Below, piece after piece: positions 1 through 64,000 of a stretch of DNA of 64,000 nucleotides. The stretch comes from Candidatus Methylomirabilota bacterium. GTDB taxonomy: Bacteria > Methylomirabilota > Methylomirabilia > Rokubacteriales > CSP1-6. A model generated the notes under the pieces. The model was not told the origin of the DNA, did not search any database, and worked only from the letters and a program-made list of their open reading frames with translations. The position numbers and the translations under genes are program-made. How positions within the stretch are numbered: position 1 is the first letter of the stretch; each line of letters starts with the position of its first letter. The stretch covers positions 70,714 through 134,713 of the forward strand of contig DATBIM010000102.1 in the NCBI GenBank assembly GCA_036556905.1, given 5' to 3'.

Positions 1-71
1 CGGTCGCCGCGCCCGGACCGCCGGTTCCACCGCCACCGGCGCCGGGCGACCGGGCCTGGCCGCGCCAGCTC

Positions 72-2075
72 GTGGGCGAGGGGCACGTCATCACCGTCTA
101 TCAGCCCCAGATCGAAAAATGGGAGGGCAGCACGATCGAAGCCCGGACCGCCGTGGCGGTCGAGACGGCCGCGTCCCCCCAGCAGCACTTCGGAGTGGTC
201 TGGTTCGTGGCCCAGACCCAGGTCGATCGGCAGAATCGGCTCGTCGCGCTCGATCAGGTCAAGATCGCGCGAGTGAACTTTCCCAGCGCTCCCGAGAAGG
301 CGGGCGAGTACGCGGCGACGCTGAGCCGGAACCTGCCTCGCGCCGTGGTGACGGCCTCGCTCGATCGCCTGCAGGCCAGCCTGGCCGTCACCGAGGCCGA
401 GGCCAAGAAACCGGCCAGCCAGCCCCTGAAGAACGAGCCACCTCGGATTTTCTTCAGCCCGAGCCCCGCCCTGCTGATCCTCGTCGATGGCAAGCCGGTG
501 TTCCGCCCCGTGGAAGGCACGAAGGTGAGGCGAGCCATCAACACGCGCGCCCTGATCCTGCTCGACGAGAGCAGCGGCAAGTATTACCTGCGCGTCCTCG
601 GTCGCTGGGAGGAGGCGAGCGCCCTTGAGGGCCCGTGGGCCATAGCCAAAAAGCCGCCCGGCACGCTGGAGACGGCTCGTCAGGCGGCGGCCAAGACGGG
701 GCAGGTGGACCAGCTCGATGACCCGGCGCCGGGCATGAAGGAGGCGGCCGCCCAGGGGTCGTATCCCACGGTCTACGTGAGCACGACGCCCGCCGAGGTC
801 TTGATAACGGAAGGGCGGCCCGAGTACGAGCCGATCGGCGGGACGCAGCTCCTGCACGTGAAGAATACCCGGGCCAGCATCCTTCTGGATCCCGCCACCA
901 ACGAGCACTACGTGCTCATCTCCGGGCGCTGGTTCCGCGGCAAGTCGCTGGCTCAGGGCCCCTGGGAGTACGTCCCCCACGACAAGCTTCCTGGAGATTT
1001 CGCGAAGATTCCCGAGACGCACCCGCGGGGAACAGTGCTGGCATCGGTCCCGGGGACCCCGCAGGCCCAGGAAGCCGTGATCGACAACAGCATCCCCCAG
1101 ACCGCGACCGTGAACCGGGCCCAGACGAAGCTCACCGTGGCCTACGACGGGGCGCCGCAGCTCAAGCCCATCGAGGGCACCCCGCTGCAGTACGTGATCA
1201 ACGCGCCCTTTCCCGTCATCCAGGTGGACGCCACCAGCGTGTACGCGGTGAAGGACGCCGTGTGGTTCGTGGCGCCGTCGCTGAACGGTCCCTGGACGGT
1301 GGCCACCTCGGTCCCGGCGGTCATCTACACCATCCCTCCCAGCTCCCCGATGCACTACGTCACCTACGTGCGGGTGTACGGCTCGACGCCCGACGTCGTC
1401 TACGTCGGCTACACTCCGGGCTACTACGGCACTGTCGTCGCGCCCACGACCGTCGTCGTGTACGGGACGGGCTATTACTATCCTCCCTACGTCGGCGCCT
1501 ATTACTATCCGTACCCGCCAACTTACGGGTACGGGGCCGGCTTCGCGTGGGGCGCCTTCACCGGCTTCACCTTCGGCCTCGTCGTCGGTGGCATCTGGGG
1601 AGGGGGCGCCTACGTTTCGCACCACGACGTCGACGTGGACATCGACCGCAACATCAACATCGACCGGAACAACGTCTACAACAAGTGGGGCGACAAGCAG
1701 GTCAAGTCCAAGGTCCAGGACCGGGTCGGCAACCTGAGCCCCGAGCAGCGGCAGAAGCTCCAGCAGGACCTCAAGGCGCGCGACGGCGGAGGCAGGACGA
1801 ACGACGTGCTGGCCGGGCGCGATGGCAACGTGTACCGTCGCGGGCAGGAGGGCTGGGAGCAGCGCGCCGACAAGGACTGGGACCGGGCCAACATCGACCG
1901 CGAGGCCCAGGGCAGGCTCGATCGCGATCAGCGGGCGCGCAGCGCCGGCGAGGCGCGCGACCGCGGCGTCTCGCAGAACCGCGCGTCGCAGGTCAGCCGG
2001 CCGACCGGCGGCGCCAGCCGCCCGGCCGCCGGGGGCGGCGGCGGCCGCGGGGGAGGACGGGGAGGACGGCGCTGA
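72..2075 (+). CDS. hypothetical low-complexity protein with three internal ~45-aa repeats, a Tyr/Gly/Pro-rich segment and a C-terminal RGG/Arg-Asp-rich tail; reading frame is open to the window start, so the gene may be 5'-partial
   Basis: Single long ORF; repeats share the pattern Y-x6-W/F-x5-7-GPW-x6-P (YYLRVLGRWEE..GPWAIAKKPPG / HYVLISGRWFRG..GPWEYVPHDKLPG / VYAVKDAVWFVA..GPWTVATSVPA); GYYYPPYVGAYYYPYPPTYGYG block; no stop in frame between nt 3 and 72. Confidence 0.45.
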   Translation: MGEGHVITVYQPQIEKWEGSTIEARTAVAVETAASPQQHFGVVWFVAQTQVDRQNRLVALDQVKIARVNFPSAPEKAGEYAATLSRNLPRAVVTASLDRLQASLAVTEAEAKKPASQPLKNEPPRIFFSPSPALLILVDGKPVFRPVEGTKVRRAINTRALILLDESSGKYYLRVLGRWEEASALEGPWAIAKKPPGTLETARQAAAKTGQVDQLDDPAPGMKEAAAQGSYPTVYVSTTPAEVLITEGRPEYEPIGGTQLLHVKNTRASILLDPATNEHYVLISGRWFRGKSLAQGPWEYVPHDKLPGDFAKIPETHPRGTVLASVPGTPQAQEAVIDNSIPQTATVNRAQTKLTVAYDGAPQLKPIEGTPLQYVINAPFPVIQVDATSVYAVKDAVWFVAPSLNGPWTVATSVPAVIYTIPPSSPMHYVTYVRVYGSTPDVVYVGYTPGYYGTVVAPTTVVVYGTGYYYPPYVGAYYYPYPPTYGYGAGFAWGAFTGFTFGLVVGGIWGGGAYVSHHDVDVDIDRNINIDRNNVYNKWGDKQVKSKVQDRVGNLSPEQRQKLQQDLKARDGGGRTNDVLAGRDGNVYRRGQEGWEQRADKDWDRANIDREAQGRLDRDQRARSAGEARDRGVSQNRASQVSRPTGGASRPAAGGGGGRGGGRGGRR

Positions 2076-2127
2076 CCGGGCGCGCGGACGACTCGTCCCG
2101 AATCACACCACACCGGGAGAGATAGCC

Positions 2128-2367
2128 ATGAGATCACGAGTGATGTTGGCGGCGGTGGCGATGCTCGCGCTCGTTGCTGCCGGCTGCACATCGTATTACC
2201 GCATCAAGGACACGACCTCCGGCCGCACCTACTACACCGAGGAGTTCAAGCGGCGCAACGGGACGCTGATCTTCAAGGACACCAAGTCCGGAGCGGAGAT
2301 CACCCTCCCCTCGTCGGAGATCGCCGAAGTGTCGGAGGACGAGTACAAGAAGAACACCGCTAAATGA
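2128..2367 (+). CDS. small lipoprotein (~79 aa)
   Basis: ATG after GGGAGAGATAGCC; signal peptide plus lipobox LVAAGC; stop overlaps the next start (ATGA). Confidence 0.5.
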   Translation: MRSRVMLAAVAMLALVAAGCTSYYRIKDTTSGRTYYTEEFKRRNGTLIFKDTKSGAEITLPSSEIAEVSEDEYKKNTAK

Positions 2368-3401
2368 GCGCCGTGATCGCTCGCCTCTGGCGCCCGCTCC
2401 TTGGTAGCGTGGCCCTCGGCCTGGTGCTGGCCGGGAGCGTGGCGGCGGATGAGATCTTGCTGCTCAACGGCGACCGCCTGACGGGCAAGGTCGTCGGCGC
2501 CGCCGGTGGCAAGCTCACCATCAAGACCGAGGCGGCCGGCGAGGTCACCGTGGACCTGGCCAAGGTCAAGACCTTCTCCACCGACGAGCCCATCGTGTTC
2601 AGGGTCGGCGAGGCCACGCTGCGCTCGCGCGCCACGGCCGGCGCTGACGGGACGGTCCAGATCATTCCGGGCCCCGGGGAAGCGCCCCGGGTGGTCGCGC
2701 TCAAGGACGTTGCCCAGATCAATCCGCCCCCCGTGAGGTGGACGGGCGCCCTCTCTCTCACGGGAATGGTTACCCGCGGCAACTCGGAGACGTCGAACAT
2801 CGCCGCATCCTTGAACGCCGTCCGGCGCTCGGAGCACGACCGCATCACGCTGGGGGCCGGCTACGCCTACGGCCGGGAGAAGGACCAGGACACGGGCGAC
2901 GAGTCGTCGACCGTCGACAACATGTTCGGCTTCGGGAAGTATGACTACTTCGTGTCCAAGCGGCTCTATCTCTTCGGCGCGGTTCGGGCGGAACGCGATC
3001 GGATCGCCGACCTCGACCTCCGCTTCACCCCGAGCGTCGGTGTCGGTTACCAGTGGTTCGAGACCCCGACCTTCAATCTCTCCAGCGAGGCGGGCCTGGC
3101 CTGGGTCTACGAGGACTACCGTGACCAGGGCAGCGACGACCACTTCGCGGCGCGGCTGGCCTACCACGTGGACTGGACGCCGTACAAGGCGGTCACGCTG
3201 TTCCACAATCTCGAGTGGCTGCCCGCCTTCGACGACCCGTTCGACGACTACAATCTGAACGGCGACGCCGGTCTGCGGGCCGCGATCTTCCAGGGCTTCT
3301 TCGCCGAGGCCAAGGTCGAGCTCCGCTACGACGCGACGCCGGCGCCCGGGAACAAGAAAGAGGATGTGCGCTATCTCGTGGGCATCGGCTGGTCGTTCTG
3401 A
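2364..3401 (+). CDS. DUF481 (YdiY-like) outer-membrane beta-barrel protein
   Basis: Signal peptide; N-terminal 'DEILLLNGDRLTGKVVG' motif typical of DUF481; Y/G-rich amphipathic strands; C-terminal ...GIGWSF. Confidence 0.6.
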   Translation: MSAVIARLWRPLLGSVALGLVLAGSVAADEILLLNGDRLTGKVVGAAGGKLTIKTEAAGEVTVDLAKVKTFSTDEPIVFRVGEATLRSRATAGADGTVQIIPGPGEAPRVVALKDVAQINPPPVRWTGALSLTGMVTRGNSETSNIAASLNAVRRSEHDRITLGAGYAYGREKDQDTGDESSTVDNMFGFGKYDYFVSKRLYLFGAVRAERDRIADLDLRFTPSVGVGYQWFETPTFNLSSEAGLAWVYEDYRDQGSDDHFAARLAYHVDWTPYKAVTLFHNLEWLPAFDDPFDDYNLNGDAGLRAAIFQGFFAEAKVELRYDATPAPGNKKEDVRYLVGIGWSF

Positions 3402-3494
3402 CCTGCCGGGGCGCCCGACGCCGAGATTCGAGCGGAGGTGGGAGCTGACCGGGAAGACCCCCTGACGTAAGCCGAGCGCCGCCACCGAGCAGGG

Positions 3495-6194
3495 TCAGCG
3501 CTGACCGTCAATCGCCGGGGGCGGACTCACCCGGGGAAGCTCCACGTGCACCGTGAGACCCCCGCCAGGATTGCCGGTGGCCCACATCCGCCCGTCGTGG
3601 GCGCTGACGATCGAGCGACTGATCGAGAGGCCCATGCCGAGCCCGTCGCGCTTGGTGCTGACAAAGGGGGCGAAGATTCGCTCCAGGTCCGAGTCGGGCA
3701 CCCCGACGCCGGTATCGGAAACGGTAAGCTCCACCGACCCCGCCGCGGACGCCGCCGTGGCGACGGTGATCTCCCGGCGCGTTGCGGCGCCGGCGCCGAT
3801 GGCGTCGGCGGCGTTGACGAGGAGGTTCAGGAGCACCTGTTGCAGCTGGACGGGATCGGCCATCACGGGCGGGAGGGACGGGGCCAGGTCGAAGGTGGTG
3901 ATGATGCCCTTACTCTGGAAATCGTGGCGCAGCAGCGTGGTCACGCCCATGACGAGCCCGTTGCAGTCCACCGGTTCGGGTCTGGCCTCCTCTCGCCTGG
4001 CCAGGGCCCGGAGCCGCCCGATGATGAGGGCCGCCCGCTTGGCGTCCTCTGAGATGTCGGCGAGGGCGTCCCGGAGATCTTCGGGGCCGGCCGAGGAGGC
4101 CTCCACCATCCGGCGGGCGGCCTGGGCGTTGGTGAGGATGGCGGCCAGCGGTTGATTGATCTCGTGGGCCAGCGCCGCGGTCAGCTCGCCCATGGTCGTC
4201 GTACGGAGCACGTGGGCCAGCTCGTCGCGCTGGTGTCGGGCCTCCTCCTCGGCCCGCCGCCGTCGGGTGATGTCGATGTGCGAGATGATGGCGCCGCCCT
4301 CCGGCCGTCGGAACGGCTCCACGACCAGCTCGAACCAGCGCTCGCCCGCCGGCGTGCTGGCCGGATACTCGAATGAGGCCTGGGGCGTCACGCCAGCGAG
4401 GACGGACTCGATCGCATCGAGCATCGGCTTGGCATACGGCTCCCCGGCCGCGGCGGCCTGGCGGCAGACGGCCAGGTAGTTCGCCCCGACGGGCGGCCGG
4501 GCAAATTCCGCCCCCGACTCCCCGATGGCCTGCGTCCACGACTCGTTGATGGTCAGGATCACGCCATCACGATCAACGGCCGCGAGTTGCCCGTAGAGCG
4601 ACGAGAAGGCGGCGCTGCGCAGCATCGTGTGCTCGAGGAGCATCTGTCGGGCTGCCCTGACGTCGGTGACATCGATCCCGGAACCCATGTAGCCGAGGAA
4701 CTCGCCACGGGCGTCCACGCGGGGCACGCCGTGGTCGAGGATCCAGCGGAACTCGCCGTCGGCGCGCCGGAGCCGGTACTCGAGGGTGAACGGCTCGCGG
4801 GCCGCGAAGGCTCGACGATATTCGCCGAGGCACTGCGTGACGTCCTCGGGATGGATGCCTTCCGTCCAGCCGTCGCCCAGCTCCTCCTCGAGCCTCCGTC
4901 CCGTGAACTGAAGCCAGCGGGTATTGAAGTAGGTGCAGCGGGCATCGACGCCCGCCAGCCACAGCATGGAGGGGAACGTCTCCGCCATCAGCAGGAAGCG
5001 CTGCTCGCTCTCGCGCATGGCGATCTGGGCCTGATCGAGCCCGCGCTGGACGTGCCGTCGTCGACGCCGCTCGAGGAGCAGACCGGCGATGAGCGCGGCC
5101 TGCAGGGCGATCAGGGCGGTGGCGCCGACGATGGGCCACCGGTAGAGCTCCCAGGCCGACGGCGAGCGGAAGCGCACGATGCTGCCGGCCGGAAGGCGGC
5201 GCTCACTGATAGACCAGCGCCGGAGCTGCCGGGCATCGAACATGGTGATGGCCCCGTCCTGCAGGATGACCTCCGGGGCGAGGGGTTCCCCCCGGAGAAC
5301 GCGGAGTCCGAGCTCGGCAGCCCTCGCGCCCAGGGCCTCGAAGCTGATCAGGGCACCACCGACGATGCCGTGGCCGAGTAGCGTGTCGGCAACGCTGTAG
5401 ATGGGCACGGGGGCGCCGGTGGCGACCTGCTTGAGCGCGTCGGGCGTGGTGAAGGTGCGGCCAGCGCCGTCGCGCAGGAAGCCACCCATAATGATGACGG
5501 TGCGCCTGGGCAGGGCCCGCACCGCCTCCAGGACCTGCGGCATGGGCAGGCCGGTCAAGTAGCCGAGCTGGACACGGTCGCGGTATCCCGAGAAGGCCTC
5601 CCGAGCCTGTGCTTCCAGGCCGCGATCGCTGTCACCGGCGCCTCCGACGAAGACGACGCGCTCGGTGTCGGGATGCAACCTCAGCACTAGCTCCAGTGTG
5701 GCCGCCCACGGCAGAACCATCGACACGCCCGTAACACCGGGCGGGAGCCGGGGCTGCCCGAGGGCTGAGGAGACGGGCTGGCAGAACACGATCGGGACCT
5801 CCGGGAAGGCCGCGGCCCGTTCCCGGAGGATGAGCCGGGTCATACCATCCCCGCACACCACGATCAGGTCCAGGCGACTCGCCGCATACTTCCGCGCCAG
5901 CAGCCGGAGCAGGTCGTGCTCGTTCCCCTGATTCGCCAGCCAGGAGAGGTCGATGTACTCGGTGTAGAAGCGGAGCGGCTCCGGGGAGCCCGCTTCGAGC
6001 GTCCTTCGCAATCCCTGGTCCAGGCTGATGACGGCCGGCACCAACCGAGCTTCCCCATAGATCAACAGCACCGATCTGGCGTCCGCGCCGGCGGTCTCCG
6101 TGGCCGTGACCACCAGCGAGGTCGCGAGGACGAAGATCAGACGGAGCGAAGCCAGCGCGAGGAGATTGTGAGGATCCATCCTGGCTGGCATAGT
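3495..6194 (-). CDS. hybrid sensor histidine kinase: periplasmic ABC-type substrate-binding-like domain, TM, PAS/PAC, HisKA, HATPase_c
   Basis: N-terminal signal peptide/TM plus a ~300-aa SBP-like domain; TM; PAS; H-box 'LAHEINQPL'; G-box 'DTGVGVP...GLGMGLSISRSIV'; start chosen at MPARMDPHN (track ORF runs to 6278). Confidence 0.75.
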   Translation of the reverse strand, partial: TMPARMDPHNLLALASLRLIFVLATSLVVTATETAGADARSVLLIYGEARLVPAVISLDQGLRRTLEAGSPEPLRFYTEYIDLSWLANQGNEHDLLRLLARKYAASRLDLIVVCGDGMTRLILRERAAAFPEVPIVFCQPVSSALGQPRLPPGVTGVSMVLPWAATLELVLRLHPDTERVVFVGGAGDSDRGLEAQAREAFSGYRDRVQLGYLTGLPMPQVLEAVRALPRRTVIIMGGFLRDGAGRTFTTPDALKQVATGAPVPIYSVADTLLGHGIVGGALISFEALGARAAELGLRVLRGEPLAPEVILQDGAITMFDARQLRRWSISERRLPAGSIVRFRSPSAWELYRWPIVGATALIALQAALIAGLLLERRRRRHVQRGLDQAQIAMRESEQRFLLMAETFPSMLWLAGVDARCTYFNTRWLQFTGRRLEEELGDGWTEGIHPEDVTQCLGEYRRAFAAREPFTLEYRLRRADGEFRWILDHGVPRVDARGEFLGYMGSGIDVTDVRAARQMLLEHTMLRSAAFSSLYGQLAAVDRDGVILTINESWTQAIGESGAEFARPPVGANYLAVCRQAAAAGEPYAKPMLDAIESVLAGVTPQASFEYPASTPAGERWFELVVEPFRRPEGGAIISHIDITRRRRAEEEARHQRDELAHVLRTTTMGELTAALAHEINQPLAAILTNAQAARRMVEASSAGPEDLRDALADISEDAKRAALIIGRLRALARREEARPEPVDCNGLVMGVTTLLRHDFQSKGIITTFDLAPSLPPVMADPVQLQQVLLNLLVNAADAIGAGAATRREITVATAASAAGSVELTVSDTGVGVPDSDLERIFAPFVSTKRDGLGMGLSISRSIVSAHDGRMWATGNPGGGLTVHVELPRVSPPPAIDGQR

Positions 6195-6334
6195 CGCCAC
6201 GAAGCATAGCGCGTGGGCGGTCACAGATCTAGCACGCACCTGCCGAGCGCCCGCATAGGACGAAGGTCGTAGTCCCAAGCCTGCCGACTTGTGTCACCCT
6301 CTCGCTGAGTTCCCCCACAGAAAGGAGAGCGTTC

Positions 6335-7051
6335 ATGAAACTGAGGTGCGAGCCGAGAACACGTGTTCGGATGCTGGCCGCCCTCGCCGCCCTGAGCCTC
6401 GTCGCCGGTGGGGCGGTTTCCGTCCGCGCCGACGACAAGATGGCCGCCGAGCAGCTGGTCACCAGAGCGAAGCTCGTGGTCGAGAGCTTCACCGCGGACG
6501 AGAAGATGGGCTCGCTCCGCGATAATGCGAAGAAGGCCAAGGCTATGTTCGTGGTGCCGGAGGCTTTGCGGGCGGCGTTCATCATCGGGGGCCAGGGAGG
6601 CAGCGGTGTCCTGGTCGCCCGCGACGCCAAGACCAAACGGTGGCTGGGCCCGACGTTCCACACTCTCGGCGGAGCCAGCTTCGGGTTCCAGGCCGGCGCG
6701 GATGCGGCCGAGGTGGTCGCCCTCGCGATGACCGAACGCGGCCTGACCAAGCTCCTCAGCCCAACCGTCACGCTGGGAGGAGACGCCAGCGTGGCGCTCG
6801 GACCCGTCAGCGCTGGTGCGGGAGCCGCCACGGCCGGGCTGAGCGCGGACATCCTGGTTTACTCCCGCTCCAAGGGGCTCTACGGCGGGTTCTCGGCCGA
6901 AGGCGCCGTGGTGAGCGTGAGGGACTCCCTCAACAAGGCGTATTACGGCAAGGAGGTCAGCCCGAGCGACGTCCTGGTGCGTGGCACCCCGCGTAACCCG
7001 AAGGGCGAGCCGCTGCTGAAGGCGGTCGATAAGCTCGCGGCCGCGAAATAG
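6335..7051 (+). CDS. SYLF/Ysc84 (DUF500) domain lipid-binding protein, secreted
   Basis: RBS AAAGGAGAG; signal peptide; conserved SYLF core 'FVVPEALRAAFIIGGQGGSGVLVARD...WLGPTFHTLGGASFGFQAGA'. Confidence 0.6.
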   Translation: MKLRCEPRTRVRMLAALAALSLVAGGAVSVRADDKMAAEQLVTRAKLVVESFTADEKMGSLRDNAKKAKAMFVVPEALRAAFIIGGQGGSGVLVARDAKTKRWLGPTFHTLGGASFGFQAGADAAEVVALAMTERGLTKLLSPTVTLGGDASVALGPVSAGAGAATAGLSADILVYSRSKGLYGGFSAEGAVVSVRDSLNKAYYGKEVSPSDVLVRGTPRNPKGEPLLKAVDKLAAAK

Positions 7052-7091
7052 CGCAGACTCGCCGGCCGGGAACACCAGGCGATCGGGAGAT

Positions 7092-8594
7092 TCACGAGCG
7101 CCCGGGGCCGAAGAATCGGGTGGCGCCGGGATGCAGGGGGATAGTGACGCCTCTGAGCGCGCTGTCCTTGGTCGCCTTGACGCCCTCGGCGCTCCCGGCC
7201 CCGGCGAGATCGGCCCCGGCGAAGACGAGGCTGACCACGTTCTCGACCTCGGCGTCCGGCGCGTCGGTCGTGCTGACGAGCAGCGCCGCCGTCGCTACCG
7301 TAGCGATGGGCTCGCCCTGACCGGGATAGGTGTTGACCGGCAGCGTCATCGCCACGAGGCCGGGGTTCTCGGCGAGGAGGCGGTTGATGCGGGGACTGGG
7401 CAGGGGCAGCAGCCGCATTCCTGTCCCCGCCGCCAGCTTCTGGAGATCCCGGGCGGGAGGGGCGATGGTGACGAAAAACGCGTCGAGCTGGCCGGCGCCG
7501 AGCCGCCGTATGGCCTCTTCGCGTCCGCGCTCGCTCGCCTCGCCCAGGTCGCGAACCCCGAGGCCATGGACCGCCAGCACCGCGACGGCGCTATATTGCG
7601 TCCCTGACCCCGACGGGCCGATATCAACGCGCTTGCCGCGCAGGTCCTCGATGGTGCGGATCGGTGAGGCTGCCGGCACGACGACGTGCACTGCCTCCGG
7701 GAAGAGGCTGCCCAGCGCGCGCAGCGTGGTGAGCGGACCACCCCGTGCGAATGGCCCGCGCCCGGCCACGGCTTGGGTCGCGACGTCGGCCTGAATGATC
7801 GCGTAGTCAGCCTCCCCGCGCGCGAGCAGCCCGGCGTTCTGCACGCTTCCCTCTGTCTCGACGTTTCGGAGGGCCACCTCGGGCCGCACCTTCTTCACGC
7901 TGGCCACCAGCGCCGCCCCGAAGCGCGCGTACTCGCCGCCGCGGGGACCGCTGGCGAACGTGTAGACGTGCTGGCGGCGCGCCAGGCGGCGCTGGATGTT
8001 CTCCGTGGCCCGCTGCAGCTCGTCGGAGATCACCTCATCCTGTCGGGGATCGACTCCGGGCGGCGGGATGGCGACCATCGCGGCCAGCTTGTCGATGAGC
8101 TGCTTCGACCGGGACGGTGGCGCCGTGTTCTCGGGGTCGGGCGCCGCGGTCACGGCGCCCGGCGCGGCCGCCACGCTCTTCCACGCGTCGCCGGACCACT
8201 CGTAGGTGGAAGATCCGTAGACGTGCACCATGTCGCCGGCGCGGTTCTGGGGCTTGATGCCGAAGAGGCCCTTCTCCGTCGCCCCCAGGGCAAAGCCAAG
8301 GCTGGCCGGGCTGAGCTGCTCCCAGCCGGCAAAGTCGTAGTCTTGGCGGAAGCGCAGGACGGCGTTGTAGTAGACGATCAGCCGCTTCGTCCCCTGCTCC
8401 CCCGAGGGGAGTGGCGCGCTGCCCTTACGGCCGAGGGACGCTAACTCGAGGAGACCGTCCTTGACCTGCTTCGCCAGCTTCTCCTGGACCTCCCGTCGCA
8501 GCGTCGCCTCGTCGGGACCTCGGGCACAGCCCACCAGCATGGTCGCGGTGAGAACCGCGAGTCCGGCCCACACCCTGGCCCGCACGCGCCGCAT
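7092..8594 (-). CDS. TAXI-family TRAP-type solute-binding lipoprotein with a ~190-aa N-terminal extension
   Basis: True start is the internal M (MRRVRARVWAGLAVLTATMLVGC lipobox); the upstream 300 codons of the track ORF are GC-junk overlapping gltS; TAXI core 'HVYTFASGPRGGEYARFGAALVASVKK...GEADYAIIQADVA'. Confidence 0.65.
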   Translation of the reverse strand: MRRVRARVWAGLAVLTATMLVGCARGPDEATLRREVQEKLAKQVKDGLLELASLGRKGSAPLPSGEQGTKRLIVYYNAVLRFRQDYDFAGWEQLSPASLGFALGATEKGLFGIKPQNRAGDMVHVYGSSTYEWSGDAWKSVAAAPGAVTAAPDPENTAPPSRSKQLIDKLAAMVAIPPPGVDPRQDEVISDELQRATENIQRRLARRQHVYTFASGPRGGEYARFGAALVASVKKVRPEVALRNVETEGSVQNAGLLARGEADYAIIQADVATQAVAGRGPFARGGPLTTLRALGSLFPEAVHVVVPAASPIRTIEDLRGKRVDIGPSGSGTQYSAVAVLAVHGLGVRDLGEASERGREEAIRRLGAGQLDAFFVTIAPPARDLQKLAAGTGMRLLPLPSPRINRLLAENPGLVAMTLPVNTYPGQGEPIATVATAALLVSTTDAPDAEVENVVSLVFAGADLAGAGSAEGVKATKDSALRGVTIPLHPGATRFFGPGRS

Positions 8595-8596
8595 CC

Positions 8597-9805
8597 TCAG
8601 AACCCGAACAGTGGCAGGGTCAGGTACCCCTGGATGATGAGGGCATTGGTGATATCGATGAAGAAGGCCCCGACCATCGGAACAATGAGGAAGGCCAGCG
8701 GAGAGGGCCCCGCCCGCCCGGTCACCGCCTTCATGATGGCCAGGGCGGCGGCCGTGGACGACATGCCGAAGCCGACGTGGCCGGCGGCCATGATGGCCGC
8801 ATCGTAGTTTCGGCCCATCACCCGGAATGTCACGAAGACGGCATAGGCGGCCATGGCCACCGTCTGTAGCGCCAGGATGAGCAGCAAGGGGCCGGCCAGG
8901 TTCACCAGGTCGAGCAGCTTCATCGCCATCAGCGCCATGACGAGGAAGAGCGACAACGCGGTGCCGCCCAGCAGGTCCACGCTGGCCTCGCTCAGCGAGA
9001 ACCGCCGGGTCAGTGGCAGGACGTTCCTCACCACGACGCCGAGCAGGAGGCAGAAGAGGAAGTCGGGAAGGATGAACCCGGTGCCCTCCATCAGGTGTGC
9101 CAGCAACTGCCCGCCGGCCAGGCATGCCAGAATCACGAACAGGGCGTTGAGGAACGACGCGGCGGTGACGGAGTCCTCCGGCGCGCCCGCCGACGTCGGC
9201 GCCGCCTCCACGGGCGCCGCCTCGGTCGGGCCCGAGAGGCCGTGACGCTTGATGAGGAACTCGGCCAGGGGGCCGCCCAGCAGACCGCCCAGCACCAGAC
9301 CAGCGGTGGCGCAGGCCATGGTCAGCTCCATTGCGCCCTGCAGGTTCATCGTCTCGCCGAAGCGGGTGGCGTAGGCGCCGCCGGTTCCGTGACCGCCGGT
9401 GAGGGTGATGGAGCCGCCCAGGAGACCGACCACCGGGTGCAGGTCCATGGCCCGGGCGGCGACCAGCCCGATCGCGTTCTGGACCACGATGTACACCGTG
9501 CACACCAGCAGGAAGATGAAGAGTTTGGGGCCGCCCTTGACGAGCATCCGGGCATCGGCGGCCAGCCCGACCGACGTGAAGAAGGCCAGCAGGAGCGGAT
9601 CCTTGAGGCTCATGTCGAAGGAGACCCGGGTCCCGGCGAAGCCATCGGCCGTGGCCAGCACGATGGCGATCACGACGCCGCCCACGACGGGCGCGGGCAC
9701 GCTGAAGCGCCCCAGCCAGCCCACCCGGGCCACCAGCACCCGGCCGGCGAAGAGTACGACGATGGCCACCAGGAGCGTGTAGAGCAGGTTGAGCTCGAAC
9801 TTCAC
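8597..9805 (-). CDS. gltS: sodium/glutamate symporter GltS family
   Basis: 402 aa, ~12 TM; N-terminus 'MKFELNLLYTLLVAIVVLFAGRVL' and overall pattern typical of GltS (ESS family); 2-nt gap to the downstream TAXI gene. Confidence 0.75.
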   Translation of the reverse strand: MKFELNLLYTLLVAIVVLFAGRVLVARVGWLGRFSVPAPVVGGVVIAIVLATADGFAGTRVSFDMSLKDPLLLAFFTSVGLAADARMLVKGGPKLFIFLLVCTVYIVVQNAIGLVAARAMDLHPVVGLLGGSITLTGGHGTGGAYATRFGETMNLQGAMELTMACATAGLVLGGLLGGPLAEFLIKRHGLSGPTEAAPVEAAPTSAGAPEDSVTAASFLNALFVILACLAGGQLLAHLMEGTGFILPDFLFCLLLGVVVRNVLPLTRRFSLSEASVDLLGGTALSLFLVMALMAMKLLDLVNLAGPLLLILALQTVAMAAYAVFVTFRVMGRNYDAAIMAAGHVGFGMSSTAAALAIMKAVTGRAGPSPLAFLIVPMVGAFFIDITNALIIQGYLTLPLFGF

Positions 9806-9815
9806 AGGCTCCTCG

Positions 9816-11207
9816 TCAGAGCAGATCCAGCTCGTAGTTGATGATGATGCGATAGTCCACGAGCGTGGAGGCGTCGCCCCGGCCCACGTAGGCGTTGCGG
9901 AAGCGCAGCGAGAGCCCCTTCACGGTCGGCACGTTGTAGGTGACGTCGAGATTTCCCTCGTGGGTATTGGGCTGGCTGCTTCCCGTCGCCGGGTCCTCGC
10001 GATCGGTGCCCATGGCGTAGAGCAGGTGCACGGTCAGGCCCGGGAGCGACAAGGGCAGCAGCGCCCCCCCGAAGTCGTACTTGACACCCACCCCGAACGC
10101 CTTCTCGTTGGCCCGGTCGAAATCCGTGACCATCAGAGACAGGTAGCCAGGCCACGAGCCCCAGGGGGAGCGGATCGAGGCTTCGTCGCCGGTGAAGTGC
10201 GTGGCCGCCCCCAGGGACAGGCCCTTGAACAGGAGGCGTGCCCCCGCGCCGACGTTCCAGGTGTTGAACTCGCCCAGCCGCTGGTCCCCGACATCTCGCT
10301 GGTCGGTGAACTGCAGACCGAACTGCATCTTGAGGTCTCGGCTGAACGCGTGCGTGTACTCGCCCTTGAGGAACGTGGTGTTGAACACCTCCTGGGCGTA
10401 ATAATTGCCGGCGTAGAGCAGCAGATCCTTGATCGGCGTGAAGGCCAGGGAGGTCAGGATCAGCCCTTCGTCGCCGCCGGCTGCGCCCGCCTGTTGAGAC
10501 ATCGAGATGAAGTCGTTCGAGTCCCGAGGCTTGATGTTCCAGACATACCCCACGTCGTACCGGAGCCGGTCGAGCGTACCGGAGAGGGTGACGGCCTCGA
10601 AGGTGTTCGGGACCATCCGATTGTCTTGCGGGTTCACGTAGCCGTCGTCGATCTTCTGGCGGTACCCCTTGAAGAGGGCGTATTCCTTGTAGCGAAGCGC
10701 CGCCCAGGCCTCCCCGAACACTCCGATCTCGTCCCCGTCGGGCGTCAGCAGCAGGGTCCCCAGACGGTCGTCGGGGGCGTAGAGCGGCCAGGAGGTGTAG
10801 TACGTCGAGCCGATGGCGAAGATGTCGGCGAGCCAGCCGGAGGCGTACTGCAGCCAGCCGCCGAGCGCCCAGGCCTCGCTGGCCGTGTCGTTGTCGTTCT
10901 GGCGGTTGAAGTAGAAGGTGCGGAACCGGACGTTCAGATCGGTGTCGCGGAAGAACGGATCGAGCTTGCTCATCTCGTCCCGCAGCGCCGGGTAGCCGGT
11001 CTCGAGCAGGCCCGTCTGGGGCGGGGGAGGCGGGGCCGCGTCGGGCGACCGAACGGTCACGTCCTCCTCGAGGATCGGGGCCTTCGGCGGGGCTGCCGGC
11101 GCCGGTTGGGCGGGGCCGGGTTTCGGCGCCGGCTGGGCGACGGCCTGTCCCAGCCCCACCACGCATAGCAGCAGCGTCAGCGCGGGCAGCTGCCACCGCA
11201 CGCTCAT
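9816..11207 (-). CDS. outer-membrane porin (OprD-like / specific-channel beta-barrel)
   Basis: Start at MSVRWQ with signal peptide ...GQAVAQP; AAGGAGG SD that also overlaps the asdA stop; Pro-rich linker then alternating amphipathic strands; C-terminal YELDLL. Confidence 0.5.
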   Translation of the reverse strand: MSVRWQLPALTLLLCVVGLGQAVAQPAPKPGPAQPAPAAPPKAPILEEDVTVRSPDAAPPPPPQTGLLETGYPALRDEMSKLDPFFRDTDLNVRFRTFYFNRQNDNDTASEAWALGGWLQYASGWLADIFAIGSTYYTSWPLYAPDDRLGTLLLTPDGDEIGVFGEAWAALRYKEYALFKGYRQKIDDGYVNPQDNRMVPNTFEAVTLSGTLDRLRYDVGYVWNIKPRDSNDFISMSQQAGAAGGDEGLILTSLAFTPIKDLLLYAGNYYAQEVFNTTFLKGEYTHAFSRDLKMQFGLQFTDQRDVGDQRLGEFNTWNVGAGARLLFKGLSLGAATHFTGDEASIRSPWGSWPGYLSLMVTDFDRANEKAFGVGVKYDFGGALLPLSLPGLTVHLLYAMGTDREDPATGSSQPNTHEGNLDVTYNVPTVKGLSLRFRNAYVGRGDASTLVDYRIIINYELDLL

Positions 11208-11217
11208 CGCCTCCTCC

Positions 11218-12828
11218 TTACTTTTTCGGCGCGCGCTTCGAAGCCTCGAACGCATCCCGGTAGCCGCGGGCAATCGCGCGGACCCCGCGCCCGATGTCGT
11301 CGTACACGTCGTCGCCCAGGTTGGCCAGGGACACGCGGAGCGACCAGTCCGGGGCCTCGAAACCGCCGCCGTTGAGCAGCACGATGCCGTGGGCCTCGGC
11401 CAGCCGGAAGGCGAGGTCCAGCGGGTGGACGTTCTTCTTGAGATAGGTGACCGCCTCCTCGCCGATGTTCTTCCGGGCCCAGAACTCGAAGTCGATGAGG
11501 CCGTAGTAGGCGTCGAAGAGCGGGTTGGGGGCCACTTCCAGGCCCAGCCCTTCGAGGAGCGCCCGGGCCCGTCGATGCACGATCTCCATGCAGGTCTTCT
11601 GGTAGCGCTTCTCGGTGTCCATGAGCTCGGACAGGGAGAACATGGTCATCATGACCTGCTGGGGCAGGGAGAGTCCCGCCGTGTGGTTCAGGCCGACGTC
11701 CCGGCTGTCCGCCACGATGCGGTCGATGAACTTGATCTTCCGGGGCTCGAGGGTGAGCGCGCCGTAGCGCTTGTCGAGCGCCTTCAGCGGGTCGCCGGTG
11801 TGCTTGGCGATCATTTTGTCGTAGATGTTGTCCTGGTGGAGCGCGATGACGCCCAGGCGCCATCCCGTGCAGCCAAAGTACTTCGAGTACGAGTAGACGC
11901 CGATGGTGTTGTGCGGCAACTCGCCGAGGAGCGATCGGAAGCCGGGCACGAAGGTCCCGTACACGTCGTCGGTCAGCAGCATGAGGTCGGGCCGCTTCGT
12001 CTTCACCAGGCTCGCGATCTTGCCGATGCTCTCCTTGCTCAAGGCCACTCCGGTGGGATTGCCGGGGTTGACGAGGAAGAAGGCCTTGATCTTGGGATCC
12101 TCGAGCTTCTTGAGCTCGGCGTCGGTGGGCTGGAAGCGGTTTTCCTGCGGCGACGCGATGTTGACCACGTTCAGCGCGTAGTCCTCCAGATGCGTCATCT
12201 CGAGGTAGGGTGTGAAGATCGGCGTGCCCAGCGCGATGGTGTCGCCGGGCATGAGGAGACGGTTGGCCTTGAGCGACTTGAAGAGATAGCACATGGCCGC
12301 GGTTCCGCCCTCGACCGCGTAGAGGTCGAACTTGCCGGCGGGGCGGGGATCCCCGCACATCGCCCACTGGAGGTACTCGTGCACGACTCGCTCGTTGTGC
12401 ACGAGCATGCGATCGGGGACGGGGTAGTTGTCCCCGATGATCGAGTCCACCAGCTCGTGGACGAAGGCGTCGGGATCGAACTTGAACGTCTTGACCGCGA
12501 AGGCCACCATCTTGCCGAGGAAGGCCGCCCCCGGTGAGTCAGGGTGCTTGGCGAGCCAGGCCTCCAGGCGGGCGGCGATGCCCGGGGCGGCGGGCATGCC
12601 CGCGACACCGGCGGGATGCTCCATCACACGGCGGCTCTCGGTGAGGGCGAACTGGCCGAGCAGGAAGAAGCCTTCCCGCGGCTCGGTGGCGATCCAGTTC
12701 GGGTTGCCGCGGCCGGCGTTGAGGAAGGCGGTCTGCGTGGTCCTGGACGTCTTCTTGGCGAGCTTGATCAGCTCGTCCTTGATCTCGAACGGCCCCATCT
12801 TGTCGAACTGTGTCAGGTCGATGGTCAT
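11218..12828 (-). CDS. asdA: bifunctional aspartate aminotransferase / L-aspartate 4-(beta)-decarboxylase
   Basis: 536 aa; hallmark AsdA blocks 'FEIKDELIKLA','LNAGRGNPN','YPVPDRML','LYAVEGGTAAM','YSYSKYFGCTGWRLGVIA','FIDRIVADSR','LNHTAGLSLPQQV','RVSLANL'. Confidence 0.8.
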   Translation of the reverse strand: MTIDLTQFDKMGPFEIKDELIKLAKKTSRTTQTAFLNAGRGNPNWIATEPREGFFLLGQFALTESRRVMEHPAGVAGMPAAPGIAARLEAWLAKHPDSPGAAFLGKMVAFAVKTFKFDPDAFVHELVDSIIGDNYPVPDRMLVHNERVVHEYLQWAMCGDPRPAGKFDLYAVEGGTAAMCYLFKSLKANRLLMPGDTIALGTPIFTPYLEMTHLEDYALNVVNIASPQENRFQPTDAELKKLEDPKIKAFFLVNPGNPTGVALSKESIGKIASLVKTKRPDLMLLTDDVYGTFVPGFRSLLGELPHNTIGVYSYSKYFGCTGWRLGVIALHQDNIYDKMIAKHTGDPLKALDKRYGALTLEPRKIKFIDRIVADSRDVGLNHTAGLSLPQQVMMTMFSLSELMDTEKRYQKTCMEIVHRRARALLEGLGLEVAPNPLFDAYYGLIDFEFWARKNIGEEAVTYLKKNVHPLDLAFRLAEAHGIVLLNGGGFEAPDWSLRVSLANLGDDVYDDIGRGVRAIARGYRDAFEASKRAPKK

Positions 12829-12860
12829 GGGTAGGCTCCTCGATAGGGTTCAGAGATTCA

Positions 12861-14558
12861 TCAAGAGAGCATGAGAATGATCACCATGCCCCAGATCGTC
12901 AGCAGCGTGTTGCCGATGGCGTAGGTGACGGTATACCCGAGCGCGGGTATCTGGCTCTTGGCCGCATCAGTGACCATGCCGAGTGAGGCGGTGGTCGTGC
13001 GCGCTCCGGAGACCGCGCCCAGCAGGATCGCGTCGTGGAAGCGGAACAGGTACTTGCCGATGTACATGGCGAGGATCAGGGGCACCGTCGTCGCCACGGC
13101 GCCCCACATGAACAGGCTCAGGCCCTGCGTCTTCAGGCCGTTGATGAAGCCCGGGCCGGCCGAGATGCCGACGATGGCAATGAAGATGTTGAGGCCGACC
13201 GAGTTCATGAACCAGACGGTCGACGACGGGATGCGCCCGAAGGACGGCCGCACCGAGCGCAGCCAGCCGAACACGAGCCCCGAGATGAGGGCGCCGCCGG
13301 CGGTGGACAGCGTCAACGGCACTCCGCCGATCTTCCAGACCAGCGCGCCGATCAGGGCGCCGATCGTGACCGCGCCCCCGATGAAGGCGACGTCGGCCAC
13401 GTCGGAAGGTCGATCGGGAACGCCCAGCAGCTTGGTGACGACGGTGGTGTCCTGCGTGCGGCCGACGATGTTGAGGATGTCGCCGCGCTCGATCTTCGTG
13501 TTCGGAAGGATGGGAATGGTGGTGGCGGTTGCCCCCCGCGTGATCTGGCGAAGGAAGACGCCGCGCGCCTCGGGCCGCTGGGCCAGCTCCGCCAGCGTCT
13601 TGCCGTCGACCGCCTTGTTGGTCACGTAGACGTCGACGCCTTCGACCGGGACGGCGAGCAGCTCCGGGTCATCGACCTCCTGCGCCTTCTCGCCGATCAC
13701 CTTCACGAGCACTTCGCGGGTTCCGGCGATGGCCACCACGTCCCCTTCACGGATCACGGTGTCGGCCGTGCCCTCCTCGATTGTCCCGTTGCTGCGGCGG
13801 ATGCGCTCCACGAAGACCCGGGCATTGGGCACCATCGCCTCGGCCTCGACGGCCCGGAGGCCGATGGCCTTGCCGCCCGGCTGCACGCGGAAGGCCCGCA
13901 GCTCCCAACGATGCCAGGCGGAGCCTGCGCCGCCCAGCGCCTTGGCGCCACCACCCTGCTTCTCCTCGTAGTCCTTGCACGCGGCCACCAGATTGATGCG
14001 GAGCAGGGCCGGGCCGACGATCGCGATCACGATCGCCGAACCGACCGTGCCGAAGAGGTACGTCACGGCATAGGCGATGGGCATCGCGTCGAGCAGCCCC
14101 TTGGCCTGGTCGCCGGATAACCCTAGCCGGTTGATGGCATCCGTCGCGAGGCCCATCGAAGCCGAGATGGTCTGCGATCCCGCATACAGCCCGGCCGCGT
14201 AGCCGAGATCGTAGCCGGCCACCTTGGCGACGCCGAAGGCGGCACCCAGGCAGAGCACGCACACGACGGCTGCGTAGATCGCCTGCGGCAAGCCGTCCTT
14301 GGCCACGCCCCGGACGAACTGCGGGCCGACGCCGTAGCCGACGGCGAACAGGAACATCAGGAAGGCAAACGCCTTGAGGGGCTGCGAGATGGTGATCCCG
14401 AGCTGCCCGATGACGACCGCGGCCAGCAGGGTGGCGGTGACGGCCCCCAGGCCGATGCCACGGTAGGTGAACTTGCCGACGTAGTATCCGATCCCCAGAG
14501 AGAGGAAGATGGCGATCTCCGGATACGTGCGCAGCGTCGCGGCGAACCACTCAAACAT
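12861..14558 (-). CDS. aspT: AAE-family (AspT/YidE/YbjL) aspartate:alanine exchanger-like transporter
   Basis: 565 aa; two membrane halves separated by two TrkA-C/RCK_C domains ('[15 protein letters not shown]', '[14 protein letters not shown]'); N-terminus '[29 protein letters not shown]' typical of AAE; located between two PLP decarboxylases. Confidence 0.8.
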
Positions 14559-14570
14559 GGTGTCCTCCGT

Positions 14571-17309
14571 CTAGCGCTTGTGCGTGGCCAGCGCGTCAGG
14601 CTTCAGCAGCTCCAGGCCCTTGGCCGCGTTGTAGCCGTGGATCTCCTTCACGTCGAGCTTGCGCATGAACGTGATGATCTCTTTGGTGACGACCTGGCCC
14701 GGCACCATGATGGGGAAGCCGGGCGGGTAGGGGATCACGAACTTCGCCGAGACCAGCTCCGGGCCCTTGGCCAAGCGCTCGTCGATCTCCTTGCTCTGGA
14801 GCTTGACGTGCTCGATGTTGGCGGCATCGTACGCCATGTAGTACGCCTCGCGCATGTGCCCTTCCTGGGTGGCGCTCTTCGCATTGTCCCGGAAGGCGTC
14901 GTGGAAGCGCTGGAAGTCGGGCAGGTCGGGCACGTCCTCGACCAGCGACTTCACCCGCGCCTTGAAGGCGGCCAGCTCCTCTTCGCCCCCCTCGGCGAGC
15001 CGCTTCTCGATGGCCCGCGCCATGTCGGCCAGGGCCTTGATCAGATGGGCGAGGTCGCTCCGGGTGTTGTTGATGTTGATCTGGACGAGCACGCTGTTGC
15101 GGGAGGTCTTGTTGATCTGGATGTCGTGCTCGCTGGCCAGCAGCGCCTTGAACTGGGTGCCGTCGTACGCGGCAGCCCCGCAGAGGAGCGTGATCCGGGT
15201 CGGATCCAGGTAGAACTCGTCGTTGTCCAGCGCCCCGATCGTGTCGTTCATCGTCCACCCCGGTGCGCCCCAGTCGGTGAAGCCCGACTTCCGGTACTCG
15301 GCGGGGATCATCTCGGCCGGGGTGGCGATGCGGAAGTACTTGGAGATGAGGGGGTGCGAGTTGACCTGACGCCGGACTTCGATGGCCAGCTGGATGGCCC
15401 GCCCGACGAGCTCGTAGCCCTCCAGCTCCATCTGCCGGCGCGCCACGTCCAGCGAGGCGATGATCTGGAGATTCGGCGAGGTCGAGGTGTGGGTGAAGAA
15501 CGCCTCCTTGAAGGAGGCCTCTACCGTGTAGAAATCCTGATCGGCGACGACAATGATCGAGCCCTGGCGGAGCGAGGACATCGACTTGTGCACCGAGTCG
15601 GTTTCGTAGACACGGACGCGCACCTGGTCGGGATCCGGCAGCAGCTCCATGTCCACCAGCTTCGGGTCCTTCGGGTCCAGCTTGCCGGCGCTGGCTCGGA
15701 ACGCCTCGTAGCGCTTGCGGTACTCCGGGTCGCGCATCAGCTCGCGAATGGCGGCCGCCGCGCCCATGGCCGTGCGGCGACGTAGAAATGGCGAGAAGCG
15801 GGCGAACCCGAACCACGCCTCGTCCCACAGAAAGATCAGATCGGGCTTGATGGCCAGACATTCCAGCATGGTCCGTTTGGTGTTGGCGACGTGGCCGTCG
15901 AAGGTGCAGTTGGTCAGGACCACCATCTTCGCGCGGTCCAGCTTGCCCTCGGCCTTGAGCTGAAGCAGGGCCTTCTTGATGGGCTTGATGGCCAGGCTGC
16001 CGTACATGGAGTACTGGGTGAGCGGGAACGCGTCGATGTAGAGCGGCTGGGCACCCGCCAGCACCAGCCCGTAGTGGTGCGACTTGTGACAGTCGCGGTC
16101 GATCAGCACGATGTCACCCGGCCGGAGCAGGGCCTGGTGGACGATCTTGTTCGAGGTGGAGGTGCCGTTGGTGACGAAGAAGCTGCGGTCGCCGCCGAGC
16201 GCGCGGGCGGCCTTGTCCTGGGCGACCTTGATGTTGCCGGTGGGCTCCAGCAGGCTGTCCAGCCCACCGGTGGTGGCCGAGGACTCGGCCAGGAACAGGT
16301 TGGCCCCGTAGAACTCGCCCATGTCGCGGATCCAGTTGGACTTGAAGATCGACTTTCCCCGGGCCACCGGCAGCGCGTGGAACGTGCCGATCGGGCGCTG
16401 GGCGTAGTTCTTGAGGTTATCGAAGTACGGCGTCTCGTAGCGGTCCTGCACCCCGTCGAGGATCGCCAGGTGGATCTCCATCGGCTCCTCGACCCCGTAG
16501 AAGATTCGCCGGATCGGCGCCGCCTCGGCGGAGCCGGCCAGGCGGCCGACGTCGCGGTCGGTGGTGAGGTAGACGTCGAGCTCCGGCCGCCAGCGGCGCA
16601 CCATCTGCCCCAGGAGGGTCCCTAGATCGCCGCTGCGCGCGGACTCGGCGATCTGCACCTGCCGGGTGAGGATCTCGCGCAGGATCGGCAGCGTGTGCTG
16701 CGAGGGGTAGGCGAAGCCGTCGCTGATCACGACGGCCTGCAAATTCGTGTTGAAGACCACGGCCAGGACCGCATCCTCGAAGCTGCCCACGACGACGGGC
16801 TCGTACACGAACTGGTCCTCGGCGCGGCGCAGCCGGCGAAACGTCTCCCGGATCTCCGGCCACATGGCCCGCTCGGCGGGCGACACATACAGAACCTCGA
16901 AGTAGGGTCGGCGGGCCTGGCCGCGACCGATCGACGGAGGCAGGACGTCGGGCAGGCGGGCCTCGCCCTCCTCGTCGGCCCTCCAGGGCTCCTGGTCGTC
17001 GCGGTAGCTGTTGGAGAGCAGCGCGCTGCTGATCCGCTGGACCAGACGAGCGAAGCCCGTCCAGTCCCCGGTCTCCAGGCGCTCGCGGAGCTGCGTCATC
17101 AATCGGGGTCCCGGGTAGCCGCAGAGGTCCTCCAGCGGTGCCAGCTCGGCCAGGAGCGCCTGCGGGTCCTCGCCAGGGCCGCCGGCCGGGCGCTGTCCAG
17201 TTCCGGCGAGCCCCTTGGCCACGCGGTTCAGCGTCCGCCAGCGGTCGATGCGCGCCTCTGAGGCGGCGAAGAAGTCCCGAAGAGTCGTCAGTTGAGTGGT
17301 GTCAGCCAT
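14571..17309 (-). CDS. Orn/Lys/Arg decarboxylase-family PLP-dependent decarboxylase (large, 912 aa, with N-terminal extension)
   Basis: OKR_DC_1 core 'SNWIRDMGEFYGANLFLAESSATTGGLDSLLEPTG...FFVTNGTSTSNKIVHQALLRPGDIVLIDRDCHKSHHYG'; wing domain 'YFEVLYV..VVGSFEDAV'; C-terminal OKR_DC_1_C. Confidence 0.75.
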   Translation of the reverse strand: MADTTQLTTLRDFFAASEARIDRWRTLNRVAKGLAGTGQRPAGGPGEDPQALLAELAPLEDLCGYPGPRLMTQLRERLETGDWTGFARLVQRISSALLSNSYRDDQEPWRADEEGEARLPDVLPPSIGRGQARRPYFEVLYVSPAERAMWPEIRETFRRLRRAEDQFVYEPVVVGSFEDAVLAVVFNTNLQAVVISDGFAYPSQHTLPILREILTRQVQIAESARSGDLGTLLGQMVRRWRPELDVYLTTDRDVGRLAGSAEAAPIRRIFYGVEEPMEIHLAILDGVQDRYETPYFDNLKNYAQRPIGTFHALPVARGKSIFKSNWIRDMGEFYGANLFLAESSATTGGLDSLLEPTGNIKVAQDKAARALGGDRSFFVTNGTSTSNKIVHQALLRPGDIVLIDRDCHKSHHYGLVLAGAQPLYIDAFPLTQYSMYGSLAIKPIKKALLQLKAEGKLDRAKMVVLTNCTFDGHVANTKRTMLECLAIKPDLIFLWDEAWFGFARFSPFLRRRTAMGAAAAIRELMRDPEYRKRYEAFRASAGKLDPKDPKLVDMELLPDPDQVRVRVYETDSVHKSMSSLRQGSIIVVADQDFYTVEASFKEAFFTHTSTSPNLQIIASLDVARRQMELEGYELVGRAIQLAIEVRRQVNSHPLISKYFRIATPAEMIPAEYRKSGFTDWGAPGWTMNDTIGALDNDEFYLDPTRITLLCGAAAYDGTQFKALLASEHDIQINKTSRNSVLVQININNTRSDLAHLIKALADMARAIEKRLAEGGEEELAAFKARVKSLVEDVPDLPDFQRFHDAFRDNAKSATQEGHMREAYYMAYDAANIEHVKLQSKEIDERLAKGPELVSAKFVIPYPPGFPIMVPGQVVTKEIITFMRKLDVKEIHGYNAAKGLELLKPDALATHKR

Positions 17310-17579
17310 GAGTTATTCTCCTGCTAGCAATCTGCCATCGGTCCGGATCCGGTCCCTGTCTCAGCGATTTCACGCGGCGGATGGTAGGCGAGTTTGCCAC
17401 TTTCGTCCATCCGACCAAGGTCTCATTTATGCCGGTATGGCGTTGTGGTGTGCTCGCCGGGTGACACGATTGCCGATCGGGGGATGGCGGGCCCGCTGGT
17501 CCGGCAGTACAATCGTGCCCCCTCGTCCGCTGGCTGAAGGCGCGCAGCCTCGCCGCGCGGGTTGGGGCTGGGAGGCTCA

Positions 17580-19004
17580 ATGTTGATGACACGACTGGCT
17601 CGCACGCTCGGGGCGCGACCGCTGGGGCATTGGCTGGCCGGCGTCGCGTTGCTGGCCCTGAGCGCCGGATGCCAGGGGGGAGACAGCAAGGCGTCCAAGC
17701 AGGCGCCGGCCCCCCCCCCGCCCACCGTCATCGTCGCCGAGGTAGACCAGAGGACCGTACAGGTTGGCGGAGAGTTCGTGGCGCGCACGGAGGGAGTGCC
17801 CACCGTGGAGACCCGGGCCCGAGTCCCCGGGGTGCTGGAACAGGTGTTGTTCCGCGAGGGCTCGGAAGTCCGGAAGGGTCAGCGGCTCTTCGTGATCCAG
17901 CAGGACGAGTACAAGGCGGCGCTCCAGTCGGCGCGCGCCCAGCTGGCCAAGGCGCAAGCCGACCTCACCCGCGCCCGGGACGTCTCGGTCATCGACCGAG
18001 CCCGGGCCAACCTCGATCAGGCCAAGGCCGATCTGGGGAGAGCACGTCAGGACGTGGCCCGCTATCGCCCCCTGGCCCAGGCCCAGGCGATCCCCCAACA
18101 GGATCTGGACACGGCGATCTCCCGCGAGCAAGTCGCGGCGGCCGCGGTGGAGGGCGCCGACGCCGCCCTCAAGGACACGGTGCTGAACCAGCGCACGGCC
18201 ATCCAGCTCGCCCAGGCCGCGGTGGAGTCGGCCAAGGCCGCCGTGATCCAGGCCGACCTGAACCTCAAGTACACCGTGGTCGAGGCGCCGATCACTGGGA
18301 TCATCAGCAAGCTGGCGGTCGATACGGGAAACCTCGTCGGCAAGGGAGAACCCACGCTCCTGGCCACCGTGTCGGCGATCCACCCCATCTACGTGGACTT
18401 CTCGATCGTCGAGGCGGACTACCTCCGGCTGGTCAAGCGCGAGCCCGGGCTCGGCCGCGGCGAGGTGCCCCGGGACCGCGCGCCCACGCTCGAGCTGCTC
18501 CTGGCCGATGGCAGCGTCTACCCGCACAAGGGCCAGACGATCTTCGTCGACCGCGCCATCGACCCGAAGACGGGCACCATCCAGGTCCGGGCGGAGTTCC
18601 CCAATCCCGAGCGGGTACTGCGCCCGGGTCAGTTCGCGCGGGTGCGCGCCATCACCGAAGAGGTGCCCGATGCGATTCTGGTTCCCCAGCTCGCCGTGCA
18701 GGACCTCCAGGGCGCGAAAACGGTGCTGGTGGTCGGTGAGGGTGACAAGGTCGCGCTGCGGACCGTGACCCTGCGCGAGGCCTATCAGCAGTTCTACATC
18801 GTGACGGCCGGGCTCAAGCCCGGGGAACGGGTCATCGTCGAGGGGATCCAGAAGGCCCGACCGGGGATGCAGGTGAAAGCCGAAGTCAAGCCCGCCACCG
18901 ACGGGAAATCGGGTCCAGCTCCGCCGCCCGCGCAAGCCACCTCGCCGGACGCGGCCCCGCCGCCGGCGGCATCGCCTCCGGGGAAGGCGGACAGCGGGCG
19001 CTAG
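17580..19004 (+). CDS. RND efflux periplasmic adaptor (membrane fusion protein, MexA/AcrA family)
   Basis: GGGAGG SD; lipoprotein signal LALSAGCQGG; coiled-coil hairpin, lipoyl and beta-barrel motifs; Pro/Ala-rich C-terminal tail. Confidence 0.75.
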   Translation: MLMTRLARTLGARPLGHWLAGVALLALSAGCQGGDSKASKQAPAPPPPTVIVAEVDQRTVQVGGEFVARTEGVPTVETRARVPGVLEQVLFREGSEVRKGQRLFVIQQDEYKAALQSARAQLAKAQADLTRARDVSVIDRARANLDQAKADLGRARQDVARYRPLAQAQAIPQQDLDTAISREQVAAAAVEGADAALKDTVLNQRTAIQLAQAAVESAKAAVIQADLNLKYTVVEAPITGIISKLAVDTGNLVGKGEPTLLATVSAIHPIYVDFSIVEADYLRLVKREPGLGRGEVPRDRAPTLELLLADGSVYPHKGQTIFVDRAIDPKTGTIQVRAEFPNPERVLRPGQFARVRAITEEVPDAILVPQLAVQDLQGAKTVLVVGEGDKVALRTVTLREAYQQFYIVTAGLKPGERVIVEGIQKARPGMQVKAEVKPATDGKSGPAPPPAQATSPDAAPPPAASPPGKADSGR

Positions 19005-19008
19005 CGCC

Positions 19009-22000
19009 GTGGCCGACTTCTTCATCCGCCGCCCCATCGTTGCCATCGTCATCGCCATCCTCACCGTGCTGCTCGGGACCTATTCGCTCCTCCGGCTCAG
19101 CTTCGAACAGTACCCCTTCCTGGCCCCACCGACCATCCGGGTCACCGCCAACTATCCAGGCGCTTCGGCGGTGGCGGTGGAGCAGTCCGTGGCCACCCCG
19201 ATCGAGCAGGAGGTCAACGGCGTCGATCGGATGATCTACATGAAGTCGTCGAACACCAGCGATGGCCGCATGCAGCTCGACGTCAACTTCGAGGTCGGCG
19301 TCGACCAGGACACCGCCAATGTGCTGACCCAGAACCGGGTCTCGTCGGCCCAGGCCCGCCTGCCCCAGGAGGTCGTGGCCCAGGGCGTCACCGTGAAGAA
19401 GCAGAGCCCCAGCATCCTCATGCTGATCTCCCTCTATTCCCCCGGGGGCAGCTACGACGCGAACTTCCTGATCAACTACGCCTCGATCAACCTGCGTGAT
19501 CAGATTCTGAGAATTCCCGGCATCGCCCAGGTCGATCTCTTCGGCGGCACCGACTACGGCCTGCGCATCTGGCTCCGCCCCGACAAGCTCGCCAAGCTGG
19601 GCCTGACCCCGTCCGACGTGATCTCGGCGATCAAAGAGCAGAATCTCCAGGCGCCGGCCGGCCGGATCGGGCAGGCGCCAACGCCCGCCGATCAAGCGTT
19701 CACCTTCACGGTGAGCGCGCCGGGCCGCCTCGTGACCACCGAGGAGTTCGAGAACATCATCATCCGCGAAGCCGCCACCGGCTCGCCGGTGCGTATCAGG
19801 GATATCGGGCGCGCCGAGCTCGGCAGCCAGGACTACAACTCGTTCGGCCGGCTGAACGGCAAGCCCTCCGGAGCGATGGCGGTCTACCTGCTCCCCGGCG
19901 CAAACCAGCTCAAAGCGTCCGAGACGATCTACCACACCATGGCCACAGCCAAGGGGTTGTTCCCGCCGGATCTCGACTACACGATCGTTTACGACACCAC
20001 CCCGGCGGTGGAGGCCTCCATCCACGAGATCGTGAAGACCTTCGTGGAGGCGCTGATCCTCGTCACGCTCGTCGTGTTCATCTTCCTCCAGAATCTGCGG
20101 GCCACGATCATTCCGCTCCTGACGGTGCCCGTCTCGATCGTGGGCACCTTCATCTTCTTCCCGCTCCTCGGCTTCTCGGTCAACACGCTCTCGATGTTCG
20201 GCCTGGTGCTGGCCATCGGCATCGTGGTGGACGACGCGATCGTCGTCGTCGAGGCGGTCATGCACCACATCGAGCACGGCATGGCCCCGCGCGAGGCGAC
20301 GGTACAGGCCATGAAGGAAGTGTCGGCGCCGGTGGTGGGGATCGCGCTCATCCTGTCGGCCGTGTTCATCCCCGTCGCCTTCCTCGGCGGCCTCACCGGG
20401 CAGATGTATCAGCAGTTTGCGCTCACCATCGCTATTTCGGTGCTGCTGTCGGCCTTCAGCGCTCTCTCGCTGTCGCCCGCGCTCTCCGCCATGCTCCTCA
20501 AGCCCGCCCGCGCTCCCCGCGGCCCGCTCGGCGTGTTCTTCCGCGGATTCAACCGGGTGTTCGACACCGCAACGAAGGGCTACGTCGGCGTGTGCCGGAT
20601 TCTCATCCGGCGCGCGGTGGTCACGGTCCTGGTGGTGGGGGTGGTGGTGGTCGGGGTCGGCCTGCTCGGCCGCGCCCTGCCCGCCGGGTTCATTCCGGAA
20701 GAGGATCAGGGTCTGTTCGGCGTCAACGTGCAGCTCCCGCCGGCGGCCTCGCTGGAGCGGACGAGCGCCGTGCTGCGCCGGGTCGAGGAGATCCTCGCCA
20801 AGGTCGAGGGGGTTGATTCCTATCAGACGATTGGCGGCTATGGCGCCGTTACCAGCACCTACCAGCCAAACTTCGGGAGCATCTTCGTTCGCCTCAAGCC
20901 GTGGGAGGAGCGGCATGAGGAGGCGCTACACGTGAGGGGCATCATGGCCCGAATGCAGCGGGAGCTGGCCGCGATCCCGGAGGCCGTGGCCTTTCCGTTC
21001 AACATCCCGACCATCTCCGGCTTCGGCGCGTCGTCGGGCTTCAACTTCCTCCTTCAAGACCGGAGCGGCACGCTGAGCGTGGAGCAGCTCGGCGCTCAGA
21101 CGCGAGCCTTCCTGACGGCAGCGCGCGAGCGGCCCGAGTTTGCCTCGCTCTTCACGGCATTCGACCCCACGTATCCACAAGTGAAAGTCGAGCTGGACCG
21201 GGAGAAGGCGCGCACGCTCGGGGTGCCCGTGAACGAGGTCTTCCAGGCCATGTCGGCGGCGATGGGCGGCACCTACGTGAACGACTTCAACCGCTTCGGG
21301 CGTCTCTACCGCGTGTATGTCCAGGCTGACGCCGACTACCGTCGCAAGCCCGGCGACATCGGCGACGTCTATGTCCGTAGCAAGACGACCAACACCATGA
21401 TCCCGCTCTCGACCCTCGTGACCATCACCTCGATTCCGGGAACGGAGCTCACCACCCGCTTCAACCTGCTGCGTTCGGTCGAGATCAACGGGGCCCCCGC
21501 GCGTGGGGTCAGCTCCGGGCAAGCCCTGGCCGCCCTCGAGGAGGTCTTCCGGCAGACGATGCCCAAGGAGATAGGCTTCGCCTATTCCTCCCTGTCCTAT
21601 CAGGAAAAGATCGCGCCCCCCGCCACGCCGACGTTCGTCCTGGCCATCGTGTTCGTCTTCCTGCTCCTGGCCGCGATGTACGAGAGCTGGCGCCTGCCGT
21701 GGGCCGTGCTGCTGGGCTCACCGCTGGTGGCGCTGGGTGCCTTCTTCGGGGTGTGGCTCGCCGGTTACGACAACAACGTCTACGTGCAGATCGGTCTGAT
21801 CATGCTCGTCGGGCTCGCCGCCAAGAACGCGATCCTGATCGTGGAGTTCGCCAAGGCCAAGCACGAGCAGGGCCAATCGGTGGACGAGGCCGCGCTGGAG
21901 TCCGCCCGGCTGCGCTTCCGGCCCATCCTGATGACGGCGTTCGCCTTCATCCTCGGAGTTGTGCCGCTGGTGCTGGCCAGCGGGGCGGGGGCCGGCGCCC

Positions 22001-22179
22001 AGAACGTCATGGGCACGGCGGTGTTCTGGGGCATGCTGATCGCTACCGCGCTGGGGGTCTTCCTGATTCCCGGGAACTTCGCCTTCATCGAGGGGTTGGG
22101 CCGGAAGCGCGCGCCGGCGAAGCAGCCGGCGGCCCCGCCGGAGGCGCCGGCCCCCGTGCCCGGCAGGCAGCACGCATGA
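19009..22179 (+). CDS. RND multidrug efflux permease (HAE1, AcrB/MexB family)
   Basis: 1056 aa; 'MADFFIRRPIVAIVIAIL' N-terminus; 12 TM with two large periplasmic loops. Confidence 0.85.
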   Translation: MADFFIRRPIVAIVIAILTVLLGTYSLLRLSFEQYPFLAPPTIRVTANYPGASAVAVEQSVATPIEQEVNGVDRMIYMKSSNTSDGRMQLDVNFEVGVDQDTANVLTQNRVSSAQARLPQEVVAQGVTVKKQSPSILMLISLYSPGGSYDANFLINYASINLRDQILRIPGIAQVDLFGGTDYGLRIWLRPDKLAKLGLTPSDVISAIKEQNLQAPAGRIGQAPTPADQAFTFTVSAPGRLVTTEEFENIIIREAATGSPVRIRDIGRAELGSQDYNSFGRLNGKPSGAMAVYLLPGANQLKASETIYHTMATAKGLFPPDLDYTIVYDTTPAVEASIHEIVKTFVEALILVTLVVFIFLQNLRATIIPLLTVPVSIVGTFIFFPLLGFSVNTLSMFGLVLAIGIVVDDAIVVVEAVMHHIEHGMAPREATVQAMKEVSAPVVGIALILSAVFIPVAFLGGLTGQMYQQFALTIAISVLLSAFSALSLSPALSAMLLKPARAPRGPLGVFFRGFNRVFDTATKGYVGVCRILIRRAVVTVLVVGVVVVGVGLLGRALPAGFIPEEDQGLFGVNVQLPPAASLERTSAVLRRVEEILAKVEGVDSYQTIGGYGAVTSTYQPNFGSIFVRLKPWEERHEEALHVRGIMARMQRELAAIPEAVAFPFNIPTISGFGASSGFNFLLQDRSGTLSVEQLGAQTRAFLTAARERPEFASLFTAFDPTYPQVKVELDREKARTLGVPVNEVFQAMSAAMGGTYVNDFNRFGRLYRVYVQADADYRRKPGDIGDVYVRSKTTNTMIPLSTLVTITSIPGTELTTRFNLLRSVEINGAPARGVSSGQALAALEEVFRQTMPKEIGFAYSSLSYQEKIAPPATPTFVLAIVFVFLLLAAMYESWRLPWAVLLGSPLVALGAFFGVWLAGYDNNVYVQIGLIMLVGLAAKNAILIVEFAKAKHEQGQSVDEAALESARLRFRPILMTAFAFILGVVPLVLASGAGAGAQNVMGTAVFWGMLIATALGVFLIPGNFAFIEGLGRKRAPAKQPAAPPEAPAPVPGRQHA

Positions 22180-23570
22180 GGCGCCGCGGGCTCGTGGCCG
22201 CCGCGCTCCTCCTGGGTGGCTGCACGGTCGGTCCCGACTACCAGCGGCCCGAGATGCCGGTGCCGCCCGATTTCCGCGGGCGGGCGCCGGACGTCCCGGT
22301 GAGCGAGCGGTCGATCGGCGACCTGAGCTGGTGGCAGATCTTCCAGGACGAGGCGCTGCAGGGGCTCATCCGCACGGCGCTCGTCGAGAACTACGATGTG
22401 CAGGTCGCCGCCGCGCGCGTGCTGGACGCGCGGGCCCAGGTGACCGTCACCCGCTCGTTCCAGTTCCCCGACGTGAGCGCGACAGCGAGCGCGCCCTACG
22501 TGCGGATCACCGAGGAGCGAGCACCGATCCAGCAAGAGGAAACGTTCAGCCCCCTGGGGACGCTCGATCTCTTCTGGGAGGTCGATCTGTGGGGCCGCCT
22601 GCGCCGGGCCACCGAGGCGGCCAGGGCCGATCTGCTCGCTTCCGCGGAAGTCCAGCGGTTCGTAATCGCCACGTTGGTGAGCGACGTGGCGACCGCGTAC
22701 TTCCAGCTCCGCGAGCTCGACCTGGAGCTGCAGATCTCGAGGCGCACGCTGGGGTCCCGGCAGGGCTCTCTCCGGCTCGTGCAAGCCCGGCACCAGGGTG
22801 GGGTGGCGGCCCTGATCGACGTGCGGCAGGCGGAAGTCTTGCTGTACACGGCCGCCGAGACGATTCCCGATCTCGAGCGCCGCATCGCCCAGACCGAGAA
22901 TCTGATCTCCCTGCTGCTCGGGCGGAGCCCGGACGCGGTGCCCCGGGGCCGCTCGACGGGCGAGCAGCTCGCGCTGGCCCCGCCCACCGTGCCCGCCGGG
23001 CTGCCGTCCGACCTGCTCGAGCGCCGACCGGACATCCGGCAGGTCGAGAACCAGCTGGTGGCGGCCACGGCCCGAATCGGTGTGGCCAAGGCCGACTATT
23101 TCCCCCGGTTCCTGCTCACCGGCGCGGCCGGGGGTGGCGGCGTGATGCTCAATGGCAACTGGTTCGGCCCCTCGGGGTTGCTGGCGATCGCGCCTCAGGT
23201 GACCTTGCCCATCTTCAACACGGGCCGCATCGGGGCCAGCGTAGATTCGGCCGAGGCCCGGGCCCAGGAGGCCCTGGTCCGTTACCAGCAGATCGTCCAG
23301 CAGGCGTTTCGCGAGGTCTCCGACGCCCTTGTCGAGCATCGGGGGCGGCGCGAATTCCGCATCCAGCAGGGCTTGCTCGTCGACTCGCTGCGCGACGCCG
23401 CCCGACTGGCCGACATTCGCTACCGCGGGGGCGTCACCAGCTACCTTGAGGTCCTGGACACCGAGCGCCAGCTCTTCGACGCCGAGCTATTGCTGGCCCA
23501 GAGCCAGCGCGACGAGCTGCTGGCGATCGTGCGGCTGTACCGGGCCCTCGGGGGCGGCTGGGCGCCATAA
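22176..23570 (+). CDS. outer-membrane factor (NodT/OprM family) lipoprotein of the RND pump
   Basis: ATGA overlap with the pump gene; lipobox LLGGCTVGPDYQRP (canonical OMF start); two coiled-coil repeat halves. Confidence 0.75.
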   Translation: MRRRGLVAAALLLGGCTVGPDYQRPEMPVPPDFRGRAPDVPVSERSIGDLSWWQIFQDEALQGLIRTALVENYDVQVAAARVLDARAQVTVTRSFQFPDVSATASAPYVRITEERAPIQQEETFSPLGTLDLFWEVDLWGRLRRATEAARADLLASAEVQRFVIATLVSDVATAYFQLRELDLELQISRRTLGSRQGSLRLVQARHQGGVAALIDVRQAEVLLYTAAETIPDLERRIAQTENLISLLLGRSPDAVPRGRSTGEQLALAPPTVPAGLPSDLLERRPDIRQVENQLVAATARIGVAKADYFPRFLLTGAAGGGGVMLNGNWFGPSGLLAIAPQVTLPIFNTGRIGASVDSAEARAQEALVRYQQIVQQAFREVSDALVEHRGRREFRIQQGLLVDSLRDAARLADIRYRGGVTSYLEVLDTERQLFDAELLLAQSQRDELLAIVRLYRALGGGWAP

Positions 23571-23611
23571 CAATCGGCGAGCCTGTCGACCAGAACCGAC
23601 GCGAGACCAGG

Positions 23612-24703
23612 ATGCGGTGGTCGATCCACTGGCTCTTGACGGCCATGCCCGTCGCTGCCCTGCTGAACGCCATGGACGCCAGCGCGCCTGCCGTGTTCTT
23701 CTGCGCCGCCATCGGGATCGTGCCGCTGGCGGTGCTCATCGTCCACAGCACCGACCATCTGGCCGCGCGCACGGGTCCGGCGCTCGGTGGGCTGCTCAAC
23801 GCGACGTTTGGCAACCTGCCGGAGCTGATCATCGCCATGGTCGCGCTGAGGGCGGGGCTGCTCGAGATGGTGAGGGCTTCGCTCATCGGGGCCCTGCTGG
23901 CCAACTTGCTGTTGGCTCTCGGCATCGCCTTTCTGCTCGGTGGCCTGCGCCACCGTGTCCAGGAGTACAACCCGGCGGCGGCGAGAAGCTACGCCTCCAT
24001 GATGCTGCTGGCCGCGGTCAGCATGGTCGTTCCCGGCACCTTTCACCGCTTCCTCGGTGGCGTCGCCCCCCGGCACGCGGCGGCCCTCGACATCGGGGTC
24101 GCGGTCGTGCTGCTGACGGCCTACGCGCTCTACCTTGTGTTCATGCTCCGGACCCACCCGGAGGTCTTCGCTGGAACAGCGGCGGCCGAGCCGGAGGGCG
24201 GCGCGCGGTGGAGCCCGGCGCGGGCCGGCGCGACCCTGGTACTGGCCTCGCTGGGCGCGGCATGGATGAGCGAGATTCTCGTCGGGGCCGCCGAAGCCAC
24301 CGGCCACGCGCTCGGGATGTCCCCCCTGTTCATCGGGATCGTTTTGCTGGCCGTGGTCGGTGGCGCGGCCGAGAGCGGGGCGGCGATCGCGATGGCCCGC
24401 CGGAACCAGATGGATCTGGCCGTCGGTATCGCGATGGGCAGTTGCCTGCAGATCGCCCTGTTCGTGACCCCGGTGCTGGTCCTGTCGAGCCGCCTGCTGG
24501 CGCCCGAGCCCCTGACCCTGGGATTCAGCCGGCTCGAGATCGGCGCGCTGTTCCTGGGCGCGCTGATCGGCGGGCATGTCGCTGGCGATGGCCGGTCCAA
24601 CTGGTACAAGGGCGTCCAGCTGGTCGCTTTCTACCTGATCCTGGCGGCCATGTTCTACCTGATTCCGGCAGAGTCCGCGCCGGCGTTGGGACGCTCACCG
24701 TGA
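23612..24703 (+). CDS. Ca2+/H+ antiporter (CaCA family, ChaA/Cax-like)
   Basis: Two alpha-repeats with 'GNLPELI' and 'GGAAESGAAIAMA' signatures; 10-11 TM. Confidence 0.7.
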   Translation: MRWSIHWLLTAMPVAALLNAMDASAPAVFFCAAIGIVPLAVLIVHSTDHLAARTGPALGGLLNATFGNLPELIIAMVALRAGLLEMVRASLIGALLANLLLALGIAFLLGGLRHRVQEYNPAAARSYASMMLLAAVSMVVPGTFHRFLGGVAPRHAAALDIGVAVVLLTAYALYLVFMLRTHPEVFAGTAAAEPEGGARWSPARAGATLVLASLGAAWMSEILVGAAEATGHALGMSPLFIGIVLLAVVGGAAESGAAIAMARRNQMDLAVGIAMGSCLQIALFVTPVLVLSSRLLAPEPLTLGFSRLEIGALFLGALIGGHVAGDGRSNWYKGVQLVAFYLILAAMFYLIPAESAPALGRSP

Positions 24704-24762
24704 ACAGGCGGCCGACCGATACGGCGATCGCGGCTCCCGGGCTGGGGGCGACGTGGAAGTCG

Positions 24763-25419
24763 ATGCGGTTCCTCCAGCTCTTCGCGTTCACCATGCTGGC
24801 GTTGCTGCTGGTCCCGCTGCAGCTGCGCTTCCGGGTTCTCTGGCTGGTCCTGAGCGCCCTCTATCTCGATGCGGTTCTGGTTTCGCTGACAGTAGGCGGT
24901 CAGCGGGCGCGGCGGCGCTGGATATTCCTGTTCGGGTGGGGCCTGGCGGTGGCCCTGCGGATCGCGCCCATCGCCGAGTCTGATCTGGCGACTCTGTTTT
25001 ACGCGACCTCGAGGATCGTGGTAGTCATGCTGCTCGGTGGATGTATCATTGCGACGCTCGACTATGTTCTGCGCGGCGCCGAGGTCTCCGTCGACCGGAT
25101 CTTCGCGGCCATCGTGGCCTACATGCTAGCGGGCCTCGGGTTTGCCGCCGCCTATCAGACCATCGCGGCGCTCGCGCCCGAGAGCTTCGCGCTACCCGCT
25201 GGGCCCGACGGACCCGGGGCGACCGAGCTCCTCGAAGTCCAGCTCATCTACTTCAGCTTCGTTACCCTGGCCACGCTCGGGTACGGGGACATCACTCCGC
25301 GATTGCCGCTGGCCCAGATGCTGGCGGTGGTGGAGGCGGTCGCCGGCCAGTTCTATGTGGCCGTGGTCATCGCCTGGCTGGTGAGCGCCTACGCCGCGCA
25401 GCGCAGAGCCGGCGCCTGA
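24763..25419 (+). CDS. potassium channel (ion_trans_2, GYGD selectivity filter)
   Basis: 'FSFVTLATLGYGDITP' pore helix/filter followed by an inner helix; start uncertain (ATG at 24763 or GTG near 24703). Confidence 0.55.
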   Translation: MRFLQLFAFTMLALLLVPLQLRFRVLWLVLSALYLDAVLVSLTVGGQRARRRWIFLFGWGLAVALRIAPIAESDLATLFYATSRIVVVMLLGGCIIATLDYVLRGAEVSVDRIFAAIVAYMLAGLGFAAAYQTIAALAPESFALPAGPDGPGATELLEVQLIYFSFVTLATLGYGDITPRLPLAQMLAVVEAVAGQFYVAVVIAWLVSAYAAQRRAGA

Positions 25420-25429
25420 CGGGCTCGAG

Positions 25430-26632
25430 ATGAGCCGCACCCTGATCTCCTCGGCGATCCTGTCGGAGCCGGGGGACTTCTCCCTCGTCCTCGGCGGTCC
25501 CCTGTATCAGCTCTGGCGCCGAGCGCACGCCGCCGGTCCCGCCATGGAGCTCGTGGGCCGCCGCGTGATCGGCATCTCGCTGCTGGCCTGGCTGCCGCTG
25601 CTGGTGCTGACGGCCGTCGAGGGCCGCGCGATGGGGGCGACGGTGCCCGTGCCCTTCCTCTACGACCTCGAGGTGCACGCCCGCTTTCTGATCAGCGTCC
25701 CGCTGCTCCTTCTGGCCGAGGTGATCGCCCATCAACGCATCCGACCGCTGGTTCGGCACTTCGTGGATGCCGGTATCGTCACCCCCGCGGTCGTGCCCGG
25801 GTTTCGCGCCGCGATCGACCGCGCCCTTCGCCTCCGGAACTCGGTGGCCATCGAGCTGCTGTTCGCCGTGGCCGTCTTCGGGTTCGGCTGGATGCTGTGG
25901 AAGGGCCTGGCTGGTGTGACCAGCTCGACCTGGTACGCGAGCGTGGGGCCGGCCGGCAAGAGCCTGACGCTCGCCGGCCAGTGGTACGGCCACGTGAGCA
26001 CCCCCATCTTTCAATTCCTGCTGCTGCGCTGGTATTTCCGGCTCTTCGTCTGGTTCGTCTTTCTGCGGCGGGTGTCGCGTCTCGACCTTTCGCTGACGCC
26101 CACCCATCCCGACCGGGCGGGTGGGTTGGGGTTCCTGGCCAGCGCCCCCGCCGCCTTCGCGCCCGTGATTCTGGCCCAGAGCACCTTTCTCGCCGTCTTC
26201 ATCGCCGTGCGGATCCTCTTCCACGACGCGGCCCTGCAGGCGTTCCAGTACGAGATCGCCGCCTTCGTCGTCCTCCAGTTGCTCCTGGTGCTGGGACCGC
26301 TCTGCGTGTTCTCTCCTGCGCTGCTGGCGCTCAAGCGGCGCGGCCGGCGCGAGTACGGCGCCCTGGCGACGCGCTACACCCAGGAGTTCCACCAGAAGTG
26401 GATCGGCGGGGCCGCCCCACCCGGCGAGCCCCTGGTGGGGAGCGGCGATATCCAGTCCCTCGCCGACCTGGCCAACAGCTACGAGGTGGTGCGCAGCATG
26501 CGCGCCGTGCCATTCGCGCGCGACGCGGTCATCCAGCTGGCCGTTCCCGCTCTGATTCCGTTCGCCCCCCTGTTGCTCACCGTGGTGCCGGCGGACCAGA
26601 TCCTCAAGAGCCTGCTGGGAATGCTGCTCTAG
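25430..26632 (+). CDS. uncharacterised integral membrane protein (400 aa)
   Basis: Clean ORF, ~8 predicted TM, no family recognised; tightly packed after the K+ channel (10-nt gap). Confidence 0.4.
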
Positions 26633-26633
26633 C

Positions 26634-28212
26634 GTGAAAGGAGCGAGAACCGTGAAGACCAAGATCGTCCACCTCGGTGGAATATTGCTGGCGGTGGTCC
26701 TGCTTGCGGGCACGGTCGTGCCCGCTCACGCGCAGACCAGGAAACCCAACATCCTCGTCGTGTGGGGCGACGACATCGGCTACTGGAACGTGAGCGCCTA
26801 CAACCAGGGCATGATGGGCTACCGGACCCCCAACATCGACCGCATCGCTCGGGAGGGGGCGCTCTTTACCGACTGGTACGGCCAGCAAAGCTGCACCGCC
26901 GGTCGGGCCGCCTTCATCACCGGCCAGTCGCCCTTCCGGACCGGCCTGCTCAAGGTCGGGTTGCCGGGCGCCAAGGAGGGCCTGCAGAAGGAGGATGTGA
27001 CCATCGCCGAGCTGCTCAAGGCCCAGGGCTACATGACCGGGCAGTTCGGCAAGAACCACCCTGGGCGATCGTGACGAGCACCTCCCCACCGCCCACGGCT
27101 GACGAGTTCTTCGGCTCCCTCTATCACCTCAATGCCGAGGACGAGCCGGAGCACCCCGACTACTTCAAGGATCCCGAGCTGCGGAAGCGGTTCGGCACGC
27201 GGGGCGTGATCCGCGCGTGGGCCAATCCCGACGGCACCCAGAAGATCGAGACCACCGGTCCGCTGACCAAGAAGCGCATGGAGACCGTGGACGAGGACGT
27301 CACCAGAGCTGCCATCGATTTCCTGCAGCGCGCCACGGAAGCCGACAAGCCGTTCTTCCTGTGGTGGAACTCGACCCGCATGCACATCTGGACGCGCCTC
27401 AAGCGGCCAGCCAGGGCAAGACCGGGCTCGGGATCTATCCCGACGGGATGGTCGAGCACGACGGCCACGTCGGGCAGGTTCTCAACGAGCTGAGAAAGCT
27501 GGGCCTGGAGGGCAACACCATCGTCATGTACTCGACCGATAATGGGGCCGAGAAGTTTACCTGGCCCGATGGCGGCCAGTCACCCTTCCGGGGTGAGAAG
27601 AACACCAACTGGGAGGGCGGCTACCGCGTCCCCACGGCGATCCGCTGGCCGGGCGTGATCAAGCCCGGCACCGTGCTGAACGACATCTTCGCGCACGAGG
27701 ACATGCTGCCCACCCTGGTGGCGGCGGCGGGCGAGCCGAACATCAAGGAGAAGCTGCTCAAGGGCACCACGGTCGGGGGCAAGACCTTCAAGGTGCACCT
27801 CGACGGCTTCGACATCGCCAGCGCCCTCGCCGGTAAGGGGCCGAGCCCGCGCAAGGACTTCGTTTACTTCAACGATGATGGCGCGCTGGTGGCGCTCCGT
27901 TACAATCAGGGGAAGCTCGTCTTCGCGGAGCAGCGGGCTCACGGCCTGGACGTATGGCAGAACCCGTTCGTGACCCTGCGCCTGCCCAAGCTCTTCAACC
28001 TGCGCTCCGATCCGTTCGAGACCGCCGACCACGAAGGGATGGATTACACCGCTGGCGTGTGGAACACCTTTTCCTGATGTGCCGGCGCAGCAGTACGTGG
28101 GGCAATTCCTGAGCACGTTCAAGGAATTCCCGCCGCGCCAGACGGCCGGTAGCTTTGCCCTCGACCAGGTGCTGGAATCGCTCCAGAGCGGTACCCAGGG
28201 CGGCGCCCGGTG
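26634..28212 (+). pseudogene. arylsulfatase (formylglycine-dependent sulfatase family) disrupted by at least four frameshifts
   Basis: Sulfatase N-terminus '[19 protein letters not shown]...[16 protein letters not shown]' in frame 0; continues in two other frames (26762.., 27217..) and again after 28077; shifts near 27050, 27098, ~27400 and ~28075. Confidence 0.65.
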
Positions 28213-28314
28213 AGTCCCGAATATTGCGAGGGGGAGAGACCGGGGGCGGTGCCGGGGCCGTGTGGGACCAAGGTCCCATGGGCGGGGTATCCGGTGACTG
28301 GTAGGGTCGCTCGG

Positions 28315-29385
28315 ATGGACGCACACGTGGCCCGGGACCTGACGCGCTCGACGCTGGCCGTACTGTTCATCGCCGGCATGATCGTGGCCAGCTTCTGGGT
28401 CCTGCGACCGTTCGTCCCCGCGGCGATTTGGGCCACCATGATCGTGGTGGCATCGTGGCCGCTCATGGTGCGCGTGCAGTCCGTGCTGTGGGGCCGGCGC
28501 GGATTGGCCGTGGCCGTGATGACGCTCCTGCTGCTCCTCGGCCTGCTCCTGCCGCTCGCGCTGGCCCTCACCACGATCGTGGCGCATTCGCAGGAGATCG
28601 CCGAGGGGGTGCAGTGGCTCACGACCTGGTCGGTGCCGCCGCCGCCCGACTGGCTCGAGGGGCTGCCGCTGGTCGGCTCGCGACTCGCCGCCCGCTGGAA
28701 GGACATCGCGAGCATCCGCACCGAGGAACTCTCGGCGAGCCTGGCGCCCTACACGCGACAGATCATCGGCTGGATCCTCGGCACCGTGGGCACGATCGGG
28801 ATGGTCCTGCTGCAGTTCCTGCTGGTCGTGCTGATCGCGGCGTTGCTGTATGCCTCGGGGGAGACGGTGGGCGACGGCGTGCGTCGCTTCGCGCGACGCC
28901 TGGCCGGGGCCCGGGGTGAACACTCGGCCCGGCTCGCCGCCCAGGCCATTCGCGGCGTGGCCCTGGGCATCATCGTCACCGCTCTGGTCCAGGCGTGCCT
29001 GGCCGGGTTTGGCCTGCTCGTGGCCGGCGTGCCGTATGCCGCGGTCCTGACCGCGCTGGTGTTCGCGCTCTGCATCGCGCAGCTCGGGCCCTTGCCGGTG
29101 CTGGTCCTGGCCGTCGTCTGGACCTACTGGTCGGGGAGCACCGGGTGGGCGGTCGCGTTGCTCCTCTGGACTATCTTCGTGACCGCCATCGACAACGTGA
29201 TCCGTCCGATCCTCATCCGCAAGGGCGCCGATCTGCCGCTGTGGCTGGTGTTCAGCGGCGTCGTCGGCGGCCTGCTGGCCTTCGGCGTCGTCGGCCTCTT
29301 CGTGGGGCCGGTCGTGCTCGCCGTCAGCTACTCGCTCCTCGCCGACTGGATCAACACGGCAGAACCCGCACCTGTCACCGACTGA
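28315..29385 (+). CDS. AI-2E family transporter (PerM/YdiK/UPF0118)
   Basis: Start at MDAHVARDL; 8 TM; conserved C-terminal 'LIRKGADLPLWLVFSGVVGGLLAFGVVGLFVGPVVLAV'. Confidence 0.7.
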   Translation: MDAHVARDLTRSTLAVLFIAGMIVASFWVLRPFVPAAIWATMIVVASWPLMVRVQSVLWGRRGLAVAVMTLLLLLGLLLPLALALTTIVAHSQEIAEGVQWLTTWSVPPPPDWLEGLPLVGSRLAARWKDIASIRTEELSASLAPYTRQIIGWILGTVGTIGMVLLQFLLVVLIAALLYASGETVGDGVRRFARRLAGARGEHSARLAAQAIRGVALGIIVTALVQACLAGFGLLVAGVPYAAVLTALVFALCIAQLGPLPVLVLAVVWTYWSGSTGWAVALLLWTIFVTAIDNVIRPILIRKGADLPLWLVFSGVVGGLLAFGVVGLFVGPVVLAVSYSLLADWINTAEPAPVTD

Positions 29386-29398
29386 AAGGAGGCCCCTG

Positions 29399-29869
29399 AT
29401 GTTCCTGCGCATCGCCGTCGTCGTGCTGGCATTGCTCGTCGCCGTTCCCACCTTCGCCCAGGACCGGCCCGCGGACACGATGCAGCTCGTGCGCGAGAAG
29501 GTCCGCGCCGACAAGAAGCTGCTGGTGGCCCAGAACATGGGTCTGACCGAGGCCGAGGCCAAGGGATTCTGGCCCGTCTACGAGGGCTACCAGCAGGAGC
29601 TCGACAAGATCTACGCGCGGATGGGCAAGGCCATCACGGACTACGCGAAGGCCTACAATGGGGATACGCTGACCGATGAGCAGGCCCGCAAGCTGAACGC
29701 CGAGGTGCTCGACATCGACGTCGCCGAGGCCGGTCTGGCCAAGACGTACGCGGGAAGGCTCGACAAGATCCTGCCCGCCAAGAAGGTCGCCCGCTATCTG
29801 CAAATCGAGCGGAAGATCCGGGCGGTCTTGCGCCACGAGCTGGCGGAAGCGATTCCGCTGGTAAAGTAG
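29399..29869 (+). CDS. secreted all-helical periplasmic protein, family not recognised
   Basis: Signal peptide AVPTFAQD; RBS AAAGGAGG; helical repeat 'LTEAEAKGFWPVYEGYQQEL' / 'LTDEQARKLNAEVLD'. Confidence 0.45.
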   Translation: MFLRIAVVVLALLVAVPTFAQDRPADTMQLVREKVRADKKLLVAQNMGLTEAEAKGFWPVYEGYQQELDKIYARMGKAITDYAKAYNGDTLTDEQARKLNAEVLDIDVAEAGLAKTYAGRLDKILPAKKVARYLQIERKIRAVLRHELAEAIPLVK

Positions 29870-29929
29870 TCGGGAGCCAGCTGGCAGCGGGCCAGCAGGG
29901 AGTCCCCGGCCGATGAACGAGAGGAGCGT

Positions 29930-30457
29930 GTGATGAAGAGATGGATAGCGCTGGTCCCCGGAATTCTGGTCGCGATGGTCCCGGTCGTCTCGTCGGCGCA
30001 GTCGTGTCCGCCTGAGGTGGACCAGGCCAAGAAGATGCTCTCGACGGTCGTCAGCGCCCAGAAGGCGGCCCAGGCTCCCCGGCAGCTCGCCGGAGCCCGC
30101 GGGAAGGATGCGCAAGCGCCCCGGGGCCAGGACGCGCAGGCCCCACGCGGCCAGGATGCGCAGGCTCCGCGGGGGCAAGACGCCCAGGCGCCCCGGGGCC
30201 AGGACGCGCAAGCTCCACGCGGCCAGGACGCGCAAGCGCCCCGGGGGCAGGACGCTCAGGCTCCGCGCGGACAGGACGCGCAGGCTCCGCGAGCAGCCGC
30301 CAGTGCCCCCAGCGCCCCCGATCGCGCCAAGAGCACCGCGGTCAACAACGCTCGGAAGCTCATTCAGCAGGCGGAGCTCGCCTGCAAGCAGAAGGACAAT
30401 CCTCAGGCCAGCGCGTACGCGAACGCGGCCATGGCGTTGCTCACTTACGCGAGGTAG
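29930..30457 (+). CDS. secreted protein with 8 tandem QDAQAPRG octapeptide repeats
   Basis: Signal peptide (VSSA-QS); (QDAQAPRG)x8; conserved-looking flanks. Confidence 0.55.
   Translation: MMKRWIALVPGILVAMVPVVSSAQSCPPEVDQAKKMLSTVVSAQKAAQAPRQLAGARGKDAQAPRGQDAQAPRGQDAQAPRGQDAQAPRGQDAQAPRGQDAQAPRGQDAQAPRGQDAQAPRAAASAPSAPDRAKSTAVNNARKLIQQAELACKQKDNPQASAYANAAMALLTYAR
30098..30299 (+). repeat. 24-nt tandem repeat x8 (coding) with synonymous variation between copies
   Basis: CAGGA(C/T)GC(G/C/T)CA(G/A)GC(G/T/C)CC(C/A/G)CG(G/C)GG(C/G/A) units; peptide copies identical, nucleotides differ at wobble positions. Confidence 0.7.
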
Positions 30458-30476
30458 GGGGGCAGGGTCGCGGCCG

Positions 30477-31346
30477 ATGCCCTACGAGACTTCGATCATC
30501 GACAGCATCCTGCACCCCTCCGATTTTTCCGAGGCCAGCGAGGTCGCGTTTGCCCACGCGCTCAAGGCGGCGCTGGTCGCGCAATCGCGACTCACCCTCT
30601 TCCACGTCTCGCCGGACATGCACGGCGAGTGGAGCGATTTCCCCGGCGTGCGTCGGACGCTGGAGCGCTGGGGCCTGATTCCACCCGACAGTCCCCGGTC
30701 CGCCGTCCCCAGCCTCGGCATCCAGGTGGACAAGATCATCGCCTACGAACGCAACCCGGTGTCGTCCGTGCTCCGCTACCTCGACACGCATCCGGCCGAC
30801 CTCATCGTGCTGGCTCCGCATCGCGAGGAGGGCGGCACGCACTGGTTCCGCGCGTCCGTCTCCGAGCCGGTCGCGCGCAAATCGGGTCAGGCCACGCTCT
30901 TCGTGCCGCATGGCGTGAAAGGGTTCGTGTCGCTCCAGGACGGCTCCGTGTCTCTGCAACGCATTCTGATTCCGGTGGCGGCCAGGCCGCGAGCCCAGTC
31001 AGCGATCGCCGGCGGTGCCCGTCTGGTCAGCCGGCTGTCTTGTCCGACGGGAACGTTCACCGTGCTGCACGTCGGGACCGCCGGCGACATGCCGGCGATC
31101 CATCCCCCCCAGGTGCCGGGCTGGCAGTGGGATCGGGTCACCAAGGTCGGCGACGTCGTCGACACCATTCTCGACACGGCCCAGCGCACCCGGGCCGACC
31201 TCATCGTGATGAGCACCGACGGACGGAACGGCTTTCTCGATGCGCTTCGGGGCAGCCACAGCGAGCGCATCCTGCGCCGTTCGCCGTGTCCGCTACTGGC
31301 GATTCCCGAGACGGCCTTCGTCGCGGAGGCGCTGAAGCAGGATTGA
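30477..31346 (+). CDS. universal stress protein (tandem UspA domains)
   Basis: Two USP-like halves, each ending with 'DLIVLAPH.../DLIVMSTDGRNGF...GSHSERILRRSPCPLLAIP'. Confidence 0.65.
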   Translation: MPYETSIIDSILHPSDFSEASEVAFAHALKAALVAQSRLTLFHVSPDMHGEWSDFPGVRRTLERWGLIPPDSPRSAVPSLGIQVDKIIAYERNPVSSVLRYLDTHPADLIVLAPHREEGGTHWFRASVSEPVARKSGQATLFVPHGVKGFVSLQDGSVSLQRILIPVAARPRAQSAIAGGARLVSRLSCPTGTFTVLHVGTAGDMPAIHPPQVPGWQWDRVTKVGDVVDTILDTAQRTRADLIVMSTDGRNGFLDALRGSHSERILRRSPCPLLAIPETAFVAEALKQD

Positions 31347-31352
31347 CGGCGC

Positions 31353-31366
31353 CCGGGCGCCGGCCC
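31353..31366. terminator. perfect 14-bp GC palindrome GGCGCCCGGGCGCC between convergent genes (possible bidirectional terminator hairpin)
   Basis: Self-complementary; lies in the 44-bp gap between the usp and MBL stop codons; no U-tract. Confidence 0.2.
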
Positions 31367-31390
31367 GGTCACCAGACACGGAACACCGAG

Positions 31391-32230
31391 TCAGTCGAGA
31401 TCGAAGGTTCGCCCCTCGGCGGCCGGCGTCACCGGGAAGTCGGGGTGGGCGTCGGCGAGGGCGGCAGCGATCGCCTTTTCGAGCGCGGCGTCGTCCCGCC
31501 CGGGATCATGATGAAACGGGACCAGGTGCTTGACCCCGGCCAGCCGGGCGAAGGCGAGGGCGTCGTGCATCGTGCTGTGTCCCCAGCCGGCGTGTCGGGG
31601 GTACTCCTCGCGGGTGTATTGCGCGTCGTGGAGAAGGAGGTCGACGCCCTGCGCCAGGTCGAAGCCGGAGGTCCATTCCGCATCGAGGGGAAAGCGGCGC
31701 GCCCCGAGTGCCGGCTCGTGGTCGGGAAGATAGGCGAGGGAGGCCCGTTCGGTCTCGATCCGGTAGCCGACCGTCGGACCCGGGTGGCACACGCGCGCCG
31801 CCCGGATCCGGAATGGGCCGATGGAGAAGTGTCCCCGACCCGTGTGGTGCAGCTCGAGCCGGCACGGTAGGTCGCGCAGCAGCACGGGGAACAGGGGCGG
31901 GGCGAGGTACCGTCGGAGGCGCGCCTCGAGGCTCAGCGTGGCGCTGGCCGGTCCCCAGATGTGGACTTCCATGGCGGGGTTGTAGAGGGGACCGAAGAAC
32001 CCCAGCCCGATGATGTGATCCATGTGAAGGTGGGTCAGCAGCACGTCTATCCGGCGCACCCTCGGGGGCAGCTCGAGCGCAAGCGATCGGATCCCCGTTC
32101 CCGCGTCGAGAACCAGCACCGTGTCATCCGGGCCCGTCACGCGCACACACGAGGTGTTGCCGCCGTAGCGGGCCGTGGCCCAGCCGGGCGCCGCCAGGGA
32201 GCCGCGCACGCCGTAGGGTATGACCTTCAT
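31391..32230 (-). CDS. MBL-fold metallo-hydrolase
   Basis: 'LLTHLHMDHIIGLGFF' (HxHxDH) motif; 4-nt overlap with the upstream PAS gene. Confidence 0.65.
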   Translation of the reverse strand: MKVIPYGVRGSLAAPGWATARYGGNTSCVRVTGPDDTVLVLDAGTGIRSLALELPPRVRRIDVLLTHLHMDHIIGLGFFGPLYNPAMEVHIWGPASATLSLEARLRRYLAPPLFPVLLRDLPCRLELHHTGRGHFSIGPFRIRAARVCHPGPTVGYRIETERASLAYLPDHEPALGARRFPLDAEWTSGFDLAQGVDLLLHDAQYTREEYPRHAGWGHSTMHDALAFARLAGVKHLVPFHHDPGRDDAALEKAIAAALADAHPDFPVTPAAEGRTFDLD

Positions 32231-32637
32231 GGTCCCTGGTGCTCCCAGAACATCGCCACGGCCCCCAGAAGGCGTTCCTCCTGGTCGATGATGGGGAAGG
32301 CCGTGAGCTCGACCTGCAGCCGCACGCGATCGCTGCGGCGCAGCAGCCAGCGTCGGGCATGCGCGGGGCGCCGCTGCTGCAGCGCGATGAGCAGGGGCCG
32401 TCTGGGGTCTTCCGAGCCGTCGTCGGGATCATCGCTCAGCTCGACGAGCCGGTCGGCCTCCTCCGGATCGATGCGGCCAGTCTCCTCGAAGCGTACGCCG
32501 AGAATCCGCTCGGCCGGCTCGTTGTAGAAGATGACCGTCCCCGTCGTGTCCATGACCAGCACCGGCACGAAGAGGTACCCCGCCAGGTGGCGGACGAGGA
32601 TCATCTCCACGGGCTGCTGCGTCGTCTCGGTGGTCAT
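32227..32637 (-). CDS. stand-alone PAS domain protein (136 aa)
   Basis: PAS fold features 'TGTVIFYNEPAERILGVRFEETGRI...'; gene sits in the tail of a longer spurious track ORF; 8-nt gap after the cbaA stop. Confidence 0.55.
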   Translation of the reverse strand: MTTETTQQPVEMILVRHLAGYLFVPVLVMDTTGTVIFYNEPAERILGVRFEETGRIDPEEADRLVELSDDPDDGSEDPRRPLLIALQQRRPAHARRWLLRRSDRVRLQVELTAFPIIDQEERLLGAVAMFWEHQGP

Positions 32638-32645
32638 GGCGGCCC

Positions 32646-34274
32646 TCACCAGACCCGGAAGCCGGGAGAAATAAACGGGGTGGTGGCGGCGAGCCGCACC
32701 AGCGTCGGCCCGTAGGCGACGGCGATCAGGATCACCGCCAGCGCCAGCCACGGCCGCCACCGATCCAGGAAGGCCGGTGACTGATCCGCCCCCGACAGGG
32801 CCTCGGCGAACTCGAGGGCCGGCTGCTCGGAGCGTCGTGAGGCCGTCACCGTCAGCACCATGTTGAGGAAGTAGAGCAGCGCGCTGACGAAGAGCAGGGC
32901 CCCCCCGATGCCGACCAGCGGCAGCAGGCTCTTCCAGTCCGGCTGCATGTAGGAGATGTGGCCGATCATGGTGCGGCGCGGCATCCCGCGCAGCCCCAGC
33001 TCGTGCAGCGAGGGCGAGAAGATCATCATGCCGGCGAACCAGAGCCAGACCTGGCCCAGAGCCAGCCGGGAGCTCCAGAGCGGGCGCCCGGCCAGGTGCG
33101 GCACCAGCCAGTACGTGATGCCCATGAAGGTGAGGGTGACCGCGGTGCCAACCGTGAGGTGCAGGTGCCCGACGATGTAGGCCGTGTTGTGCACGACCAT
33201 GTTCACGTTGAACGACGCGTTGACCAGCCCGCCGATGCCGCCGAAGGCGAACAGCACCATGGCCAGGACCTGCGCGGCCAGGGACGGATCGCCCCAGGGA
33301 AGCTTGCCGAACCAGGCCACCCAGCCCGTCCCGCCCCGCGCCCGGCCTCCGGTCTCCAGGGAGGCCACGACGTTGAAGAAGGTGAGCAGGCTCGGGAAGA
33401 AGACGGCGAAGGTGAGCAGCGCGTGCAGGAGCTTCCAGCCCTGATGAATGCCGGGATCGGCGTACTGGTGATGGATGCCGATCGGCGTGGAGAGGATCAA
33501 GAACAGGATGAACGAGGTCCGGGCCATCGGATCGCTGAACAGCTTGCCGCCGGCCTGCCGGGGGACCAGCGTGTACCAGGAGACGTAGGCCGGTAGCAGC
33601 CAGAAGTACACGATGGGGTGGCCTGTGAACCAGAACAGCGTCCGGGCCAGCAGGGCGTCGGTGCCGCTCAGCAGGCCCACCGACCACGGGATGATCATGA
33701 AGAGCATCTCGGCGGCCAGGCCCAGCGAGGCGATGGTCCACATCACAAACGTGACCAGCGACATGAACGCCGGGAGAGGCGTGCGGACCGCGGGGTTCCG
33801 GGTCCGCCAGGCGCGCCAGGTGAGGGCCAGATTCCACGTGACCAGCCAGGTGCCGGCCACCACCAGCGTGAGGCCGATGTAAAAGGCCCAGTGGGCCTTG
33901 AGCGGCGGGTAGAAGGTGAACATCACCGTCGCCGCGTTGCCAACCAGCGGGATGCTGGCCAGCGCGAGCCCCGCCGTCATGATCCAGAAGGTCAGCCAGC
34001 CGAGCCCGGCGCTGGCCAGCGGCACGCCGAGCGACCGGCTGAGAACGAACGGCAGGAACCCGCAGATGAAGAACGTGGTCCACACGAGCGCGTTGAGGAC
34101 GCCGTGGATCGAGAGGCTGTGGTAGTGGGAGCGGACCACCGGCGCCAGCGACGGGTAGACCTCGAGGCCCGCGTACTCCAGGGCCTGGAAGAGGCCGGTG
34201 GTCACGCCGCCGAACAGGGCGACGAGGGCAACGATCAGATTAGCGGCAGCCAGCCGCCGCTCGGTCGCCGTCAT
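32646..34274 (-). CDS. cbaA: cytochrome c oxidase subunit I, ba3-type (B-family heme-copper oxidase)
   Basis: Near-colinear with Thermus ba3 subunit I: 'TFYPPLKAHWAFY','FWFTGHPIVYFWLLPAY','LVPRQAGGKLFSDPMAR','HHQYADPGI','VNASF..NMVVHNTAYIVGHLHLTV','VAYGPTLV'. Confidence 0.85.
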   Translation of the reverse strand: MTATERRLAAANLIVALVALFGGVTTGLFQALEYAGLEVYPSLAPVVRSHYHSLSIHGVLNALVWTTFFICGFLPFVLSRSLGVPLASAGLGWLTFWIMTAGLALASIPLVGNAATVMFTFYPPLKAHWAFYIGLTLVVAGTWLVTWNLALTWRAWRTRNPAVRTPLPAFMSLVTFVMWTIASLGLAAEMLFMIIPWSVGLLSGTDALLARTLFWFTGHPIVYFWLLPAYVSWYTLVPRQAGGKLFSDPMARTSFILFLILSTPIGIHHQYADPGIHQGWKLLHALLTFAVFFPSLLTFFNVVASLETGGRARGGTGWVAWFGKLPWGDPSLAAQVLAMVLFAFGGIGGLVNASFNVNMVVHNTAYIVGHLHLTVGTAVTLTFMGITYWLVPHLAGRPLWSSRLALGQVWLWFAGMMIFSPSLHELGLRGMPRRTMIGHISYMQPDWKSLLPLVGIGGALLFVSALLYFLNMVLTVTASRRSEQPALEFAEALSGADQSPAFLDRWRPWLALAVILIAVAYGPTLVRLAATTPFISPGFRVW

Positions 34275-34765
34275 GGTCTGGGCTCGACGATGATCTTGCC
34301 GGCCATGGTGTGGTGGGCGATGCCGCAGTATTCGTGGCAGATGATCGGGTACTCGCCCGGCGTGTCGAAGCGCGCCTGGGCGTGGGAGATCTGTCCGGGC
34401 AACACCATCACGTTGATGTTGTGGCGGGGCACCAGGAGCCCGTGGACCACGTCCTTGCTGGTGGCCCAGAAGTGCACCGTGGATCCGGCCGGCACCCGGA
34501 TCTCGTTGGGCGCGAAGGTCCAGATCTGTGCGGTCAGCCGGACCTCGTACTGCCCGGGCGCGATCTGCACGACCCCGGGCTCCTTGAAGAGCGAGTGCTC
34601 GGCGACCTTGGTGGGATCGATCCGGCCCTGGTCGCCCACCAGGTTGATGCCGGCCCCGAACGCCGTCACGGCCAGGGCGGCGAGCATGCCCACGGGGATG
34701 GCGAAGCTCGGCAGGATCCAGGCCAGCTCCCAGAGGTGGACGGTCGTGGATCGCCGCGTGGCCAT
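34271..34765 (-). CDS. cbaB: cytochrome c oxidase subunit II, ba3-type (CuA)
   Basis: N-terminal TM; cupredoxin with CuA ligands 'HGLLVP...ICHEYCGIAHHTMAG'. Confidence 0.8.
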   Translation of the reverse strand: MATRRSTTVHLWELAWILPSFAIPVGMLAALAVTAFGAGINLVGDQGRIDPTKVAEHSLFKEPGVVQIAPGQYEVRLTAQIWTFAPNEIRVPAGSTVHFWATSKDVVHGLLVPRHNINVMVLPGQISHAQARFDTPGEYPIICHEYCGIAHHTMAGKIIVEPRP

Positions 34766-34769
34766 AACG

Positions 34770-34886
34770 TCAGCTCCGCCAGATCCGCAGATAGGTGTTG
34801 ATCCAGAATGCCGCCAGGATGGCCAGGTAGATCAGGATGAACAGGAGCGCGCCGCGCGGCTGCGCTTCGCCCTCGGGCTCGTCCAC
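34770..34886 (-). CDS. putative ba3 oxidase subunit IIa (single-TM ~38 aa, CbaD-like)
   Basis: GTG start; 'PRGALLFILIYLAILAAFWINTYL' resembles Thermus subunit IIa 'PKGALAVILVLTLTILVFWLGVYA'; 4 nt upstream of cbaB. Confidence 0.4.
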   Translation of the reverse strand: MDEPEGEAQPRGALLFILIYLAILAAFWINTYLRIWRS

Positions 34887-34906
34887 GGGCGGCCCTCCCC
34901 GGGGTG

Positions 34907-35392
34907 TCAAGGTCGCGAACCGCCCGCGTGCTGGATGGCCTCGAGGACCTCGGCCGGATGGGCGGCCGCGTCCCGGACACGCGGCCAGTGCTTGCGGACG
35001 ATGCCATCGGGGCCGATCCAGACCGTGGACCGGATCACGCCTTTGGTCTTCTTGCCGTACAGCACCTTGTCGCCGTAGGCGCCCCACGCTTGCATGACCC
35101 TTCGCTCGGGGTCGGTCAGGAGGGGAAAGGGCAGCTTGTACTTCGCCGCGAACTTCACGTGCGACGCCGGCGAGTCGGGGGAGACGCCGAGCACGACGAC
35201 GCCCGCCCGCTGCAAGTCCGTGTGCAGGTCGCGGAAGCCGCAGGCCTCCTTGGTGCAGCCGGGCGTGTCGTCCCGGGGATAGAAGTACACGACGACGTCC
35301 CGGCCTTTGAAATCGTCCAGGGACACGGGCTTGCCGGTCCCGTCGCTGAGGGTGAAGCTCGGCGCTTTGCGGCCTTCCGTGATCGCGGGCAT
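34907..35392 (-). CDS. bcp: thioredoxin-dependent peroxiredoxin Bcp (PrxQ family)
   Basis: Start at MPAITEGRKAPSF; 'VYFYPRDDTPGCTKEAC' peroxidatic/resolving Cys motif. Confidence 0.75.
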   Translation of the reverse strand: MPAITEGRKAPSFTLSDGTGKPVSLDDFKGRDVVVYFYPRDDTPGCTKEACGFRDLHTDLQRAGVVVLGVSPDSPASHVKFAAKYKLPFPLLTDPERRVMQAWGAYGDKVLYGKKTKGVIRSTVWIGPDGIVRKHWPRVRDAAAHPAEVLEAIQHAGGSRP

Positions 35393-35408
35393 GGCTGGCC
35401 GTCCCGGC

Positions 35409-35912
35409 TCAGAGCTTCTGCAGCATCGTCTCCGCGCCGCTGACCTCGAACTTGCCCGGCTGCTCCACGTTGAGGGCCTTGACAACCCCGTCGTCCACGA
35501 GCATCGAGTAGCGCTGCGAGCGCACGCCCATGCCGCGCGCGGTGAGGTCCATCTCCAGGCCCAGCGCCTTCGTGTAGGTGGCGCTGCCGTCGGCCATCAT
35601 CCGGACCTTGCCGCCGCACTTCTGGTCCTTGCCCCAGGCCCCCATCACGAAGGCGTCGTTCACCGCGATGCACCAGACCTCGTCGACGCCCTTGGCCTTG
35701 AGCTTGTCGAAGTTCTGCACGTAGCTGGGCACGTGCTTGGCCGAGCACGTGGGCGTGAAGGCCCCGGGCACGGCGAAGATGGCAATCCGCTTGCCCTTGG
35801 CCTGCTCGCTCACCGTGAAGTTGTTGGGGCCGATGGTGCAGCCCGGCCGCTCCGTGTCGATCAGCTCGGTCAGCGTTCCGTCGGGGAGTCGGTCACCTAC
35901 CTTGATCGCCAT
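35409..35912 (-). CDS. peroxiredoxin, Prx5/type II family
   Basis: 'FAVPGAFTPTCSAKHVPSY' active site; 167 aa. Confidence 0.75.
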   Translation of the reverse strand: MAIKVGDRLPDGTLTELIDTERPGCTIGPNNFTVSEQAKGKRIAIFAVPGAFTPTCSAKHVPSYVQNFDKLKAKGVDEVWCIAVNDAFVMGAWGKDQKCGGKVRMMADGSATYTKALGLEMDLTARGMGVRSQRYSMLVDDGVVKALNVEQPGKFEVSGAETMLQKL

Positions 35913-36000
35913 CAGATCCTCCTAGGGGGCGGTGGTGGTGGCCGCGAGTATACAGGAAGCCGGGTGTCATCGCAGCCGGACCCAGCGGGGAGGTGGCGCC

Positions 36001-36029
36001 TTGACTTACAAAACTGCTATCGATACCAT
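36001..36029 (+). promoter_or_regulatory. sigma70-like promoter TTGACT-17-TACCAT upstream of vapB (near-leaderless transcript)
   Basis: TTGACTtacaaaactgctatcgaTACCAT; local AT-rich dip in a 68% GC background; ATG 13 nt downstream of -10; contains ATCGAT palindrome. Confidence 0.4.
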
Positions 36030-36041
36030 CTCGGTAAGCCA

Positions 36042-36251
36042 ATGGAGTCGGTGACCCTATCGACCAAGTTCCAACTGGTCGTGCCGCGGGGCGCGCGCGA
36101 GCGTCTCCGCCTCCGGCCGGGGATGCGGATCACCGTTCTCGACAAGGGAGGCGTCATCTTTCTCGTACCGGAACGCCCCCTGCGCGCGTATCGCGGTATC
36201 GCCCGGGGCGTGAGCGTCAAGGGCCTGCGCGAGAAGAAGGACCGGTTCTGA
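36042..36251 (+). CDS. AbrB/MazE/SpoVT-type antitoxin (VapB-like)
   Basis: 69 aa; swapped-hairpin motif 'KFQLVVPRGARERLRLRPGMRITV...GGVIFLVP'. Confidence 0.65.
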   Translation: MESVTLSTKFQLVVPRGARERLRLRPGMRITVLDKGGVIFLVPERPLRAYRGIARGVSVKGLREKKDRF

Positions 36252-36616
36252 TCCTCGTCGATTCCAGCGGCTGGATCGAGTATCTGGCCAACCGGCCTCG
36301 GGCAGACCGCTTCGCGACGTACATCGAGGGGCGCGACCCGCTGCTCGTCTCCGTGATCGCGATCTATGAGGTGTACAAAGTGATCCGTCGGGAGTTGAGC
36401 GAGGAGCGGGCGGTGGAAGCCGTCTCGGCGCTCCGCCGGGCGACCATCGCGCCGGTGGACGAGCCTCTGGCGCTCGAGGCCGCCGACCTGTCCCTTGCCC
36501 ACGGCCTGGCCATGGCCGACTCGCTCGTGTATGCGACCGCCCGCCGGTTCTCGGCGACCCTCGTCACCGGCGACACCGACTTCACGGGACTCCCCGATAC
36601 GATCGTGGTCCGCTGA
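36251..36616 (+). pseudogene. PIN-domain toxin (VapC-like) disrupted by a -1 frameshift and lacking a canonical start
   Basis: N-terminal 'ILVDSSGWIEYLANRPR' (catalytic Asp) is in one frame; 'ADRFATYIEGRDPLLVSVIAIYEV...TGDTDF' is in the -1 frame; junction cctcgg|cag is consistent with loss of one G from a GGG run; no ATG/GTG/TTG upstream of ILVD. Confidence 0.55.
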
Positions 36617-36661
36617 CGGAGTACGCGCGGCGCGCCGGTCCGTTGGTTCGGCCGATCGCTG

Positions 36662-37525
36662 ATGGACACCGCGCGCACCTTCGTGACCCCCGATGGCGTG
36701 ACGCTGGCCTACCGCCTGTGGCGGCCGGGGTCGCCGCGCCGCACCGTCGTCCTGGTGCACGGGCTGGCCAGCAACCACACCCGTTGGGCCGAGTTTGTGG
36801 CGACGACACGGCTTCGCGAGTCGTGGGATCTCCTCCGCCCCGACCTGCGCGGCTTCGGAGCCTCGCTCGATCGAGGCCGGGTGGGGCTGGACGAGTGGTG
36901 CCGCGATCTGCGGGCGCTCCTGGTCACCGAGGCGGCACCACCGGCCGTGCTCGTCGGGCACTGCCTGGGGGCCAACGTCGTGTTGCACTTCGCGGCCGGC
37001 TCCCCGACGGCGACCCGGAGCCTGGTGCTGATCGAGCCGATGTTTCGCCAGGCCCTCACCGGCGCCCTGCGCCTGGCCGCGCGGCTTCGCCTGGCTGGAG
37101 CCACGCTGGCGGCCCTGGCGCGCGGCCTCAACCGGCTGGGCATTCACCGCCGGCGCCTGCCCACGCTCGATCTCGAGCAACTCGATCGCGAGGCCCGGGC
37201 GGCCGTGGCCGTCGCCGGCCCCGAGGCCTTTCCCGAGGCGCGCTTCGGCTCGGCGCTGGAGGATCTCAAGGTGACGCCGACGGCGGTGTACCTGGCCGGC
37301 TTGCAGGCGGTGACGAGTCCGCTGCCCGACCTTCGTGCGATCCCCGTGCCGGCCCTGGCGCTGCTCTCGCGCGGCGGCCGCTTCGGCGATCCCGACCTGA
37401 CGGCCCGGTTGCTGGCCGCGCTTCCCCGGGGCGAGGTCGAGATGCTCGAAGCGCGCCACTGGATCCCCACCGAGAGCCCGACGGACATGCGCCGGGCGAT
37501 CGAGGAATGGTGCGAGCGTGCTTGA
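36662..37525 (+). CDS. alpha/beta hydrolase
   Basis: 'VVLVHGLASNHTRW' and nucleophile elbow 'VGHCLGANVVL'. Confidence 0.65.
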   Translation: MDTARTFVTPDGVTLAYRLWRPGSPRRTVVLVHGLASNHTRWAEFVATTRLRESWDLLRPDLRGFGASLDRGRVGLDEWCRDLRALLVTEAAPPAVLVGHCLGANVVLHFAAGSPTATRSLVLIEPMFRQALTGALRLAARLRLAGATLAALARGLNRLGIHRRRLPTLDLEQLDREARAAVAVAGPEAFPEARFGSALEDLKVTPTAVYLAGLQAVTSPLPDLRAIPVPALALLSRGGRFGDPDLTARLLAALPRGEVEMLEARHWIPTESPTDMRRAIEEWCERA

Positions 37526-38594
37526 CAGGCGGCGGGGAAGCGACGATGCTCCTCGCGTGAACATCTTCAAAGCCCAGGCCGTCAAGGATCCCGCTGAGGT
37601 GGCCAGGGCAATTCCCGTCATCGACGTCGCGCCGGCCTTCGCGGGTCTCCCTGGCGGACTGGAGGCAGTCGCCGTCGAGGTCCGGGCTGCCTGCGAGCGC
37701 ATCGGCTTCTTCTACCTCGCCGGCCACGGCGTGCCCGCTGCGGTGGTCGAGGCCGCCTTCGCCGCGGCCCGGGAGTTCCACGCGCTCCCGCTGGACGAGA
37801 AGATGCGGCTGCAGCTCAACGAGAACAACATCGGCTACCTGCCGGTGAACCAGAGCATGCAGCGGCATTCGACCGTGCACCGGGCGACGCGGCCGAACTA
37901 CAACGAGAGCTTCTTCATCAGCCACGATCGGGGCGCCGCGCATCCGGACGTCCTGGCCGCCACCCCGCTGCGCGGCCAAAACCAGTGGCCCCCGGGCCAC
38001 GCCGGCATGCGGAGCGCGATGCTCCGGTACTTCAAGACGCTGGAGGCGCTGGGCGAGCGGATGCTGCCGCTGCTGGCCCGCGCGCTCGACCTGCCGGCGG
38101 GCTACTTCGCCCCGTTCTTCGCCAACGAGGCCCACATCAACCTGCGCTTCCTGCACTATCCGCCCCAGGAGATCGACGACGACGAGCAGTTCGGCCAGGG
38201 GCCCCACACCGACAACTCGTTCATCACGATCCTGGCCCGGGAGGGCGGTCCCGGGCTCGCCGTGCGACTGCCCAGCGGCGAGTGGCTGGCCCCGCCGGTC
38301 ATCCCGGGGACGTTCCTCGTCAATCTCGGCAACGTCATGAAGCGGTGGTCGAACGACCGGTTCCTGTCCACGCCCCACGGCGTGGTCAACGACTCGGGGC
38401 GGGATCGCTACTCGGTGGCCTTCTTCTACAGCCCCAACCCCGCCTCCGAGATCGCGTGCCTGCCGACCTGCGTTAGCGCCGACAAGCCCCCGCGGTATTC
38501 CCCGGCGGTGTACCGCGATCTTGTGCTGGAGTTCTACAGCGCCAACTATTTCCACCAGAAGGGTTATCCGCAGAGCTCCCTCCCCGCGCGCTGA
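37518..38594 (+). CDS. 2-oxoglutarate/Fe(II)-dependent oxygenase (isopenicillin-N-synthase-like)
   Basis: DIOX_N 'IPVIDVAP...'; 2OG-FeII_Oxy 'GQGPHTDNSFITIL...HGVVNDSGRDRYSVAFF'. Confidence 0.65.
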   Translation: MLDRRRGSDDAPRVNIFKAQAVKDPAEVARAIPVIDVAPAFAGLPGGLEAVAVEVRAACERIGFFYLAGHGVPAAVVEAAFAAAREFHALPLDEKMRLQLNENNIGYLPVNQSMQRHSTVHRATRPNYNESFFISHDRGAAHPDVLAATPLRGQNQWPPGHAGMRSAMLRYFKTLEALGERMLPLLARALDLPAGYFAPFFANEAHINLRFLHYPPQEIDDDEQFGQGPHTDNSFITILAREGGPGLAVRLPSGEWLAPPVIPGTFLVNLGNVMKRWSNDRFLSTPHGVVNDSGRDRYSVAFFYSPNPASEIACLPTCVSADKPPRYSPAVYRDLVLEFYSANYFHQKGYPQSSLPAR

Positions 38595-38608
38595 GCCTCC
38601 CGGCTGGG

Positions 38609-40957
38609 ATGACGGACCCCACACTGCGATTCGGAAGCGATCGCGGCGCACCGCGCAGCGAGGACGAGCCGCTGGTCACCGGACGCGGACGGTTCACCGA
38701 TGACATCAAGGTGCCTGGCCAGGCCTACGCTGTGTTCGTGCGCTCCCCGGCTGGCCATGCCGACATCCGGCGCCTCGATGTCTCGGCCGCGGAGGCCCGG
38801 CCTGGCGTGCTCGGGGTGTTCACGGGACGCGATCTGGTGGCCGCGGGGCTGGGCGGCATCCCTCCGGCGGTGGCGTTCCCGGGGCGGGACGGCAGGCCGA
38901 TGTTTGCGGCGCCCATGCCGCCGCTGGCGGTCGGCCGCGTCCGTTACGTCGGCGAGCCGATCGCCGTCGTCGTGGCGGAGACGGTCGGGCAGGCCCAGGA
39001 CGCGGCGGCGGTGGTCGTCGTCGAGCTTGACGAGCTGCCCGCGGCCTCCGATGTCGAGCGCGCCATGGCCCCGACGGCGCCGGCGATCTGGCCCGAGGCT
39101 CCGGGCAACGTCGCCCTGGACTGGACCGACGGCGACGGCGCGGCGGTGGACGCCGCATTCGCGCGGGCCGCCCACGTTGAGCGCCTCCGCCTGCTCGACA
39201 CCCGCCTGGCGCCCTCGGCCCTGGAGCCGCGGGCCGCGATCGGACAGTGGGACGCCGGGACGCAGCGCTACACCCTCATCGCCGGGACCCAGGGAGTGGC
39301 GGTGGTGCGCCGCCTGCTGGCCGAGGGCGTGTTCCGGGTGCCGGCCCCGCAGATCCGGGTCCTCACCTACGACGTCGGCGGTGGCTTCGGGATGAAGGTG
39401 CAGCCGTATCCGGAGTACGCGGTAGTGCTCTACGCGGCCCGTCGGCTGGGGCGGCCGGTGAAGTGGGTCGCCAGCCGGCTCGAGAGCTTTCTCGCCGACA
39501 CCCACGGCCGTGACGGGGTGCTGGAGGGGGAGCTGGCGCTGGACGGGCAGGGCCGATTCCTGGCCTTCCGTGTGCGCACGTTCGTCGGCATCGGCGCCTA
39601 CGTCTCGACGTTCGCGGCCGTCTTCGCCACGAACAACACGAAAAATTGTCTGTCGAGCGTGTACGTGATCCCAGCTTTGAAAATCGACGTGAAGATGGTG
39701 CTCACCAATGCCGCCCCCCTGGGGCCCTATCGGGGCGCCGGGCGTCCCGAGGCCATCTACCTGCTCGAGCGTCTCATCGACGCCGCGGCCCGGGCCCTGG
39801 GCCTCGACCGGGTGGAGCTTCGCCGCCGGAATGTGATTCCTCCGTCGGCCATGCCCTACCGGGCGCCGAACGCGCAGGTCTACGACAGCGGGGAGTTCGA
39901 GACGGTGATGGACACGGCGCTGGCCCTGGCCGACTGGAAGGGATTCCCGGGGCGCCGCGCGGCGTCCGAGCGGGCGGGACGGCTGCGGGGCATCGGCCTG
40001 GGCTGCTTCCTCGAGGTGGCCGGGGGCATTCTCGACGAGACGGTGGACCTGCGCTTCGCCGAGGACGGGACGGTGACGCTGCGCACCGGGGTGCAGGCCA
40101 TCGGGCAGGGACACCTGTCGACGCTGCCGCTGGTCATCGCCCGGCGGCTGGGCGTCGACGTGCGCGCGGTGAAGCTCGTCCAGGGCGACAGCGACGAGGT
40201 CCCGGTGGGCACGCCCAGCGTGGCTTCGCGGTCGATGATGATGGCCGGCAGCGCCGCCCAACTCGCCTGCGACGAGGCCATCGACAAGGGCCGCCGGCTG
40301 GCCGCGCACGTGCTGGAGGCTGCCGTCTTCGACATCGAGTTCGTGGATGGCCGCTTCCGGGTGACGGGGACGGATCGCGGGATCGGGATCCTCGAGCTGG
40401 CCAGCCAGGCCCGGGCGCTGGCAGGAACGGGGGACGGGCTCGCCGACGGGCTGGATAGCACCGCCAAGTTCGTGTCACCCCAGATGAGCTTTCCCAACGG
40501 TTGTCACGTCTGCGAGGTCGAGATCGATCCCGATACGGGTGGGGTGAGCGTCGTCGCGTATGCCGCCGTGGACGATGTCGGCACCATCGTGCACGAGACC
40601 ATCGTGGAGGGCCAGATCCACGGCGGGGTGGCCCAGGGCCTGGGTCAGGTGCTCGGCGAGCACGTGGTCTATGACGAGGCAGGCCAGCTGTTGACCGGCT
40701 CATTCATGGACTACATGATCCCGCGGGCCGACGACCTCGCCGAGATGCGGGTCGGCCACCACGGCGTGATCTGCACCACGAACCCCCTGGGCGTGAAGGG
40801 AGCCGGCGAATCGGGAGTCGCGGGGTCACTGCCCTCCGCGATGAATGCGATCCTGGACGCGCTGGCCAGCCGGGGTGTGCGCCATCTCGATCTGCCGATG
40901 ACGCCGGCCCGCGTGTGGGCGGCGCTGGACCGGGCCAGGCCCGGTGGGGTAGCATGA
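38609..40957 (+). CDS. xanthine dehydrogenase/CO-dehydrogenase-family molybdopterin-binding large subunit (CoxL-like), orphan
   Basis: 782 aa; Ald_Xan_dh_C and _C2 domains; 'FGMKVQPYPEY','GPYRGAGRPEA'; no small (2Fe-2S) or medium (FAD) subunit genes adjacent. Confidence 0.75.
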   Translation: MTDPTLRFGSDRGAPRSEDEPLVTGRGRFTDDIKVPGQAYAVFVRSPAGHADIRRLDVSAAEARPGVLGVFTGRDLVAAGLGGIPPAVAFPGRDGRPMFAAPMPPLAVGRVRYVGEPIAVVVAETVGQAQDAAAVVVVELDELPAASDVERAMAPTAPAIWPEAPGNVALDWTDGDGAAVDAAFARAAHVERLRLLDTRLAPSALEPRAAIGQWDAGTQRYTLIAGTQGVAVVRRLLAEGVFRVPAPQIRVLTYDVGGGFGMKVQPYPEYAVVLYAARRLGRPVKWVASRLESFLADTHGRDGVLEGELALDGQGRFLAFRVRTFVGIGAYVSTFAAVFATNNTKNCLSSVYVIPALKIDVKMVLTNAAPLGPYRGAGRPEAIYLLERLIDAAARALGLDRVELRRRNVIPPSAMPYRAPNAQVYDSGEFETVMDTALALADWKGFPGRRAASERAGRLRGIGLGCFLEVAGGILDETVDLRFAEDGTVTLRTGVQAIGQGHLSTLPLVIARRLGVDVRAVKLVQGDSDEVPVGTPSVASRSMMMAGSAAQLACDEAIDKGRRLAAHVLEAAVFDIEFVDGRFRVTGTDRGIGILELASQARALAGTGDGLADGLDSTAKFVSPQMSFPNGCHVCEVEIDPDTGGVSVVAYAAVDDVGTIVHETIVEGQIHGGVAQGLGQVLGEHVVYDEAGQLLTGSFMDYMIPRADDLAEMRVGHHGVICTTNPLGVKGAGESGVAGSLPSAMNAILDALASRGVRHLDLPMTPARVWAALDRARPGGVA

Positions 40958-41349
40958 GCGCCATGCGACTCTTCTTCTCCGCGCTCCTCGTCACCGCGCT
41001 GCTGGCCGGGTGCGCCAGCACGCCCCAGGCCCGAAGCGAGTTCGAAGATATTCCCGTTCCCCGAGGACTCGAGTACGTCGCGGATCGATCCACCGTCATC
41101 GAGTCGCCGTCGGTCAAGGCGGCCAAAGTGGTCTATCGCGGGCGCCTGGAACCCGCGAGCCTGGCCACCGTGATGCGCACGATCCTGGAATCGAACGGCT
41201 GGCGTCACGTGGGCACGACGACGGCCGGGGGCAGCTCGGCGCAGATCTTCGACAAGGGTGACAGCTCGGTGCAGGTCCGCATCTGGGAAGAGTGGTGGTA
41301 CACCTATCTGGAGTTGACCGGGGGCCGGGCCCTGCCCATTCAGCGCTGA
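40954..41349 (+). CDS. small lipoprotein (~131 aa)
   Basis: ATGA overlap with the upstream stop; lipobox LLAGCAST. Confidence 0.45.
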   Translation: MSAMRLFFSALLVTALLAGCASTPQARSEFEDIPVPRGLEYVADRSTVIESPSVKAAKVVYRGRLEPASLATVMRTILESNGWRHVGTTTAGGSSAQIFDKGDSSVQVRIWEEWWYTYLELTGGRALPIQR

Positions 41350-42116
41350 TGCCGGCTCCGGGCCCGGCGCACCGCCCGCGGGCGTTCGTGACGGGCGCCT
41401 CCTACGGGATCGGGGGAGCAACCGCGCTGGCCCTGGCCCGCGAGGGGTTCGACGTGGCGGTGTCGGATCTGCGGGCCGAGGACCTCGACAGCACCGTCAA
41501 GGCCATCACGGATGCCGGCGCGCGGGCAGTGGCAGTGGCCCTCGACGTGCGCTCGCTCGCCAGCATCGACAAGGCGATGACCCATGTCCTGGCCGCCTTC
41601 GGCGGCCTCGACGCGCTGGTCAACAACGCCGGCGTTCCCCTGACGCGCCCGGCCGTGGAGGTCAGCGAGGCCGAGTGGGACGAGGTCATCGGGGTGAACC
41701 TGCGCGGCGCGTTCTTCGTCAGCCAGCAAATGGGCCGCCACCTGATCGACAGCAAGCGGCCGGGCAGCATCGTCAGCATCGCCTCCACCCACGGGGTGAT
41801 CGGCATCGCCGACCGGTCGATCTACGGGATCTCCAAGGCCGGCATCATCCAGATGACCCGCATGCTCGCCATCGAGTGGGCGGGACAGGGCATCCGCGTC
41901 AATGCCGTGGCGCCGGGCACGGTGGAGACCCCATCCCGGGCCGCCGTCTTCGCCGCCAATCCCCAGCGCCGCGAGCTCATGATGAACCGGGTGCCGCTCA
42001 AGCGCTTCGGGACGGCCGAGGAGATGGCGGCGGCGGTCTGCTACCTGGCCAGTCCCGCCGCGGCGTACATCACCGGGCAGACCCTGCTCGTGGACGGCGG
42101 ACTGACCGCCTACTGA
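41349..42116 (+). CDS. SDR-family oxidoreductase
   Basis: TGATG overlap; 'VTGASYGIGGATA','NNAG','YGISKAG' (YxxxK). Confidence 0.7.
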   Translation: MPAPGPAHRPRAFVTGASYGIGGATALALAREGFDVAVSDLRAEDLDSTVKAITDAGARAVAVALDVRSLASIDKAMTHVLAAFGGLDALVNNAGVPLTRPAVEVSEAEWDEVIGVNLRGAFFVSQQMGRHLIDSKRPGSIVSIASTHGVIGIADRSIYGISKAGIIQMTRMLAIEWAGQGIRVNAVAPGTVETPSRAAVFAANPQRRELMMNRVPLKRFGTAEEMAAAVCYLASPAAAYITGQTLLVDGGLTAY

Positions 42117-42134
42117 TCGCAACCCGGCCGACCG

Positions 42135-42614
42135 TCACGCCATCGTGCGCAGGTGCTCGTCGAGGCGGTCGTAGCTCGCCGACCAGCCGTCTTTCATCCC
42201 CGTGCCCAGCGCAGCGTCGCGAGCCTGCCGCGACGGATAGAGGACCGTGCACGTCATCGTCGTCTTGCCGTCCACCTCGGTGAGCATCAGCGTGTTGAGC
42301 GTGTCGGGCCACTCGCCGCCCCACGACTCGGTGGTGACGAGCCGCTCTCGGGGCACGATCTGACGGTACACGCCCCGCATCTCCATCTCGGTGTCAGATC
42401 TCCGCCAGGCGAAGTGCCACCCCCCGCCCGGGCGGAGGTCGATCTCACAGACGGGCATCGTCCAGCCGTCGGGACCGGTCATCCAATGCGGCACATGCTT
42501 GGGGTTGGTCCAGGCCTCCCAGACGAGCCGGCGCGGCGCCTCGACCACCCGCGTCGCGATGAGCTCCCGATCCGATGGTGTCGTAAAGGTCGTGACCATG
42601 ATCCTTCTCCTCAC
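42135..42614 (-). CDS. SRPBCC / Aha1-like (activator of Hsp90 ATPase homologue) domain protein
   Basis: '[23 protein letters not shown]' typical AHSA1/SRPBCC N-terminus. Confidence 0.6.
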
Positions 42615-42991
42615 GGCGTCCGCGCATTGGCGCGGGCGGTGAGCTCCTCGTCCATCGTGCGGATCTCGAATGGCCCCCCCAGGCGCACACCCGGATGCTT
42701 CGACATCAACTGGATCGCGTGATTCAGGTCCTGGGCCTCGAGGATCAGAATGCCGCCCAGTTGCTCCTTGGTCTCAGCGTAGGGACCGTCGGTCACGGAT
42801 ATCTTGCCGTTCCGCGCCCTGAGCGTGACCGCGCTCCGGGCGCTCTGGAGCGCCGCCCCACTGACGAAGTGGCCGTTCTTTTTCAGCATGTCATCGTAGG
42901 CGAAGCACTCCTCGACCATCGCCTCCTGCTGGCCCTTGGACATCGTGTCCCACTTGTTTTCCTCGAGATATCCAAGACATACGTACTTCAT
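42611..42991 (-). CDS. YciI-like (DGPF) family protein
   Basis: 'MKYVCLGY...', '[19 protein letters not shown]' signature; 4-nt overlap with the downstream gene. Confidence 0.65.
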
Positions 42992-43529
42992 GACTTCCTC
43001 CCGTGAGAGTGAGTGGTTGCCGACACTGGATAGTCGCTCGGGAACCTCTCACTTCGACAAGCTCCTGGTATCACCGAGCCTTGAGAGGGAGGGTTGGCCG
43101 CCACAGATTCCTCCGTCTCCCGATCGGGCACCCTGCCCCCAAGGGGCCCGGCGTGGCTTTCAGGGGGTCGGCGAATCCAATCGGCCGGTGAGGGCGTCCC
43201 AACGGCGAAAGATCCGTCGATCTTGGAAAGGCAGGCATCGCCATGAAGAGCGCTCCCGACGTGGTCCGACTTCCTGGTCACAACGATGAGGCCATCGCAC
43301 CAGTCACGATTTTCGATGCTCAGGGACGCGTCGTGCGCGTGGTTCCGGCGACGGAGTTCCGTCGCCCGGGCCCGGCCCCACGTGGCCACTGGCGCGAGCG
43401 GCGGGGCCGAGCTCTGAGCGCGACTGCCGGACGTACGGGGCCAGAGGAAGCCGCGCGGTAGTCCTCACGCCGACGCGTGTAACTCCGCCGCCCCCTGCTC
43501 CAGCGAACGGCATGTCCATCTCGCGGTAC

Positions 43530-43660
43530 ATGGTGGTCGCGGTGGTGAGGTGGGTGCGGGCCTGATCGCGCTTGCCCATCGTGCCATACAGGGTCCCGAG
43601 GCCCAGATGGCAGTGGGCGATGAGCGGGCTGGTGGGGCTCATCGCGAAGAACGGTATCCT
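43530..43660 (-). pseudogene. remnant of a TPR-repeat protein C-terminus (gene fragment)
   Basis: Only ~45 aa of TPR-like sequence 'PLIAHCHLGLGTLYGTMGKRDQARTHLTTATTMYREMDM' embedded in non-coding-looking flanks. Confidence 0.35.
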
Positions 43661-43960
43661 GATCGTAGAGTTCGCCAACACGCTGCAGGCGCGCGGGCTC
43701 GCCAGGGTGGCCGCGCTCCGCGAAGCGTCGTTGACCCGGTACGTCCGGTGCTGATGACCTCGGCTGCTACCGTCTTCGGCCACTTCCCGCTGATGCTGGT
43801 GTCGGGGCCGGGCGCCGAGGCCCGCAACAGTATCGGGACGGTGCTGGTGGCGGGTATGACCGTGGGCACCCTGTTCACCCTGTTCGTGGTGCCGGTGTTC
43901 TACTCGCTGATCGCGGCCCAGCACCAGCCAACGCCGGCGCGCGAGCGGGTCGAGCCCGAT
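43620..43960 (+). pseudogene. C-terminal fragment of an RND (AcrB-family) permease, frameshifted
   Basis: 'GLVGLIAKNGILIVEFANTLQ..' then in another frame 'PVLMTSAATVFGHFPLMLVSGPGAEARNSIGTVLVAGMTVGTLFTLFVVPVFYSLIA'; the ~950 aa upstream are missing. Confidence 0.5.
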
Positions 43961-44118
43961 GCGCGGTGGATCGTGGGAGGAGCAGGGCAAGGACAAGGAG
44001 GCCACGGAAACGGCGCGGGGCGTGCCTGGCATCCGGCTGGAGCCGGCCCGGCCCGGTGGTGGCTGGGACGCTCGACAGGTCGAGGATAAGGGATCACACT
44101 CGAAGGAGGACAGGCGTC

Positions 44119-44916
44119 ATTGACCACACGGTCGTGCATTTCGAGATTCCGGCTGACGATCCCGAGCGGGCGGCCCAGTTCTATCGTGAGCTGTTCGGCT
44201 GGGAGATCAGCCGGTGGGAAGGCTCAGCGGGCGGGGGCGCCGAATACTGGATGGTGAAGACCGTCCCCACCGACGCGGCCGGACAGCCCACCCGCCCGGG
44301 CGTCAACGGCGGGCTCATGCGTCGGATGTTTCCGGGGCAAGCCCCCGTCAACTACGTCGGCGTCGCGAGCGTCGACGACTGTGTCCGACGGGCGGAGCAA
44401 CTCGGAGCCAAGGTGAATCTAGAAAGGAGGCAACCCATGCCTGACAAGGTGAAGCCGATCCCGGACGGATACCATGCGGTCACGCCCTACTTGAGCATCC
44501 AGGGAGCCGCCGCCGCCATCGCCTTCTACAAGGCGGCCTTCGGCGCGAAGGAAGTCATGCGCATGCCGGGTCCGGGCGGGACCATCGGCCACGCCGAGAT
44601 CGAGATCGGGGGCTCTCGGATCATGCTGGCCGACGAGCACCCCGAGATGAACTTCCGCGGCCCGAAATCGTTCGGGGGGACGGCGGTCCACCTCCATGTC
44701 TATGTCCCGGATGTGGACAAGGTCGTGCAGCAGGCGATGGCCGCGGGAGCGAAGGGGCTGCGGCCCGTCACCGACGAGTTCTACGGCGACCGCGTGGGCA
44801 GCCTGGAGGACCCCTTCGGGCACGTCTGGCACGTGGCGACTCACAAGGAAGACTTGTCGATGGCGGAGCTCAGCAAGCGCGCGGCGGCCCGGGCGGCGGC
44901 CGCCGCAAAGACGTGA
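44119..44916 (+). CDS. VOC-family (glyoxalase/bleomycin-resistance/dioxygenase) two-domain protein
   Basis: Two VOC halves ('VVHFEIPADDPERAAQFYRELFGWE', 'HAVTPYLSIQGAAAAIAFYKAAFGA'); strong SD GAAGGAGGA, then 8 nt to an in-frame ATT with no canonical start nearby. Confidence 0.6.
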   Translation: MDHTVVHFEIPADDPERAAQFYRELFGWEISRWEGSAGGGAEYWMVKTVPTDAAGQPTRPGVNGGLMRRMFPGQAPVNYVGVASVDDCVRRAEQLGAKVNLERRQPMPDKVKPIPDGYHAVTPYLSIQGAAAAIAFYKAAFGAKEVMRMPGPGGTIGHAEIEIGGSRIMLADEHPEMNFRGPKSFGGTAVHLHVYVPDVDKVVQQAMAAGAKGLRPVTDEFYGDRVGSLEDPFGHVWHVATHKEDLSMAELSKRAAARAAAAAKT

Positions 44917-44925
44917 GGCGGGGTG

Positions 44926-46194
44926 CTAGAGCGGCGTCTTGACGATGCGCCCACCGGCCTCGACGTACCACTTCTCGCTGGGGAAGGGCTTGCCGTTCAG
45001 GGTCGCCGCCATCCAGTCGGCCATGAGGACCGGCGGGAACGGCCCGACGTTGGCGGCGGGCACGTTCCCGACGGAGTGGCGCGAGTCCTGGTAGATCACC
45101 AGGCGCTTGGGCCCGGCCACGGCCCGCATCAGCCGCTCGGTGTGCTCGAGCGGGGAGAGCTCGTCGAACTCGCCGGCCACGCAGAGATAGGGCACCCGGA
45201 TCTTCTCGGCATGCCCCTCCCAGGTCATGCCCTGGCGGAACGCATCGAACTTCGCCTCGTCGGTGATGCCGGACATGTACATGAAGCGCATCTTGAAGGT
45301 CGGTGAGGCCTCCTCGAAGATGGTGTGAAAACCTGGCTCGTGACAGACGGCCGAGACCGAGACCGCGCGGATGCGGGGTTCGTGGGCGGCGGCCAGGGTT
45401 CCGAAGAACGAGCCGAAGCTGTTGCCGCTGAGCCCGATGCGCGTCGGGTCGATCTCGGGCCGCGCCGTGAGCCAGTCCACCACGTTCGCGCCGGTGGCGA
45501 TCCAGGCGTCCATGCTGAAGAAGATCTCCAGCACCGGGCTCTCGTACTGGCCGGGCCCGTCCAGCGCCAGCACGGCCAGGCCGCGGGACAGCCAGCGGTC
45601 GCCGTAGAGCGCGACGCTCATCTCCTTGAAGCTGTCCATGCCGGGCACCGATATCACCACGGGGAGGCGCCCGCCCCGGTAGCCGGGCGGCAGGTGAAAC
45701 CAGGCCGGCAACGACTTGCCGTCGCGGAAGGGGATCCACACCGGCTCCACGTGGTGGTCGGCCAGCCGGGCGTACTTCGTGTAGCACTCTCGCTTCTTGC
45801 CGTTGTAGAAGCGGTTCTGCTCGTTGTTCTCGTCGATTGGCCACTGGGCGGCGCCCCAGTGGATGGCGGCCATGAAATAGTTGTCGCGCGCGGTCACCGG
45901 GTGATCGTCCTGCTCGGCGGCCTGGGCCTTGCTCTCGCGGCGGCGGGCCACGGCCTCGAAGGCCGGGGAGGCGTCGGCCAGGCGCACGATGCGCTGGCGG
46001 AGGCCCGCGAAGTCGGCGTTGGCCTCGGGGCCGCAGGGAGCGGACAGGTAGAGCGAGCGCGGCTGATCCCAGTCCATCCCCACGGAGCGGATGATGTTGT
46101 CGAGCAGCCAGCGCTGCTCGGTCCAGCGACGGGTGAGGGGACCGCCCCGGTCCACGGGCCTACGTCCAGGGCTGCATCTTGGGGCCGTAGCCAC
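44926..46194 (-). CDS. alpha/beta hydrolase (prolyl-oligopeptidase/dienelactone-hydrolase-like fold)
   Basis: 'VVISVPGMDSFKE','GLSGNSFGSFFG' nucleophile elbow; start uncertain (overlaps the PPOX gene end if 46194 is used). Confidence 0.55.
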   Translation of the reverse strand: MATAPRCSPGRRPVDRGGPLTRRWTEQRWLLDNIIRSVGMDWDQPRSLYLSAPCGPEANADFAGLRQRIVRLADASPAFEAVARRRESKAQAAEQDDHPVTARDNYFMAAIHWGAAQWPIDENNEQNRFYNGKKRECYTKYARLADHHVEPVWIPFRDGKSLPAWFHLPPGYRGGRLPVVISVPGMDSFKEMSVALYGDRWLSRGLAVLALDGPGQYESPVLEIFFSMDAWIATGANVVDWLTARPEIDPTRIGLSGNSFGSFFGTLAAAHEPRIRAVSVSAVCHEPGFHTIFEEASPTFKMRFMYMSGITDEAKFDAFRQGMTWEGHAEKIRVPYLCVAGEFDELSPLEHTERLMRAVAGPKRLVIYQDSRHSVGNVPAANVGPFPPVLMADWMAATLNGKPFPSEKWYVEAGGRIVKTPL

Positions 46195-46576
46195 CGATAC
46201 GGTCGACCTTGATCCGCACGAGCAGGCGCTTTTCCCCGGGACGGCGGAACGGATACTTGTCGGCTCCCAGGAAGCGCTTGGCCAGCTTGTCGATGTGGGG
46301 GTCGGCTCCCGCTTCGCTCACGCTGGCCTTGCCGTGGATCACCATGTGGGACTGGGGATCGTTGCGATCCTGCACGGACACGGTCACGCGCGGGTCACGA
46401 CGCAGGTTCTTGGGCTTGAGCCGGCCTTCGGCGGTATTGAACAGCACCTCGTCGCCCTCGACGTCCATCCAGACCATGGTCACCTGAGGCTTTCCATCCG
46501 CATTGGTGGTGACGACGTGGCCATAGGCCTTGTCTTCCAGGATCTTCTTCACGGACGGCGGCAGCTTGATCGCCAT
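46160..46576 (-). CDS. PPOX-class (pyridoxamine-5'-phosphate-oxidase-like, probably F420/FMN-binding) small protein
   Basis: Real start MAIKLPP after GAGGAG; 'GHVVTTNADGKPQVTMVWMDVEGDEVLFNT' split-barrel motif; the rest of the track ORF is junk. Confidence 0.65.
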   Translation of the reverse strand: MAIKLPPSVKKILEDKAYGHVVTTNADGKPQVTMVWMDVEGDEVLFNTAEGRLKPKNLRRDPRVTVSVQDRNDPQSHMVIHGKASVSEAGADPHIDKLAKRFLGADKYPFRRPGEKRLLVRIKVDRIGGYGPKMQPWT

Positions 46577-46608
46577 GACTCTCATCTCCTCGTCGGACCG
46601 GGATTCGC

Positions 46609-47367
46609 TCAGCCGCGGCCGATGAACGGCATCTTCGTCGCCATGACGGTGAGGAACTGCACATTGGCCTCGAGAGGCAGGCTGGCCATGTAGACGACGG
46701 CCCGGGCCACGTGCGCCACGTCCATCGTGGGCTCGGGAGCGATGGCGCCGTGGGCCTGGGGAACGCCGGCCTTCATCTTCGCCGTCAATGGAGTTTCGGC
46801 GTTGCCGATATCGATCTGGCCGCAGGCGATGTCGTACTTGCGGCCGTCGAGGGAGGTCGATCGGGTGAGCCCGGTGATGGCGTGCTTGGTGGCGGTGTAG
46901 GGGGCCGAGTTGGGCCGCGGCACGTGGGCCGAGATCGAGCCGTTGTTGATGATCCGGCCGCCGCGCGGCGTCTGGCTCTTCATGATCTTGAAGGCCTCCT
47001 GCGTGCACAGGAAGGCGCCGGTCAGGTTCGCATCCACGACCGCCTTCCATTGCTCGTAGGTCAAATCCTCCAGGGGCACGGGTGGCGCGCCGCTGCCGGC
47101 GTTGTTGAAGAGCAGGTCGAGCCGGCCGAAGGTGTCCTTCGTCGTGGCGAACAGGGCGCGCACGGAGGCAGGATCGCCGACGTCGGTGGGGACGACCAGC
47201 GTGCGCGATCCCGACGACCGACCCTCCGTGGCCACCGCTTCCAGCATTTCCTTGCGGCGCCCGGCCAGTGCGACCGCCCAACCTTCCCCGAGCAAGGCCA
47301 GCGCGGTGGCCTTGCCCACTCCCGTTCCCGCACCGGTGACGATGGCGATCCGATCGCGCGTGGTCAT
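46609..47367 (-). CDS. SDR-family oxidoreductase
   Basis: '[14 protein letters not shown]','NNAG','YTATKHA'. Confidence 0.7.
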
Positions 47368-47462
47368 GCCGCGGAGTCTATCACTCCTCCCGGGCTCGGC
47401 AAGGCCCCCGGGAGACTTGATACTATCCTGGCGGTCGAGTCCTCGGCCGAAAGGAGCTTCCC

Positions 47463-48437
47463 ATGAAGGCAGTCCTGGCTGTACTGGCCGGCATCTGGAT
47501 GCTGCTGGCGACGGTCCCCGCCCAGGCGCAGCAGCGCGTCACCATGCTGGGCGGGCCGCCGGCGGGCGTGTTCGGGATCTTCGCGACGGGGATCAGCACC
47601 TACCTGTCGAAGGCGGTTCCCGACCTCAACGTGTCCGTGGCCGCCACCGCCGGCTCCGTCGAGAATCCGCGCCGCATCAATGCCGGCGACGGAGAGATCG
47701 GGATCTCGTTCTCCTCGGACGTCCACGAGGCCTTCCACGGTCTGGAGAAGTTCCAGGGCAAGCCCCTGACCAACCTTCGCGCGGTTGGCGTCGTCTTCAT
47801 GGGCGTGGGGCACCTGATCACCTTCGCCGACAGCGGGATCACGAGCGTCGCGGATCTGGCCGGCAAGCGCGTGGCCGTCGGCAATCCCGGCTCCGGGACG
47901 TTCGCCACCGCCGAGCGGATGTTTCGGGCCCTCAACATGTGGGACAAGATCACGCGGGTGCCGCTGCTCGGCGCCGCCGCCGGCGAGGCCATGAGCGAAG
48001 GCAAGGCCGACGCCTTTTTCTGGGGCGGCCCGGCGCCCGACCGGGTGACGACGGAGGCCGCCACCAAGAAGCCGGTGCGGGCCATCGACACCTATACGGC
48101 GCTGGCCAAGACCGACTTCTTCAAGCAGTATCCCTACTTCGCGAAGTACACGTTCGTGCCCGGCTCCTACCGGGGCATCACCGAGGAGGCCCACACGGTG
48201 GGCGTGCCCGCCCTGTGGATCGCGGGGAAGGACGTGTCCCCGGCGCTCGTGCAGAAGATGGCGGCGGCGGTCTACGGTCCCGAGGGCCACGCGCACATGA
48301 TGAAGGTCCACGCGGGCTCCAAGGACATGGCGCCCAAGTCGGCGTTGCTGGGGATCACCATCCCCCTGCACAAGGGCGCCGAAGATCACTGGAAGTCGGC
48401 GGGGGTGAGCATCCCCGAGAGCATCCGCGCCCGGTGA
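47463..48437 (+). CDS. TRAP transporter solute-binding protein, TAXI family
   Basis: RBS GAAAGGAG; signal peptide; '[25 protein letters not shown]' TAXI signature. Confidence 0.75.
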
Positions 48438-48452
48438 GCTGAGCCCGCCCGA

Positions 48453-50354
48453 ATGGCCGACGCGACGCCGCAGGCCCGGCGCCTGACCGGCGCCTGGCAC
48501 ACCGCCGCCCAGCTCATGCTGGGCGGCGTGTCGCTCTACTTCCTGTGGGCGACGTCGTTCGGCGTGGTGCCGCTCCAGTATTTCCGCGGAATCGCCGTGC
48601 TCTACAGCCTGGTGCTGCCGCTGCTCCTGTACAGGGCGTGGCGGACGAGCCGGCCCGACCGCCCCACCGTCGTCGATCTCGCCCTCGTCGTGGCCACCGT
48701 TGTCAGCATCGGCTACTGGATCGTCGAGCACGAGCAGATCGCCTACCGCGCCGGCGCCTACACCGAGCTCGACTTCTGGATGGGCGTCGTGCTGATGCTG
48801 GTCTCCATCGAGGCGGCCCGGCGCGTGCTCGGCTGGGGCATCGCCATGTGCGCCGTGCTGCCCATGGCCTACGCCCTGTTCGGCGCCTACCTGCCCTTCG
48901 TCATCGGCCACCGCGGCTTCACGCTCCGGCGGATCGTGGAGTTCGTCTACCTGACCTCCGACGGCATCTTCGGGGTGATGGCCGACGTCGTGGCCGGCTT
49001 CATTCTGCCCTTCGTGGTCTTCGGCGCCTTCATGGAGGTGGCCGGCGTGGCCCGGTTCTTCGTGGACCTGTCCCTGGCCGCGCTGGGCCGGATCGCGGGG
49101 GGCCCGGCCCAGGCCGCGGTGATCTCCAGCCTCTTCATGGGCACCGTGAGCGGAAGCCCGATCGCCGAGACCGTCACGACGGGAACCGTGACGATTCCCC
49201 TCATGAAACGGACCGGCTTTCCCGCGCACATCGCCGCCGCCGTGGAGGGCGCGGCCTCGACGGGGGCGATGATCATGCCCCCGGTGATGGGCGCGGGAGC
49301 CTTCATCATGGCCGAGATGACCGGGATCTCATATCTGGAGATCATCAAGGTGGCGGCGATCCCGGGCATCCTCTTCTACCTGTCCGTGGCCCTCATGGTC
49401 TACTTCGAGTCGCGCAAGCTCGGCTTACGCGGCCTCCGCGCCGATGAGCTGCCCCGGTTCGGCGCCGTCCTCAAGCGCGGTTGGTATTTCTTCATCCCCA
49501 TCCTCGTCTTGATGACGGCGCTGATCTGGGGCTGGGCGCCGGGGACGTCCGCGGTCTTCGGCATCGTGACTGCCATCGTGTTGAGCTGGGTGGTGCCGGG
49601 GGGCCGGCTCGGGCCGGCGCGGATCTGGGAAGCGTTGGTCGACGGCGGTAAGGCCAGCCTGTTCGTGGCCGCCCTGACCGGCGCCGTCGGCATCCTCATC
49701 GGCGTCCTGGCCCTCACCGGCATCGGCATTCGCTTCTCGTACGTCCTGGTGGACCTGGCCGGCGGGAGCCTGCCCCTCACGCTCCTCCTGCTCGCCGTCT
49801 CCACGCTGGTGTTGGGCCTGGCCCTGCCCATCACGGCCACATACCTGATGGTTGCCGTGGTGGCGGTGCCCGTGCTCGCGGATCTGGGACTGCCCCTGCT
49901 GACCGGGCACCTGATCATCCTGTGGCTGGCGCTGGACGCCAACATCACGCCGCCGGTGGCCCTGGGGCCGTTCGCGGCCGCGGCCATCGCCGAGGCCGAT
50001 CCGATGCGGACGGGGTGGAGCTGCTTCCGCTTCGCCAAGAGCATCTATCTGATGCCGGTATTGATGGCCTACACTCACCTGCTGTTCACCGGGACGCCGG
50101 CCCAGAACATCATGGCCGTCCTCTCGGCGACGCTGGGGACGGTGCTCTTCTCCATCTTGAGCACCGCATTCTTCATCGTCAGGATGACCGTTGTGGAGTT
50201 CGGGCTCTTCGCGCTGGCCACGGTGCTGGCCTTCATCCCGTTCCCGCTGCCGATGGCGGCCGCCATCGCGCTCTTCGCCGGCCTCTTTGTTTGGCAGCGC
50301 CGGCGGGCCCGGGCGTTACCCAGCCCGCGCGCCGCCGCCCGGGCGCCGGGCTAG
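48453..50354 (+). CDS. TRAP transporter fused 4TM/12TM permease (TAXI-associated DctQM-like)
   Basis: 633 aa, ~18 TM, typical of the fused permease paired with TAXI receptors. Confidence 0.75.
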   Translation: MADATPQARRLTGAWHTAAQLMLGGVSLYFLWATSFGVVPLQYFRGIAVLYSLVLPLLLYRAWRTSRPDRPTVVDLALVVATVVSIGYWIVEHEQIAYRAGAYTELDFWMGVVLMLVSIEAARRVLGWGIAMCAVLPMAYALFGAYLPFVIGHRGFTLRRIVEFVYLTSDGIFGVMADVVAGFILPFVVFGAFMEVAGVARFFVDLSLAALGRIAGGPAQAAVISSLFMGTVSGSPIAETVTTGTVTIPLMKRTGFPAHIAAAVEGAASTGAMIMPPVMGAGAFIMAEMTGISYLEIIKVAAIPGILFYLSVALMVYFESRKLGLRGLRADELPRFGAVLKRGWYFFIPILVLMTALIWGWAPGTSAVFGIVTAIVLSWVVPGGRLGPARIWEALVDGGKASLFVAALTGAVGILIGVLALTGIGIRFSYVLVDLAGGSLPLTLLLLAVSTLVLGLALPITATYLMVAVVAVPVLADLGLPLLTGHLIILWLALDANITPPVALGPFAAAAIAEADPMRTGWSCFRFAKSIYLMPVLMAYTHLLFTGTPAQNIMAVLSATLGTVLFSILSTAFFIVRMTVVEFGLFALATVLAFIPFPLPMAAAIALFAGLFVWQRRRARALPSPRAAARAPG

Positions 50355-50379
50355 GCGGCTCGAGGGGGCTGGGCCCCTC

Positions 50380-51147
50380 TCAGCCGATGACGCGGCCTCC
50401 CATGACGCGGATCGTGTCACCGGTGACGTAGGCGGAGGCGTCGGAGGCGAGGAACAGGCAGGCGTCCGCGATATCTTCCGGGCGGCCCAAACGGCGGAGC
50501 GGGACCTTCTTGAGCTCCTCCGGTGAGCTTGGCGGGGCCTGACGGAACTCGGGGTACCACTCGGCGTAGCGCCGCTCGGTATCGATGAATCCCGGCACCA
50601 CCATGTTGGCACGGATGCCGAAGGGCCCCAGCTCGGCGGCCAGCGCCCGGACCAGGCCCAGGAGCCCGGTCTTGGCCGTGGTGACCGCCGTGGTGTTGGG
50701 GCGCCCGGTGAGGCTCGACATCCCGCCGAGCGCGATGATGCTGCCCCGCCCCCGCTCCTTCATCCCGGGCACGACCGCCCGGGCCAGGTAGAAGGCCGAG
50801 TGGAGATCGACGGCCAGGACGTGGTGCCACTCCGCGAGCGACGTCTCGGTGAGGGCCTTGTGCGGGCGGATGGCCGCGTTGCAGACGAGGACATCGATGG
50901 CGCCCAGCGCGGCCAGGCCCTGGGCGACCATCGTCTCCACGGCGGCGGCGTCGGCCACGTCGGCGAGCACAGTGGTCACGCGCCCCCCGCTCTTGCGGCA
51001 CTCGGCGGCGACGGCTTCCAGCTCCTCGCCGTTCGCCCGGGTGTTGAGCACCAGATCCGCGCCCTCGGCGGCGAACGCCAGCGCGATGGCCCGGCCGATG
51101 TTGCGGCTGGCCCCCGTGATGAGCGCGACCCGGCCCCGGAGCTGATC
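50380..51147 (-). CDS. SDR-family oxidoreductase
   Basis: GTG start giving 'MPDQLRGRVALITGASRNIGRA'; 'CNAA','TTAKTG'; the upstream portion of the track ORF is an overlap artefact. Confidence 0.65.
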   Translation of the reverse strand, partial: DQLRGRVALITGASRNIGRAIALAFAAEGADLVLNTRANGEELEAVAAECRKSGGRVTTVLADVADAAAVETMVAQGLAALGAIDVLVCNAAIRPHKALTETSLAEWHHVLAVDLHSAFYLARAVVPGMKERGRGSIIALGGMSSLTGRPNTTAVTTAKTGLLGLVRALAAELGPFGIRANMVVPGFIDTERRYAEWYPEFRQAPPSSPEELKKVPLRRLGRPEDIADACLFLASDASAYVTGDTIRVMGGRVIG

Positions 51148-51158
51148 CGGCACGGAGC

Positions 51159-52145
51159 TCAGGACTGCAGCGCGAACTTCTGGAACGTGTGGCAGCCCGC
51201 CGGCACGTAGCCGCGGCTGCCGGCGAACGTCCAGGTGACCTCGCTCACGTAGACGTCGTGCTGGCTGTCCACGGCGATGCCGTGAGGGGCCGCGAAGCTG
51301 CCGGCCGCCACCGGATCCGGACCTTCGCCCCAGCGCGCGAGCACACGACCGTCGCGGTCGTAGACGCTGACACGGCCCGAGCGATTCGTACCGGCCGGTC
51401 CATACCGCCGCGAGGTCTGGCCCGGCTGCCACCACAGCTCGGAGACATACGCCCGGCCCTGGCCATCGAACACGAGGTGGGTCGGTCGCCGGGTATCGGT
51501 CCATTCGCTGAGGTACTCGCCGTCGGGGTTGAAGATCTGGATGCGGTCGTTCTCCCGGTCGCAGACGAACACACGCCCGTCCGCAGCCACCGCGATGCCG
51601 TGGGGCAGGAAGAACTCGCCGGGCCCCTGACCGGCCACGCCCCACGAGCGCTTCAGCTCGCCGGTGGGGGAGAAGCGGTGCACGCGGCAGTTCCCGTAGC
51701 CGTCGGAGATGTAGAGATCGCCCTTGGGTCCGATCGCCACGTTGGTCGGGCGGTTGAAAGGACCGCCAGGCTTGGTGGCAGTGGCCGTGTTCTTGCCGTC
51801 GTAACCCGTGTCAGAGGGCGTGTTCATGGTCCCCAGCGTCATCAGGAGCTTGCCGCTGGGAGTGAACTGCCGCACCGTGTGGTTGCCGTCATCCGTGGCG
51901 TAGACCGTCCCGTCGGGGCCGATCGTGATGCCATGGGTCCGCAGGGTGAACTGGCCCTCCCCCCACGAGCGCAGGAAGTTCCCCTTCTGGTCGTAGACGA
52001 TGATCGGGTGATCGCCGCGGCAGATCAGGTAGACCCGGTTCTCGCCGTCGACGGCCACCCCGGCCACGTCACGGTGCTCCCAGCCGGCGGGAAGCTGCTC
52101 CCAACCTTCGACGACCCCGTAGCTCGTCGTGCTCACCTGCGCCAT
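51159..52145 (-). CDS. NHL-repeat six-bladed beta-propeller protein (PAL/SMP-30-like)
   Basis: Repeated 'P.G(I/V)A(V/I)..DG.(V/I)YV.D..N.R(I/V)' blades. Confidence 0.6.
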   Translation of the reverse strand: MAQVSTTSYGVVEGWEQLPAGWEHRDVAGVAVDGENRVYLICRGDHPIIVYDQKGNFLRSWGEGQFTLRTHGITIGPDGTVYATDDGNHTVRQFTPSGKLLMTLGTMNTPSDTGYDGKNTATATKPGGPFNRPTNVAIGPKGDLYISDGYGNCRVHRFSPTGELKRSWGVAGQGPGEFFLPHGIAVAADGRVFVCDRENDRIQIFNPDGEYLSEWTDTRRPTHLVFDGQGRAYVSELWWQPGQTSRRYGPAGTNRSGRVSVYDRDGRVLARWGEGPDPVAAGSFAAPHGIAVDSQHDVYVSEVTWTFAGSRGYVPAGCHTFQKFALQS

Positions 52146-52242
52146 CGTTGGCCTCCGTCGCCCGTCCCGCGGTTCGGACCGTTGGCGATCGAGATCAGAC
52201 TATGGGAGAGACGCGCGATCGAGTCAAGGGACGGTTCGCGAC

Positions 52243-55218
52243 TCAGCGTACCCGGTAGGACTGGACCAGCCGGTTGCCGGCGCGATCGATCTCGACGACG
52301 ACGGTGGCCCGGTCAGGATCGCGCTGCAGCGGGATCAGCACTGCCAGCAGGCCCGAGGGCGGATGGTCGTCGATCCTGACGATCATGTCGCCGGCCTGAA
52401 TGCCGAGCCGGCCGGCCAGGCGGGGATCCGTCACCGCGAAGCCCTCCGCGCTGAGGACGCCCTCGATCAGGTTCGACGTCACCTGCCAGCGCCGGGCGGC
52501 GCGTGGAGCCAGCGGATTGAGCAGCGTGACCGAAGGCCCGTCCCCGGCCAGCGCGGCAAGATCCCGGACCGCCGGCGGGGGATCGGCGGCCAGCGGGCCG
52601 GGCGCGGCGCCACGGGCGGCGCGCTGATCGATCTGCCGGGTAACACCCGGCCGGGTAACACCCGCGGCCACGTCCTGGGCGCCGCCGCGCCCGACGACTG
52701 GCTTCTCGGCTGACGATGACTCATGTCCCCGTGGTCGGTCTCCGCCGGTTCGTCCGAGGATGAGCGCACCGGCGATGAGCATGCCCCCGGCCAGTCCCAG
52801 GATGATCATGGTCGTCCTGATTCGCCGCGGCCTTCTTGCCGCGTTCGCTCCCAGCCCCACGATCGCGACGAGACCGGCGGCAGCCAGGGCCACGGCGACG
52901 AAGGGACGGTCCAGCGCGAAGCCGGCGCCATGGGCGACCGGGCGGAGCACGCCACGGACGGCGGCGGCCAGGACCGGCTCGTTCCTGACCGCGCGTGCGA
53001 AGGGCGGACTGAGCGTGTAGTAGGCGCGGACGAGCAGTCGACCCACGGGGGTGGTCCGGAGCGCCTGATCGCGGAACCGACGGAGCGTCCGGACCTCGAC
53101 GGTCAACCGCGAGCCGAAGGCCGCGGTGGCGATCACGCAGTCATCGTCGGCGTCGTCTTCTACCGGGACGGGGGCGATCAGATCGGCGAGCTTGACCACG
53201 AAGCCGTCTTCCCCGCCCTGGTTGGTCCTCTGAAAGGCGCCGGGCGTGGCGGGGAAGTCGGTGGCCAGGGTGAAGCCGGCCACCCACACGGCGCCGAGGG
53301 TCGCAGTGATGGCCTGACCGAAGTCCTGTCCGGCCGCCAGGTTGCCCGTTCCTCCGAATCTGATGATGTCCAGGCTGATGCCGTTCACGCCGCTGCGCTT
53401 GTTGACGACGACGTCCACATGGGACTGCGGGCATCCCGGAGGGAGGAGCGAGGGGTCGGTGCAGACCAGTTGATTGGCCACGAGCTGGACATCGCCGACG
53501 GCGTCGACCGCGACCGCCGTCGGGACGGCGCTGCTCGTGCTTCGCGACCAGGCGATGAGGCTGCCCGTCGCGTCGAGCCTGGTGACGAAACCCTCGGTGA
53601 GGCCGGTGAACACGTCACCACCGGTCGCGGGAAAGTTCGCCGACGTCGTGCTGCCCACGACGTGCGGACTTCCCGCCGTGTTGACGGCGATCCCGTTGCC
53701 GATGTCGGCGCCGGCCCCCCCGAGGAAGGTGGACCAGCCGAGGCTGGCGTCGGCGTTCACCCGAGCCACGAAGGCCTCGACCCCGAGCCCGGGCAGGGGC
53801 TGCAGGCTTCCGGCTGTCGTCGGGAAGTCCGCCGACAGGGTGAAGCCGGTCACGTAGGCCCGGCCGCTGCCGTCGAGCGCGATGGCGTTGGCGGTATCAT
53901 CGTTGTTGCCACCGAGAAAGGTCGAGTACTCGAGGACAGTGCCCAGGGCGCTCAGCCGGGTCACGAAGGCGTCGCGGCAATCGACGGGCGGATTCCCGCA
54001 CGTCCCGCCGCCCAGATCAGGCTGCAACGCACTGGCGATGGGGAAGTCGATGGACCTGGTGCCCCCGGCCACGTGAGCCCGGCCACTGCTATCGACGGCG
54101 ATCCCGAACGCGGTGTCGAGTCCGGAACCGCCCAGGAAGGTGGAGTACGCGATCACCCCGTTGGGATCGAGCTTGACGACGAAGGCGTCGAAGTCGCCCT
54201 GGGGCAGCGCCTGGAAGCCGGCCGGGGTGGTCGGGAAGTCCGCCGAGTCGGTGAACCCGGCCAGGTAGGCGTTGTTGTTGGCGTCCACGTCGATGGCCCG
54301 GCCGCCGTCGGTGCCCGATCCGCCGATGTACGCCGAGTAGAGCAGGACCTGCCCGTTGGCGTCGAGCTTGCTCACGAACGCATCGAACCCGCCGGCCAGC
54401 GCGGTGGTGCCAATCTCCGGAAAATTGAGCGACGCCGTGTCGCCGGTCACGTAGACATTGCCCCCGACGTCCACGGCCACGCCGAAGGCCTGGTCGTCGC
54501 CGCTGCCCCCGAGATGCGTCGCCCACGCGATGACGGGATCGATCACCAGCGGGTGCGAGCGATCATGTGGCCCCAGCGCGAAGCCGGCTTGCGCCGGTCC
54601 GCGCACGACCCACGCCACCGGGATCTCACGCCGTGCCCGGTCGATCACCTGGTAAGCAACTGGCCGGCTGAGTCGCAGCGGGGGCCCGCCCGTGGTCAGA
54701 ACCAGATCACCGGCGCCGTCCACGGCAGCGTCCCGGATGCCCTCGAATCCCAGCGCGATAGCCCCGGGGTCAGCACCAGGCCGGATGACGAACTCCTGCT
54801 CGATCCGCGATCCGGCGTGGGCCCTGTAGATGGCGTCGATTCCGGAATAGGCATTCCGATAGACGACGCCGTCGTAGGTCGGCACGTTCGTGTACCAATT
54901 CGCGGGGTTCCGCCCGAGGAAGTAATGCGTCCGGCCTGGCAGTGGCCGGAGGCCGATGATCTCGGAGTCCTGATGCGCTCCCAGGAGGCGAAGCTGAACC
55001 CTCTGGCCGGCGCGCCGGTCGGCCAGGATCACTCCGGACTGGGTGACGAAGAGCGCGTAGCCGGGACCGCGTGAGAGAAACTTTACGCGGGCGTCGGCCT
55101 GCCCGCGATTGGGCTCGAAGACGACTGGCAGGGGAGGGCCGGCGCTACCGGCGGCGGGAGCCGCGAGCACCGCAACCGCCAGTCCCACAGCGAGGCAGGT
55201 CCCTCGCATCGGCGCCAT
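52243..55218 (-). CDS. large secreted SBBP (beta-propeller repeat) protein with C-terminal hydrophobic anchor and PDZ-like domain (paralogue 1)
   Basis: Signal peptide; N-terminal 'VVFEPNRGQADARVKFLSRGPGYALFVTQ'; 'GGSGxDxAxGIAVDxxGNxYVxGxTxSxDFP' repeated >8 times; 'CVIATAAFGSRLTVEVRTLRRFRD' plus 2 TM; C-terminal 'GIQAGDMIVRIDD' PDZ-like. Confidence 0.65.
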   Translation of the reverse strand: MAPMRGTCLAVGLAVAVLAAPAAGSAGPPLPVVFEPNRGQADARVKFLSRGPGYALFVTQSGVILADRRAGQRVQLRLLGAHQDSEIIGLRPLPGRTHYFLGRNPANWYTNVPTYDGVVYRNAYSGIDAIYRAHAGSRIEQEFVIRPGADPGAIALGFEGIRDAAVDGAGDLVLTTGGPPLRLSRPVAYQVIDRARREIPVAWVVRGPAQAGFALGPHDRSHPLVIDPVIAWATHLGGSGDDQAFGVAVDVGGNVYVTGDTASLNFPEIGTTALAGGFDAFVSKLDANGQVLLYSAYIGGSGTDGGRAIDVDANNNAYLAGFTDSADFPTTPAGFQALPQGDFDAFVVKLDPNGVIAYSTFLGGSGLDTAFGIAVDSSGRAHVAGGTRSIDFPIASALQPDLGGGTCGNPPVDCRDAFVTRLSALGTVLEYSTFLGGNNDDTANAIALDGSGRAYVTGFTLSADFPTTAGSLQPLPGLGVEAFVARVNADASLGWSTFLGGAGADIGNGIAVNTAGSPHVVGSTTSANFPATGGDVFTGLTEGFVTRLDATGSLIAWSRSTSSAVPTAVAVDAVGDVQLVANQLVCTDPSLLPPGCPQSHVDVVVNKRSGVNGISLDIIRFGGTGNLAAGQDFGQAITATLGAVWVAGFTLATDFPATPGAFQRTNQGGEDGFVVKLADLIAPVPVEDDADDDCVIATAAFGSRLTVEVRTLRRFRDQALRTTPVGRLLVRAYYTLSPPFARAVRNEPVLAAAVRGVLRPVAHGAGFALDRPFVAVALAAAGLVAIVGLGANAARRPRRIRTTMIILGLAGGMLIAGALILGRTGGDRPRGHESSSAEKPVVGRGGAQDVAAGVTRPGVTRQIDQRAARGAAPGPLAADPPPAVRDLAALAGDGPSVTLLNPLAPRAARRWQVTSNLIEGVLSAEGFAVTDPRLAGRLGIQAGDMIVRIDDHPPSGLLAVLIPLQRDPDRATVVVEIDRAGNRLVQSYRVR

Positions 55219-55273
55219 CCTACGGGCAGGAATCTCCGACGTCCAGAGCAGATTGAGAGCGCCGGCCCTGTGC

Positions 55274-55519
55274 TCAGGATCGGGCTCGCTCCTCGGGGTT
55301 CCGATCCACGATGCACAGACGACAGATCCGGTCGTCGAGGTCGGCGCTCAGCCGGTGCAACAGCGACCGGGGGACCTTGAGGAGCGCCTCCACCTCGTAG
55401 GCCAGCAGGTCGAGCCCCGCGATCACGCTGGCCCGCCAGGGATCGAGGAAAAAGTCGGTTCTGAACGCCTCGTCCGTGACCATCTTGCCGAGCGCCCGCT
55501 CCACCGATCTCTGGCTCAT
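55274..55519 (-). CDS. small conserved-looking helical protein (81 aa), possible sigma54-dependent target; weak likeness to NHLP/Nif11-type leader regions
   Basis: GAGGAGG-5nt-ATG; 'ALGKMVTDEAFRTDFFLDPWRASVIAGLDL'; C-terminal 'ICRLCIV'; track ORF is extended upstream to 55579 by an in-frame ATG. Confidence 0.5.
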   Translation of the reverse strand: MSQRSVERALGKMVTDEAFRTDFFLDPWRASVIAGLDLLAYEVEALLKVPRSLLHRLSADLDDRICRLCIVDRNPEERARS

Positions 55520-55544
55520 CCTGTCCTCCTCGCTCCCAGGAGAG

Positions 55545-55560
55545 AGCAAGAGGCACGCCG
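55545..55560 (-). promoter_or_regulatory. candidate sigma54 (-24/-12) promoter CGGCGTG-N4-TTGCT
   Basis: GG-N10-GC spacing; 9 of 12 consensus positions (TGGCACG-N4-TTGCW); -12 GC ~20 nt upstream of the SD and ~30 nt upstream of the ATG; inverted and direct repeats 85-130 nt further upstream. Confidence 0.4.
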
Positions 55561-55696
55561 AATGAGTGGTGTCGTGCAAGTGGCTGAGACGGTGACGATG
55601 GTGACATGGCGAACCGCCGCGTCGATCGGAGGCTGTCGGGGTTGCCGCAGTGGCGCTGCGGATCCTGCTACAGACTGTCGAGAAATCTACAGCCGC

Positions 55697-57817
55697 TCAG
55701 GCGCCGTCCAGGCCGAAGCGTTTGAGGCGCGTGTAGAGCTGAGAGCGGGTCAGCCCCAACAGCCTGGCCGCGCGGGACTTGTTGCCCCGCGCCTTCTGCA
55801 TCGCGTCGGCGACGATCTGCCGCTCCGCCTCGGCCAGGGGAGTCACCGGCGCGTCCGCGGCCGGCGGGGCGGTCTCATCGCTTCGGACCTCCCGGCGCGG
55901 CGTGATGCCCAGCTGGGCCGCGGTGATGAGACTGCCATCGGACAGGATCAGCGCCCTCTCCACGGCGTTCTGCAGCTCCCGGATGTTGCCCGGCCAGCTG
56001 TGGGCGATCAGCGCCTCGCGGGCGTCACGGCTCAGCCCGGGCTCCCCCTTGCCCATCCGCGCGCCGAGCGTGTGCACGAAGTGGTCGGCCAGGAGCAGCA
56101 CGTCGTCGCCGCGCTCGCGCAGCGGGGGCAGGTGAACGGCGAAGACGTTGAGCCGATAGAAGAGATCCTCGCGGAAGCGGCCGTCCGCCACCGCCTGCTC
56201 CAGATCCCGGTTGGTGGCCGCCACGATGCGGACATCGGCCTTCAGCGTCGCGGTGCCGCCCACGCGCTGGAACTCGCGCTCCTGCAGCACGCGGAGCAGC
56301 TTGGCCTGCACGGGCGGGGTGAGCTCGGCGACCTCGTCGAGGAAGAGCGTGCCTCCCGCGGCCAGCTCGAAGCGCCCCGGCTTCTGGCGGTCGGCTCCCG
56401 TGAAGGCCCCGCGCTCGTGGCCAAACAGCTCCGACTCCAGCAGGGCCTCGGGCAGCGCCGCGCAGTTGACGGCGACGAACGGCCCGTCGGCGCGGACGCT
56501 GGCGTAGTGGATGGCGCGCGCCACGATCTCCTTGCCCGTGCCGCTCTCGCCGGTGAGCAACACCGTGGTCTCGGCGGGCGCCACCTTGGCCGCGCGCGAG
56601 AGGGCCTCGCGGACGGCCGGGGAGCGGCCGATGATCTGATCGAAGCCGTACTGCTGGCCCAGGGATTCCCGTAGCGAGGCCAATCGCTCCTCCAGCTGGC
56701 GGGCCCGACCCTCGGCGGCGGCCAGGCGCCGCTGCTCGTCGCCCAGGCGCTGGTGCTGCAGGGCCAGAACCACGGACTCCGCGACGTGCTCGGCGATCTC
56801 TACGTCGGCCCCGTCGAACCAGTATGGACGTCGCTTGCCGAAGTACAGCGCGCCGCCGACCACCCCACCACGGTGAAGGGCCACGCCGAGGGCCGAGCGC
56901 CCGCCGTCGTCCAGCATGAGGCGGTCCCCCGGGCTCTTGGGATCGAGCTCGACGAGCGCATCGCGAACCAGGATGGGCTGGCCCGCGCGCATTTTCTCGG
57001 CGAAGGAGAAGCTCTCGAGATCCATCCTCCAGGGCGCCGGCTCGGCCGGCGGCGCGCTGTCCACCTCGACGAGCTTCTCCAGCTCGCGCCCGCTGGAGGA
57101 GAGCAGGCAGATCCCCATCACGTCGAAGTCGAGGACCGGCTTCACCACCTCGGCGAGCCGGTCGAAGACGTCCTTGACGTCCAGGCTCGTGGCCAGCGCC
57201 GGGCCCAGCGCGGCCAGGCCGTGCAGGCGGCGCAGCCGACGTCGCTCCCGTTGCAGCAGCACGGTGCTCTGAATGAAGGGCGCGATGAGATCGGCGACCT
57301 GCCGGCCCGTGGCCAGGTGCTGGTCGGTGTAGGCGCCGGCGGTCAGGCTGCTGGCGGCCAGGCAGCCCACCACCCGGCCCCCGCTGTACAGGGGGAGGAG
57401 CAGGGCCGCGCGAAATCCCGCCTGGCGGACCCGATGCTCGATCGCGCCTTCGCGGGCGACGCGATCGTCGGCGCGAAGATCATCGACGCGGAGCGCCTCG
57501 CCGTCGAACACGGACCGAAGCCCCCAGTCGCCGACCCGATAGCGGCCCTCCGGCGAGAAGCCGGTGGTGTAGTGCCGGGCGTGCAGCACCGGCCCGTTCT
57601 TGGCGTGCTCGGCGAAGATGCTGAAGGTCCGGCGGTCGTCGTCGAGGTAGGCGATCACCAGCCGGTCGTGGGGGATGAGCCGCTCGAGCTTGGCCGAGAA
57701 ATCGGCGAGAAAGCGTTGGGGATCGAACTCGTCCTGCATGGAACGGCCGATGGCCGCCAGGCATTCGACCAGGTCGGCCAGCGCCGTATCGTCGGCCACG
57801 GTCGTCATGGCCCCCAA
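55697..57817 (-). CDS. sigma54-dependent Fis-family transcriptional activator (GAF-GAF-AAA+-HTH enhancer-binding protein)
   Basis: Two GAF domains; '[11 protein letters not shown]' Walker A; 'GAFTGA' sigma54-contact motif; 'RELQN'; C-terminal Fis HTH '[25 protein letters not shown]'. Confidence 0.85.
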
Positions 57818-57856
57818 TCATACCGCGGGGACCCGAGCCCTCGGGGGCCGACGTCG

Positions 57857-60800
57857 TCAGCGTACGCGATACGAGTGCACGAGCCGCGTCCCACCGCGGT
57901 CGATCTCCACGAGCACCGTCGCGCGGTCGGGATCGCGCTGGACCGCGCTCAGCACGGCGAGCAGGCCGCGCGGTGGACGCCCGCCGACGCTGACGATGGT
58001 GTCGCCGGCCTCGATGCCGAGCCCGCGGGTCAGGCGGGGATCGGTCACCACGAAGCCGTCCGCGCCGAGGACACCCTCGATCAGATCTGACCTCACCGCC
58101 CAGCGGCGGGCGTCGCGTGAAGCCAGTGGATTGATCAACCGCACCGATCCCTCCCGGCTTGTGAGGTCGCGCAGGAGGTCCCGCGTTGCTGGCGCTGGGG
58201 GTGTGGTGAGCGGCCTGGGGCCAGGCCCGCTCTCCGCACGCCGGGCCGTCGGCGTGGGCCGGGTGGATGGAGCCGGGGCGGCGAGTATCTCACTCACGCC
58301 AGGCTCCGGCCGGGCTTCCCGCGCCGCGGCTGGTGAGGGCGCTGGCAATTGCCCGGGCCCCGCCGGCATCCGCTCCGGCCGGGCCAGAGCCAGCACAATG
58401 ACGAGCAGCACTGCTCCGACGATGAGGCAGGCGAGCGTCACACCCAGGACCGGCCTCGTTTTCCTTCGCGTCACCATCCCCAGCGCCAGCATCATTGCCA
58501 GCCCAATTGCCGTGAGCGCGATGGTCACGAAGGGCCTCTCGACAACAACGCCGACACCGAGGGCGACCGGGCGAAGCAGGCCGCGGACAACGGCGGCCAG
58601 CCGTGGGTTCCTCGCGACCGTGCGCGCCAGTGGCGGGCTCAGCCGGTAATAGGCGCGGACGAGCGCACGGCCGGCCGGGTGGGTCATCAGCACACGATCA
58701 CGGAACTGCCGGAGGGTCTGGACCTCGGGAGCCAGCGGTGAGCCGAAGGCAGCGGTGGCGATTAGGCAGCCGCCAACGCCTCCTTCCGGAAAAAATCCTC
58801 CCTCCGGAGGGCCACTGGGAGGGTTCGTGGCGATCGGATCGATCGGGTCCATCAGCTTGACCACGAAAGCGTCGGCTCCACCCTGGTGGGCCGGCTGCAC
58901 GGCGCCGGGTGTCGTGGGGAAGTCAGCCGCGCGGGTGAAACCCGCCACCCAGAAAGAAACGACCCCGCGGGTGACGATGGCCTGGCCGAAGTCCTGGCCG
59001 GCCGCCAGGTTGCTTCGTCCCCCGAACGTGATGATGTCGAGCCGGTGGCCGTCGCCGCCGCTGCGCTTGTCGACGACGACGTCGACGTGGGATTCTGCGC
59101 ATCCCGGAGGGATGGTGGGCATCGTGCAGACGAGGGTGTTGGCGACGAGACGAACATCGGCGAAGTTGTTGAGGGCGACCGCCGTCGGCACGGCGCTGCC
59201 GGTGCTCCGGGACCAGAGGACAGCGCTGCCTGCCGCGTCGAGCTTCGTCACGAAACCATCGGTAGCGCCGATGAACGAATCTCCCCCGGTGGCCGGGAAG
59301 TTCGCCGAGGCCGTGCTCCCGACCACATGAGAATGTCCCGCCGTGTCGACCGCGATGCCGTTGGCAGTATCCGAGCCGCTGCCGCCCAGGTACGTCGACC
59401 AGCCGAGACTGCCGTCGGCGTCCACCCTCGCGACGAAGGCGTCGAGCCCACCGCGTGGAGTGGGCAGCAGGCTCTCGAGGGTCGTCGGGAAGTTCCCCGA
59501 CAGGGTGAAGCCGGTGAGGTACGCATTGACGTTACGGTCCAGGGCGATGCCGTTGGCAGCGTCGTCGTCGCTGCCACCGAGGAAGGTCGAATACTCGAGG
59601 TCGGTCCCAAGGGGATTCAGCCGAGCCACGAAGGCGTCGCGGCAGGGGAAGGTGTCCGGCGCGATCCCGCAGGTGCCGCCGCCCGGTGTCGGCTGGAGCG
59701 CATTGCTGATGGGAAACTCGCTGGACCGGGTGCCACCGGCCACGTGGGCGCGGCCGTTGACATCCACGGCGATCCCGAGCGCTGTGTCGCTTTCAGCCCC
59801 ACCCAGGTAGGTGGAGTAGAGGATGGCGCCGGTGGGGTCGAGCTTGACGACGAAGCCGTCGAGGCCTCCCCCGTGGACCGGCTGGACGGTGCCGGCCGTG
59901 GTGGGGAAGTCAGGAGAGTCGGTGAATCCCGCTAGATAGACATTTGCCGCTGAATCCGCGGCGATGGCCCGGGCTCCGTCGGTGCCGCTGCCGCCGATAT
60001 AGGCGGAGTAGATGAGGCTCTGGCCGTTAGCATCGATCTTGGTCACGAAGGCGTCGGTCCCTACCGGGAGGCCAGAAGCATCTGGGAAGTCAGGCGACGT
60101 CGTGTCGCCGGTCACAACGACGTTGCCGACGGCGTCCAGGGCGACGCCGAAGGCCTGGTCGTCACCGGTGCCACCCAGGAGCGTCGCCCAGGTGATGACA
60201 GGATCGATCACCAGCGGAAGCGAGCGGTCGTAGCGGCCGAGCCAGAACCCTACCTCCCTCGGCCCACGAACTATCCACGCGGCCTGAATCCCACGGTGGT
60301 GCCCGTCGATCACCTGGTGGGCCACTGGCCGGCTGAGCCGCACCTCGCTCTTCGTTGTGGCCAGCACGAGGTCGCCGGCGCCGTCCACGCTCGCCGCCTG
60401 GACCCCATCGAGCTCCAGCCTGATCGCGTCGGGATCAGCGCCAGGCTGGACCAGGAAGTCCTGCTCGATGCGCAGCGCGGCGTCAGCCCTGTAGACCGCG
60501 TCGATCCCCGGGTAGACCTCCCGGTACGCGACCCGCGCATACGTGGGCACATTCGTCCGCCAGTGCAGGGGATTCTGCCCGATGAAGTAGTGAATCCGCC
60601 CCGGCAGGGGCTCGAGACCGACCACCTCGGGTTCCTCTCGCGCCCCGACGAGACGCAGCCGCACCCGTTCGCCGGTGCGACGATCGGCGAGCATCGTCTC
60701 GGCGGCCGTGATGAAGAGCGTGAAGCCCGGCCCGCGCGACAGGAACTTCACCTGGGCATCCACCTGTCCACGGTTGGCTTCGAAGACGACCGGCCCGCGC

Positions 60801-60877
60801 GCCCCGGCGGCGCCGGGCACGAAAACCATGAAAAGCGCCGCAGCCACACCCGTGCCGATCCATGTCGCTCGTGGCAT
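57857..60877 (-). CDS. large secreted SBBP beta-propeller protein with C-terminal anchor and PDZ-like domain (paralogue 2)
   Basis: Start at MPRATW after AGGAGG-6nt; same architecture as paralogue 1 ('VVFEANRGQVDAQVKFLSRGPGFTLFIT', SBBP repeats, 'CLIATAAFGSPLAPEVQTLRQFRD', TM, C-terminal 'GIEAGDTIVSVGG'). Confidence 0.65.
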   Translation of the reverse strand: MPRATWIGTGVAAALFMVFVPGAAGARGPVVFEANRGQVDAQVKFLSRGPGFTLFITAAETMLADRRTGERVRLRLVGAREEPEVVGLEPLPGRIHYFIGQNPLHWRTNVPTYARVAYREVYPGIDAVYRADAALRIEQDFLVQPGADPDAIRLELDGVQAASVDGAGDLVLATTKSEVRLSRPVAHQVIDGHHRGIQAAWIVRGPREVGFWLGRYDRSLPLVIDPVITWATLLGGTGDDQAFGVALDAVGNVVVTGDTTSPDFPDASGLPVGTDAFVTKIDANGQSLIYSAYIGGSGTDGARAIAADSAANVYLAGFTDSPDFPTTAGTVQPVHGGGLDGFVVKLDPTGAILYSTYLGGAESDTALGIAVDVNGRAHVAGGTRSSEFPISNALQPTPGGGTCGIAPDTFPCRDAFVARLNPLGTDLEYSTFLGGSDDDAANGIALDRNVNAYLTGFTLSGNFPTTLESLLPTPRGGLDAFVARVDADGSLGWSTYLGGSGSDTANGIAVDTAGHSHVVGSTASANFPATGGDSFIGATDGFVTKLDAAGSAVLWSRSTGSAVPTAVALNNFADVRLVANTLVCTMPTIPPGCAESHVDVVVDKRSGGDGHRLDIITFGGRSNLAAGQDFGQAIVTRGVVSFWVAGFTRAADFPTTPGAVQPAHQGGADAFVVKLMDPIDPIATNPPSGPPEGGFFPEGGVGGCLIATAAFGSPLAPEVQTLRQFRDRVLMTHPAGRALVRAYYRLSPPLARTVARNPRLAAVVRGLLRPVALGVGVVVERPFVTIALTAIGLAMMLALGMVTRRKTRPVLGVTLACLIVGAVLLVIVLALARPERMPAGPGQLPAPSPAAAREARPEPGVSEILAAPAPSTRPTPTARRAESGPGPRPLTTPPAPATRDLLRDLTSREGSVRLINPLASRDARRWAVRSDLIEGVLGADGFVVTDPRLTRGLGIEAGDTIVSVGGRPPRGLLAVLSAVQRDPDRATVLVEIDRGGTRLVHSYRVR

Positions 60878-61296
60878 CGTCGACCTCCTGGGGAGGCGTT
60901 CGCGATGCCGGCGCATGGAGCAACTCCCGCGCCACCCAGGAACGACGAGGCCATCCGGCCAGATGCTGAAGGCTACTTATCGGTGATTGTTGCAAAGTCG
61001 CCACGTGTGGACCGTCCAGCCGCCGCTGATGTGGTTCTCTGCGCGGCCAGTGGCCGGCGAATCTCCGACAGCGAATCTGTCGAACCACGGTGCTGCGGGC
61101 ACCTTGGCGTGTCCCGGGCCCGGGGCTATGGCGATACCTGCTGGGGGTTGCCGAGCGCAAGGCCGTTCCCAATGGCACTCGCCTGGCTGTGGGTGCAGTG
61201 CTGGCGCAGGCATTCACGAGATTTTGAGGGTTCCGGACGCCGGCTTTACGCGCCGTTGACGTCGCGCGCGCTACAACAAGTCTGGAGGAGGGCCAG

Positions 61297-61464
61297 ATGG
61301 GCAAGAAGCCGGCCGAGCGAACAGTGACGACAGCAGCGAGGAACACCCTCGGGTTCGAGGCGACCGTTCCCTGCGGCTGCTGCGGCGCCCCGTCGCGGCG
61401 TTCCCAGAAGCAGTTCCGGGTGTGCGTGAACGGGCATACCTTCACCAAGAAGAGCGACCAGTGA
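61297..61464 (+). CDS. small Cys-rich (zinc-ribbon-like) protein, 55 aa, not in the ORF track
   Basis: GGAGGAGGG-5nt-ATG; MGKKPAERTVTTAARNTLGFEATVPCGCCGAPSRRSQKQFRVCVNGHTFTKKSDQ; 64 nt upstream of map. Confidence 0.4.
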   Translation: MGKKPAERTVTTAARNTLGFEATVPCGCCGAPSRRSQKQFRVCVNGHTFTKKSDQ

Positions 61465-61528
61465 CGATGGTCCGTCCGCGCGGCGCCTGCCGGAAGCCAG
61501 GCGCCGCGCGGACGGGCTCGAGTCAGCG

Positions 61529-62299
61529 ATGATCGTGCTGAAGTCGCCCTCCGAGATCGCGGTGATGCGGCGCGCGGGCCACATCCTGGCGGACGTCATG
61601 GACTGGCTGCCGACCTTCGTCAAGCCCGGCGTGTCCACGCTGGCGATCAACATGGAAGTGGAGGCCCTCATCCGGCGGCGCGGGGCCACGCCGGCGTTCA
61701 AGGGCTATCAGGGCTACCCGGCCACGGCCTGTGTCTCGATCAATGCCGAGGTCGTGCACGGCATCCCCTCCGCCGGCCGGCGGCTGGCGGCGGGCGACAT
61801 CGTGAGCGTCGACGTCGGCTGTGTCCTCGACGGCTACTACGCGGACTGCGCCGCGACGCTCGCGATCGGCGAGATTCCCGCATCCGTGCGCGCGCTCCTC
61901 GCCGTCACCCGGGAGAGCCTGGAGCTCGCCATCGACGCGTGCCGCGTCGGCCGGCGGCTCTCCGACGTCTCCTATGCTGTGCAGACGCACGTGGAGGGCC
62001 ACGGGCTCGCCGTGGTCCGCGCCTTCGTGGGGCACGGCATCGGCCGCGCGCTGCACGAGGAGCCCGAGGTGCCGAACTTCGGCGCCGCCGGGCGGGGTCT
62101 CCGACTGCGACCCGGCATGGTGCTGGCCATCGAGCCCATGGTGACGCTGGGCGCGCCGGAGGTCGAGGTGCAAGAGGATGGATGGACGGCGATCACGCGG
62201 GACGGCAGTCTGTCTGCCCACTTCGAGCACACGGTGGCGATCACGGAGCAGGGACCGGCCGTGCTGACCCGCCGGGACGGGCGGCCGTCCGCGCCCTGA
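61529..62299 (+). CDS. map: type I methionine aminopeptidase
   Basis: 'IVLKSPSEIAVMRRAGHI', metal ligands D..D..H..E..E pattern ('VDVGCVLDGYYAD','HGIGRALHEEP','EPMV'). Confidence 0.85.
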   Translation: MIVLKSPSEIAVMRRAGHILADVMDWLPTFVKPGVSTLAINMEVEALIRRRGATPAFKGYQGYPATACVSINAEVVHGIPSAGRRLAAGDIVSVDVGCVLDGYYADCAATLAIGEIPASVRALLAVTRESLELAIDACRVGRRLSDVSYAVQTHVEGHGLAVVRAFVGHGIGRALHEEPEVPNFGAAGRGLRLRPGMVLAIEPMVTLGAPEVEVQEDGWTAITRDGSLSAHFEHTVAITEQGPAVLTRRDGRPSAP

Positions 62300-62515
62300 G
62301 AGCATCAGCCGGGGCTGCCTCCAGGGCTCCGGCCAGCCCAACGTCCCCCGTCCTCCCTGGTAGCGCCTGTGTGCTATTTTCCACGCTCGACGAGGCGTCA
62401 CGCCGCGACGACTCTGCATCACGGTCGGCGTCATGGCCATGGGGCTCGCGCTGGCCATGAAGCCGCGGGTGCGGCTCCACTTCTCCGCGGTCTCAGCGAA
62501 GGGATAGAGAGTCGC

Positions 62516-63331
62516 TTGACGAGGGCCACCCTCCTCTGCACCGTACGTGGTTGCCGGTTGCCGCTCACGCGCGAGGCGCGTCGCCTGATCTGCCCGGACG
62601 GGCATTCGTTCGACTTCGCGCGGAGCGGCTACGTCAACCTCCTGCAGCCCCACGATCGGAGATCGCGACGACCGGGCGACTCCCCGGAGGCGGTCGCGGC
62701 GCGCCGACGCATCCTCGCCGGCGTCGAGGGACCGCTCGTCGACAAGGTGGTCGACCTGCTGACGATCAGCATGGCCGACGCCGTGCTGGACGTCGGCTGC
62801 GGGGAGGGACACTACCTCGCGACCATCGCGGCGCGGTTCCGCTGCGCGGCGTACGGTATCGACATCTCCGTCGCGGCCATCGCCGCCGCCGCCCGGCTCC
62901 ATCGGGGGCTCGAGTGGATCGTGGCGAACGCCGACCGCTTCATCCCGTTTGCCGAGGCCTCGTTCCGGGTCGTCGCCTCGATCACCGGGCGCATGAACCC
63001 GGGCGAGTTCCGGCGCGTCGTTCGGGGAAATGGGGCTCTGCTCGTCGCTGTCCCCGCCCCCGACGACCTCATCGAGCTCCGGCAGGCAGTGCTCGGCGAG
63101 GGGGTGCTGCGCGACCGCGTCGAGCGAACGATCGCCACATTCGCGCCATTCTTCACGCTCGTGCGGCGGGAGCGCATCAGTCACGCCGCGCGGCTCGACG
63201 CCGCCGCCGTCGCCGACGTCATGACCGGCTCGTACCGAGCGCTCCGCCGGAGCGAGCGTGCCCGGCTCGACGCGATCGGCGATCTCGACGTCACGCTGAG
63301 CCGTGACGTGCTGCTGTTCCGACCATCGTGA
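62516..63331 (+). CDS. 23S rRNA (guanine-N1)-methyltransferase RlmA-like (zinc-ribbon plus class I SAM MTase)
   Basis: TTG start giving 'MTRATLLCTVRGCRLPL...LICPDGHSFDFARSGYVNLL' (RlmA N-terminus pattern); 'VLDVGCGEGHY' SAM motif I. Confidence 0.65.
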   Translation: MTRATLLCTVRGCRLPLTREARRLICPDGHSFDFARSGYVNLLQPHDRRSRRPGDSPEAVAARRRILAGVEGPLVDKVVDLLTISMADAVLDVGCGEGHYLATIAARFRCAAYGIDISVAAIAAAARLHRGLEWIVANADRFIPFAEASFRVVASITGRMNPGEFRRVVRGNGALLVAVPAPDDLIELRQAVLGEGVLRDRVERTIATFAPFFTLVRRERISHAARLDAAAVADVMTGSYRALRRSERARLDAIGDLDVTLSRDVLLFRPS

Positions 63332-63406
63332 CCCTCCCTGTCATGGTGCGGACGGGCGCCCAGCTCCGGGCCAGCGTGTCGCCATTCGGCCGAGGATCGG
63401 CGCTAT

Positions 63407-63782
63407 CATGGGTCCCGTGCTCGAGCGGCTCGCCGAGCTGGTCAACAGCGACGAGGCCCTGGTCCGTCGGGGTCGCTATCTGAGCACGACATTTCTCGTC
63501 GAGACGGGCGACACGGCCTGGCTGGTCACGGTGATCGAGGGCCGGGTCGCCCGGCTCGAGCGCGGGCCCTTTCTCATGCGCCAGTGGAGCTTCGCCGTGC
63601 GGGCTCCGGCCGACGCGTGGCGGCGCTTCTGGGCCCCGCTGCCGGCGCCCGGCTACCATGATCTCTTCGCCATGGCCAAGGCCGGTCACGCGCGGATCGA
63701 AGGCGACCTCCTGCCCCTCATGGCCAATCTGCGCTACGTCAAAGGGGTGTTGGAAGCGCCCCGGGGGCGCGACCGTGGCTGA
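63407..63782 (+). CDS. SCP2-like / hypothetical small protein
   Basis: Clean 125-aa ORF; C-terminal 'ARIEGDLLPLMANLRYVKGVL' resembles an SCP2 sterol-carrier fold terminus. Confidence 0.4.
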
Positions 63783-64000
63783 GCCCCACCTCGAGCCGAT
63801 CATCGGTCGGTATCTGCGGCTCGTTCTGCAATCCCGCGTGCACCGGCTGTACTTCGAGGAAGCCGGGCAGGGGATCCCGCTGGTGTGCCTGCACACGGCG
63901 GGCTCCGATGGCCGCCAGTTCCGCCATCTGCTGACCGATGAGGCGGTCACGCGGCGCTTTCGCGTGCTGGCCTTCGACATGCCCCGGCACGGCAAGTCGC
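63776..64000 (+). CDS. alpha/beta hydrolase, 3'-partial (continues past window end)
   Basis: GTG start overlapping the upstream stop; 'RLYFEEAGQGIPLVCLHTAGSDGRQF...FDMPRHGKS' typical N-terminus of an alpha/beta-hydrolase. Confidence 0.5.

Follow-up and report, generated by a model that had tools for sequence, protein, structure and literature searches.

Organization of the six-gene locus

The window analysed here, a 64-kb stretch of DNA from a soil bacterium (Methylomirabilota/Rokubacteria), contains a block of six minus-strand genes at positions 7092-17309, denoted g1 to g6 from 5' to 3' (Table 1). All six open reading frames of the initial annotation were found, and the family or equivalog models agree with the identity given there to each gene. 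The gaps from g1 to g6 are as tight as had been claimed (12, 32, 10, 10 and 2 nt in order). Ribosome-binding sites of the GGAG/GAGG type precede g1-g5, with the AGGAG of g1 lying 8 nt ahead of its ATG, and g6 starts 2 nt past the stop codon of gltS (g5), which lies directly upstream.

Table 1. Features of the six-gene locus and its borders (window coordinates)
Feature	Position	Strand	Basis or remark
Ysc84	6335-7051	+	opposite-strand flank of the block
g6, 500-aa elongated TAXI lipoprotein, BP0403 type	7092-8594	-	TIGR02122; start MRRVRA
g5, 402-aa Na+/glutamate symporter GltS, membrane partner of g6	8597-9805	-	GTG start; TIGR00210, PF03616
g4, 463-aa OprD/Occ-family outer-membrane channel with signal peptide	9816-11207	-	PF03573; ATG start, MSVRW
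g3, 536-aa L-aspartate 4(beta)-decarboxylase AsdA (Asp -> Ala + CO2)	11218-12828	-	equivalog models
g2, 565-aa AAEx-family exchanger, AspT type ('class W')	12861-14558	-	Asp-Al_Ex x2 + TrkA_C
AspT-AsdA cassette	11139..14570	-	no DNA counterpart in sister genome L006
g1, 912-aa long-form four-domain PLP decarboxylase, Rv2531c type	14571-17309	-	OKR_DC_1 + OKR_DC_1_C (Pfam)
Divergent intergenic region 5' of g1, presumed promoter region	17310..17561	-	sequence read
RND efflux operon	from 17562	+	opposite-strand flank of the block

The intergenic region 5' of g1 has no match to the sigma-70 consensus and zero matches to Rfam families. A sigma-54-like match at 17322-17337 with two mismatches does no better than chance, with 19 such matches against 20 expected. 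Within the block, a consensus scan of the minus strand returned no convincing terminator, and the consensus scans and Rfam identified no promoter, regulator or acid-responsive element of the operon. Contigs assembled separately from four different JGI samples show the identical cluster, flanks included, which indicates more than chance adjacency, and the identical 912-aa protein is present in 14 contigs. We infer that the six genes are co-transcribed.

The AspT-AsdA cassette

The exchanger g2 passes the equivalog model TIGR03802 (672 bits, cutoff 547) and matches the structures of Tetragenococcus halophilus AspT. Residues T130, S132, Y163, Y167, L431, F434 and T496 are conserved, and S498 is replaced by T, Q131 by I and D495 by R. 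The protein is probably an electrogenic Asp:Ala antiporter, the Asp:Ala stoichiometry being presumed from homology to T. halophilus AspT. Its neighbour g3 passes both AsdA equivalogs (NF006755, 768 bits, cutoff 321; TIGR03801, 761 bits, cutoff 435) and matches solved AsdA structures over its full length (2zy2, 2zy3-5 and 3fdd; E 4e-147). AspT and AsdA together constitute a proton-motive cycle (PMC12462496).

The initial annotation had placed this pair within a set of further transport and decarboxylase genes, and comparison with L006 bears this out. L006 is otherwise collinear with the window: by blastn, its positions 3738-12739 correspond to window 23563-14571 (89%) and its positions 14524-16614 to window 11138-9066 (85%). 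Between these two stretches, at the position of the cassette, L006 has just one gene, an AAE of 'class C'. Finding another kind of AAE where the window has AspT-AsdA suggests a cassette swap. Class-W AAE genes adjoin AsdA in 35 of 37 loci, among them L020, L059, L078 and L082, where the pair is separated from the decarboxylase or oriented divergently from it.

Outer-membrane channel and TAXI-GltS pair

The g4 product matches PF03573 with 111 bits over profile positions 3-393 of 394 and begins with the signal sequence MSVRWQLPALTLLLCVVGLGQAVA. Its closest solved relatives are the carboxylate-channel porins OpdH, OpdO and BenF-like, although these matches are weak (E ~1e-15). The host encodes OprD, OEP and AcrB and is therefore a diderm, as initially annotated.

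The symporter g5 scores 434 bits against TIGR00210 (cutoff 311) and matches PF03616 with an E value of 8.5e-119. Residues 201-495 of g6 match TIGR02122 (238 bits, cutoff 84), and its lipobox, LVGC, ends in C23, a cysteine that 90% or more of 45 homologues retain. An AF2 model of g6 (pLDDT 85) predicts a three-part build with an N-terminal alpha/beta domain (NTD, residues 29-141), a helical region (162-173 and 183-207) and a putative glutamate-binding SBP domain (211-495). Y222 and Q268 align with VcGluP Y45 and Q93 and are invariant in the 45 homologues; they are the Y and Q whose mutation in Bordetella BP0403 cuts glutamate affinity 167- to 250-fold (PMC12344293). BP0402/BP0403 was described in 2025 as a "TAXI-GltS" glutamate system in which coupling and hand-over are still a hypothesis (PMC12344293). 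By homology, g5 and g6 would likewise form a binding-protein-dependent TAXI-GltS glutamate symporter, with hand-over of the substrate between them. The initial annotation had identified both proteins correctly and had listed them as separate components, whereas the pair corresponds to the published symporter.

The 912-aa decarboxylase

The score of g1 falls far under all Lys, Arg and Orn NCBIfam cutoffs. Its top PDB match is Rv2531c of Mycobacterium tuberculosis (9n0n/9n0o; E 6.6e-221), with residues 17-908 aligned to 23-902 and an overall identity of 44% that rises to 60% in the catalytic core. Rv2531c was reported in 2026 to decarboxylate L-Glu, and not Lys, Orn or Arg, both in vitro and in vivo (PMC13506015). 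Six of its seven named active-site residues are identical in g1. These six, H405, K406, K570, R576, T606 and N731, are also identical in all 77 other members of the g1 clade, and the seventh, R718, is replaced by K in g1 and all 77. R576 is the proposed binder of the gamma-carboxylate (PMC13506015). The E value fits the alignment-score threshold of 185 that defined the presumed isofunctional cluster of Rv2531c (PMC13506015), the two measures not being strictly the same.

Homology to Rv2531c and gene context together suggest that g1 is probably an L-glutamate decarboxylase (Glu + H+ -> GABA + CO2). Assignment of the g1 family to L-glutamate decarboxylases explains the presence of GltS in the operon. 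Of the earlier description of g1 as a much larger OKR decarboxylase, the OKR fold stands; the enzyme is no longer unnamed but of the Rv2531c type, with glutamate rather than Lys, Orn or Arg as its likely substrate.

Gene neighbourhoods of related decarboxylases

Among the 65 g1-clade loci with enough flank to be counted, an AAE exchanger lies within 9 kb in 64 and AsdA nearby in 39; a porin, either OprD or DcaP, usually accompanies them. The near-constant AAE and the usual porin mark the g1-clade enzymes out as diderm decarboxylases that are coupled to transport. Most relatives have a second AAE, one of them in addition to all six families. As to whether the six-gene order is conserved, the exact order occurs only in identical metagenome contigs and close relatives carry other orders; the family set and its pairwise links are conserved. 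Links between the families recur across nine or more phyla, and the P0009 contig has all six together. Chance neighbourhood of independently transcribed and functionally unrelated genes, or an assembly chimera, would agree with these differing orders and with a block for which neither promoter nor terminator could be defined. We nevertheless consider it very improbable in view of the gaps of 2-32 nt with their ribosome-binding sites, the independent assembly from four samples and the recurrence across phyla; L006, whose DNA is collinear with the window to either side of the cassette, speaks further against a chimera.

The neighbourhoods also bear on the substrate of g1. The commonest architecture places an AspT-type AAE and AsdA directly after the g1 homologue, as might be expected if the enzyme were an aspartate alpha-decarboxylase, or used another substrate than glutamate, and were paired with the AspT-type exchanger, GltS-TAXI being loosely associated. 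An identity of 44% and the clade-wide change of R718 to K could be read in the same way. For Rv2531c itself, the K0.5 for glutamate is very high (509 mM, with Mg2+ needed), so that specificity determinants are poorly defined by this very poor in-vitro affinity, and mutating the residues proposed to confer specificity gave unstable, uninformative variants (PMC13506015). This alternative appears unlikely to us, because R576, K406, T606 and N731 are invariant in the 78 sequences of the clade, the E value to Rv2531c is compatible with isofunctionality within the limit given above, and class-W AAE genes follow AsdA, not g1. Moreover, five separate lineages have the glutamate-specific TAXI-GltS pair beside a g1 homologue (Burkholderiales L018, Myxococcota L036, Vicinamibacterales L056, L006 and the P0009 contig), in L056 without any AAE, and glutaminase occurs in two clusters (Manganitrophus, L005, and L074), which also add asparaginase. 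The TAXI-GltS and glutaminase neighbours lend independent context support to glutamate as the substrate of g1.

Proposed function of the operon

We propose, as a reading that we favour with appreciable reserve, that the operon takes up and decarboxylates acidic amino acids in the service of energy conservation and/or pH homeostasis. The OprD-family channel would let glutamate across the outer membrane, and in the cytoplasm the Rv2531c-type decarboxylase would turn it into GABA and CO2, using a proton. The AspT-type exchanger would bring aspartate in by electrogenic swap for alanine, which AsdA would supply by beta-decarboxylation of aspartate. The net effect would be consumption of cytoplasmic protons, with the Asp/Ala branch also building membrane potential, and the presumed physiological pay-off, given a supply of acidic amino acids, would lie in energy conservation, pH homeostasis or both. 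GABA may be catabolized, exit by the AspT-type exchanger or use a transporter encoded elsewhere.

The window encodes neither a glutamate/GABA antiporter nor a second AAE. Its single AAE belongs to the AsdA-linked class, so that the glutamate branch is without the precursor/product antiporter of classical decarboxylation cycles. To call the operon complete and self-contained, as the initial annotation did, was thus an overstatement: the operon provides the glutamate branch with a symporter but with no antiporter or GABA exit. Further arguments against the proposed reading are the ion gradient that uptake by GltS costs, the K0.5 of Rv2531c together with the divergence of g1 from it, the hypothetical nature of TAXI-GltS coupling, the negative scans for promoter, regulator and acid-responsive elements, and the role of Rv2531c in M. 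tuberculosis, which is to direct carbon flux into the GABA shunt and not exchange (PMC13506015).

The missing antiporter and second AAE, and the GABA-shunt role of Rv2531c, would suit a purely nutritional operon that scavenges Glu and Asp for carbon and nitrogen and is not specialized for acid resistance or proton-motive force; GABA would then enter the GABA shunt, alanine would yield pyruvate and the AAE protein would act mainly in uptake. A high-affinity symporter assisted by a binding protein is a scavenging device (PMC12344293, discussion), and in Acidobacteriaceae (L047) a DASS Na+-symporter occupies the equivalent position. We regard such a purely nutritional role as possible but doubtful, since the g1 clade across phyla nearly always lies beside AAE genes and porins, as is typical of exchange-coupled decarboxylation, AspT/AsdA is a textbook proton-motive cycle in which alanine export would waste carbon, and neither gabT nor gabD was seen adjoining the operon. 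In addition, the Manganitrophus and L074 clusters with glutaminase and asparaginase resemble amidase-assisted acid-resistance systems, for which YbaS/GadC of E. coli provides the comparison.

Comparison with known systems

Rv2531c, a long-form 'KOR' decarboxylase (PMC13506015, PMC12329521; 9N0N, 9N0O, 9N0P), and g1 have a four-domain layout in common and are collinear throughout residues 17-908, and the Schiff-base lysine is conserved along with H405, K406, R576, T606 and N731. The papers on Rv2531c mention no operon, antiporter or gene neighbourhood; in contrast to this enzyme, which feeds the GABA shunt, members of the g1 clade have AAE exchangers and porins beside them in nearly every case and AsdA in many.

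The g2-g3 pair corresponds to AspT-AsdA of T. halophilus (TC 2.A.81; PMC12462496), in which an AAEx exchanger and aspartate 4-decarboxylase are likewise adjacent. The match of g2 is distant (177 bits in two aligned stretches), yet most aspartate-contacting residues are retained; the hairpin-tip motifs read GSQTISA and GARTTT in g2 and GGLTQSA and GADTLS in T. halophilus AspT. Unlike in T. halophilus, the pair here is inserted as a cassette, with a second decarboxylase to one side of it and a glutamate importer to the other, and a porin is added because the host is a diderm.

As in Bordetella pertussis BP0402/BP0403 (PMC12344293), gltS lies immediately upstream of a lipoprotein TAXI gene, and a TRAP membrane gene is absent nearby in both. 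The TAXI proteins are similar in length (500 aa here, 503 aa in Bordetella) and, as drawn from the description of BP0403, in their layout of NTD, helical region and SBP with the Y and Q glutamate-binding residues, binding by g6 being predicted. The genes are separated by 2 nt here, as opposed to a 3-bp overlap in Bordetella. Whereas BP0402/BP0403 is a stand-alone uptake pair as far as PMC12344293 describes, g5-g6 form the tail of a decarboxylase operon. A literature search found no paper on an operon of this composition, in agreement with the initial annotation.

Classical decarboxylase/antiporter acid resistance in enterobacteria relies on GadB-GadC, AdiA-AdiC and CadA-CadB. These systems likewise link a proton-consuming cytoplasmic PLP decarboxylase genetically to substrate transport, and AdiA and CadA have the OKR fold in common with g1; the putative glutamate enzyme here is an OKR-fold long form and not of the GadB type. 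The classical systems use APC-family antiporters, whereas the linked transporters here are AAEx and GltS, and the glutamate branch in the window has a symporter only. The operon is composed of three separately described modules and a porin, a new combination of parts already known.

Organization of the operon and its flanks

All six minus-strand genes that the initial annotation had placed at 7092-17309 were recovered as open reading frames at that span, and the product labels proposed for them were upheld by Pfam and NCBIfam searches. The genes, denoted g1 to g6 in the direction of reading, are separated by gaps of 12, 32 (g2 to g3), 10, 10 and 2 nt. A ribosome-binding site of the GGAG/GAGG type precedes each of g1-g5, and g6 starts 2 nt past the gltS stop codon. 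The block is flanked on both sides by genes of the opposite strand. Its tight packing suggests that g1-g6 are co-transcribed.

Coordinates of the operon genes, flanking genes and features of related loci.
Feature	Location	Strand	Length	Remarks
g1, long-form decarboxylase	14571-17309	-	912 aa	
g2, AspT-type AAE	12861-14558	-	565 aa	
g3, AsdA	11218-12828	-	536 aa	
g4, OprD porin	9816-11207	-	463 aa	ATG start, MSVRW
g5, GltS	8597-9805	-	402 aa	GTG start
g6, TAXI lipoprotein	7092-8594	-	500 aa	begins MRRVRA
Ysc84-domain gene	6335-7051	+		flank beyond g6
RND efflux operon, MFP	17562-19004	+		flank beyond g1
RND efflux operon, AcrB	19009-22179	+		flank beyond g1
Divergent gene stretch	17562-27101	+		RND operon and following genes
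PAS-HisKA-HATPase sensor kinase	3495-6278	-		downstream of operon
TAXI-type SBP paralogue	47520-48380	+		29% identical to SBP domain of g6
L005 cluster	10001-22372			Candidatus Manganitrophus, eight genes
L047 unknown and DASS symporter	16268-18342			Acidobacteriaceae
L006 class-C AAE	12776-14434			AAE example
L037 class-S4 AAE	17817-19511			AAE example
L044 AAE	~13053			AAE example
L013 AAE	~9242			AAE example
Other AAEs, L005-L085				50 further examples

The window has a G+C content of ~69%. The cluster was found with identical flanks in contigs of four JGI metagenome samples, and the identical 912-aa protein is present in 14 contigs; the nearest genomes are Candidatus Methylomirabilota/Rokubacteria MAGs. 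Divergent from the operon, the RND genes (MFP, AcrB, OEP) are followed by Na_Ca_ex and Ion_trans_2 channel genes, and the stretch ends with a 400-aa unknown and a sulfatase fragment; these neighbours are common to L006, a sister Methylomirabilota locus, and the identical JGI contigs. Beyond the downstream end of the operon, and likewise on the minus strand, is a sensor kinase gene, with the opposite-strand Ysc84-domain gene standing between them. No response regulator was seen beside the kinase gene, and no connection to the operon was established. At locus L037, a Ysc84 gene likewise follows the cluster.

A consensus scan gave no match to a sigma-70-like promoter, and no Rfam family matched a riboswitch or other known RNA in the leader. 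Terminator-like matches were not clearly above those in shuffled sequences, and none on the minus strand within the block was convincing. Because sigma-54 activators adjoin the clusters of relatives, we also searched upstream of g1 for sigma-54 sites. One -24/-12-like match, TGGCAGattgcTAGCA, with 2 mismatches, lies at 17322-17337 (-), a short way ahead of the ribosome-binding site of g1. This candidate was discarded since the window contains only as many such matches as chance predicts (19 observed, 20 expected) and the ribosome-binding site would precede the transcript start. On the P0002 and P0009 contigs, which come from close relatives among the Rokubacteria, the gene of a GAF-domain sigma-54 activator lies divergently upstream of the OprD-decarboxylase cluster; no activator of this type adjoins the operon of the window.

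The long-form decarboxylase

The product of g1 carries OKR_DC_1 catalytic and C-terminal domains (Pfam), and its size and layout fit the long form (~900-950 aa, four domains) typified by Rv2531c, an L-glutamate decarboxylase of M. tuberculosis. The long form has an extra N-terminal domain preceding the response-regulator-like domain, and g1 possesses it. Rv2531c (9n0n, 9n0o) is by far the closest solved relative (E 6.6e-221), with residues 17-908 of g1 aligned to 23-902, so that the alignment extends over the defining N-terminal domain of the long form. Identity amounts to 44% overall and 60% in the catalytic core. Of the residues highlighted by PMC13506015 and by the cryo-EM paper on Rv2531c, H405, K406, the Schiff-base lysine K570, R576, which is the proposed gamma-carboxylate contact in Rv2531c, T606 and N731 are kept, and R718 is replaced by lysine in a conservative change. 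The same active-site pattern is present in all 77 extracted members of the g1 clade.

A substrate other than glutamate is a rival explanation for this enzyme. We rejected g1 as a canonical lysine, arginine or ornithine decarboxylase: its scores of 153-187 bits against the LdcC, CadA, AdiA, SpeC and SpeF models are far under the respective cutoffs (794-1310), and its nearest structure is Rv2531c. The latter is inactive on Lys, Orn and Arg, and the purified enzyme turns L-glutamate into GABA (PMC13506015, PNAS 2026). Its deletion removed 84% of cellular GABA and all GABA labelling from 13C-glutamate, and the enzyme requires Mg2+ and shows a K0.5 for glutamate of 509 mM (Hill number 4) (PMC13506015). 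Because of its homology to Rv2531c and its gene context, g1 is assigned as a probable L-glutamate decarboxylase. The context, in a supportive role only, favours the predicted conversion of glutamate to GABA because the enzyme sits with a glutamate-specific TAXI-GltS system and, in relatives, with a glutaminase. Neither of the two papers on Rv2531c (PMC13506015, PMC12329521) mentions operons, antiporters or gene neighbourhoods.

The AspT-AsdA pair

The g2 protein consists of two Asp-Al_Ex halves around TrkA_C domains (Pfam), as a member of the aspartate:alanine exchanger family (AAE or AAEx), and reaches 672 bits against the AspT equivalog TIGR03802 (cutoff 547). This model cannot discriminate AAE specificity because the second-copy classes S4, S6, S7 and S9 described below also score above its cutoff. 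It was therefore rejected as a separator, failing for most of the subfamilies C, S4 and S6/S7, and AspT-type proteins were told from second-copy AAEs by gene adjacency and hairpin motifs in its place. Of the aspartate contacts in Tetragenococcus halophilus AspT, g2 keeps T130, S132, Y167, L431 and T496, and S498 is changed to threonine; nearby changes are Q131 to isoleucine and D495 to arginine. All four AspT residues termed highly conserved by the structure paper are kept. By homology to T. halophilus AspT, g2 is predicted to perform electrogenic Asp(1-):Ala(0) exchange.

The AsdA equivalogs NF006755 (768 bits, cutoff 321) and TIGR03801 (761 bits, cutoff 435) are both passed by g3, which scores at most 86 bits, far less, against generic aminotransferase models. 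It aligns over its full length with the solved L-aspartate beta-decarboxylases 2zy2, 2zy3-5 and 3fdd (E 4e-147; 2zy2 over 4-529). The alignment shows the PLP-lysine motif SYSKYFGCTGWRLG as well as NAGRGNPN. The g3 protein is a predicted aspartate 4-decarboxylase.

The porin and the TAXI-GltS pair

The g4 product is a full-length barrel of the OprD family (PF03573, 111 bits, profile positions 3-393 of 394) and has a signal peptide; among solved structures it is nearest, at weak similarity, to OpdH, OpdO and other channels of the Occ type. The GltS equivalog is passed by g5 with 434 bits (cutoff 311). In g6, a TAXI SBP domain at 201-495 follows a 200-residue N-terminal extension that begins with the lipobox LVGC. 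The AlphaFold2 model (mean pLDDT 85) comprises an alpha/beta NTD (29-141), helices at 162-173 and 183-207, and an SBP fold (211-495). Y222 and Q268 align to Y17 and Q65 of 8s4j, which are Y45 and Q93 of VcGluP, and are invariant across 45 homologues. No TRAP (DctQM) membrane gene was found near g5-g6 among the scanned neighbours.

A system of this kind is known from Bordetella pertussis. BP0403 is a 503-aa TAXI lipoprotein in which a helical dimerisation domain connects an N-terminal alpha/beta domain (20-139) to the SBP domain (208-503); its Kd for L-glutamate is 180 nM, with key residues Y219 and Q263 corresponding to VcGluP Y45 and Q93, and its gene lies directly downstream of gltS with a 3-bp overlap (PMC12344293). 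The hand-over from TAXI protein to GltS is still a hypothesis for BP0403 (PMC12344293). Compared with the published description, g6 matches in length, lipobox, domain order and the Tyr/Gln pair. The gltS gene is directly upstream in both, with a 2-nt gap in the window versus the Bordetella overlap. On sequence and model, g5 and g6 are predicted to form a TAXI-GltS system of the BP0402/BP0403 type. The idea that GltS and an orphan TAXI protein make up a new binding-protein-dependent symporter, which arose because of the 2-nt gap and the recurrence of the pair in other phyla, was given up, such a system having been published in 2025 (PMC12344293). A distant second TAXI-type SBP paralogue is encoded elsewhere in the window (table).

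Conservation of the gene families in related genomes

Relatives of g1 were scanned in one genome per species, and the closest 80 of 562 detected loci, all at least 60% identical to g1 and spread over at least nine phyla, were mapped by tblastn with the six window proteins and Manganitrophus neighbours, ORF starts being approximate. Downstream sequence of 4.5 kb or more is available for 65 loci; an AAE occurs within 9 kb at 64 of these and AsdA is present at 39. A porin, OprD or DcaP, is usual. The most frequent architecture is [porin] - decarboxylase - AAE - AsdA - second AAE. Culturable bacteria with the core cluster include Cupriavidus plantarum LMG 26296 (L020), Lysobacter niastensis (L045) and Stenotrophomonas sp. 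PD6 (L083).

A further rival explanation holds that the six genes are unrelated neighbours. Among the loci and contigs examined, the exact six-gene order, the conservation of which the initial annotation had raised, was found only in identical contigs; the families themselves recur together. On the P0009 contig, with a decarboxylase 92% identical to g1, all six families and a second AAE are arranged as OprD - decarboxylase - AAE - AsdA - two small genes - AAE - GltS - TAXI. The GltS-TAXI pair adjoins the decarboxylase on P0009 and at L018 (Burkholderiales), L036 (Myxococcota) and L056 (Vicinamibacterales), the last without an AAE. GltS alone is beside the decarboxylase at L061 and at L006, where the locus ends inside gltS.

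Several relatives carry additional genes. In P0002 and P0009, the small genes between AsdA and the second AAE are CusF-like and DUF4136 genes. The Manganitrophus cluster (L005) encodes a long decarboxylase, an AAE, a small OMP, an AsdA-like protein and an asparaginase, followed by a second AAE, a glutaminase and a DcaP porin, and is an extended version of the cluster that adds amidases for Asn and Gln. At L047, DcaP - decarboxylase - AspT - AsdA is followed by a 223-aa unknown and an overlapping DASS-family (Na_sulph_symp) symporter gene, which fill the position of GltS-TAXI in the window.

Subfamilies of the exchanger

Average-linkage clustering of pairwise identities among 92 AAE proteins, a grouping by similarity and no phylogeny, yielded the classes listed below. 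In the AspT structure, two hairpin tips (HP1/HP2) bind aspartate; the tip motifs are invariant within a class and distinct for every class.

AAE classes, their gene context and hairpin-tip motifs.
Class	Identity to g2	Context	HP1	HP2
W (including g2)	~77%	beside AsdA at 35/37 loci	GSQTISA	GARTTT
C	~30%; under TIGR03802 cutoff	directly after decarboxylase where AsdA absent	GSQTMSA	GARSHS
S4, S6, S7, S9	~40-46%	second copy, or sole AAE beside decarboxylase	GxLTESP (S6/S7)	GAQTM. (S6/S7)
T. halophilus AspT			GGLTQSA	GADTLS

Class W keeps to AsdA even where the pair diverges or is separated from the decarboxylase (L020, L059, L078, L082). The position of AspT D495 is occupied by Arg in classes W and C, and that of Q131 by Glu in S4 and nearly all S6/S7 members. 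On the evidence of adjacency and hairpin-tip motifs, AsdA has class W as its partner, and the long decarboxylase is likely to be served by classes C and S. The exchangers linked to that enzyme include no fewer than three uncharacterised AAEx subfamilies (C, S4, S6/S7).

Cassette exchange between the window and a sister locus

At the DNA level, L006, a Methylomirabilota MAG locus with a decarboxylase 95% identical to g1, runs collinear with the window to either side of one differing segment. The first block pairs L006 3738-12739 with window 23563-14571 at 89% DNA identity and takes in the RND operon and all that follows up to the end of g1; the second pairs L006 14524-16614 with window 11138-9066 at 85% and takes in OprD and GltS. 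Between these blocks, L006 has a segment (12740-14523, 1.8 kb) with a single class-C AAE, and the window has AspT-AsdA (11139-14570, 3.4 kb). The breakpoints fall at the g1 stop codon and just within the porin signal-peptide region. This pattern points to a clean cassette replacement. Given the collinearity on both sides of the swap, the operon of the window can therefore be read as a glutamate module (decarboxylase, porin, GltS and TAXI) whose own AAE was replaced by an aspartate module. A tblastn search elsewhere in the 64-kb window found no second AAE, glutaminase or asparaginase; the only hit was a weak TAXI paralogue.

Proposed function of the operon

The best-supported scheme has two branches. 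In the first, glutamate would cross OprD, be captured by the tethered TAXI protein and be imported with Na+ by GltS, and g1 would turn it into GABA, using one proton. In the second, g2 would bring in aspartate by electrogenic exchange for alanine, and AsdA would decarboxylate it; such an aspartate/alanine proton-motive cycle is established for T. halophilus (PMC12462496). Together, the branches would use up cytoplasmic protons, with the membrane potential arising from the aspartate branch.

GABA is the weak point of this scheme, the operon having no obvious exit for it. It might be catabolised, as in the mycobacterial GABA shunt; it might leave by promiscuous export through the AspT-type exchanger, the AAEx family having precedents for glutamate and succinate transport; or its transporter might be encoded elsewhere in the genome. 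A purely nutritional role of the operon is a rival to the two-branch scheme.

Beyond the window, we tentatively propose, at somewhat less than even likelihood, that in environmental diderms the Rv2531c-type enzyme is mainly the catalytic half of an unrecognised, widespread exchange-coupled system, with class C, S4, S6 and S7 AAEx partners as antiporters of Glu and GABA (or related compounds). Fused with AspT-AsdA, the system would often make up a dual proton-motive locus for acidic amino acids, and it would be remodelled by cassette exchange; in the window, the AspT-type exchanger would serve both branches, or high-affinity uptake by TAXI-GltS would replace exchange.

The operon adds independent support, from genomic context, for the glutamate specificity that has newly been described in the Rv2531c long-form family, whose more than 1,000 sequences are mostly annotated as arginine or lysine decarboxylases. 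The context also suggests a transport-coupled role outside mycobacteria, in proton consumption or energy conservation, that differs from the GABA shunt of the cytosol. The TAXI-GltS transporter, itself a recent proposal, gains a place in a defined, if predicted, metabolic pathway, and no fewer than three uncharacterised AAEx subfamilies emerge as candidates for Glu/GABA exchange. Energy gain or pH protection from Glu and Asp is predicted to be common in soil Methylomirabilota/Rokubacteria, Acidobacteriota and Burkholderiales. The exchange with L006 is in addition a clean example of operon evolution through cassette replacement.

Comparison with known systems

All modules of the operon are already known: AspT-AsdA is classical, TAXI-GltS was described in 2025 and the Rv2531c-type glutamate decarboxylase in 2026. 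Literature searches for a tie of AAE/AspT to GABA or to an Rv2531c-type decarboxylase returned nothing relevant. New within the searchable literature are a locus that physically unites the three modules and a porin, the almost invariable association of the g1 clade with AAEx, and often AsdA, across phyla, and the cassette swap. A dedicated Glu:GABA antiporter, as in a GadBC-like antiport cycle, is lacking, since the sole AAE in the 64-kb window is of the AsdA-linked class; the operon has a symporter instead. Relatives have extra class C and S AAEs adjoining the decarboxylase. If the tentative proposal is true, AAEx classes C and S would exchange Glu and GABA and belong to a widespread system that resembles GadBC but draws on different protein families.

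Follow-up and report, generated by a model that had tools for sequence, protein, structure and literature searches.

To our knowledge, before 2024–25 the use of a binding protein by secondary transporters was known only for TRAP and TTT transporters. A third class, TAXI-GltS, was first described for BP0402/BP0403 of Bordetella pertussis (Jaques et al., Commun Biol, August 2025, PMC12344293; preprint of November 2024, 10.1101/2024.11.27.625746) and has so far been backed by binding-protein biochemistry, modelling and the gene context in a handful of genomes. An elongated lipoprotein with an N-terminal domain (NTD) and a helical linker is part of the published class (PMC12344293). BP0403 binds L-glutamate with a Kd of 180 nM, and the Y219A and Q263A substitutions each cause a more than 150-fold loss of affinity (PMC12344293). 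The protein dimerizes through the helical region, and the L201R variant is monomeric (PMC12344293). Lachnospiraceae carry TAXI-GltS fusions, and the coupling of TAXI to transport by GltS is a proposal of the same study (PMC12344293).

We analyzed a DNA stretch of 64,000 nucleotides (hereafter, the window), in which the gene for a GltS symporter is followed directly by that for a 500-residue TAXI lipoprotein. Judged by architecture, domain boundaries, key residues and gene order, as distinct from a direct sequence alignment with BP0403 (UniProt Q7VSK8), the pair is probably a member of the TAXI-GltS class. An earlier note on this DNA had treated GltS as a symporter for which no use of a binding protein was known, a statement outdated by the publication of that class (PMC12344293). 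Its suggestion of a binding-protein-dependent GltS system stands as the best reading, given the recurrence of the pair, the conserved residues and the published homolog, but the implied novelty does not, since such a system has already been described for BP0402/BP0403. Because the basic picture is already in print, our finding confirms and extends the published work.

The TAXI gene (7092–8594, minus strand) encodes a lipobox-containing signal peptide, an alpha/beta NTD, a conserved linker of helices and, at the C terminus, the TAXI domain. The TAXI substrate-binding domain (residues 209–500 plus the stop codon; 7092–7970, minus strand) is identified by matches to TIGR02122 (TRAP_TAXI; residues 201–495, 237.9 bits, cutoff 84.35) and PF16868 (residues 213–495, 193.6 bits). 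The protein begins with MRRVRARVWAGLAVLTATMLVGC, and residues 1–23 (8526–8594, minus strand) fit the pattern of a lipoprotein signal peptide with the lipobox L-V-G-C, on which basis the protein is predicted to be a lipoprotein lipidated at Cys23. This cysteine and the [A/S/T]-R-G that follows it are near-invariant across the family; the residue next to the lipidated cysteine is Ala in the window protein and Ala, Ser or Thr family-wide, not Asp. In E. coli, the sorting rule sends lipoproteins with such a residue at position +2 to the outer membrane, although this rule may not be that of the host phylum. Under the E. coli rule, the +2 Ala would imply outer-membrane routing, which is unexpected if the protein docks at the inner membrane.

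The N-terminal lipoprotein extension pointed out in the earlier note is present, but it spans about 205 residues instead of the approximately 190 given there. In an AlphaFold2 (AF2) model, its NTD (residues 24–141, about 120 residues; 8172–8525, minus strand) consists of a single long helix lying against a curved antiparallel sheet, which may be one of the generic folds for protein-protein interaction of the NTF2/VirB8/PilO type. The interdomain linker and helical region (residues 142–208; 7971–8171, minus strand) contains, in the AF2 monomer, helices at residues 162–171 and 183–208, modelled with low confidence (pLDDT 34–70). Its sequence, APPSRSKQLIDKLAAMV..PPPG..EEL.RA..I.RR, is among the best conserved in the protein. 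By analogy with BP0403, this region may act as a dimerization element, in which L204 would be the counterpart of the dimer-interface residue L201, at a constant offset of +3.

The best matches to the TAXI domain among solved structures, as found with Foldseek, were glutamate-bound TtGluBP (1US4 and 8U79) and VcGluP (8S4J and 9IBO), with target-normalized TM-scores of 0.84–0.85 and 29–32% identity. VcGluP residues Y45, S75, Q93, E125 and G156 correspond to Y222, S250, Q268, E300 and G331 of the window protein, which by this equivalence would anchor the alpha-amino-acid part of the ligand. Each of the five is conserved in 231–237 of 240 family members (Y222 in 237 and Q268 in 234). The distal part of the pocket departs from the two crystallized glutamate binders by S40P, V44E, Y46A, H123F, Y200V and G203A (VcGluP numbering). 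In view of these substitutions, specificity for glutamate is probable rather than established.

Upstream of the TAXI gene lies gltS (8597–9805, minus strand), whose 402-residue product belongs to the Na+/glutamate symporters of the ESS family (TC 2.A.27). It scored 433.8 bits against the TIGR00210 equivalog model (cutoff 310.75), with residues 3–398 covered, and 397 bits against PF03616. BLASTP aligned it to GltS of E. coli K-12 over residues 21–400 with 48% identity and 4 gap positions (E = 2e-105), and it has no additional domain. At the junction of the two genes (8594–8599, minus strand), the stop codon TGA (8597–8599) is followed by GG and by the ATG of the TAXI gene at 8594. The 2-nt gap reported in the earlier note is therefore exact, and the TGA-GG-ATG arrangement indicates translational coupling of gltS and the TAXI gene. 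TAXI genes of TAXI-type TRAP systems lie beside the gene for a DctQ/DctM-type membrane component, usually a fused one; the neighbor here is GltS.

Whether this adjacency recurs in other genomes had been raised as a check, and the answer was clear: the elongated TAXI gene came immediately after gltS in 23 of 23 loci with upstream DNA, which span Methylomirabilota, Acidobacteriota, Myxococcota, Verrucomicrobiia, Burkholderiales and Alphaproteobacteria. These comprise 19 loci with NTD-bearing relatives, all 19 with gltS on the same strand, and four with more divergent relatives (30–41% identity over the NTD and helical linker), including the cultured Indioceanicola profundi, which have the same pair. 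The spacing between the two genes was −4 to +3 nt in all 18 loci measured, and no TRAP permease was present in the flanks of any of the 23. Conventional-length TAXI relatives adjoin fused TRAP (DctM-type) permeases (loci L017, L019-21, L023, L030-32 and L034-43). The adjacency is not a matter of chance, since it was found in every related locus examined, and gltS is coupled to the elongated TAXI gene throughout the family.

A search with the NTD and helical linker gave 251 clusters (50% identity) at E ≤ 1e-3; nearly all full-length matches were about 485–525 residues long and had the NTD N-terminally, and each of the seven matches scanned carried a TAXI domain, a GltS domain or both. The extension-bearing family numbers about 250 such clusters and occurs commonly in uncultured soil phyla, so that the class is no Bordetella curiosity. 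The genome scan for relatives returned no Bordetella locus, and no retrieved protein exactly matched the residue pattern of BP0403 (A94, L201, Y219, Q263, D399, K400, A415, A423 and two Trp). Ten cluster representatives that were looked up included the named genera Indioceanicola and Pseudolabrys and no Bordetella, and with the best partial match (P0084) as the query of a further homology search, only metagenomic and Rokubacteria relatives were obtained.

Taken together, these features make it likely that the window pair is a TAXI-GltS system, that is, a Na+/L-glutamate secondary symporter with a dedicated membrane-tethered binding protein. The 500-residue lipoprotein would be exported, lipid-anchored at Cys23 and, as in BP0403, most likely dimerized via the conserved helical linker. 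Its C-terminal TAXI domain would capture L-glutamate with high affinity, again by analogy with BP0403, and hand it to a GltS dimer, which would carry it over the inner membrane with Na+. The NTD would probably dock on GltS or bridge to it. The net outcome would be the conversion of GltS into a high-affinity scavenging transporter.

The pair closes a cluster of six tightly spaced genes, all on the minus strand (7092–17309), in the order decarboxylase, aspT, asdA, oprD, gltS and TAXI, which is probably one operon. The first gene (14571–17309) encodes a divergent 912-residue enzyme of the Orn/Lys/Arg decarboxylase family (PF01276, 230.8 bits), which scored far under all Lys, Arg and Orn decarboxylase cutoffs in NCBIfam; an AGGAG motif precedes its ATG at 17309, with an intergenic region of about 250 nt upstream. 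It is followed by aspT for an aspartate:alanine antiporter (12861–14558; TIGR03802 equivalog, 672.3 bits, cutoff 546.95) and asdA for aspartate 4-decarboxylase (11218–12828; NF006755, 768.5 bits, and TIGR03801, 761.3 bits, both above the cutoffs). An OprD-family outer-membrane porin is encoded 10 nt upstream of gltS (9816–11207; PF03573, 110.9 bits); its reading frame probably starts with the ATG at 11207, ahead of the signal peptide MSVRWQLPALTLLLCVVGLGQAVAQ. A scan of 6200–16500 for sigma-70 promoters and terminators, of little informative value at the 69% GC of this host, found no promoter-like site and seven terminator-like sites. None of the seven was at the operon end, and their number lay within about 1.5 sd of the mean of 3.8 (sd 2.1) in shuffled sequences. 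At 0.8 kb past the operon end lies the gene for a histidine kinase whose periplasmic domain is binding-protein-like.

Of 19 related loci, 12 have this cluster context as well. Within 10 kb, an AspT-type antiporter and the divergent decarboxylase were each found in 12 of the 19 and AsdA in nine. Related clusters have one or two AspT-type antiporters, a second AspT paralog occurring in related loci. Counting the window, five of 20 loci (the window, L002, L007, L015 and L018) have an OprD gene within the cluster or next to it. We found no description of the combination of decarboxylase, aspT, asdA, oprD, gltS and TAXI in the literature searched, and the words aspartate, decarboxylase, antiporter and porin are absent from the main text of PMC12344293. 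The gltS-TAXI pair is probably co-expressed with the aspartate/alanine decarboxylation-antiport module, and this operon context, found in one large clade, suggests a testable physiological setting for the pair. We tentatively raise the possibility, doubtful as it still is, that TAXI-GltS here performs net, high-affinity uptake that primes or feeds a PMF-generating, decarboxylation-driven antiport cycle, encoded in a conserved cluster of a clade that spans soil Methylomirabilota, Acidobacteriota and Myxococcota. The pair would be a constant part of that cluster, next to the divergent decarboxylase, the AspT-type antiporter or antiporters, aspartate 4-decarboxylase and, in some cases, a dedicated OprD porin. 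As a still weaker extension, the lipoprotein, which has no inner-membrane retention signal of the kind known from E. coli, might bridge the porin and GltS. If true, this would give a physiological role to the TAXI-GltS class and reveal a multi-component energy module based on acidic amino acids that has so far gone undescribed.

The same gene neighborhood invites the thought that the TAXI and GltS machine is as proposed and its substrate is L-aspartate, or aspartate together with glutamate, which would feed or prime the AspT/AsdA cycle: aspartate gained by net uptake would be converted to alanine, which AspT would exchange for more aspartate. The position of gltS-TAXI at the end of a tight cluster with aspT and asdA and the frequencies of AsdA, the antiporter and the decarboxylase in related loci are in line with this, as is the replacement of the VcGluP residues that hold the side-chain carboxylate of glutamate via water by P, E, A, F, V and A. 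However, aspartate gave no thermal shift with BP0403 in a DSF screen, nor with VcGluP, and E. coli GltS, to which the window GltS is 48% identical, is glutamate-selective (PMC12344293). Moreover, locus L003 carries the exact pocket signature of the window protein with no decarboxylase or antiporter nearby, and the context-free loci L009 and L035 share signatures with the context-bearing L005, L015 or L016. Pocket signatures hence do not segregate by context, and a switch of ligand to aspartate in the loci with aspT and asdA was rejected and kept as a minor rival that we consider unlikely.

It is also improbable that the lipoprotein is a regulator or sensor, one that gates GltS on binding an amino acid, passes a signal to the histidine kinase close by or, from an anchor in the outer membrane, relays substrate from the OprD porin. 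The apparent generic interaction fold of the NTD, the A/S/T (not Asp) residue after the lipidated cysteine, the cluster-associated OprD genes of the window and four related loci, and the kinase with its binding-protein-like periplasmic domain 0.8 kb past the operon would suit such a role. Yet gltS coupling is universal, whereas the porin and the kinase each occur in a minority of loci; the covalent TAXI-GltS fusions of Lachnospiraceae sit badly with an outer-membrane or kinase-signalling role, and a profile search showed the protein to be without a signalling domain. For the idea in the earlier note that the TAXI domain senses or chaperones substrate from the porin, we found no positive evidence, with OprD present in only a quarter of the loci. 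Scarcely credible is an orphan receptor serving a TRAP permease encoded at another site, with the gltS adjacency a coincidence. Orphan TRAP binding-protein genes do exist (PMC12344293), and a TAXI-type fused permease is encoded within the window as part of the conventional TAXI-TRAP pair at 47463–50354 (NMT1_3 plus DctM), which the earlier note had correctly recognized. However, this permease, the product of the sole DctM gene of the 64-kb window (48453–50354), has its own TAXI gene, in whose product the key pocket Tyr and Gln are replaced by Phe and Phe, and elongated-TAXI loci had a TRAP permease in their flanks in zero of 23 cases and gltS directly upstream in 23 of 23. These recurrence data effectively refute the orphan-receptor reading, the permease at 48453–50354 included.

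The TAXI-GltS reading can be set against the known systems as follows. With TAXI-TRAP systems (VcGluP-VcGluQM of Vibrio cholerae, PMC11574862; TtGluBP of Thermus thermophilus, 1US4), the window protein shares the fold of its C-terminal domain and the residues that anchor the alpha-amino-acid part of the ligand. It differs from VcGluP and TtGluBP at six distal pocket positions and from conventional TAXI proteins in its predicted lipid anchor and in its additional NTD and helical linker of about 185 residues; moreover, it is paired with GltS, where VcGluP has a fused DctQM permease. GltS of E. coli (b3653) belongs to the same equivalog family and is nearly equal in length (401 vs. 402 residues in the window), but in E. 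coli K-12 its gene is flanked by recG and xanP, and none for a binding protein is adjacent. AspT and AspD (AsdA) form an aspartate:alanine antiport plus decarboxylation system of the Tetragenococcus halophilus type. As in that system, aspT adjoins asdA in the window and both products pass their equivalog models; unlike there, a further decarboxylase gene lies upstream and oprD, gltS and TAXI lie downstream.

The closest likeness is to BP0402/BP0403. In both, gltS precedes the TAXI gene and is translationally coupled to it (with a 3-bp overlap in B. pertussis and a 2-nt gap here), the binding protein has a lipoprotein signal peptide, and the locus is without a TRAP permease. BP0403 and the window protein agree in their division into three parts, in total length (503 and 500 residues), in the boundaries of the NTD (20–139 and 24–141) and of the binding domain (208–503 and 209–500), and in the ligand-binding Tyr and Gln (Y219/Q263 and Y222/Q268); the NTD of BP0403 resembles PilO (2RJZ), and that of the window protein may have a generic fold of the NTF2/VirB8/PilO type. 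The two differ in host, a betaproteobacterial pathogen there and, judged by its best matches, a soil Methylomirabilota/Rokubacteria-like bacterium here, and in setting, as the window pair ends a six-gene cluster with the decarboxylase, aspT, asdA and oprD.

The gltS gene (8597–9805, minus strand) encodes a 402-aa protein that matches the TIGR00210 equivalog with 433.8 bits (cutoff 310.75) as well as Pfam Glt_symporter, and is 48% identical to the characterized GltS of E. coli K-12 with only four gap positions. Downstream lies the gene of the 500-aa TAXI protein (7092–8594, minus strand), in which TIGR02122 TRAP_TAXI covers residues 201–495 (237.9 bits, cutoff 84.35) and PF16868 covers residues 213–495. 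The junction consists of the gltS stop codon TGA (8597–8599), GG, and the TAXI start codon ATG at 8594, which bears out the 2-nt spacing given in the earlier note. The predicted lipoprotein extension described there was also recovered, at a length of roughly 200 aa: the TAXI match starts at residue 201, and the N terminus, MRRVRARVWAGLAVLTATMLVGC, combines a basic n-region and a hydrophobic core with the lipobox L-V-G-C. Likewise, the pair at 47463–50354 was confirmed as a conventional TAXI-TRAP pair with NMT1_3 and a fused DctM.

A genome scan with one genome per GTDB species yielded 44 loci, in which the window proteins were then searched by tblastn. Wherever a locus had both a relative containing the N-terminal domain and upstream DNA, gltS immediately preceded the TAXI gene on the same strand (19 loci: L001–L003, L005–L016, L018, L024, L035, and additionally L045). 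The hosts belong to Methylomirabilota/Rokubacteria, Vicinamibacterales and other Acidobacteriota, Burkholderiales, Verrucomicrobiia, and Myxococcota. In all of the 18 loci measured, the lipobox Cys was encoded and the gap between the gltS stop and the best TAXI start codon was −4 to +3 nt. When the N-terminal domain and linker were used by themselves in an exhaustive HMMER search, 251 clusters (50% identity) reached E ≤ 1e-3, and nearly all full-length matches were 485–525 aa long with this domain at the N terminus. Four of the most distant members, including one in the complete Indioceanicola profundi genome, had only 30–41% identity across the N-terminal domain and helical linker, and each likewise had gltS directly upstream. 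Because the 19 scanned loci and these four members all show gltS upstream, the pairing is a family-wide rule (23/23 loci), and the adjacency pointed out in the earlier note recurs in other genomes. Conventional-length relatives, which match only residues ~204–495, precede a fused DctM-type permease (L017, L019–L021, L023, L030–L032, and L034–L043). A tblastn search of the 19 gltS-TAXI loci for a TRAP permease found none; an orphan role of the TAXI protein with a TRAP permease encoded at a distance can effectively be dismissed.

Three partial metagenomic representatives (P0210, P0154, and P0143) continue without a break from the C-terminal portion of GltS into the N-terminal and TAXI domains, and could be genuine fusions or read-through artefacts at an overlapping stop/start. 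The known TAXI-GltS fusions of Lachnospiraceae have the opposite domain order. In another metagenomic sequence, P0153, the N-terminal and TAXI domains are joined to a SulP (Sulfate_transp) segment.

The TAXI protein was modelled by AlphaFold2 from 33 homologues (mean pLDDT 80.8) as a signal helix, an alpha/beta domain (residues 24–141), a linker region, and a confident binding-protein domain from residue 209 to the end. Within the linker, residues 144–179 were poorly modelled, with a short helix, and a long helix spans residues 183–208. The linker nevertheless ranks among the best-conserved stretches of the whole protein (APPSRSKQLIDKLAAMV..PPPG..EEL.RA..I.RR), a pattern that would be expected of an interface ordered only in an oligomer. 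The C-terminal domain was best superposed on glutamate-bound TtGluBP of Thermus thermophilus (1US4 and 8U79) and VcGluP of Vibrio cholerae (8S4J and 9IBO), with target-normalised TM-scores of 0.84–0.85.

Residues 24–26 after the lipobox Cys23 (8517–8525) were [A/S/T]-R-G in all 18 loci measured, Asp being absent at +2. By the Lol rule of E. coli, which may not hold in these phyla, A/S/T at +2 after the predicted lipidated Cys implies sorting to the outer membrane, which would suit a sensor, regulator or porin bridge. Such a role is quite improbable: it has little other positive support and is hard to reconcile with a coupling to gltS that is universal, or with the existence of covalent TAXI-GltS fusions. 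The binding-protein-dependent GltS system, which the earlier note had offered as its other reading, is supported instead.

To examine the ligand, the VcGluP binding site (PMC11574862) was mapped onto an alignment of 240 family members. The residues holding the alpha-amino and alpha-carboxyl groups (VcGluP Y45, S75, Q93, E125, and G156) are kept as Y222, S250, Q268, E300, and G331, each in 231–237 of the 240 members, and an L-amino-acid ligand is therefore well supported. T332 and T376 agree with what TtGluBP has at the corresponding sites. Where the side-chain carboxylate is contacted through water, the protein departs from both crystallised glutamate binders (S40P, V44E, Y46A, H123F, Y200V, and G203A in VcGluP numbering). 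Aspartate, a rival ligand, is disfavoured and rather unlikely: BP0403, the Bordetella pertussis TAXI protein, binds glutamate but none of aspartate, glutamine, and dicarboxylates (PMC12344293). Given this selectivity of BP0403, the close homology of the membrane partner to GltS, and a pocket signature that does not vary with gene context, L-glutamate would be the default ligand. The pocket of the member at 10001–11428 of L013 is degenerate (Y to F, Q to E, and E to V) although its gene lies in a full decarboxylase/aspT/asdA/gltS cluster, and the protein may have a different ligand or have lost binding; its contig, binned as 'Bifidobacteriaceae', is probably mis-binned, given its similarity to soil-phylum sequences. 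The binding protein of the TAXI-TRAP pair (47463–50354, plus strand) carries Phe in place of both the key Tyr and the key Gln, and its ligand is thus probably other than glutamate.

The gltS-TAXI pair ends a minus-strand cluster. It begins, after AGGAG and a ~250-nt intergenic region, with a 912-aa Orn/Lys/Arg-decarboxylase-family enzyme (14571–17309) that scores far under all Lys, Arg, and Orn equivalog cutoffs, followed by aspT (12861–14558) after 12 nt, asdA (11218–12828) after 32 nt, an OprD porin gene (9816–11207) after 10 nt, and gltS after a further 10 nt. Because of this tight spacing, we infer that the six genes are co-transcribed as a single operon. A decarboxylase homologue was present upstream on the same strand in 12 of the 19 related loci (L002, L005, L008, L010, L012–L016, L018, L024, and L045), directly abutting gltS in L010, L012, L014, and L024; AsdA was encoded within 10 kb in 9/19, and AspT or an AspT paralogue in 12/19. 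The conserved cluster comprises the divergent decarboxylase, aspT, asdA, then an OprD porin or a second AspT paralogue, with gltS-TAXI at its end. The four distant members are without this context, which is therefore specific to one clade. We hypothesize that high-affinity glutamate uptake is co-regulated in this clade with an aspartate/alanine decarboxylation-antiport module, which it would perhaps feed or prime.

Beyond the cluster end, a SYLF/Ysc84-domain lipoprotein gene (6335–7051, plus strand) converges on the TAXI gene, their stop codons being separated by 40 nt, and in L001 and L016 it also adjoins the pair; further on lies a DUF481 protein (2364–3401, plus strand). Neither has an obvious transporter link. 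A 927-aa sensor histidine kinase (3495–6278, minus strand), with a periplasmic domain weakly similar to ABC_sub_bind (PF04392) followed by PAS, HisKA, and HATPase, may be the cluster regulator; its gene also follows the pair in L001, and L045 has a kinase with an ABC_sub_bind-like domain and a GerE-type response regulator ~7 kb downstream.

The TAXI-GltS class was published in 2025 from BP0402/BP0403 of B. pertussis (Jaques et al. 2025, PMC12344293), whose authors regard functional coupling of TAXI to GltS as still in need of experimental verification. BP0403, the gene of which overlaps upstream gltS (BP0402) by 3 bp, is a predicted lipoprotein of 503 aa that comprises an alpha/beta N-terminal domain (residues 20–139) resembling PilO (2RJZ), a helical domain, and a TAXI domain (residues 208–503). 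It binds L-glutamate with a Kd of 180 nM, the affinity being reduced >150-fold in Y219A and in Q263A, and dimerizes through the helical domain, L201R being monomeric. In other bacteria, elongated and conventional-length TAXI genes adjoin gltS, and fusions occur in Lachnospiraceae (PMC12344293). In the published docking model the anchor is taken to lie in the inner membrane, whereas the +2 residue of the window protein predicts the outer membrane by the E. coli rule. The words 'aspartate', 'decarboxylase', 'antiporter', and 'porin' are absent from the main text of that paper, and among the papers searched we found none linking TAXI-GltS with decarboxylase/antiporter systems. Since the window protein agrees feature by feature with the published description of BP0403, with which it was compared by description rather than direct alignment, we file the pair as a member of this class, and add to it a wide distribution in soil phyla, an invariant gene coupling, and an undescribed decarboxylase/antiporter context in a putative operon.

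What the first reader, a model, noticed from the sequence alone, without database searches (positions are those of the whole stretch)
36001..36616. vapBC-like toxin-antitoxin locus with a consensus-like promoter and an inactivated PIN toxin
A local AT-rich dip holds TTGACT-17-TACCAT immediately upstream of the AbrB/MazE-type antitoxin. The -10 hexamer lies 13 nt before the ATG, so the mRNA is nearly leaderless. The PIN toxin's N-terminal catalytic strand (ILVDSSGWIEYLANRPR) and the rest of the domain (ADRFATYIEG...TGDTDF) lie in different frames. The junction cctcgg|cag fits loss of one G from a GGG run, and no canonical start precedes ILVD.

So either the toxin has been inactivated, leaving an orphan antitoxin/regulator, or this is a sequencing indel in a G-run. 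A third possibility is that translation of the toxin requires a -1/+1 recoding event.
Basis: seen in the sequence. Interest (0 to 1): 0.5.

Follow-up and report, generated by a model that had tools for sequence, protein, structure and literature searches.

The report
Intact vapBC toxin-antitoxin, CTG-started toxin
This is an ordinary, intact VapBC toxin-antitoxin module, not a broken one: the supposed frameshift is a misreading, and the toxin gene begins at a rare CTG start codon that overlaps the antitoxin's stop codon, an arrangement shared by many relatives.

Summary
The promoter (TTGACT-17-TACCAT, 36001-36029), the AbrB-type antitoxin (36042-36251) and the PIN motifs are all real. The claimed frame split is not. 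The sequence reads cct cgg gca gac, with GGG at 36300-36302. ILVDSSGWIEYLANRPR and ADRFATYIEG...TGDTDF lie in one open frame, 36248-36616 (122 codons, Pfam PIN 78 bits, confident VapC-like model).

Orthologues explain why. The toxin starts at CTG 36248, which overlaps the antitoxin stop as CTGA.

- Six independent metagenome assemblies carry the identical junction.
- All 87 close orthologous loci whose DNA I fetched have CTGA.
- Their 68 distinct toxin genes are intact and under purifying selection (dN/dS 0.12; 0.14 for the N-terminal 33 codons).
- GenBank already annotates six such orthologues from the CTG.
- Sister lineages use TTGA, GTGA and, rarely, ATGA.

The best reading is a working module whose toxin is made at a low level, coupled to antitoxin translation. 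The promoter and a conserved dyad, CTTAC-N9-ATCGAT-N9-GTAAG, travel with the module. This is a new member of a known kind, and the start codon is its one unusual feature.

The parts
36001..36006 (+). -35 hexamer TTGACT
   Evidence: TTGACT is present in 59 of 67 distinct orthologous upstream regions, and the spacer is 17 nt in 65 of 67.
36024..36029 (+). -10 hexamer TACCAT (TAnnAT in orthologues; TAGCAT is commonest)
   Evidence: The hexamer ends 12 nt before the vapB ATG in 60 of 67 orthologues.
36005..36038 (.). Candidate operator: dyad CTTAC(36005-36009)-N9-ATCGAT(36019-36024)-N9-GTAAG(36034-36038). It overlaps the -35, the -10 and the predicted transcription start.
   Evidence: Imperfect 42-bp palindrome 36001-36042. 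The three elements are conserved in about 69 distinct orthologous loci, while the sequence upstream of the -35 is unrelated between loci. They are also present in the TTG/GTG-start relatives. Protein binding was not tested.
36042..36251 (+). vapB antitoxin, 69 aa, AbrB/SpoVT-type DNA-binding N-terminus; ATG start with no Shine-Dalgarno sequence
   Evidence: 65 distinct orthologues give dN/dS 0.137. The identical protein occurs on contigs from at least 6 independent metagenomes.
36236..36241 (+). Shine-Dalgarno-like GAAGGA, 6 nt upstream of the CTG, inside the vapB codons for E-K-K-D
   Evidence: Read. gagaagaagga is conserved in the CTG, TTG, GTG and ATG relatives alike. It cannot be separated from the coding constraint on VapB (...REKKDR).
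36248..36251 (+). CTGA junction: vapC start codon CTG (36248-36250) overlapping the vapB stop TGA (36249-36251)
   Evidence: CTG is found in 87 of 87 close orthologous loci fetched as DNA. The orthologous position is TTG, GTG or ATG in other relatives.
36248..36616 (+). vapC PIN-domain toxin, 122 codons plus TGA, in a single continuous frame
   Evidence: translation. PF01850 78.2 bits, profile positions 1-115 of 120; selection. AF2 pLDDT 92.4; the top structural matches are all VapC toxins.
36300..36302 (+).
   Evidence: Codons CGG GCA = R18 A19 of VapC. The same bases appear in L001-L006 (100% identity).

Best explanation
An intact, autoregulated type II VapBC toxin-antitoxin cassette.

Transcription starts from a sigma-70-type promoter embedded in a conserved dyad, CTTAC-N9-ATCGAT-N9-GTAAG. 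I infer that VapB or the VapBC complex binds this dyad to repress its own promoter. The transcript has a leader of only about 4-7 nt and no Shine-Dalgarno sequence, so vapB is translated in a leaderless-like way from its ATG (inferred).

vapC is translated from the near-cognate codon CTG at 36248. This codon sits in a 4-nt overlap (CTGA) with the vapB stop and 6 nt downstream of a GAAGGA Shine-Dalgarno-like motif. Initiation there is expected to be weak. It probably depends largely on ribosomes that have just finished vapB (termination-reinitiation). That would keep toxin synthesis well below antitoxin synthesis.

Shown here: ORF continuity, the PIN fold and acidic residues, conservation of CTGA, purifying selection, and conservation of the promoter and dyad. 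Inferred: use of CTG as the initiation codon, its weakness in this host, the coupling mechanism, operator binding and RNase toxicity.
For: - Single frame.
- PIN domain: 78 bits over profile positions 1-115 of 120.
- AF2 model from the CTG: pLDDT 92.4, with strand beta-1 formed by residues 2-4. Best PDB matches are VapC toxins: 7BY3_B TM 0.83, Mtb VapCs, FitB, Shigella VapC.
- Acidic residues in 68 distinct orthologues: D5 68/68, E41 68/68, D91 67/68, D109 66/68. The window copy keeps all of them.
- The junction is identical in 6 independent assemblies.
- CTG sits at the orthologous codon in 87 of 87 close loci.
- The 68 distinct intact genes have mean pairwise dS about 0.99. dN/dS is 0.115 overall and 0.140 for codons 2-34, which no canonical start could express.
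- The C of the CTG is the third base of VapB's last codon. That residue varies (CTC 40, CAC 21, TTC 3, GTC 1) while the base does not. It is the only invariant third position of 69 in vapB in that sample.
- Codon 2 varies (ATC/ATT/ACC/ACG/ATA), so it is not the start.
- Relatives have TTGA, GTGA or ATGA at the same place, so this position is the family's start.
- Six GenBank proteins equal the translation of CTG loci with M at the CTG.
- The promoter and dyad are conserved while the flanks are not.
- Literature: CUG initiates at about 1-2% (0.02-3%) of AUG in E. coli (bioRxiv 10.1101/063800). A conserved GTGA overlap and weak GTG start of vapC limit toxin in a haloarchaeal VapBC (PMC13488343). 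Toxin-antitoxin operons are mostly leaderless in M. tuberculosis (PMC3898074).
Against: - There is no direct evidence of translation: no proteomics, Ribo-seq or mapped transcription start.
- CTG is not universal in the family. Among the top 120 protein clusters, about 52 have canonical starts (TTG at least 21, GTG at least 6, ATG 2). A rough tree suggests several switches. Selection for CTG specifically is therefore moderate, not absolute.
- The 87/87 DNA sample was seeded with 8-residue peptides from the window protein, so it over-represents the window's sub-clade.
- The Shine-Dalgarno-like motif is confounded with the VapB coding sequence.
- The window copy differs from the consensus at four well-conserved positions: V36, A38 (E in 64 of 67 others), E49 and S102. 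Full activity is therefore not guaranteed.
- The score against the NCBIfam VapC equivalog model is below its cut-off (34.5 against 80).
Confidence: 0.8

Rival explanations
1. One reading: a 1-nt deletion in a G run, or a sequencing indel, splits the PIN gene into two frames. This would inactivate the toxin and leave an orphan antitoxin/regulator.
For: None in the sequence. It rests on reading cctcgggcag as cctcggcag.
Against: One search shows GGG at 36300-36302. One search gives one uninterrupted 122-codon frame. One search matches the PIN profile from end to end in that frame. Six independent assemblies have the same sequence.
Confidence: 0.01
2. Start-codon loss: an ancestral ATG/GTG/TTG mutated to CTG and vapC is no longer translated. 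It would be a silent pseudogene beside a still-useful VapB regulator.
For: CTG is a very poor start in E. coli. Gene callers truncate the gene to 87 aa in all six near-identical contigs. Some relatives are visibly decayed, with truncated ORFs: L031, L038, L107, L113-L115, L117.
Against: 68 distinct CTG-bearing genes remain intact at dS of about 1 with dN/dS 0.115, including the N-terminal 33 codons (0.140). The catalytic residues are invariant or nearly so. An untranslated ORF would not be preserved this way. The CTG itself is preserved even though synonymous changes in vapB would alter it.
Confidence: 0.05
3. Programmed -1 ribosomal frameshifting near the end of vapB produces a VapB-VapC fusion. 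The toxin frame is the -1 frame and is open for 70 codons upstream.
For: In the window the toxin frame is open back to the TAA at 36035 with no canonical start. Five orthologues carry the dnaX-type heptamer A_AAA_AAG in the vapB frame.
Against: Only 7 of 65 distinct modules have any X_XXY_YYZ heptamer in the last 30 vapB codons, and the window has none. L056 and L066 have a TGA in the toxin frame 5 codons upstream of the CTG, yet their toxins are intact. No structured stimulator was found: z-score -0.65 and no covariation. Relatives place ATG/GTG/TTG exactly at this codon.
Confidence: 0.03
4. Translation starts at the first canonical in-frame codon, GTG 36353. This would give an 87-aa N-terminally truncated PIN fragment lacking D5, as gene callers predict.
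For: The gene callers chose this start in L001-L006.
Against: That codon is Val only in a minority of orthologues (Ala in 57 of 67 others). Codons 2-34 are under purifying selection. They also form strand beta-1 and helix alpha-1 of the fold, including the invariant D5.
Confidence: 0.03

Closest known systems
VapBC type II toxin-antitoxin systems with AbrB/SpoVT-type VapB (solved examples: K. pneumoniae VapBC 7BY3, M. tuberculosis VapBCs, N. gonorrhoeae FitAB 2H1C/2BSQ, Shigella VapBC 3TND)
   Same: - PIN toxin with the acidic quartet.
- Small upstream antitoxin with a DNA-binding N-terminus.
[quoted passage not shown]
- Inverted-repeat operator over the promoter.
- Predicted fold matches at TM 0.66-0.83.
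   Different: - Sequence identity to any solved VapC is only 15-25%.
- The toxin start codon is CTG rather than ATG/GTG.
- The RNA target is unknown.
- FitA is a ribbon-helix-helix protein (my own knowledge), not AbrB-type.
Natrinema gari NgVapBC1 (PMC13488343, 2026): vapBC with a conserved GTGA overlap and differential start-codon use
   Same: - ATG for the antitoxin and a weaker non-ATG codon for the toxin.
- A conserved -4 nt stop/start overlap.
- Experiments there show that the weak toxin start and the overlap limit toxin release.
   Different: - That system is archaeal and uses the canonical weak start GTG.
- Here the codon is the near-cognate CTG, expected to be 1-2 orders of magnitude weaker.
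- Nothing has been tested experimentally here.
Leaderless toxin-antitoxin operons of M. tuberculosis (PMC3898074)
   Same: The toxin-antitoxin operon has no 5' UTR Shine-Dalgarno sequence, and the promoter lies directly against the antitoxin start codon.
   Different: Here the -10 hexamer ends 12 nt before the ATG, so a leader of 4-7 nt is predicted rather than a true +1 AUG. The transcription start has not been mapped.
Near-cognate (non-AUG/GUG/UUG) initiation in bacteria: CUG/AUU/AUC/AUA reporters in E. coli (bioRxiv 10.1101/063800); infC AUU (my own knowledge)
   Same: A near-cognate codon placed correctly behind a Shine-Dalgarno-like motif would give low-level initiation with fMet-tRNA.
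   Different: Here CTG is conserved across a deep natural clade and sits in a stop/start overlap. No autoregulatory logic like that of infC/IF3 is evident.

Membership tests
VapBC type II toxin-antitoxin | Toxin is a PIN-domain protein | tested here: met
   PF01850 78.2 bits (cut-off 23.6), covering profile positions 1-115 of 120. AF2 pLDDT 92.4. All top Foldseek PDB hits are VapC/PIN toxins.
VapBC type II toxin-antitoxin | Conserved acidic active-site residues (3-4 Asp/Glu) | tested here: met
   D5, E41, D91, D109 (and D111) are present in the window copy. They are invariant or nearly so in 68 orthologues. D109 and the AMAD region align with the FitB motifs. Catalysis itself was not tested.
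VapBC type II toxin-antitoxin | Small antitoxin gene immediately upstream with a DNA-binding domain | tested here: met
   69-aa ORF. TIGR01439 AbrB-family domain 33.8 bits, above its 28.3 cut-off. Pfam PF04014 scores only 18.4, below 24.7. The pairing is conserved in about 65 orthologous modules.
VapBC type II toxin-antitoxin | Co-directional bicistronic arrangement with a short overlap | tested here: met
   4-nt CTGA overlap. The NTGA overlap is conserved across the family.
VapBC type II toxin-antitoxin | Palindromic operator at the promoter for autoregulation | tested here: inconclusive
   The conserved dyad CTTAC-N9-ATCGAT-N9-GTAAG overlaps the -35 and -10. Binding and repression cannot be tested with these tools.
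VapBC type II toxin-antitoxin | Toxin is growth-inhibitory (RNase) and is neutralised by the cognate antitoxin | not testable with these tools
   Needs expression and toxicity assays.
NCBIfam NF047959 TA_toxin_VapC (equivalog model) | Score above the curated cut-off | tested here: not met
   34.5 bits against a cut-off of 80. It is a VapC-type PIN toxin by domain and fold, but not an equivalog of that particular model.
Translationally coupled vapBC with a weak toxin start (as NgVapBC1) | -4 nt stop/start overlap, ATG on the antitoxin, weaker codon on the toxin | tested here: met
   ATG 36042; CTG 36248 within CTGA.
Translationally coupled vapBC with a weak toxin start (as NgVapBC1) | Toxin translation depends on antitoxin translation, and the start codon sets the toxin level | not testable with these tools
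   Needs reporter fusions, start-codon swaps and premature stops in vapB.
Programmed -1 ribosomal frameshift genes | Conserved slippery heptamer X_XXY_YYZ with a downstream stimulator | tested here: not met
   Heptamers occur in 7 of 65 modules, and the window has none. L056 and L066 have a stop 5 codons upstream in the toxin frame. No significant structure was found.
Leaderless mRNA | Transcription start at or within a few nt of the start codon; no Shine-Dalgarno sequence | tested here: inconclusive
   The -10 hexamer ends 12 nt before the ATG in 60 of 67 loci, with no Shine-Dalgarno motif in between. This predicts a leader of 4-7 nt. The transcription start has not been mapped.

The most novel reading that the evidence does not exclude
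The CTG start may make VapC synthesis strictly dependent on ribosomes that have just terminated on vapB. De novo 30S initiation at CUG is rejected by the normal fidelity checks, so a toxin molecule could be made only after an antitoxin molecule from the same mRNA. That would hard-wire a toxin:antitoxin ceiling.

The family would then be a natural allelic series (CTGA > TTGA > GTGA > ATGA in abundance, the inverse of initiation strength) for toxin dosage and for start-codon stringency during termination-reinitiation.

A further, more speculative link: if this VapC cleaves initiator tRNA like the enteric VapCs, which were reported to favour initiation at non-canonical codons (cited in bioRxiv 10.1101/2025.06.29.662172), a CTG start would create positive feedback on toxin synthesis.
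Probability: 0.25. Interest if true: 0.55.

Novelty: new member of a known kind. Interest (0 to 1): 0.3.

Why it matters
For annotation, this is a clear case where a toxin gene looks broken or truncated. Standard gene callers give 87 aa here, and 110, 113, 119 or artificially extended products in relatives. The cause is only that its real start is CTG, so counts of 'orphan antitoxins' and 'degraded PIN toxins' in metagenomes are likely inflated by such cases.

For biology, it extends the recently tested idea that a weak toxin start codon plus a -4 overlap sets the toxin:antitoxin ratio to the weakest NTG codon. It also offers a natural CTG/TTG/GTG/ATG series in one compact cassette of about 620 bp, which could be used to test start-codon stringency during termination-reinitiation.

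It does not reveal a new kind of system.

Tried and rejected
- **Frameshift or indel at 36297-36305.** Rejected on the sequence itself.
- **RNA hairpin over the CUG/UGA** (UGAUCC..GUCG-loop-CGGC.GGAUCG, about 36249-36278), as a coupling device. RNAalifold predicts it. All its pairs are invariant or change on one side only, within conserved codons, so there is no covariation. The window sequence folds no better than shuffles (z -0.65). Not supported.
- **-1 programmed frameshift fusion.** No conserved slippery site, and stops lie close upstream in L056 and L066.
- **Start at Ile codon 2 or at internal GTG 36353.** Neither codon is conserved.
- **CTG starts as a genome-wide habit.** Other overlapping junctions in the window are ATGA or GTGA. 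The other CTGA junctions have a canonical start a few codons downstream.
- **Unusual initiator tRNA nearby.** The window has no tRNA genes.
- **Shared synteny.** The peroxiredoxin and hydrolase flanks are found only in the near-identical contigs L001-L006. The other orthologous modules sit in other contexts.
- **PDB sequence search for the antitoxin.** Nothing meaningful.
- **Literature searches for a CTG/CUG start in VapC or other toxin-antitoxin toxins.** No report found in the searchable library. Reviews mention non-canonical starts only for type I toxins.
- **My first impression that CTG is universal in the clade.** This had to be corrected. The DNA sample (87/87) was seeded with peptides of the window protein, and look-ups of other family proteins showed TTGA, GTGA and ATGA.

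Full report
**1. What the sequence shows**

The region 35990-36079 is a local GC dip: 0.50-0.52 against 0.62-0.80 in the neighbourhood. It contains TTGACT (36001-36006), a 17-nt spacer and TACCAT (36024-36029). This is the only sigma-70-like site in 35400-37000, where dinucleotide shuffles give 0.1.

An ATG at 36042 opens a 69-codon ORF ending at TGA 36249-36251: MESVTLSTKFQLVVPRGARERL...LREKKDRF. It matches the AbrB-family domain model TIGR01439 above its cut-off (33.8 against 28.3 bits). It matches Pfam MazE_antitoxin/SpoVT-AbrB below its cut-off (18.4 against 24.7).

**2. The claimed frame split does not exist**

Translating 36152-36616 in one frame gives ...EEGPVLILVDSSGWIEYLANRPRADRFATYIEGRDPLLVSVIAIYEVYKV...LVTGDTDFTGLPDTIVVR* with no interruption. 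The bases are cct cgg gca gac, with three Gs at 36300-36302.

This frame matches Pfam PIN (PF01850) at 78.2 bits over profile positions 1-115 of 120. An AlphaFold2 model of the 122 residues starting at 36248 is confident (pLDDT 92.4, pTM 0.85), and residues 2-4 form strand beta-1. Its best matches among solved structures are all VapC toxins: K. pneumoniae 7BY3_B at TM 0.83, several M. tuberculosis VapCs, FitB and Shigella VapC.

**3. The real oddity is the start codon**

No ATG, GTG or TTG lies in this frame between the TAA at 36035 and the GTG at 36353. Gene callers therefore give an 87-aa fragment on all six near-identical metagenome contigs.

The codon just before ILVD is CTG (36248-36250), overlapping the antitoxin stop as CTGA. 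The junction is identical in six independently assembled JGI metagenomes, so it is not a sequencing error.

**4. Orthologues**

The family belongs mostly to Rokubacteria/Methylomirabilota metagenome-assembled genomes. Some members are binned as Myxococcota, Desulfobacterota, Acidobacteriota and others. I fetched 112 related loci as DNA from the genome and metagenome collections.

- *CTG in the DNA sample.* Every locus whose PIN is at least 62% identical to the window's, and whose first residue lies on the contig, has CTG at the orthologous codon. That is 87 of 87, counting the window and its six duplicates. In nearly all of them a 122-codon ORF follows.
- *Selection.* The 68 distinct intact genes differ by a mean pairwise dS of about 0.99, yet dN/dS is 0.115. 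It is 0.140 for codons 2-34, the part no canonical start could express.
- *Active-site residues.* D5 and E41 are invariant, D91 is present in 67 of 68 and D109 in 66 of 68. The window copy has all of them.
- *The C of the CTG.* It is the third base of VapB's last codon. That residue varies (CTC Leu 40, CAC His 21, TTC Phe 3, GTC Val 1), but the base does not. It is the only invariant third position of 69 in vapB in this sample. Single changes that are synonymous for VapB would create TTG, GTG or ATG.
- *Codon 2* varies (ATC/ATT/ACC/ACG/ATA), so it is not the start.
- *GenBank annotation.* Six GenBank proteins are identical to the translations of CTG loci, with M in place of the CTG codon. Public annotation therefore already starts these genes at the CTG.

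**5. A necessary correction**

The DNA sample was seeded with 8-residue peptides from the window protein, so it over-represents its sub-clade. In the protein database many family members at 67-80% identity were called as 122 aa by callers that accept only canonical starts.

I looked up ten family proteins as DNA; nine of them were such 122-aa calls.

- Five have TTGA (L119, L126, L128, L129, L130).
- Three have GTGA (L122, L125, L127).
- One has ATGA (L124).
- The tenth, a 119-aa call (L123), has CTGA with a GTG at codon 4 that the caller chose.

Counting the top 120 protein clusters gives the following.

| Start state | Clusters |
|---|---|
| No canonical start at position 1 (truncated or upstream-extended calls, or NCBI CTG calls) | about 57 |
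| Canonical, total | about 52 |
| of these, TTG | at least 21 |
| of these, GTG | at least 6 |
| of these, ATG | 2 |
| of these, canonical but type undetermined | 23 |
| Undetermined (start not resolved at all) | 11 |

On a rough NJ tree, parsimony suggests about nine switches and a CTG root. The largest clade without any canonical start has 75 leaves and contains the window copy. More distant relatives at 53% identity or less use GTGA, TTGA or ATG.

So NTGA is the family's junction and all four N occur. CTG is the commonest state and is stable over deep divergence in the window's clade. ATG is rare. This order is the inverse of initiation strength measured in E. coli: AUG > GUG, UUG at 10-100%, CUG at about 1-2%, range 0.02-3% (bioRxiv 10.1101/063800).

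**6. Mechanism**

The CTG lies 6 nt downstream of GAAGGA (36236-36241), a Shine-Dalgarno-like motif conserved in all relatives. The motif also encodes VapB's EKKD, so the two constraints cannot be separated.

A -4 overlap is the commonest configuration for termination-reinitiation coupling (PMC10666635). In a haloarchaeal VapBC, a conserved GTGA overlap and the weak GTG start of vapC were shown experimentally to limit toxin (PMC13488343).

I therefore infer that VapC is initiated at CUG at a low rate, largely by ribosomes terminating on vapB. This would keep toxin below antitoxin.

Alternatives were tested.

- *-1 frameshift fusion.* This is unlikely. Only 7 of 65 modules have a slippery heptamer, and the window has none. 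L056 and L066 have a stop 5 codons upstream of the CTG in the toxin frame, with no near-cognate codon between.
- *Hairpin over the junction.* A predicted hairpin shows no covariation and is no more stable than shuffles.
- *Genome-wide habit.* Other overlapping gene junctions in the window are ATGA or GTGA, so CTG use is not general in this genome.

**7. Promoter and operator**

In 69 distinct orthologous upstream regions, the sequence upstream of the -35 is unrelated between loci. The module itself is conserved as TTGACTTAC-N8-9-gATCGATAgcAT-N4-5-GTAAGACg-ATG.

- TTGACT is present in 59 of 67.
- The spacer is 17 nt in 65 of 67.
- The -10 hexamer ends 12 nt before the ATG in 60 of 67.

The bases conserved beyond what a promoter needs form a dyad. 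In the window this is CTTAC (36005-36009), N9, ATCGAT (36019-36024), N9, GTAAG (36034-36038), part of a 42-bp imperfect palindrome. It is the obvious candidate for the VapB/VapBC operator.

With the -10 hexamer 12 nt from the ATG and no Shine-Dalgarno sequence, the leader should be only about 4-7 nt. It also parallels the leaderless toxin-antitoxin operons of M. tuberculosis, where 32 of 37 are leaderless (PMC3898074).

The peroxiredoxin and hydrolase neighbours are shared only by the near-identical contigs. The cassette of about 620 bp therefore sits in different contexts in different genomes.

**8. Verdict**

This is an intact VapBC module, a new member of a well-known kind.

- The frame split, and with it the inactivation, indel and recoding readings, are wrong.
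- The one feature of interest is a CTG start codon in a CTGA overlap, conserved across the window's clade. I found no discussion of this in the searchable literature, although GenBank annotation already uses it.
- The window copy has four substitutions at otherwise conserved, non-catalytic positions (V36, A38, E49, S102). Their effect is unknown.

Noticed in passing
L053, L071, L076, L078, L090 (about 10 nt upstream of the CTGA junction): Five orthologous modules read GAA AAA AAG for VapB's E-K-K. This places the dnaX-type -1 slippery heptamer A_AAA_AAG in the vapB frame just before the toxin frame opens. It is not conserved in the clade (most read GAG AAG AAG) and is probably a by-product of codon choice. 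Those variants could still make some VapB-VapC fusion.
   Followed up: partly
L123, and the protein clusters called as 119 aa (P0009, P0018-20, P0032-35, P0045, P0056, P0060, P0066, P0070, P0072, P0082, P0086, P0106): A subgroup has GTG instead of GTC at codon 4 (V of ILVD). L123 still has CTGA at position 1. This may be a secondary or compensating start giving M-DSSGW..., or just a synonymous change that misleads gene callers.
   Followed up: partly
L067:1501-1866: A CTG-started, intact 122-codon vapC whose upstream sequence shows no vapB-like coding or the gagaagaagga motif. Possibilities are a different partner, a rearrangement or a chimeric assembly.
   Followed up: no
L031, L038, L107, L113, L114, L115, L117: Relatives with truncated or interrupted vapC or vapB ORFs, which look like genuinely decayed copies. 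They show what real inactivation looks like in this family, in contrast to the window copy.
   Followed up: no
window 36353-36394 and 36551-36553 (VapC residues 36, 38, 49, 102): The window copy (identical in L001-L006) departs from the consensus of at least 85% at V36 (Ala), A38 (Glu in 64 of 67 others), E49 (Asp in 67 of 67) and S102 (Gly). All the core acidic residues are kept. The effect on activity is unknown.
   Followed up: partly
window 34907-35912, minus strand: Two peroxiredoxin genes lie in tandem and diverge from vapB: a Prx5-like AhpC/TSA gene at 35409-35912 and a Bcp-like Redoxin gene just downstream of it. Cytochrome oxidase subunit genes (COX2, COX1) lie further on, according to the Pfam marks on the identical contig L001.
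   Followed up: no
window 36038-36352, toxin frame: The frame that encodes VapC stays open through the whole of vapB (70 codons back to the TAA at 36035). It holds no ATG/GTG/TTG for 105 codons in all, up to the GTG at 36353. The 70-codon open stretch recurs in 40 of the orthologous loci. This is probably a high-GC effect plus the conserved TAA in GGTAAG, but it explains the long artificial N-terminal extensions in some database entries (P0006, P0011, P0092).
   Followed up: partly
L126:1-100 and L130:900-969: In L126 a second PIN-domain gene ends just upstream of the module, suggesting tandem toxin-antitoxin loci. In L130 a Y1 (IS200/IS605-type) transposase gene lies just downstream. Both fit a mobile or island-like context for some family members.
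   Followed up: no
window 36617-36661: No intrinsic terminator is predicted after vapC. The alpha/beta-hydrolase gene starts 45 nt downstream at 36662, so read-through transcription from the vapBC promoter into the downstream genes is possible.
   Followed up: no
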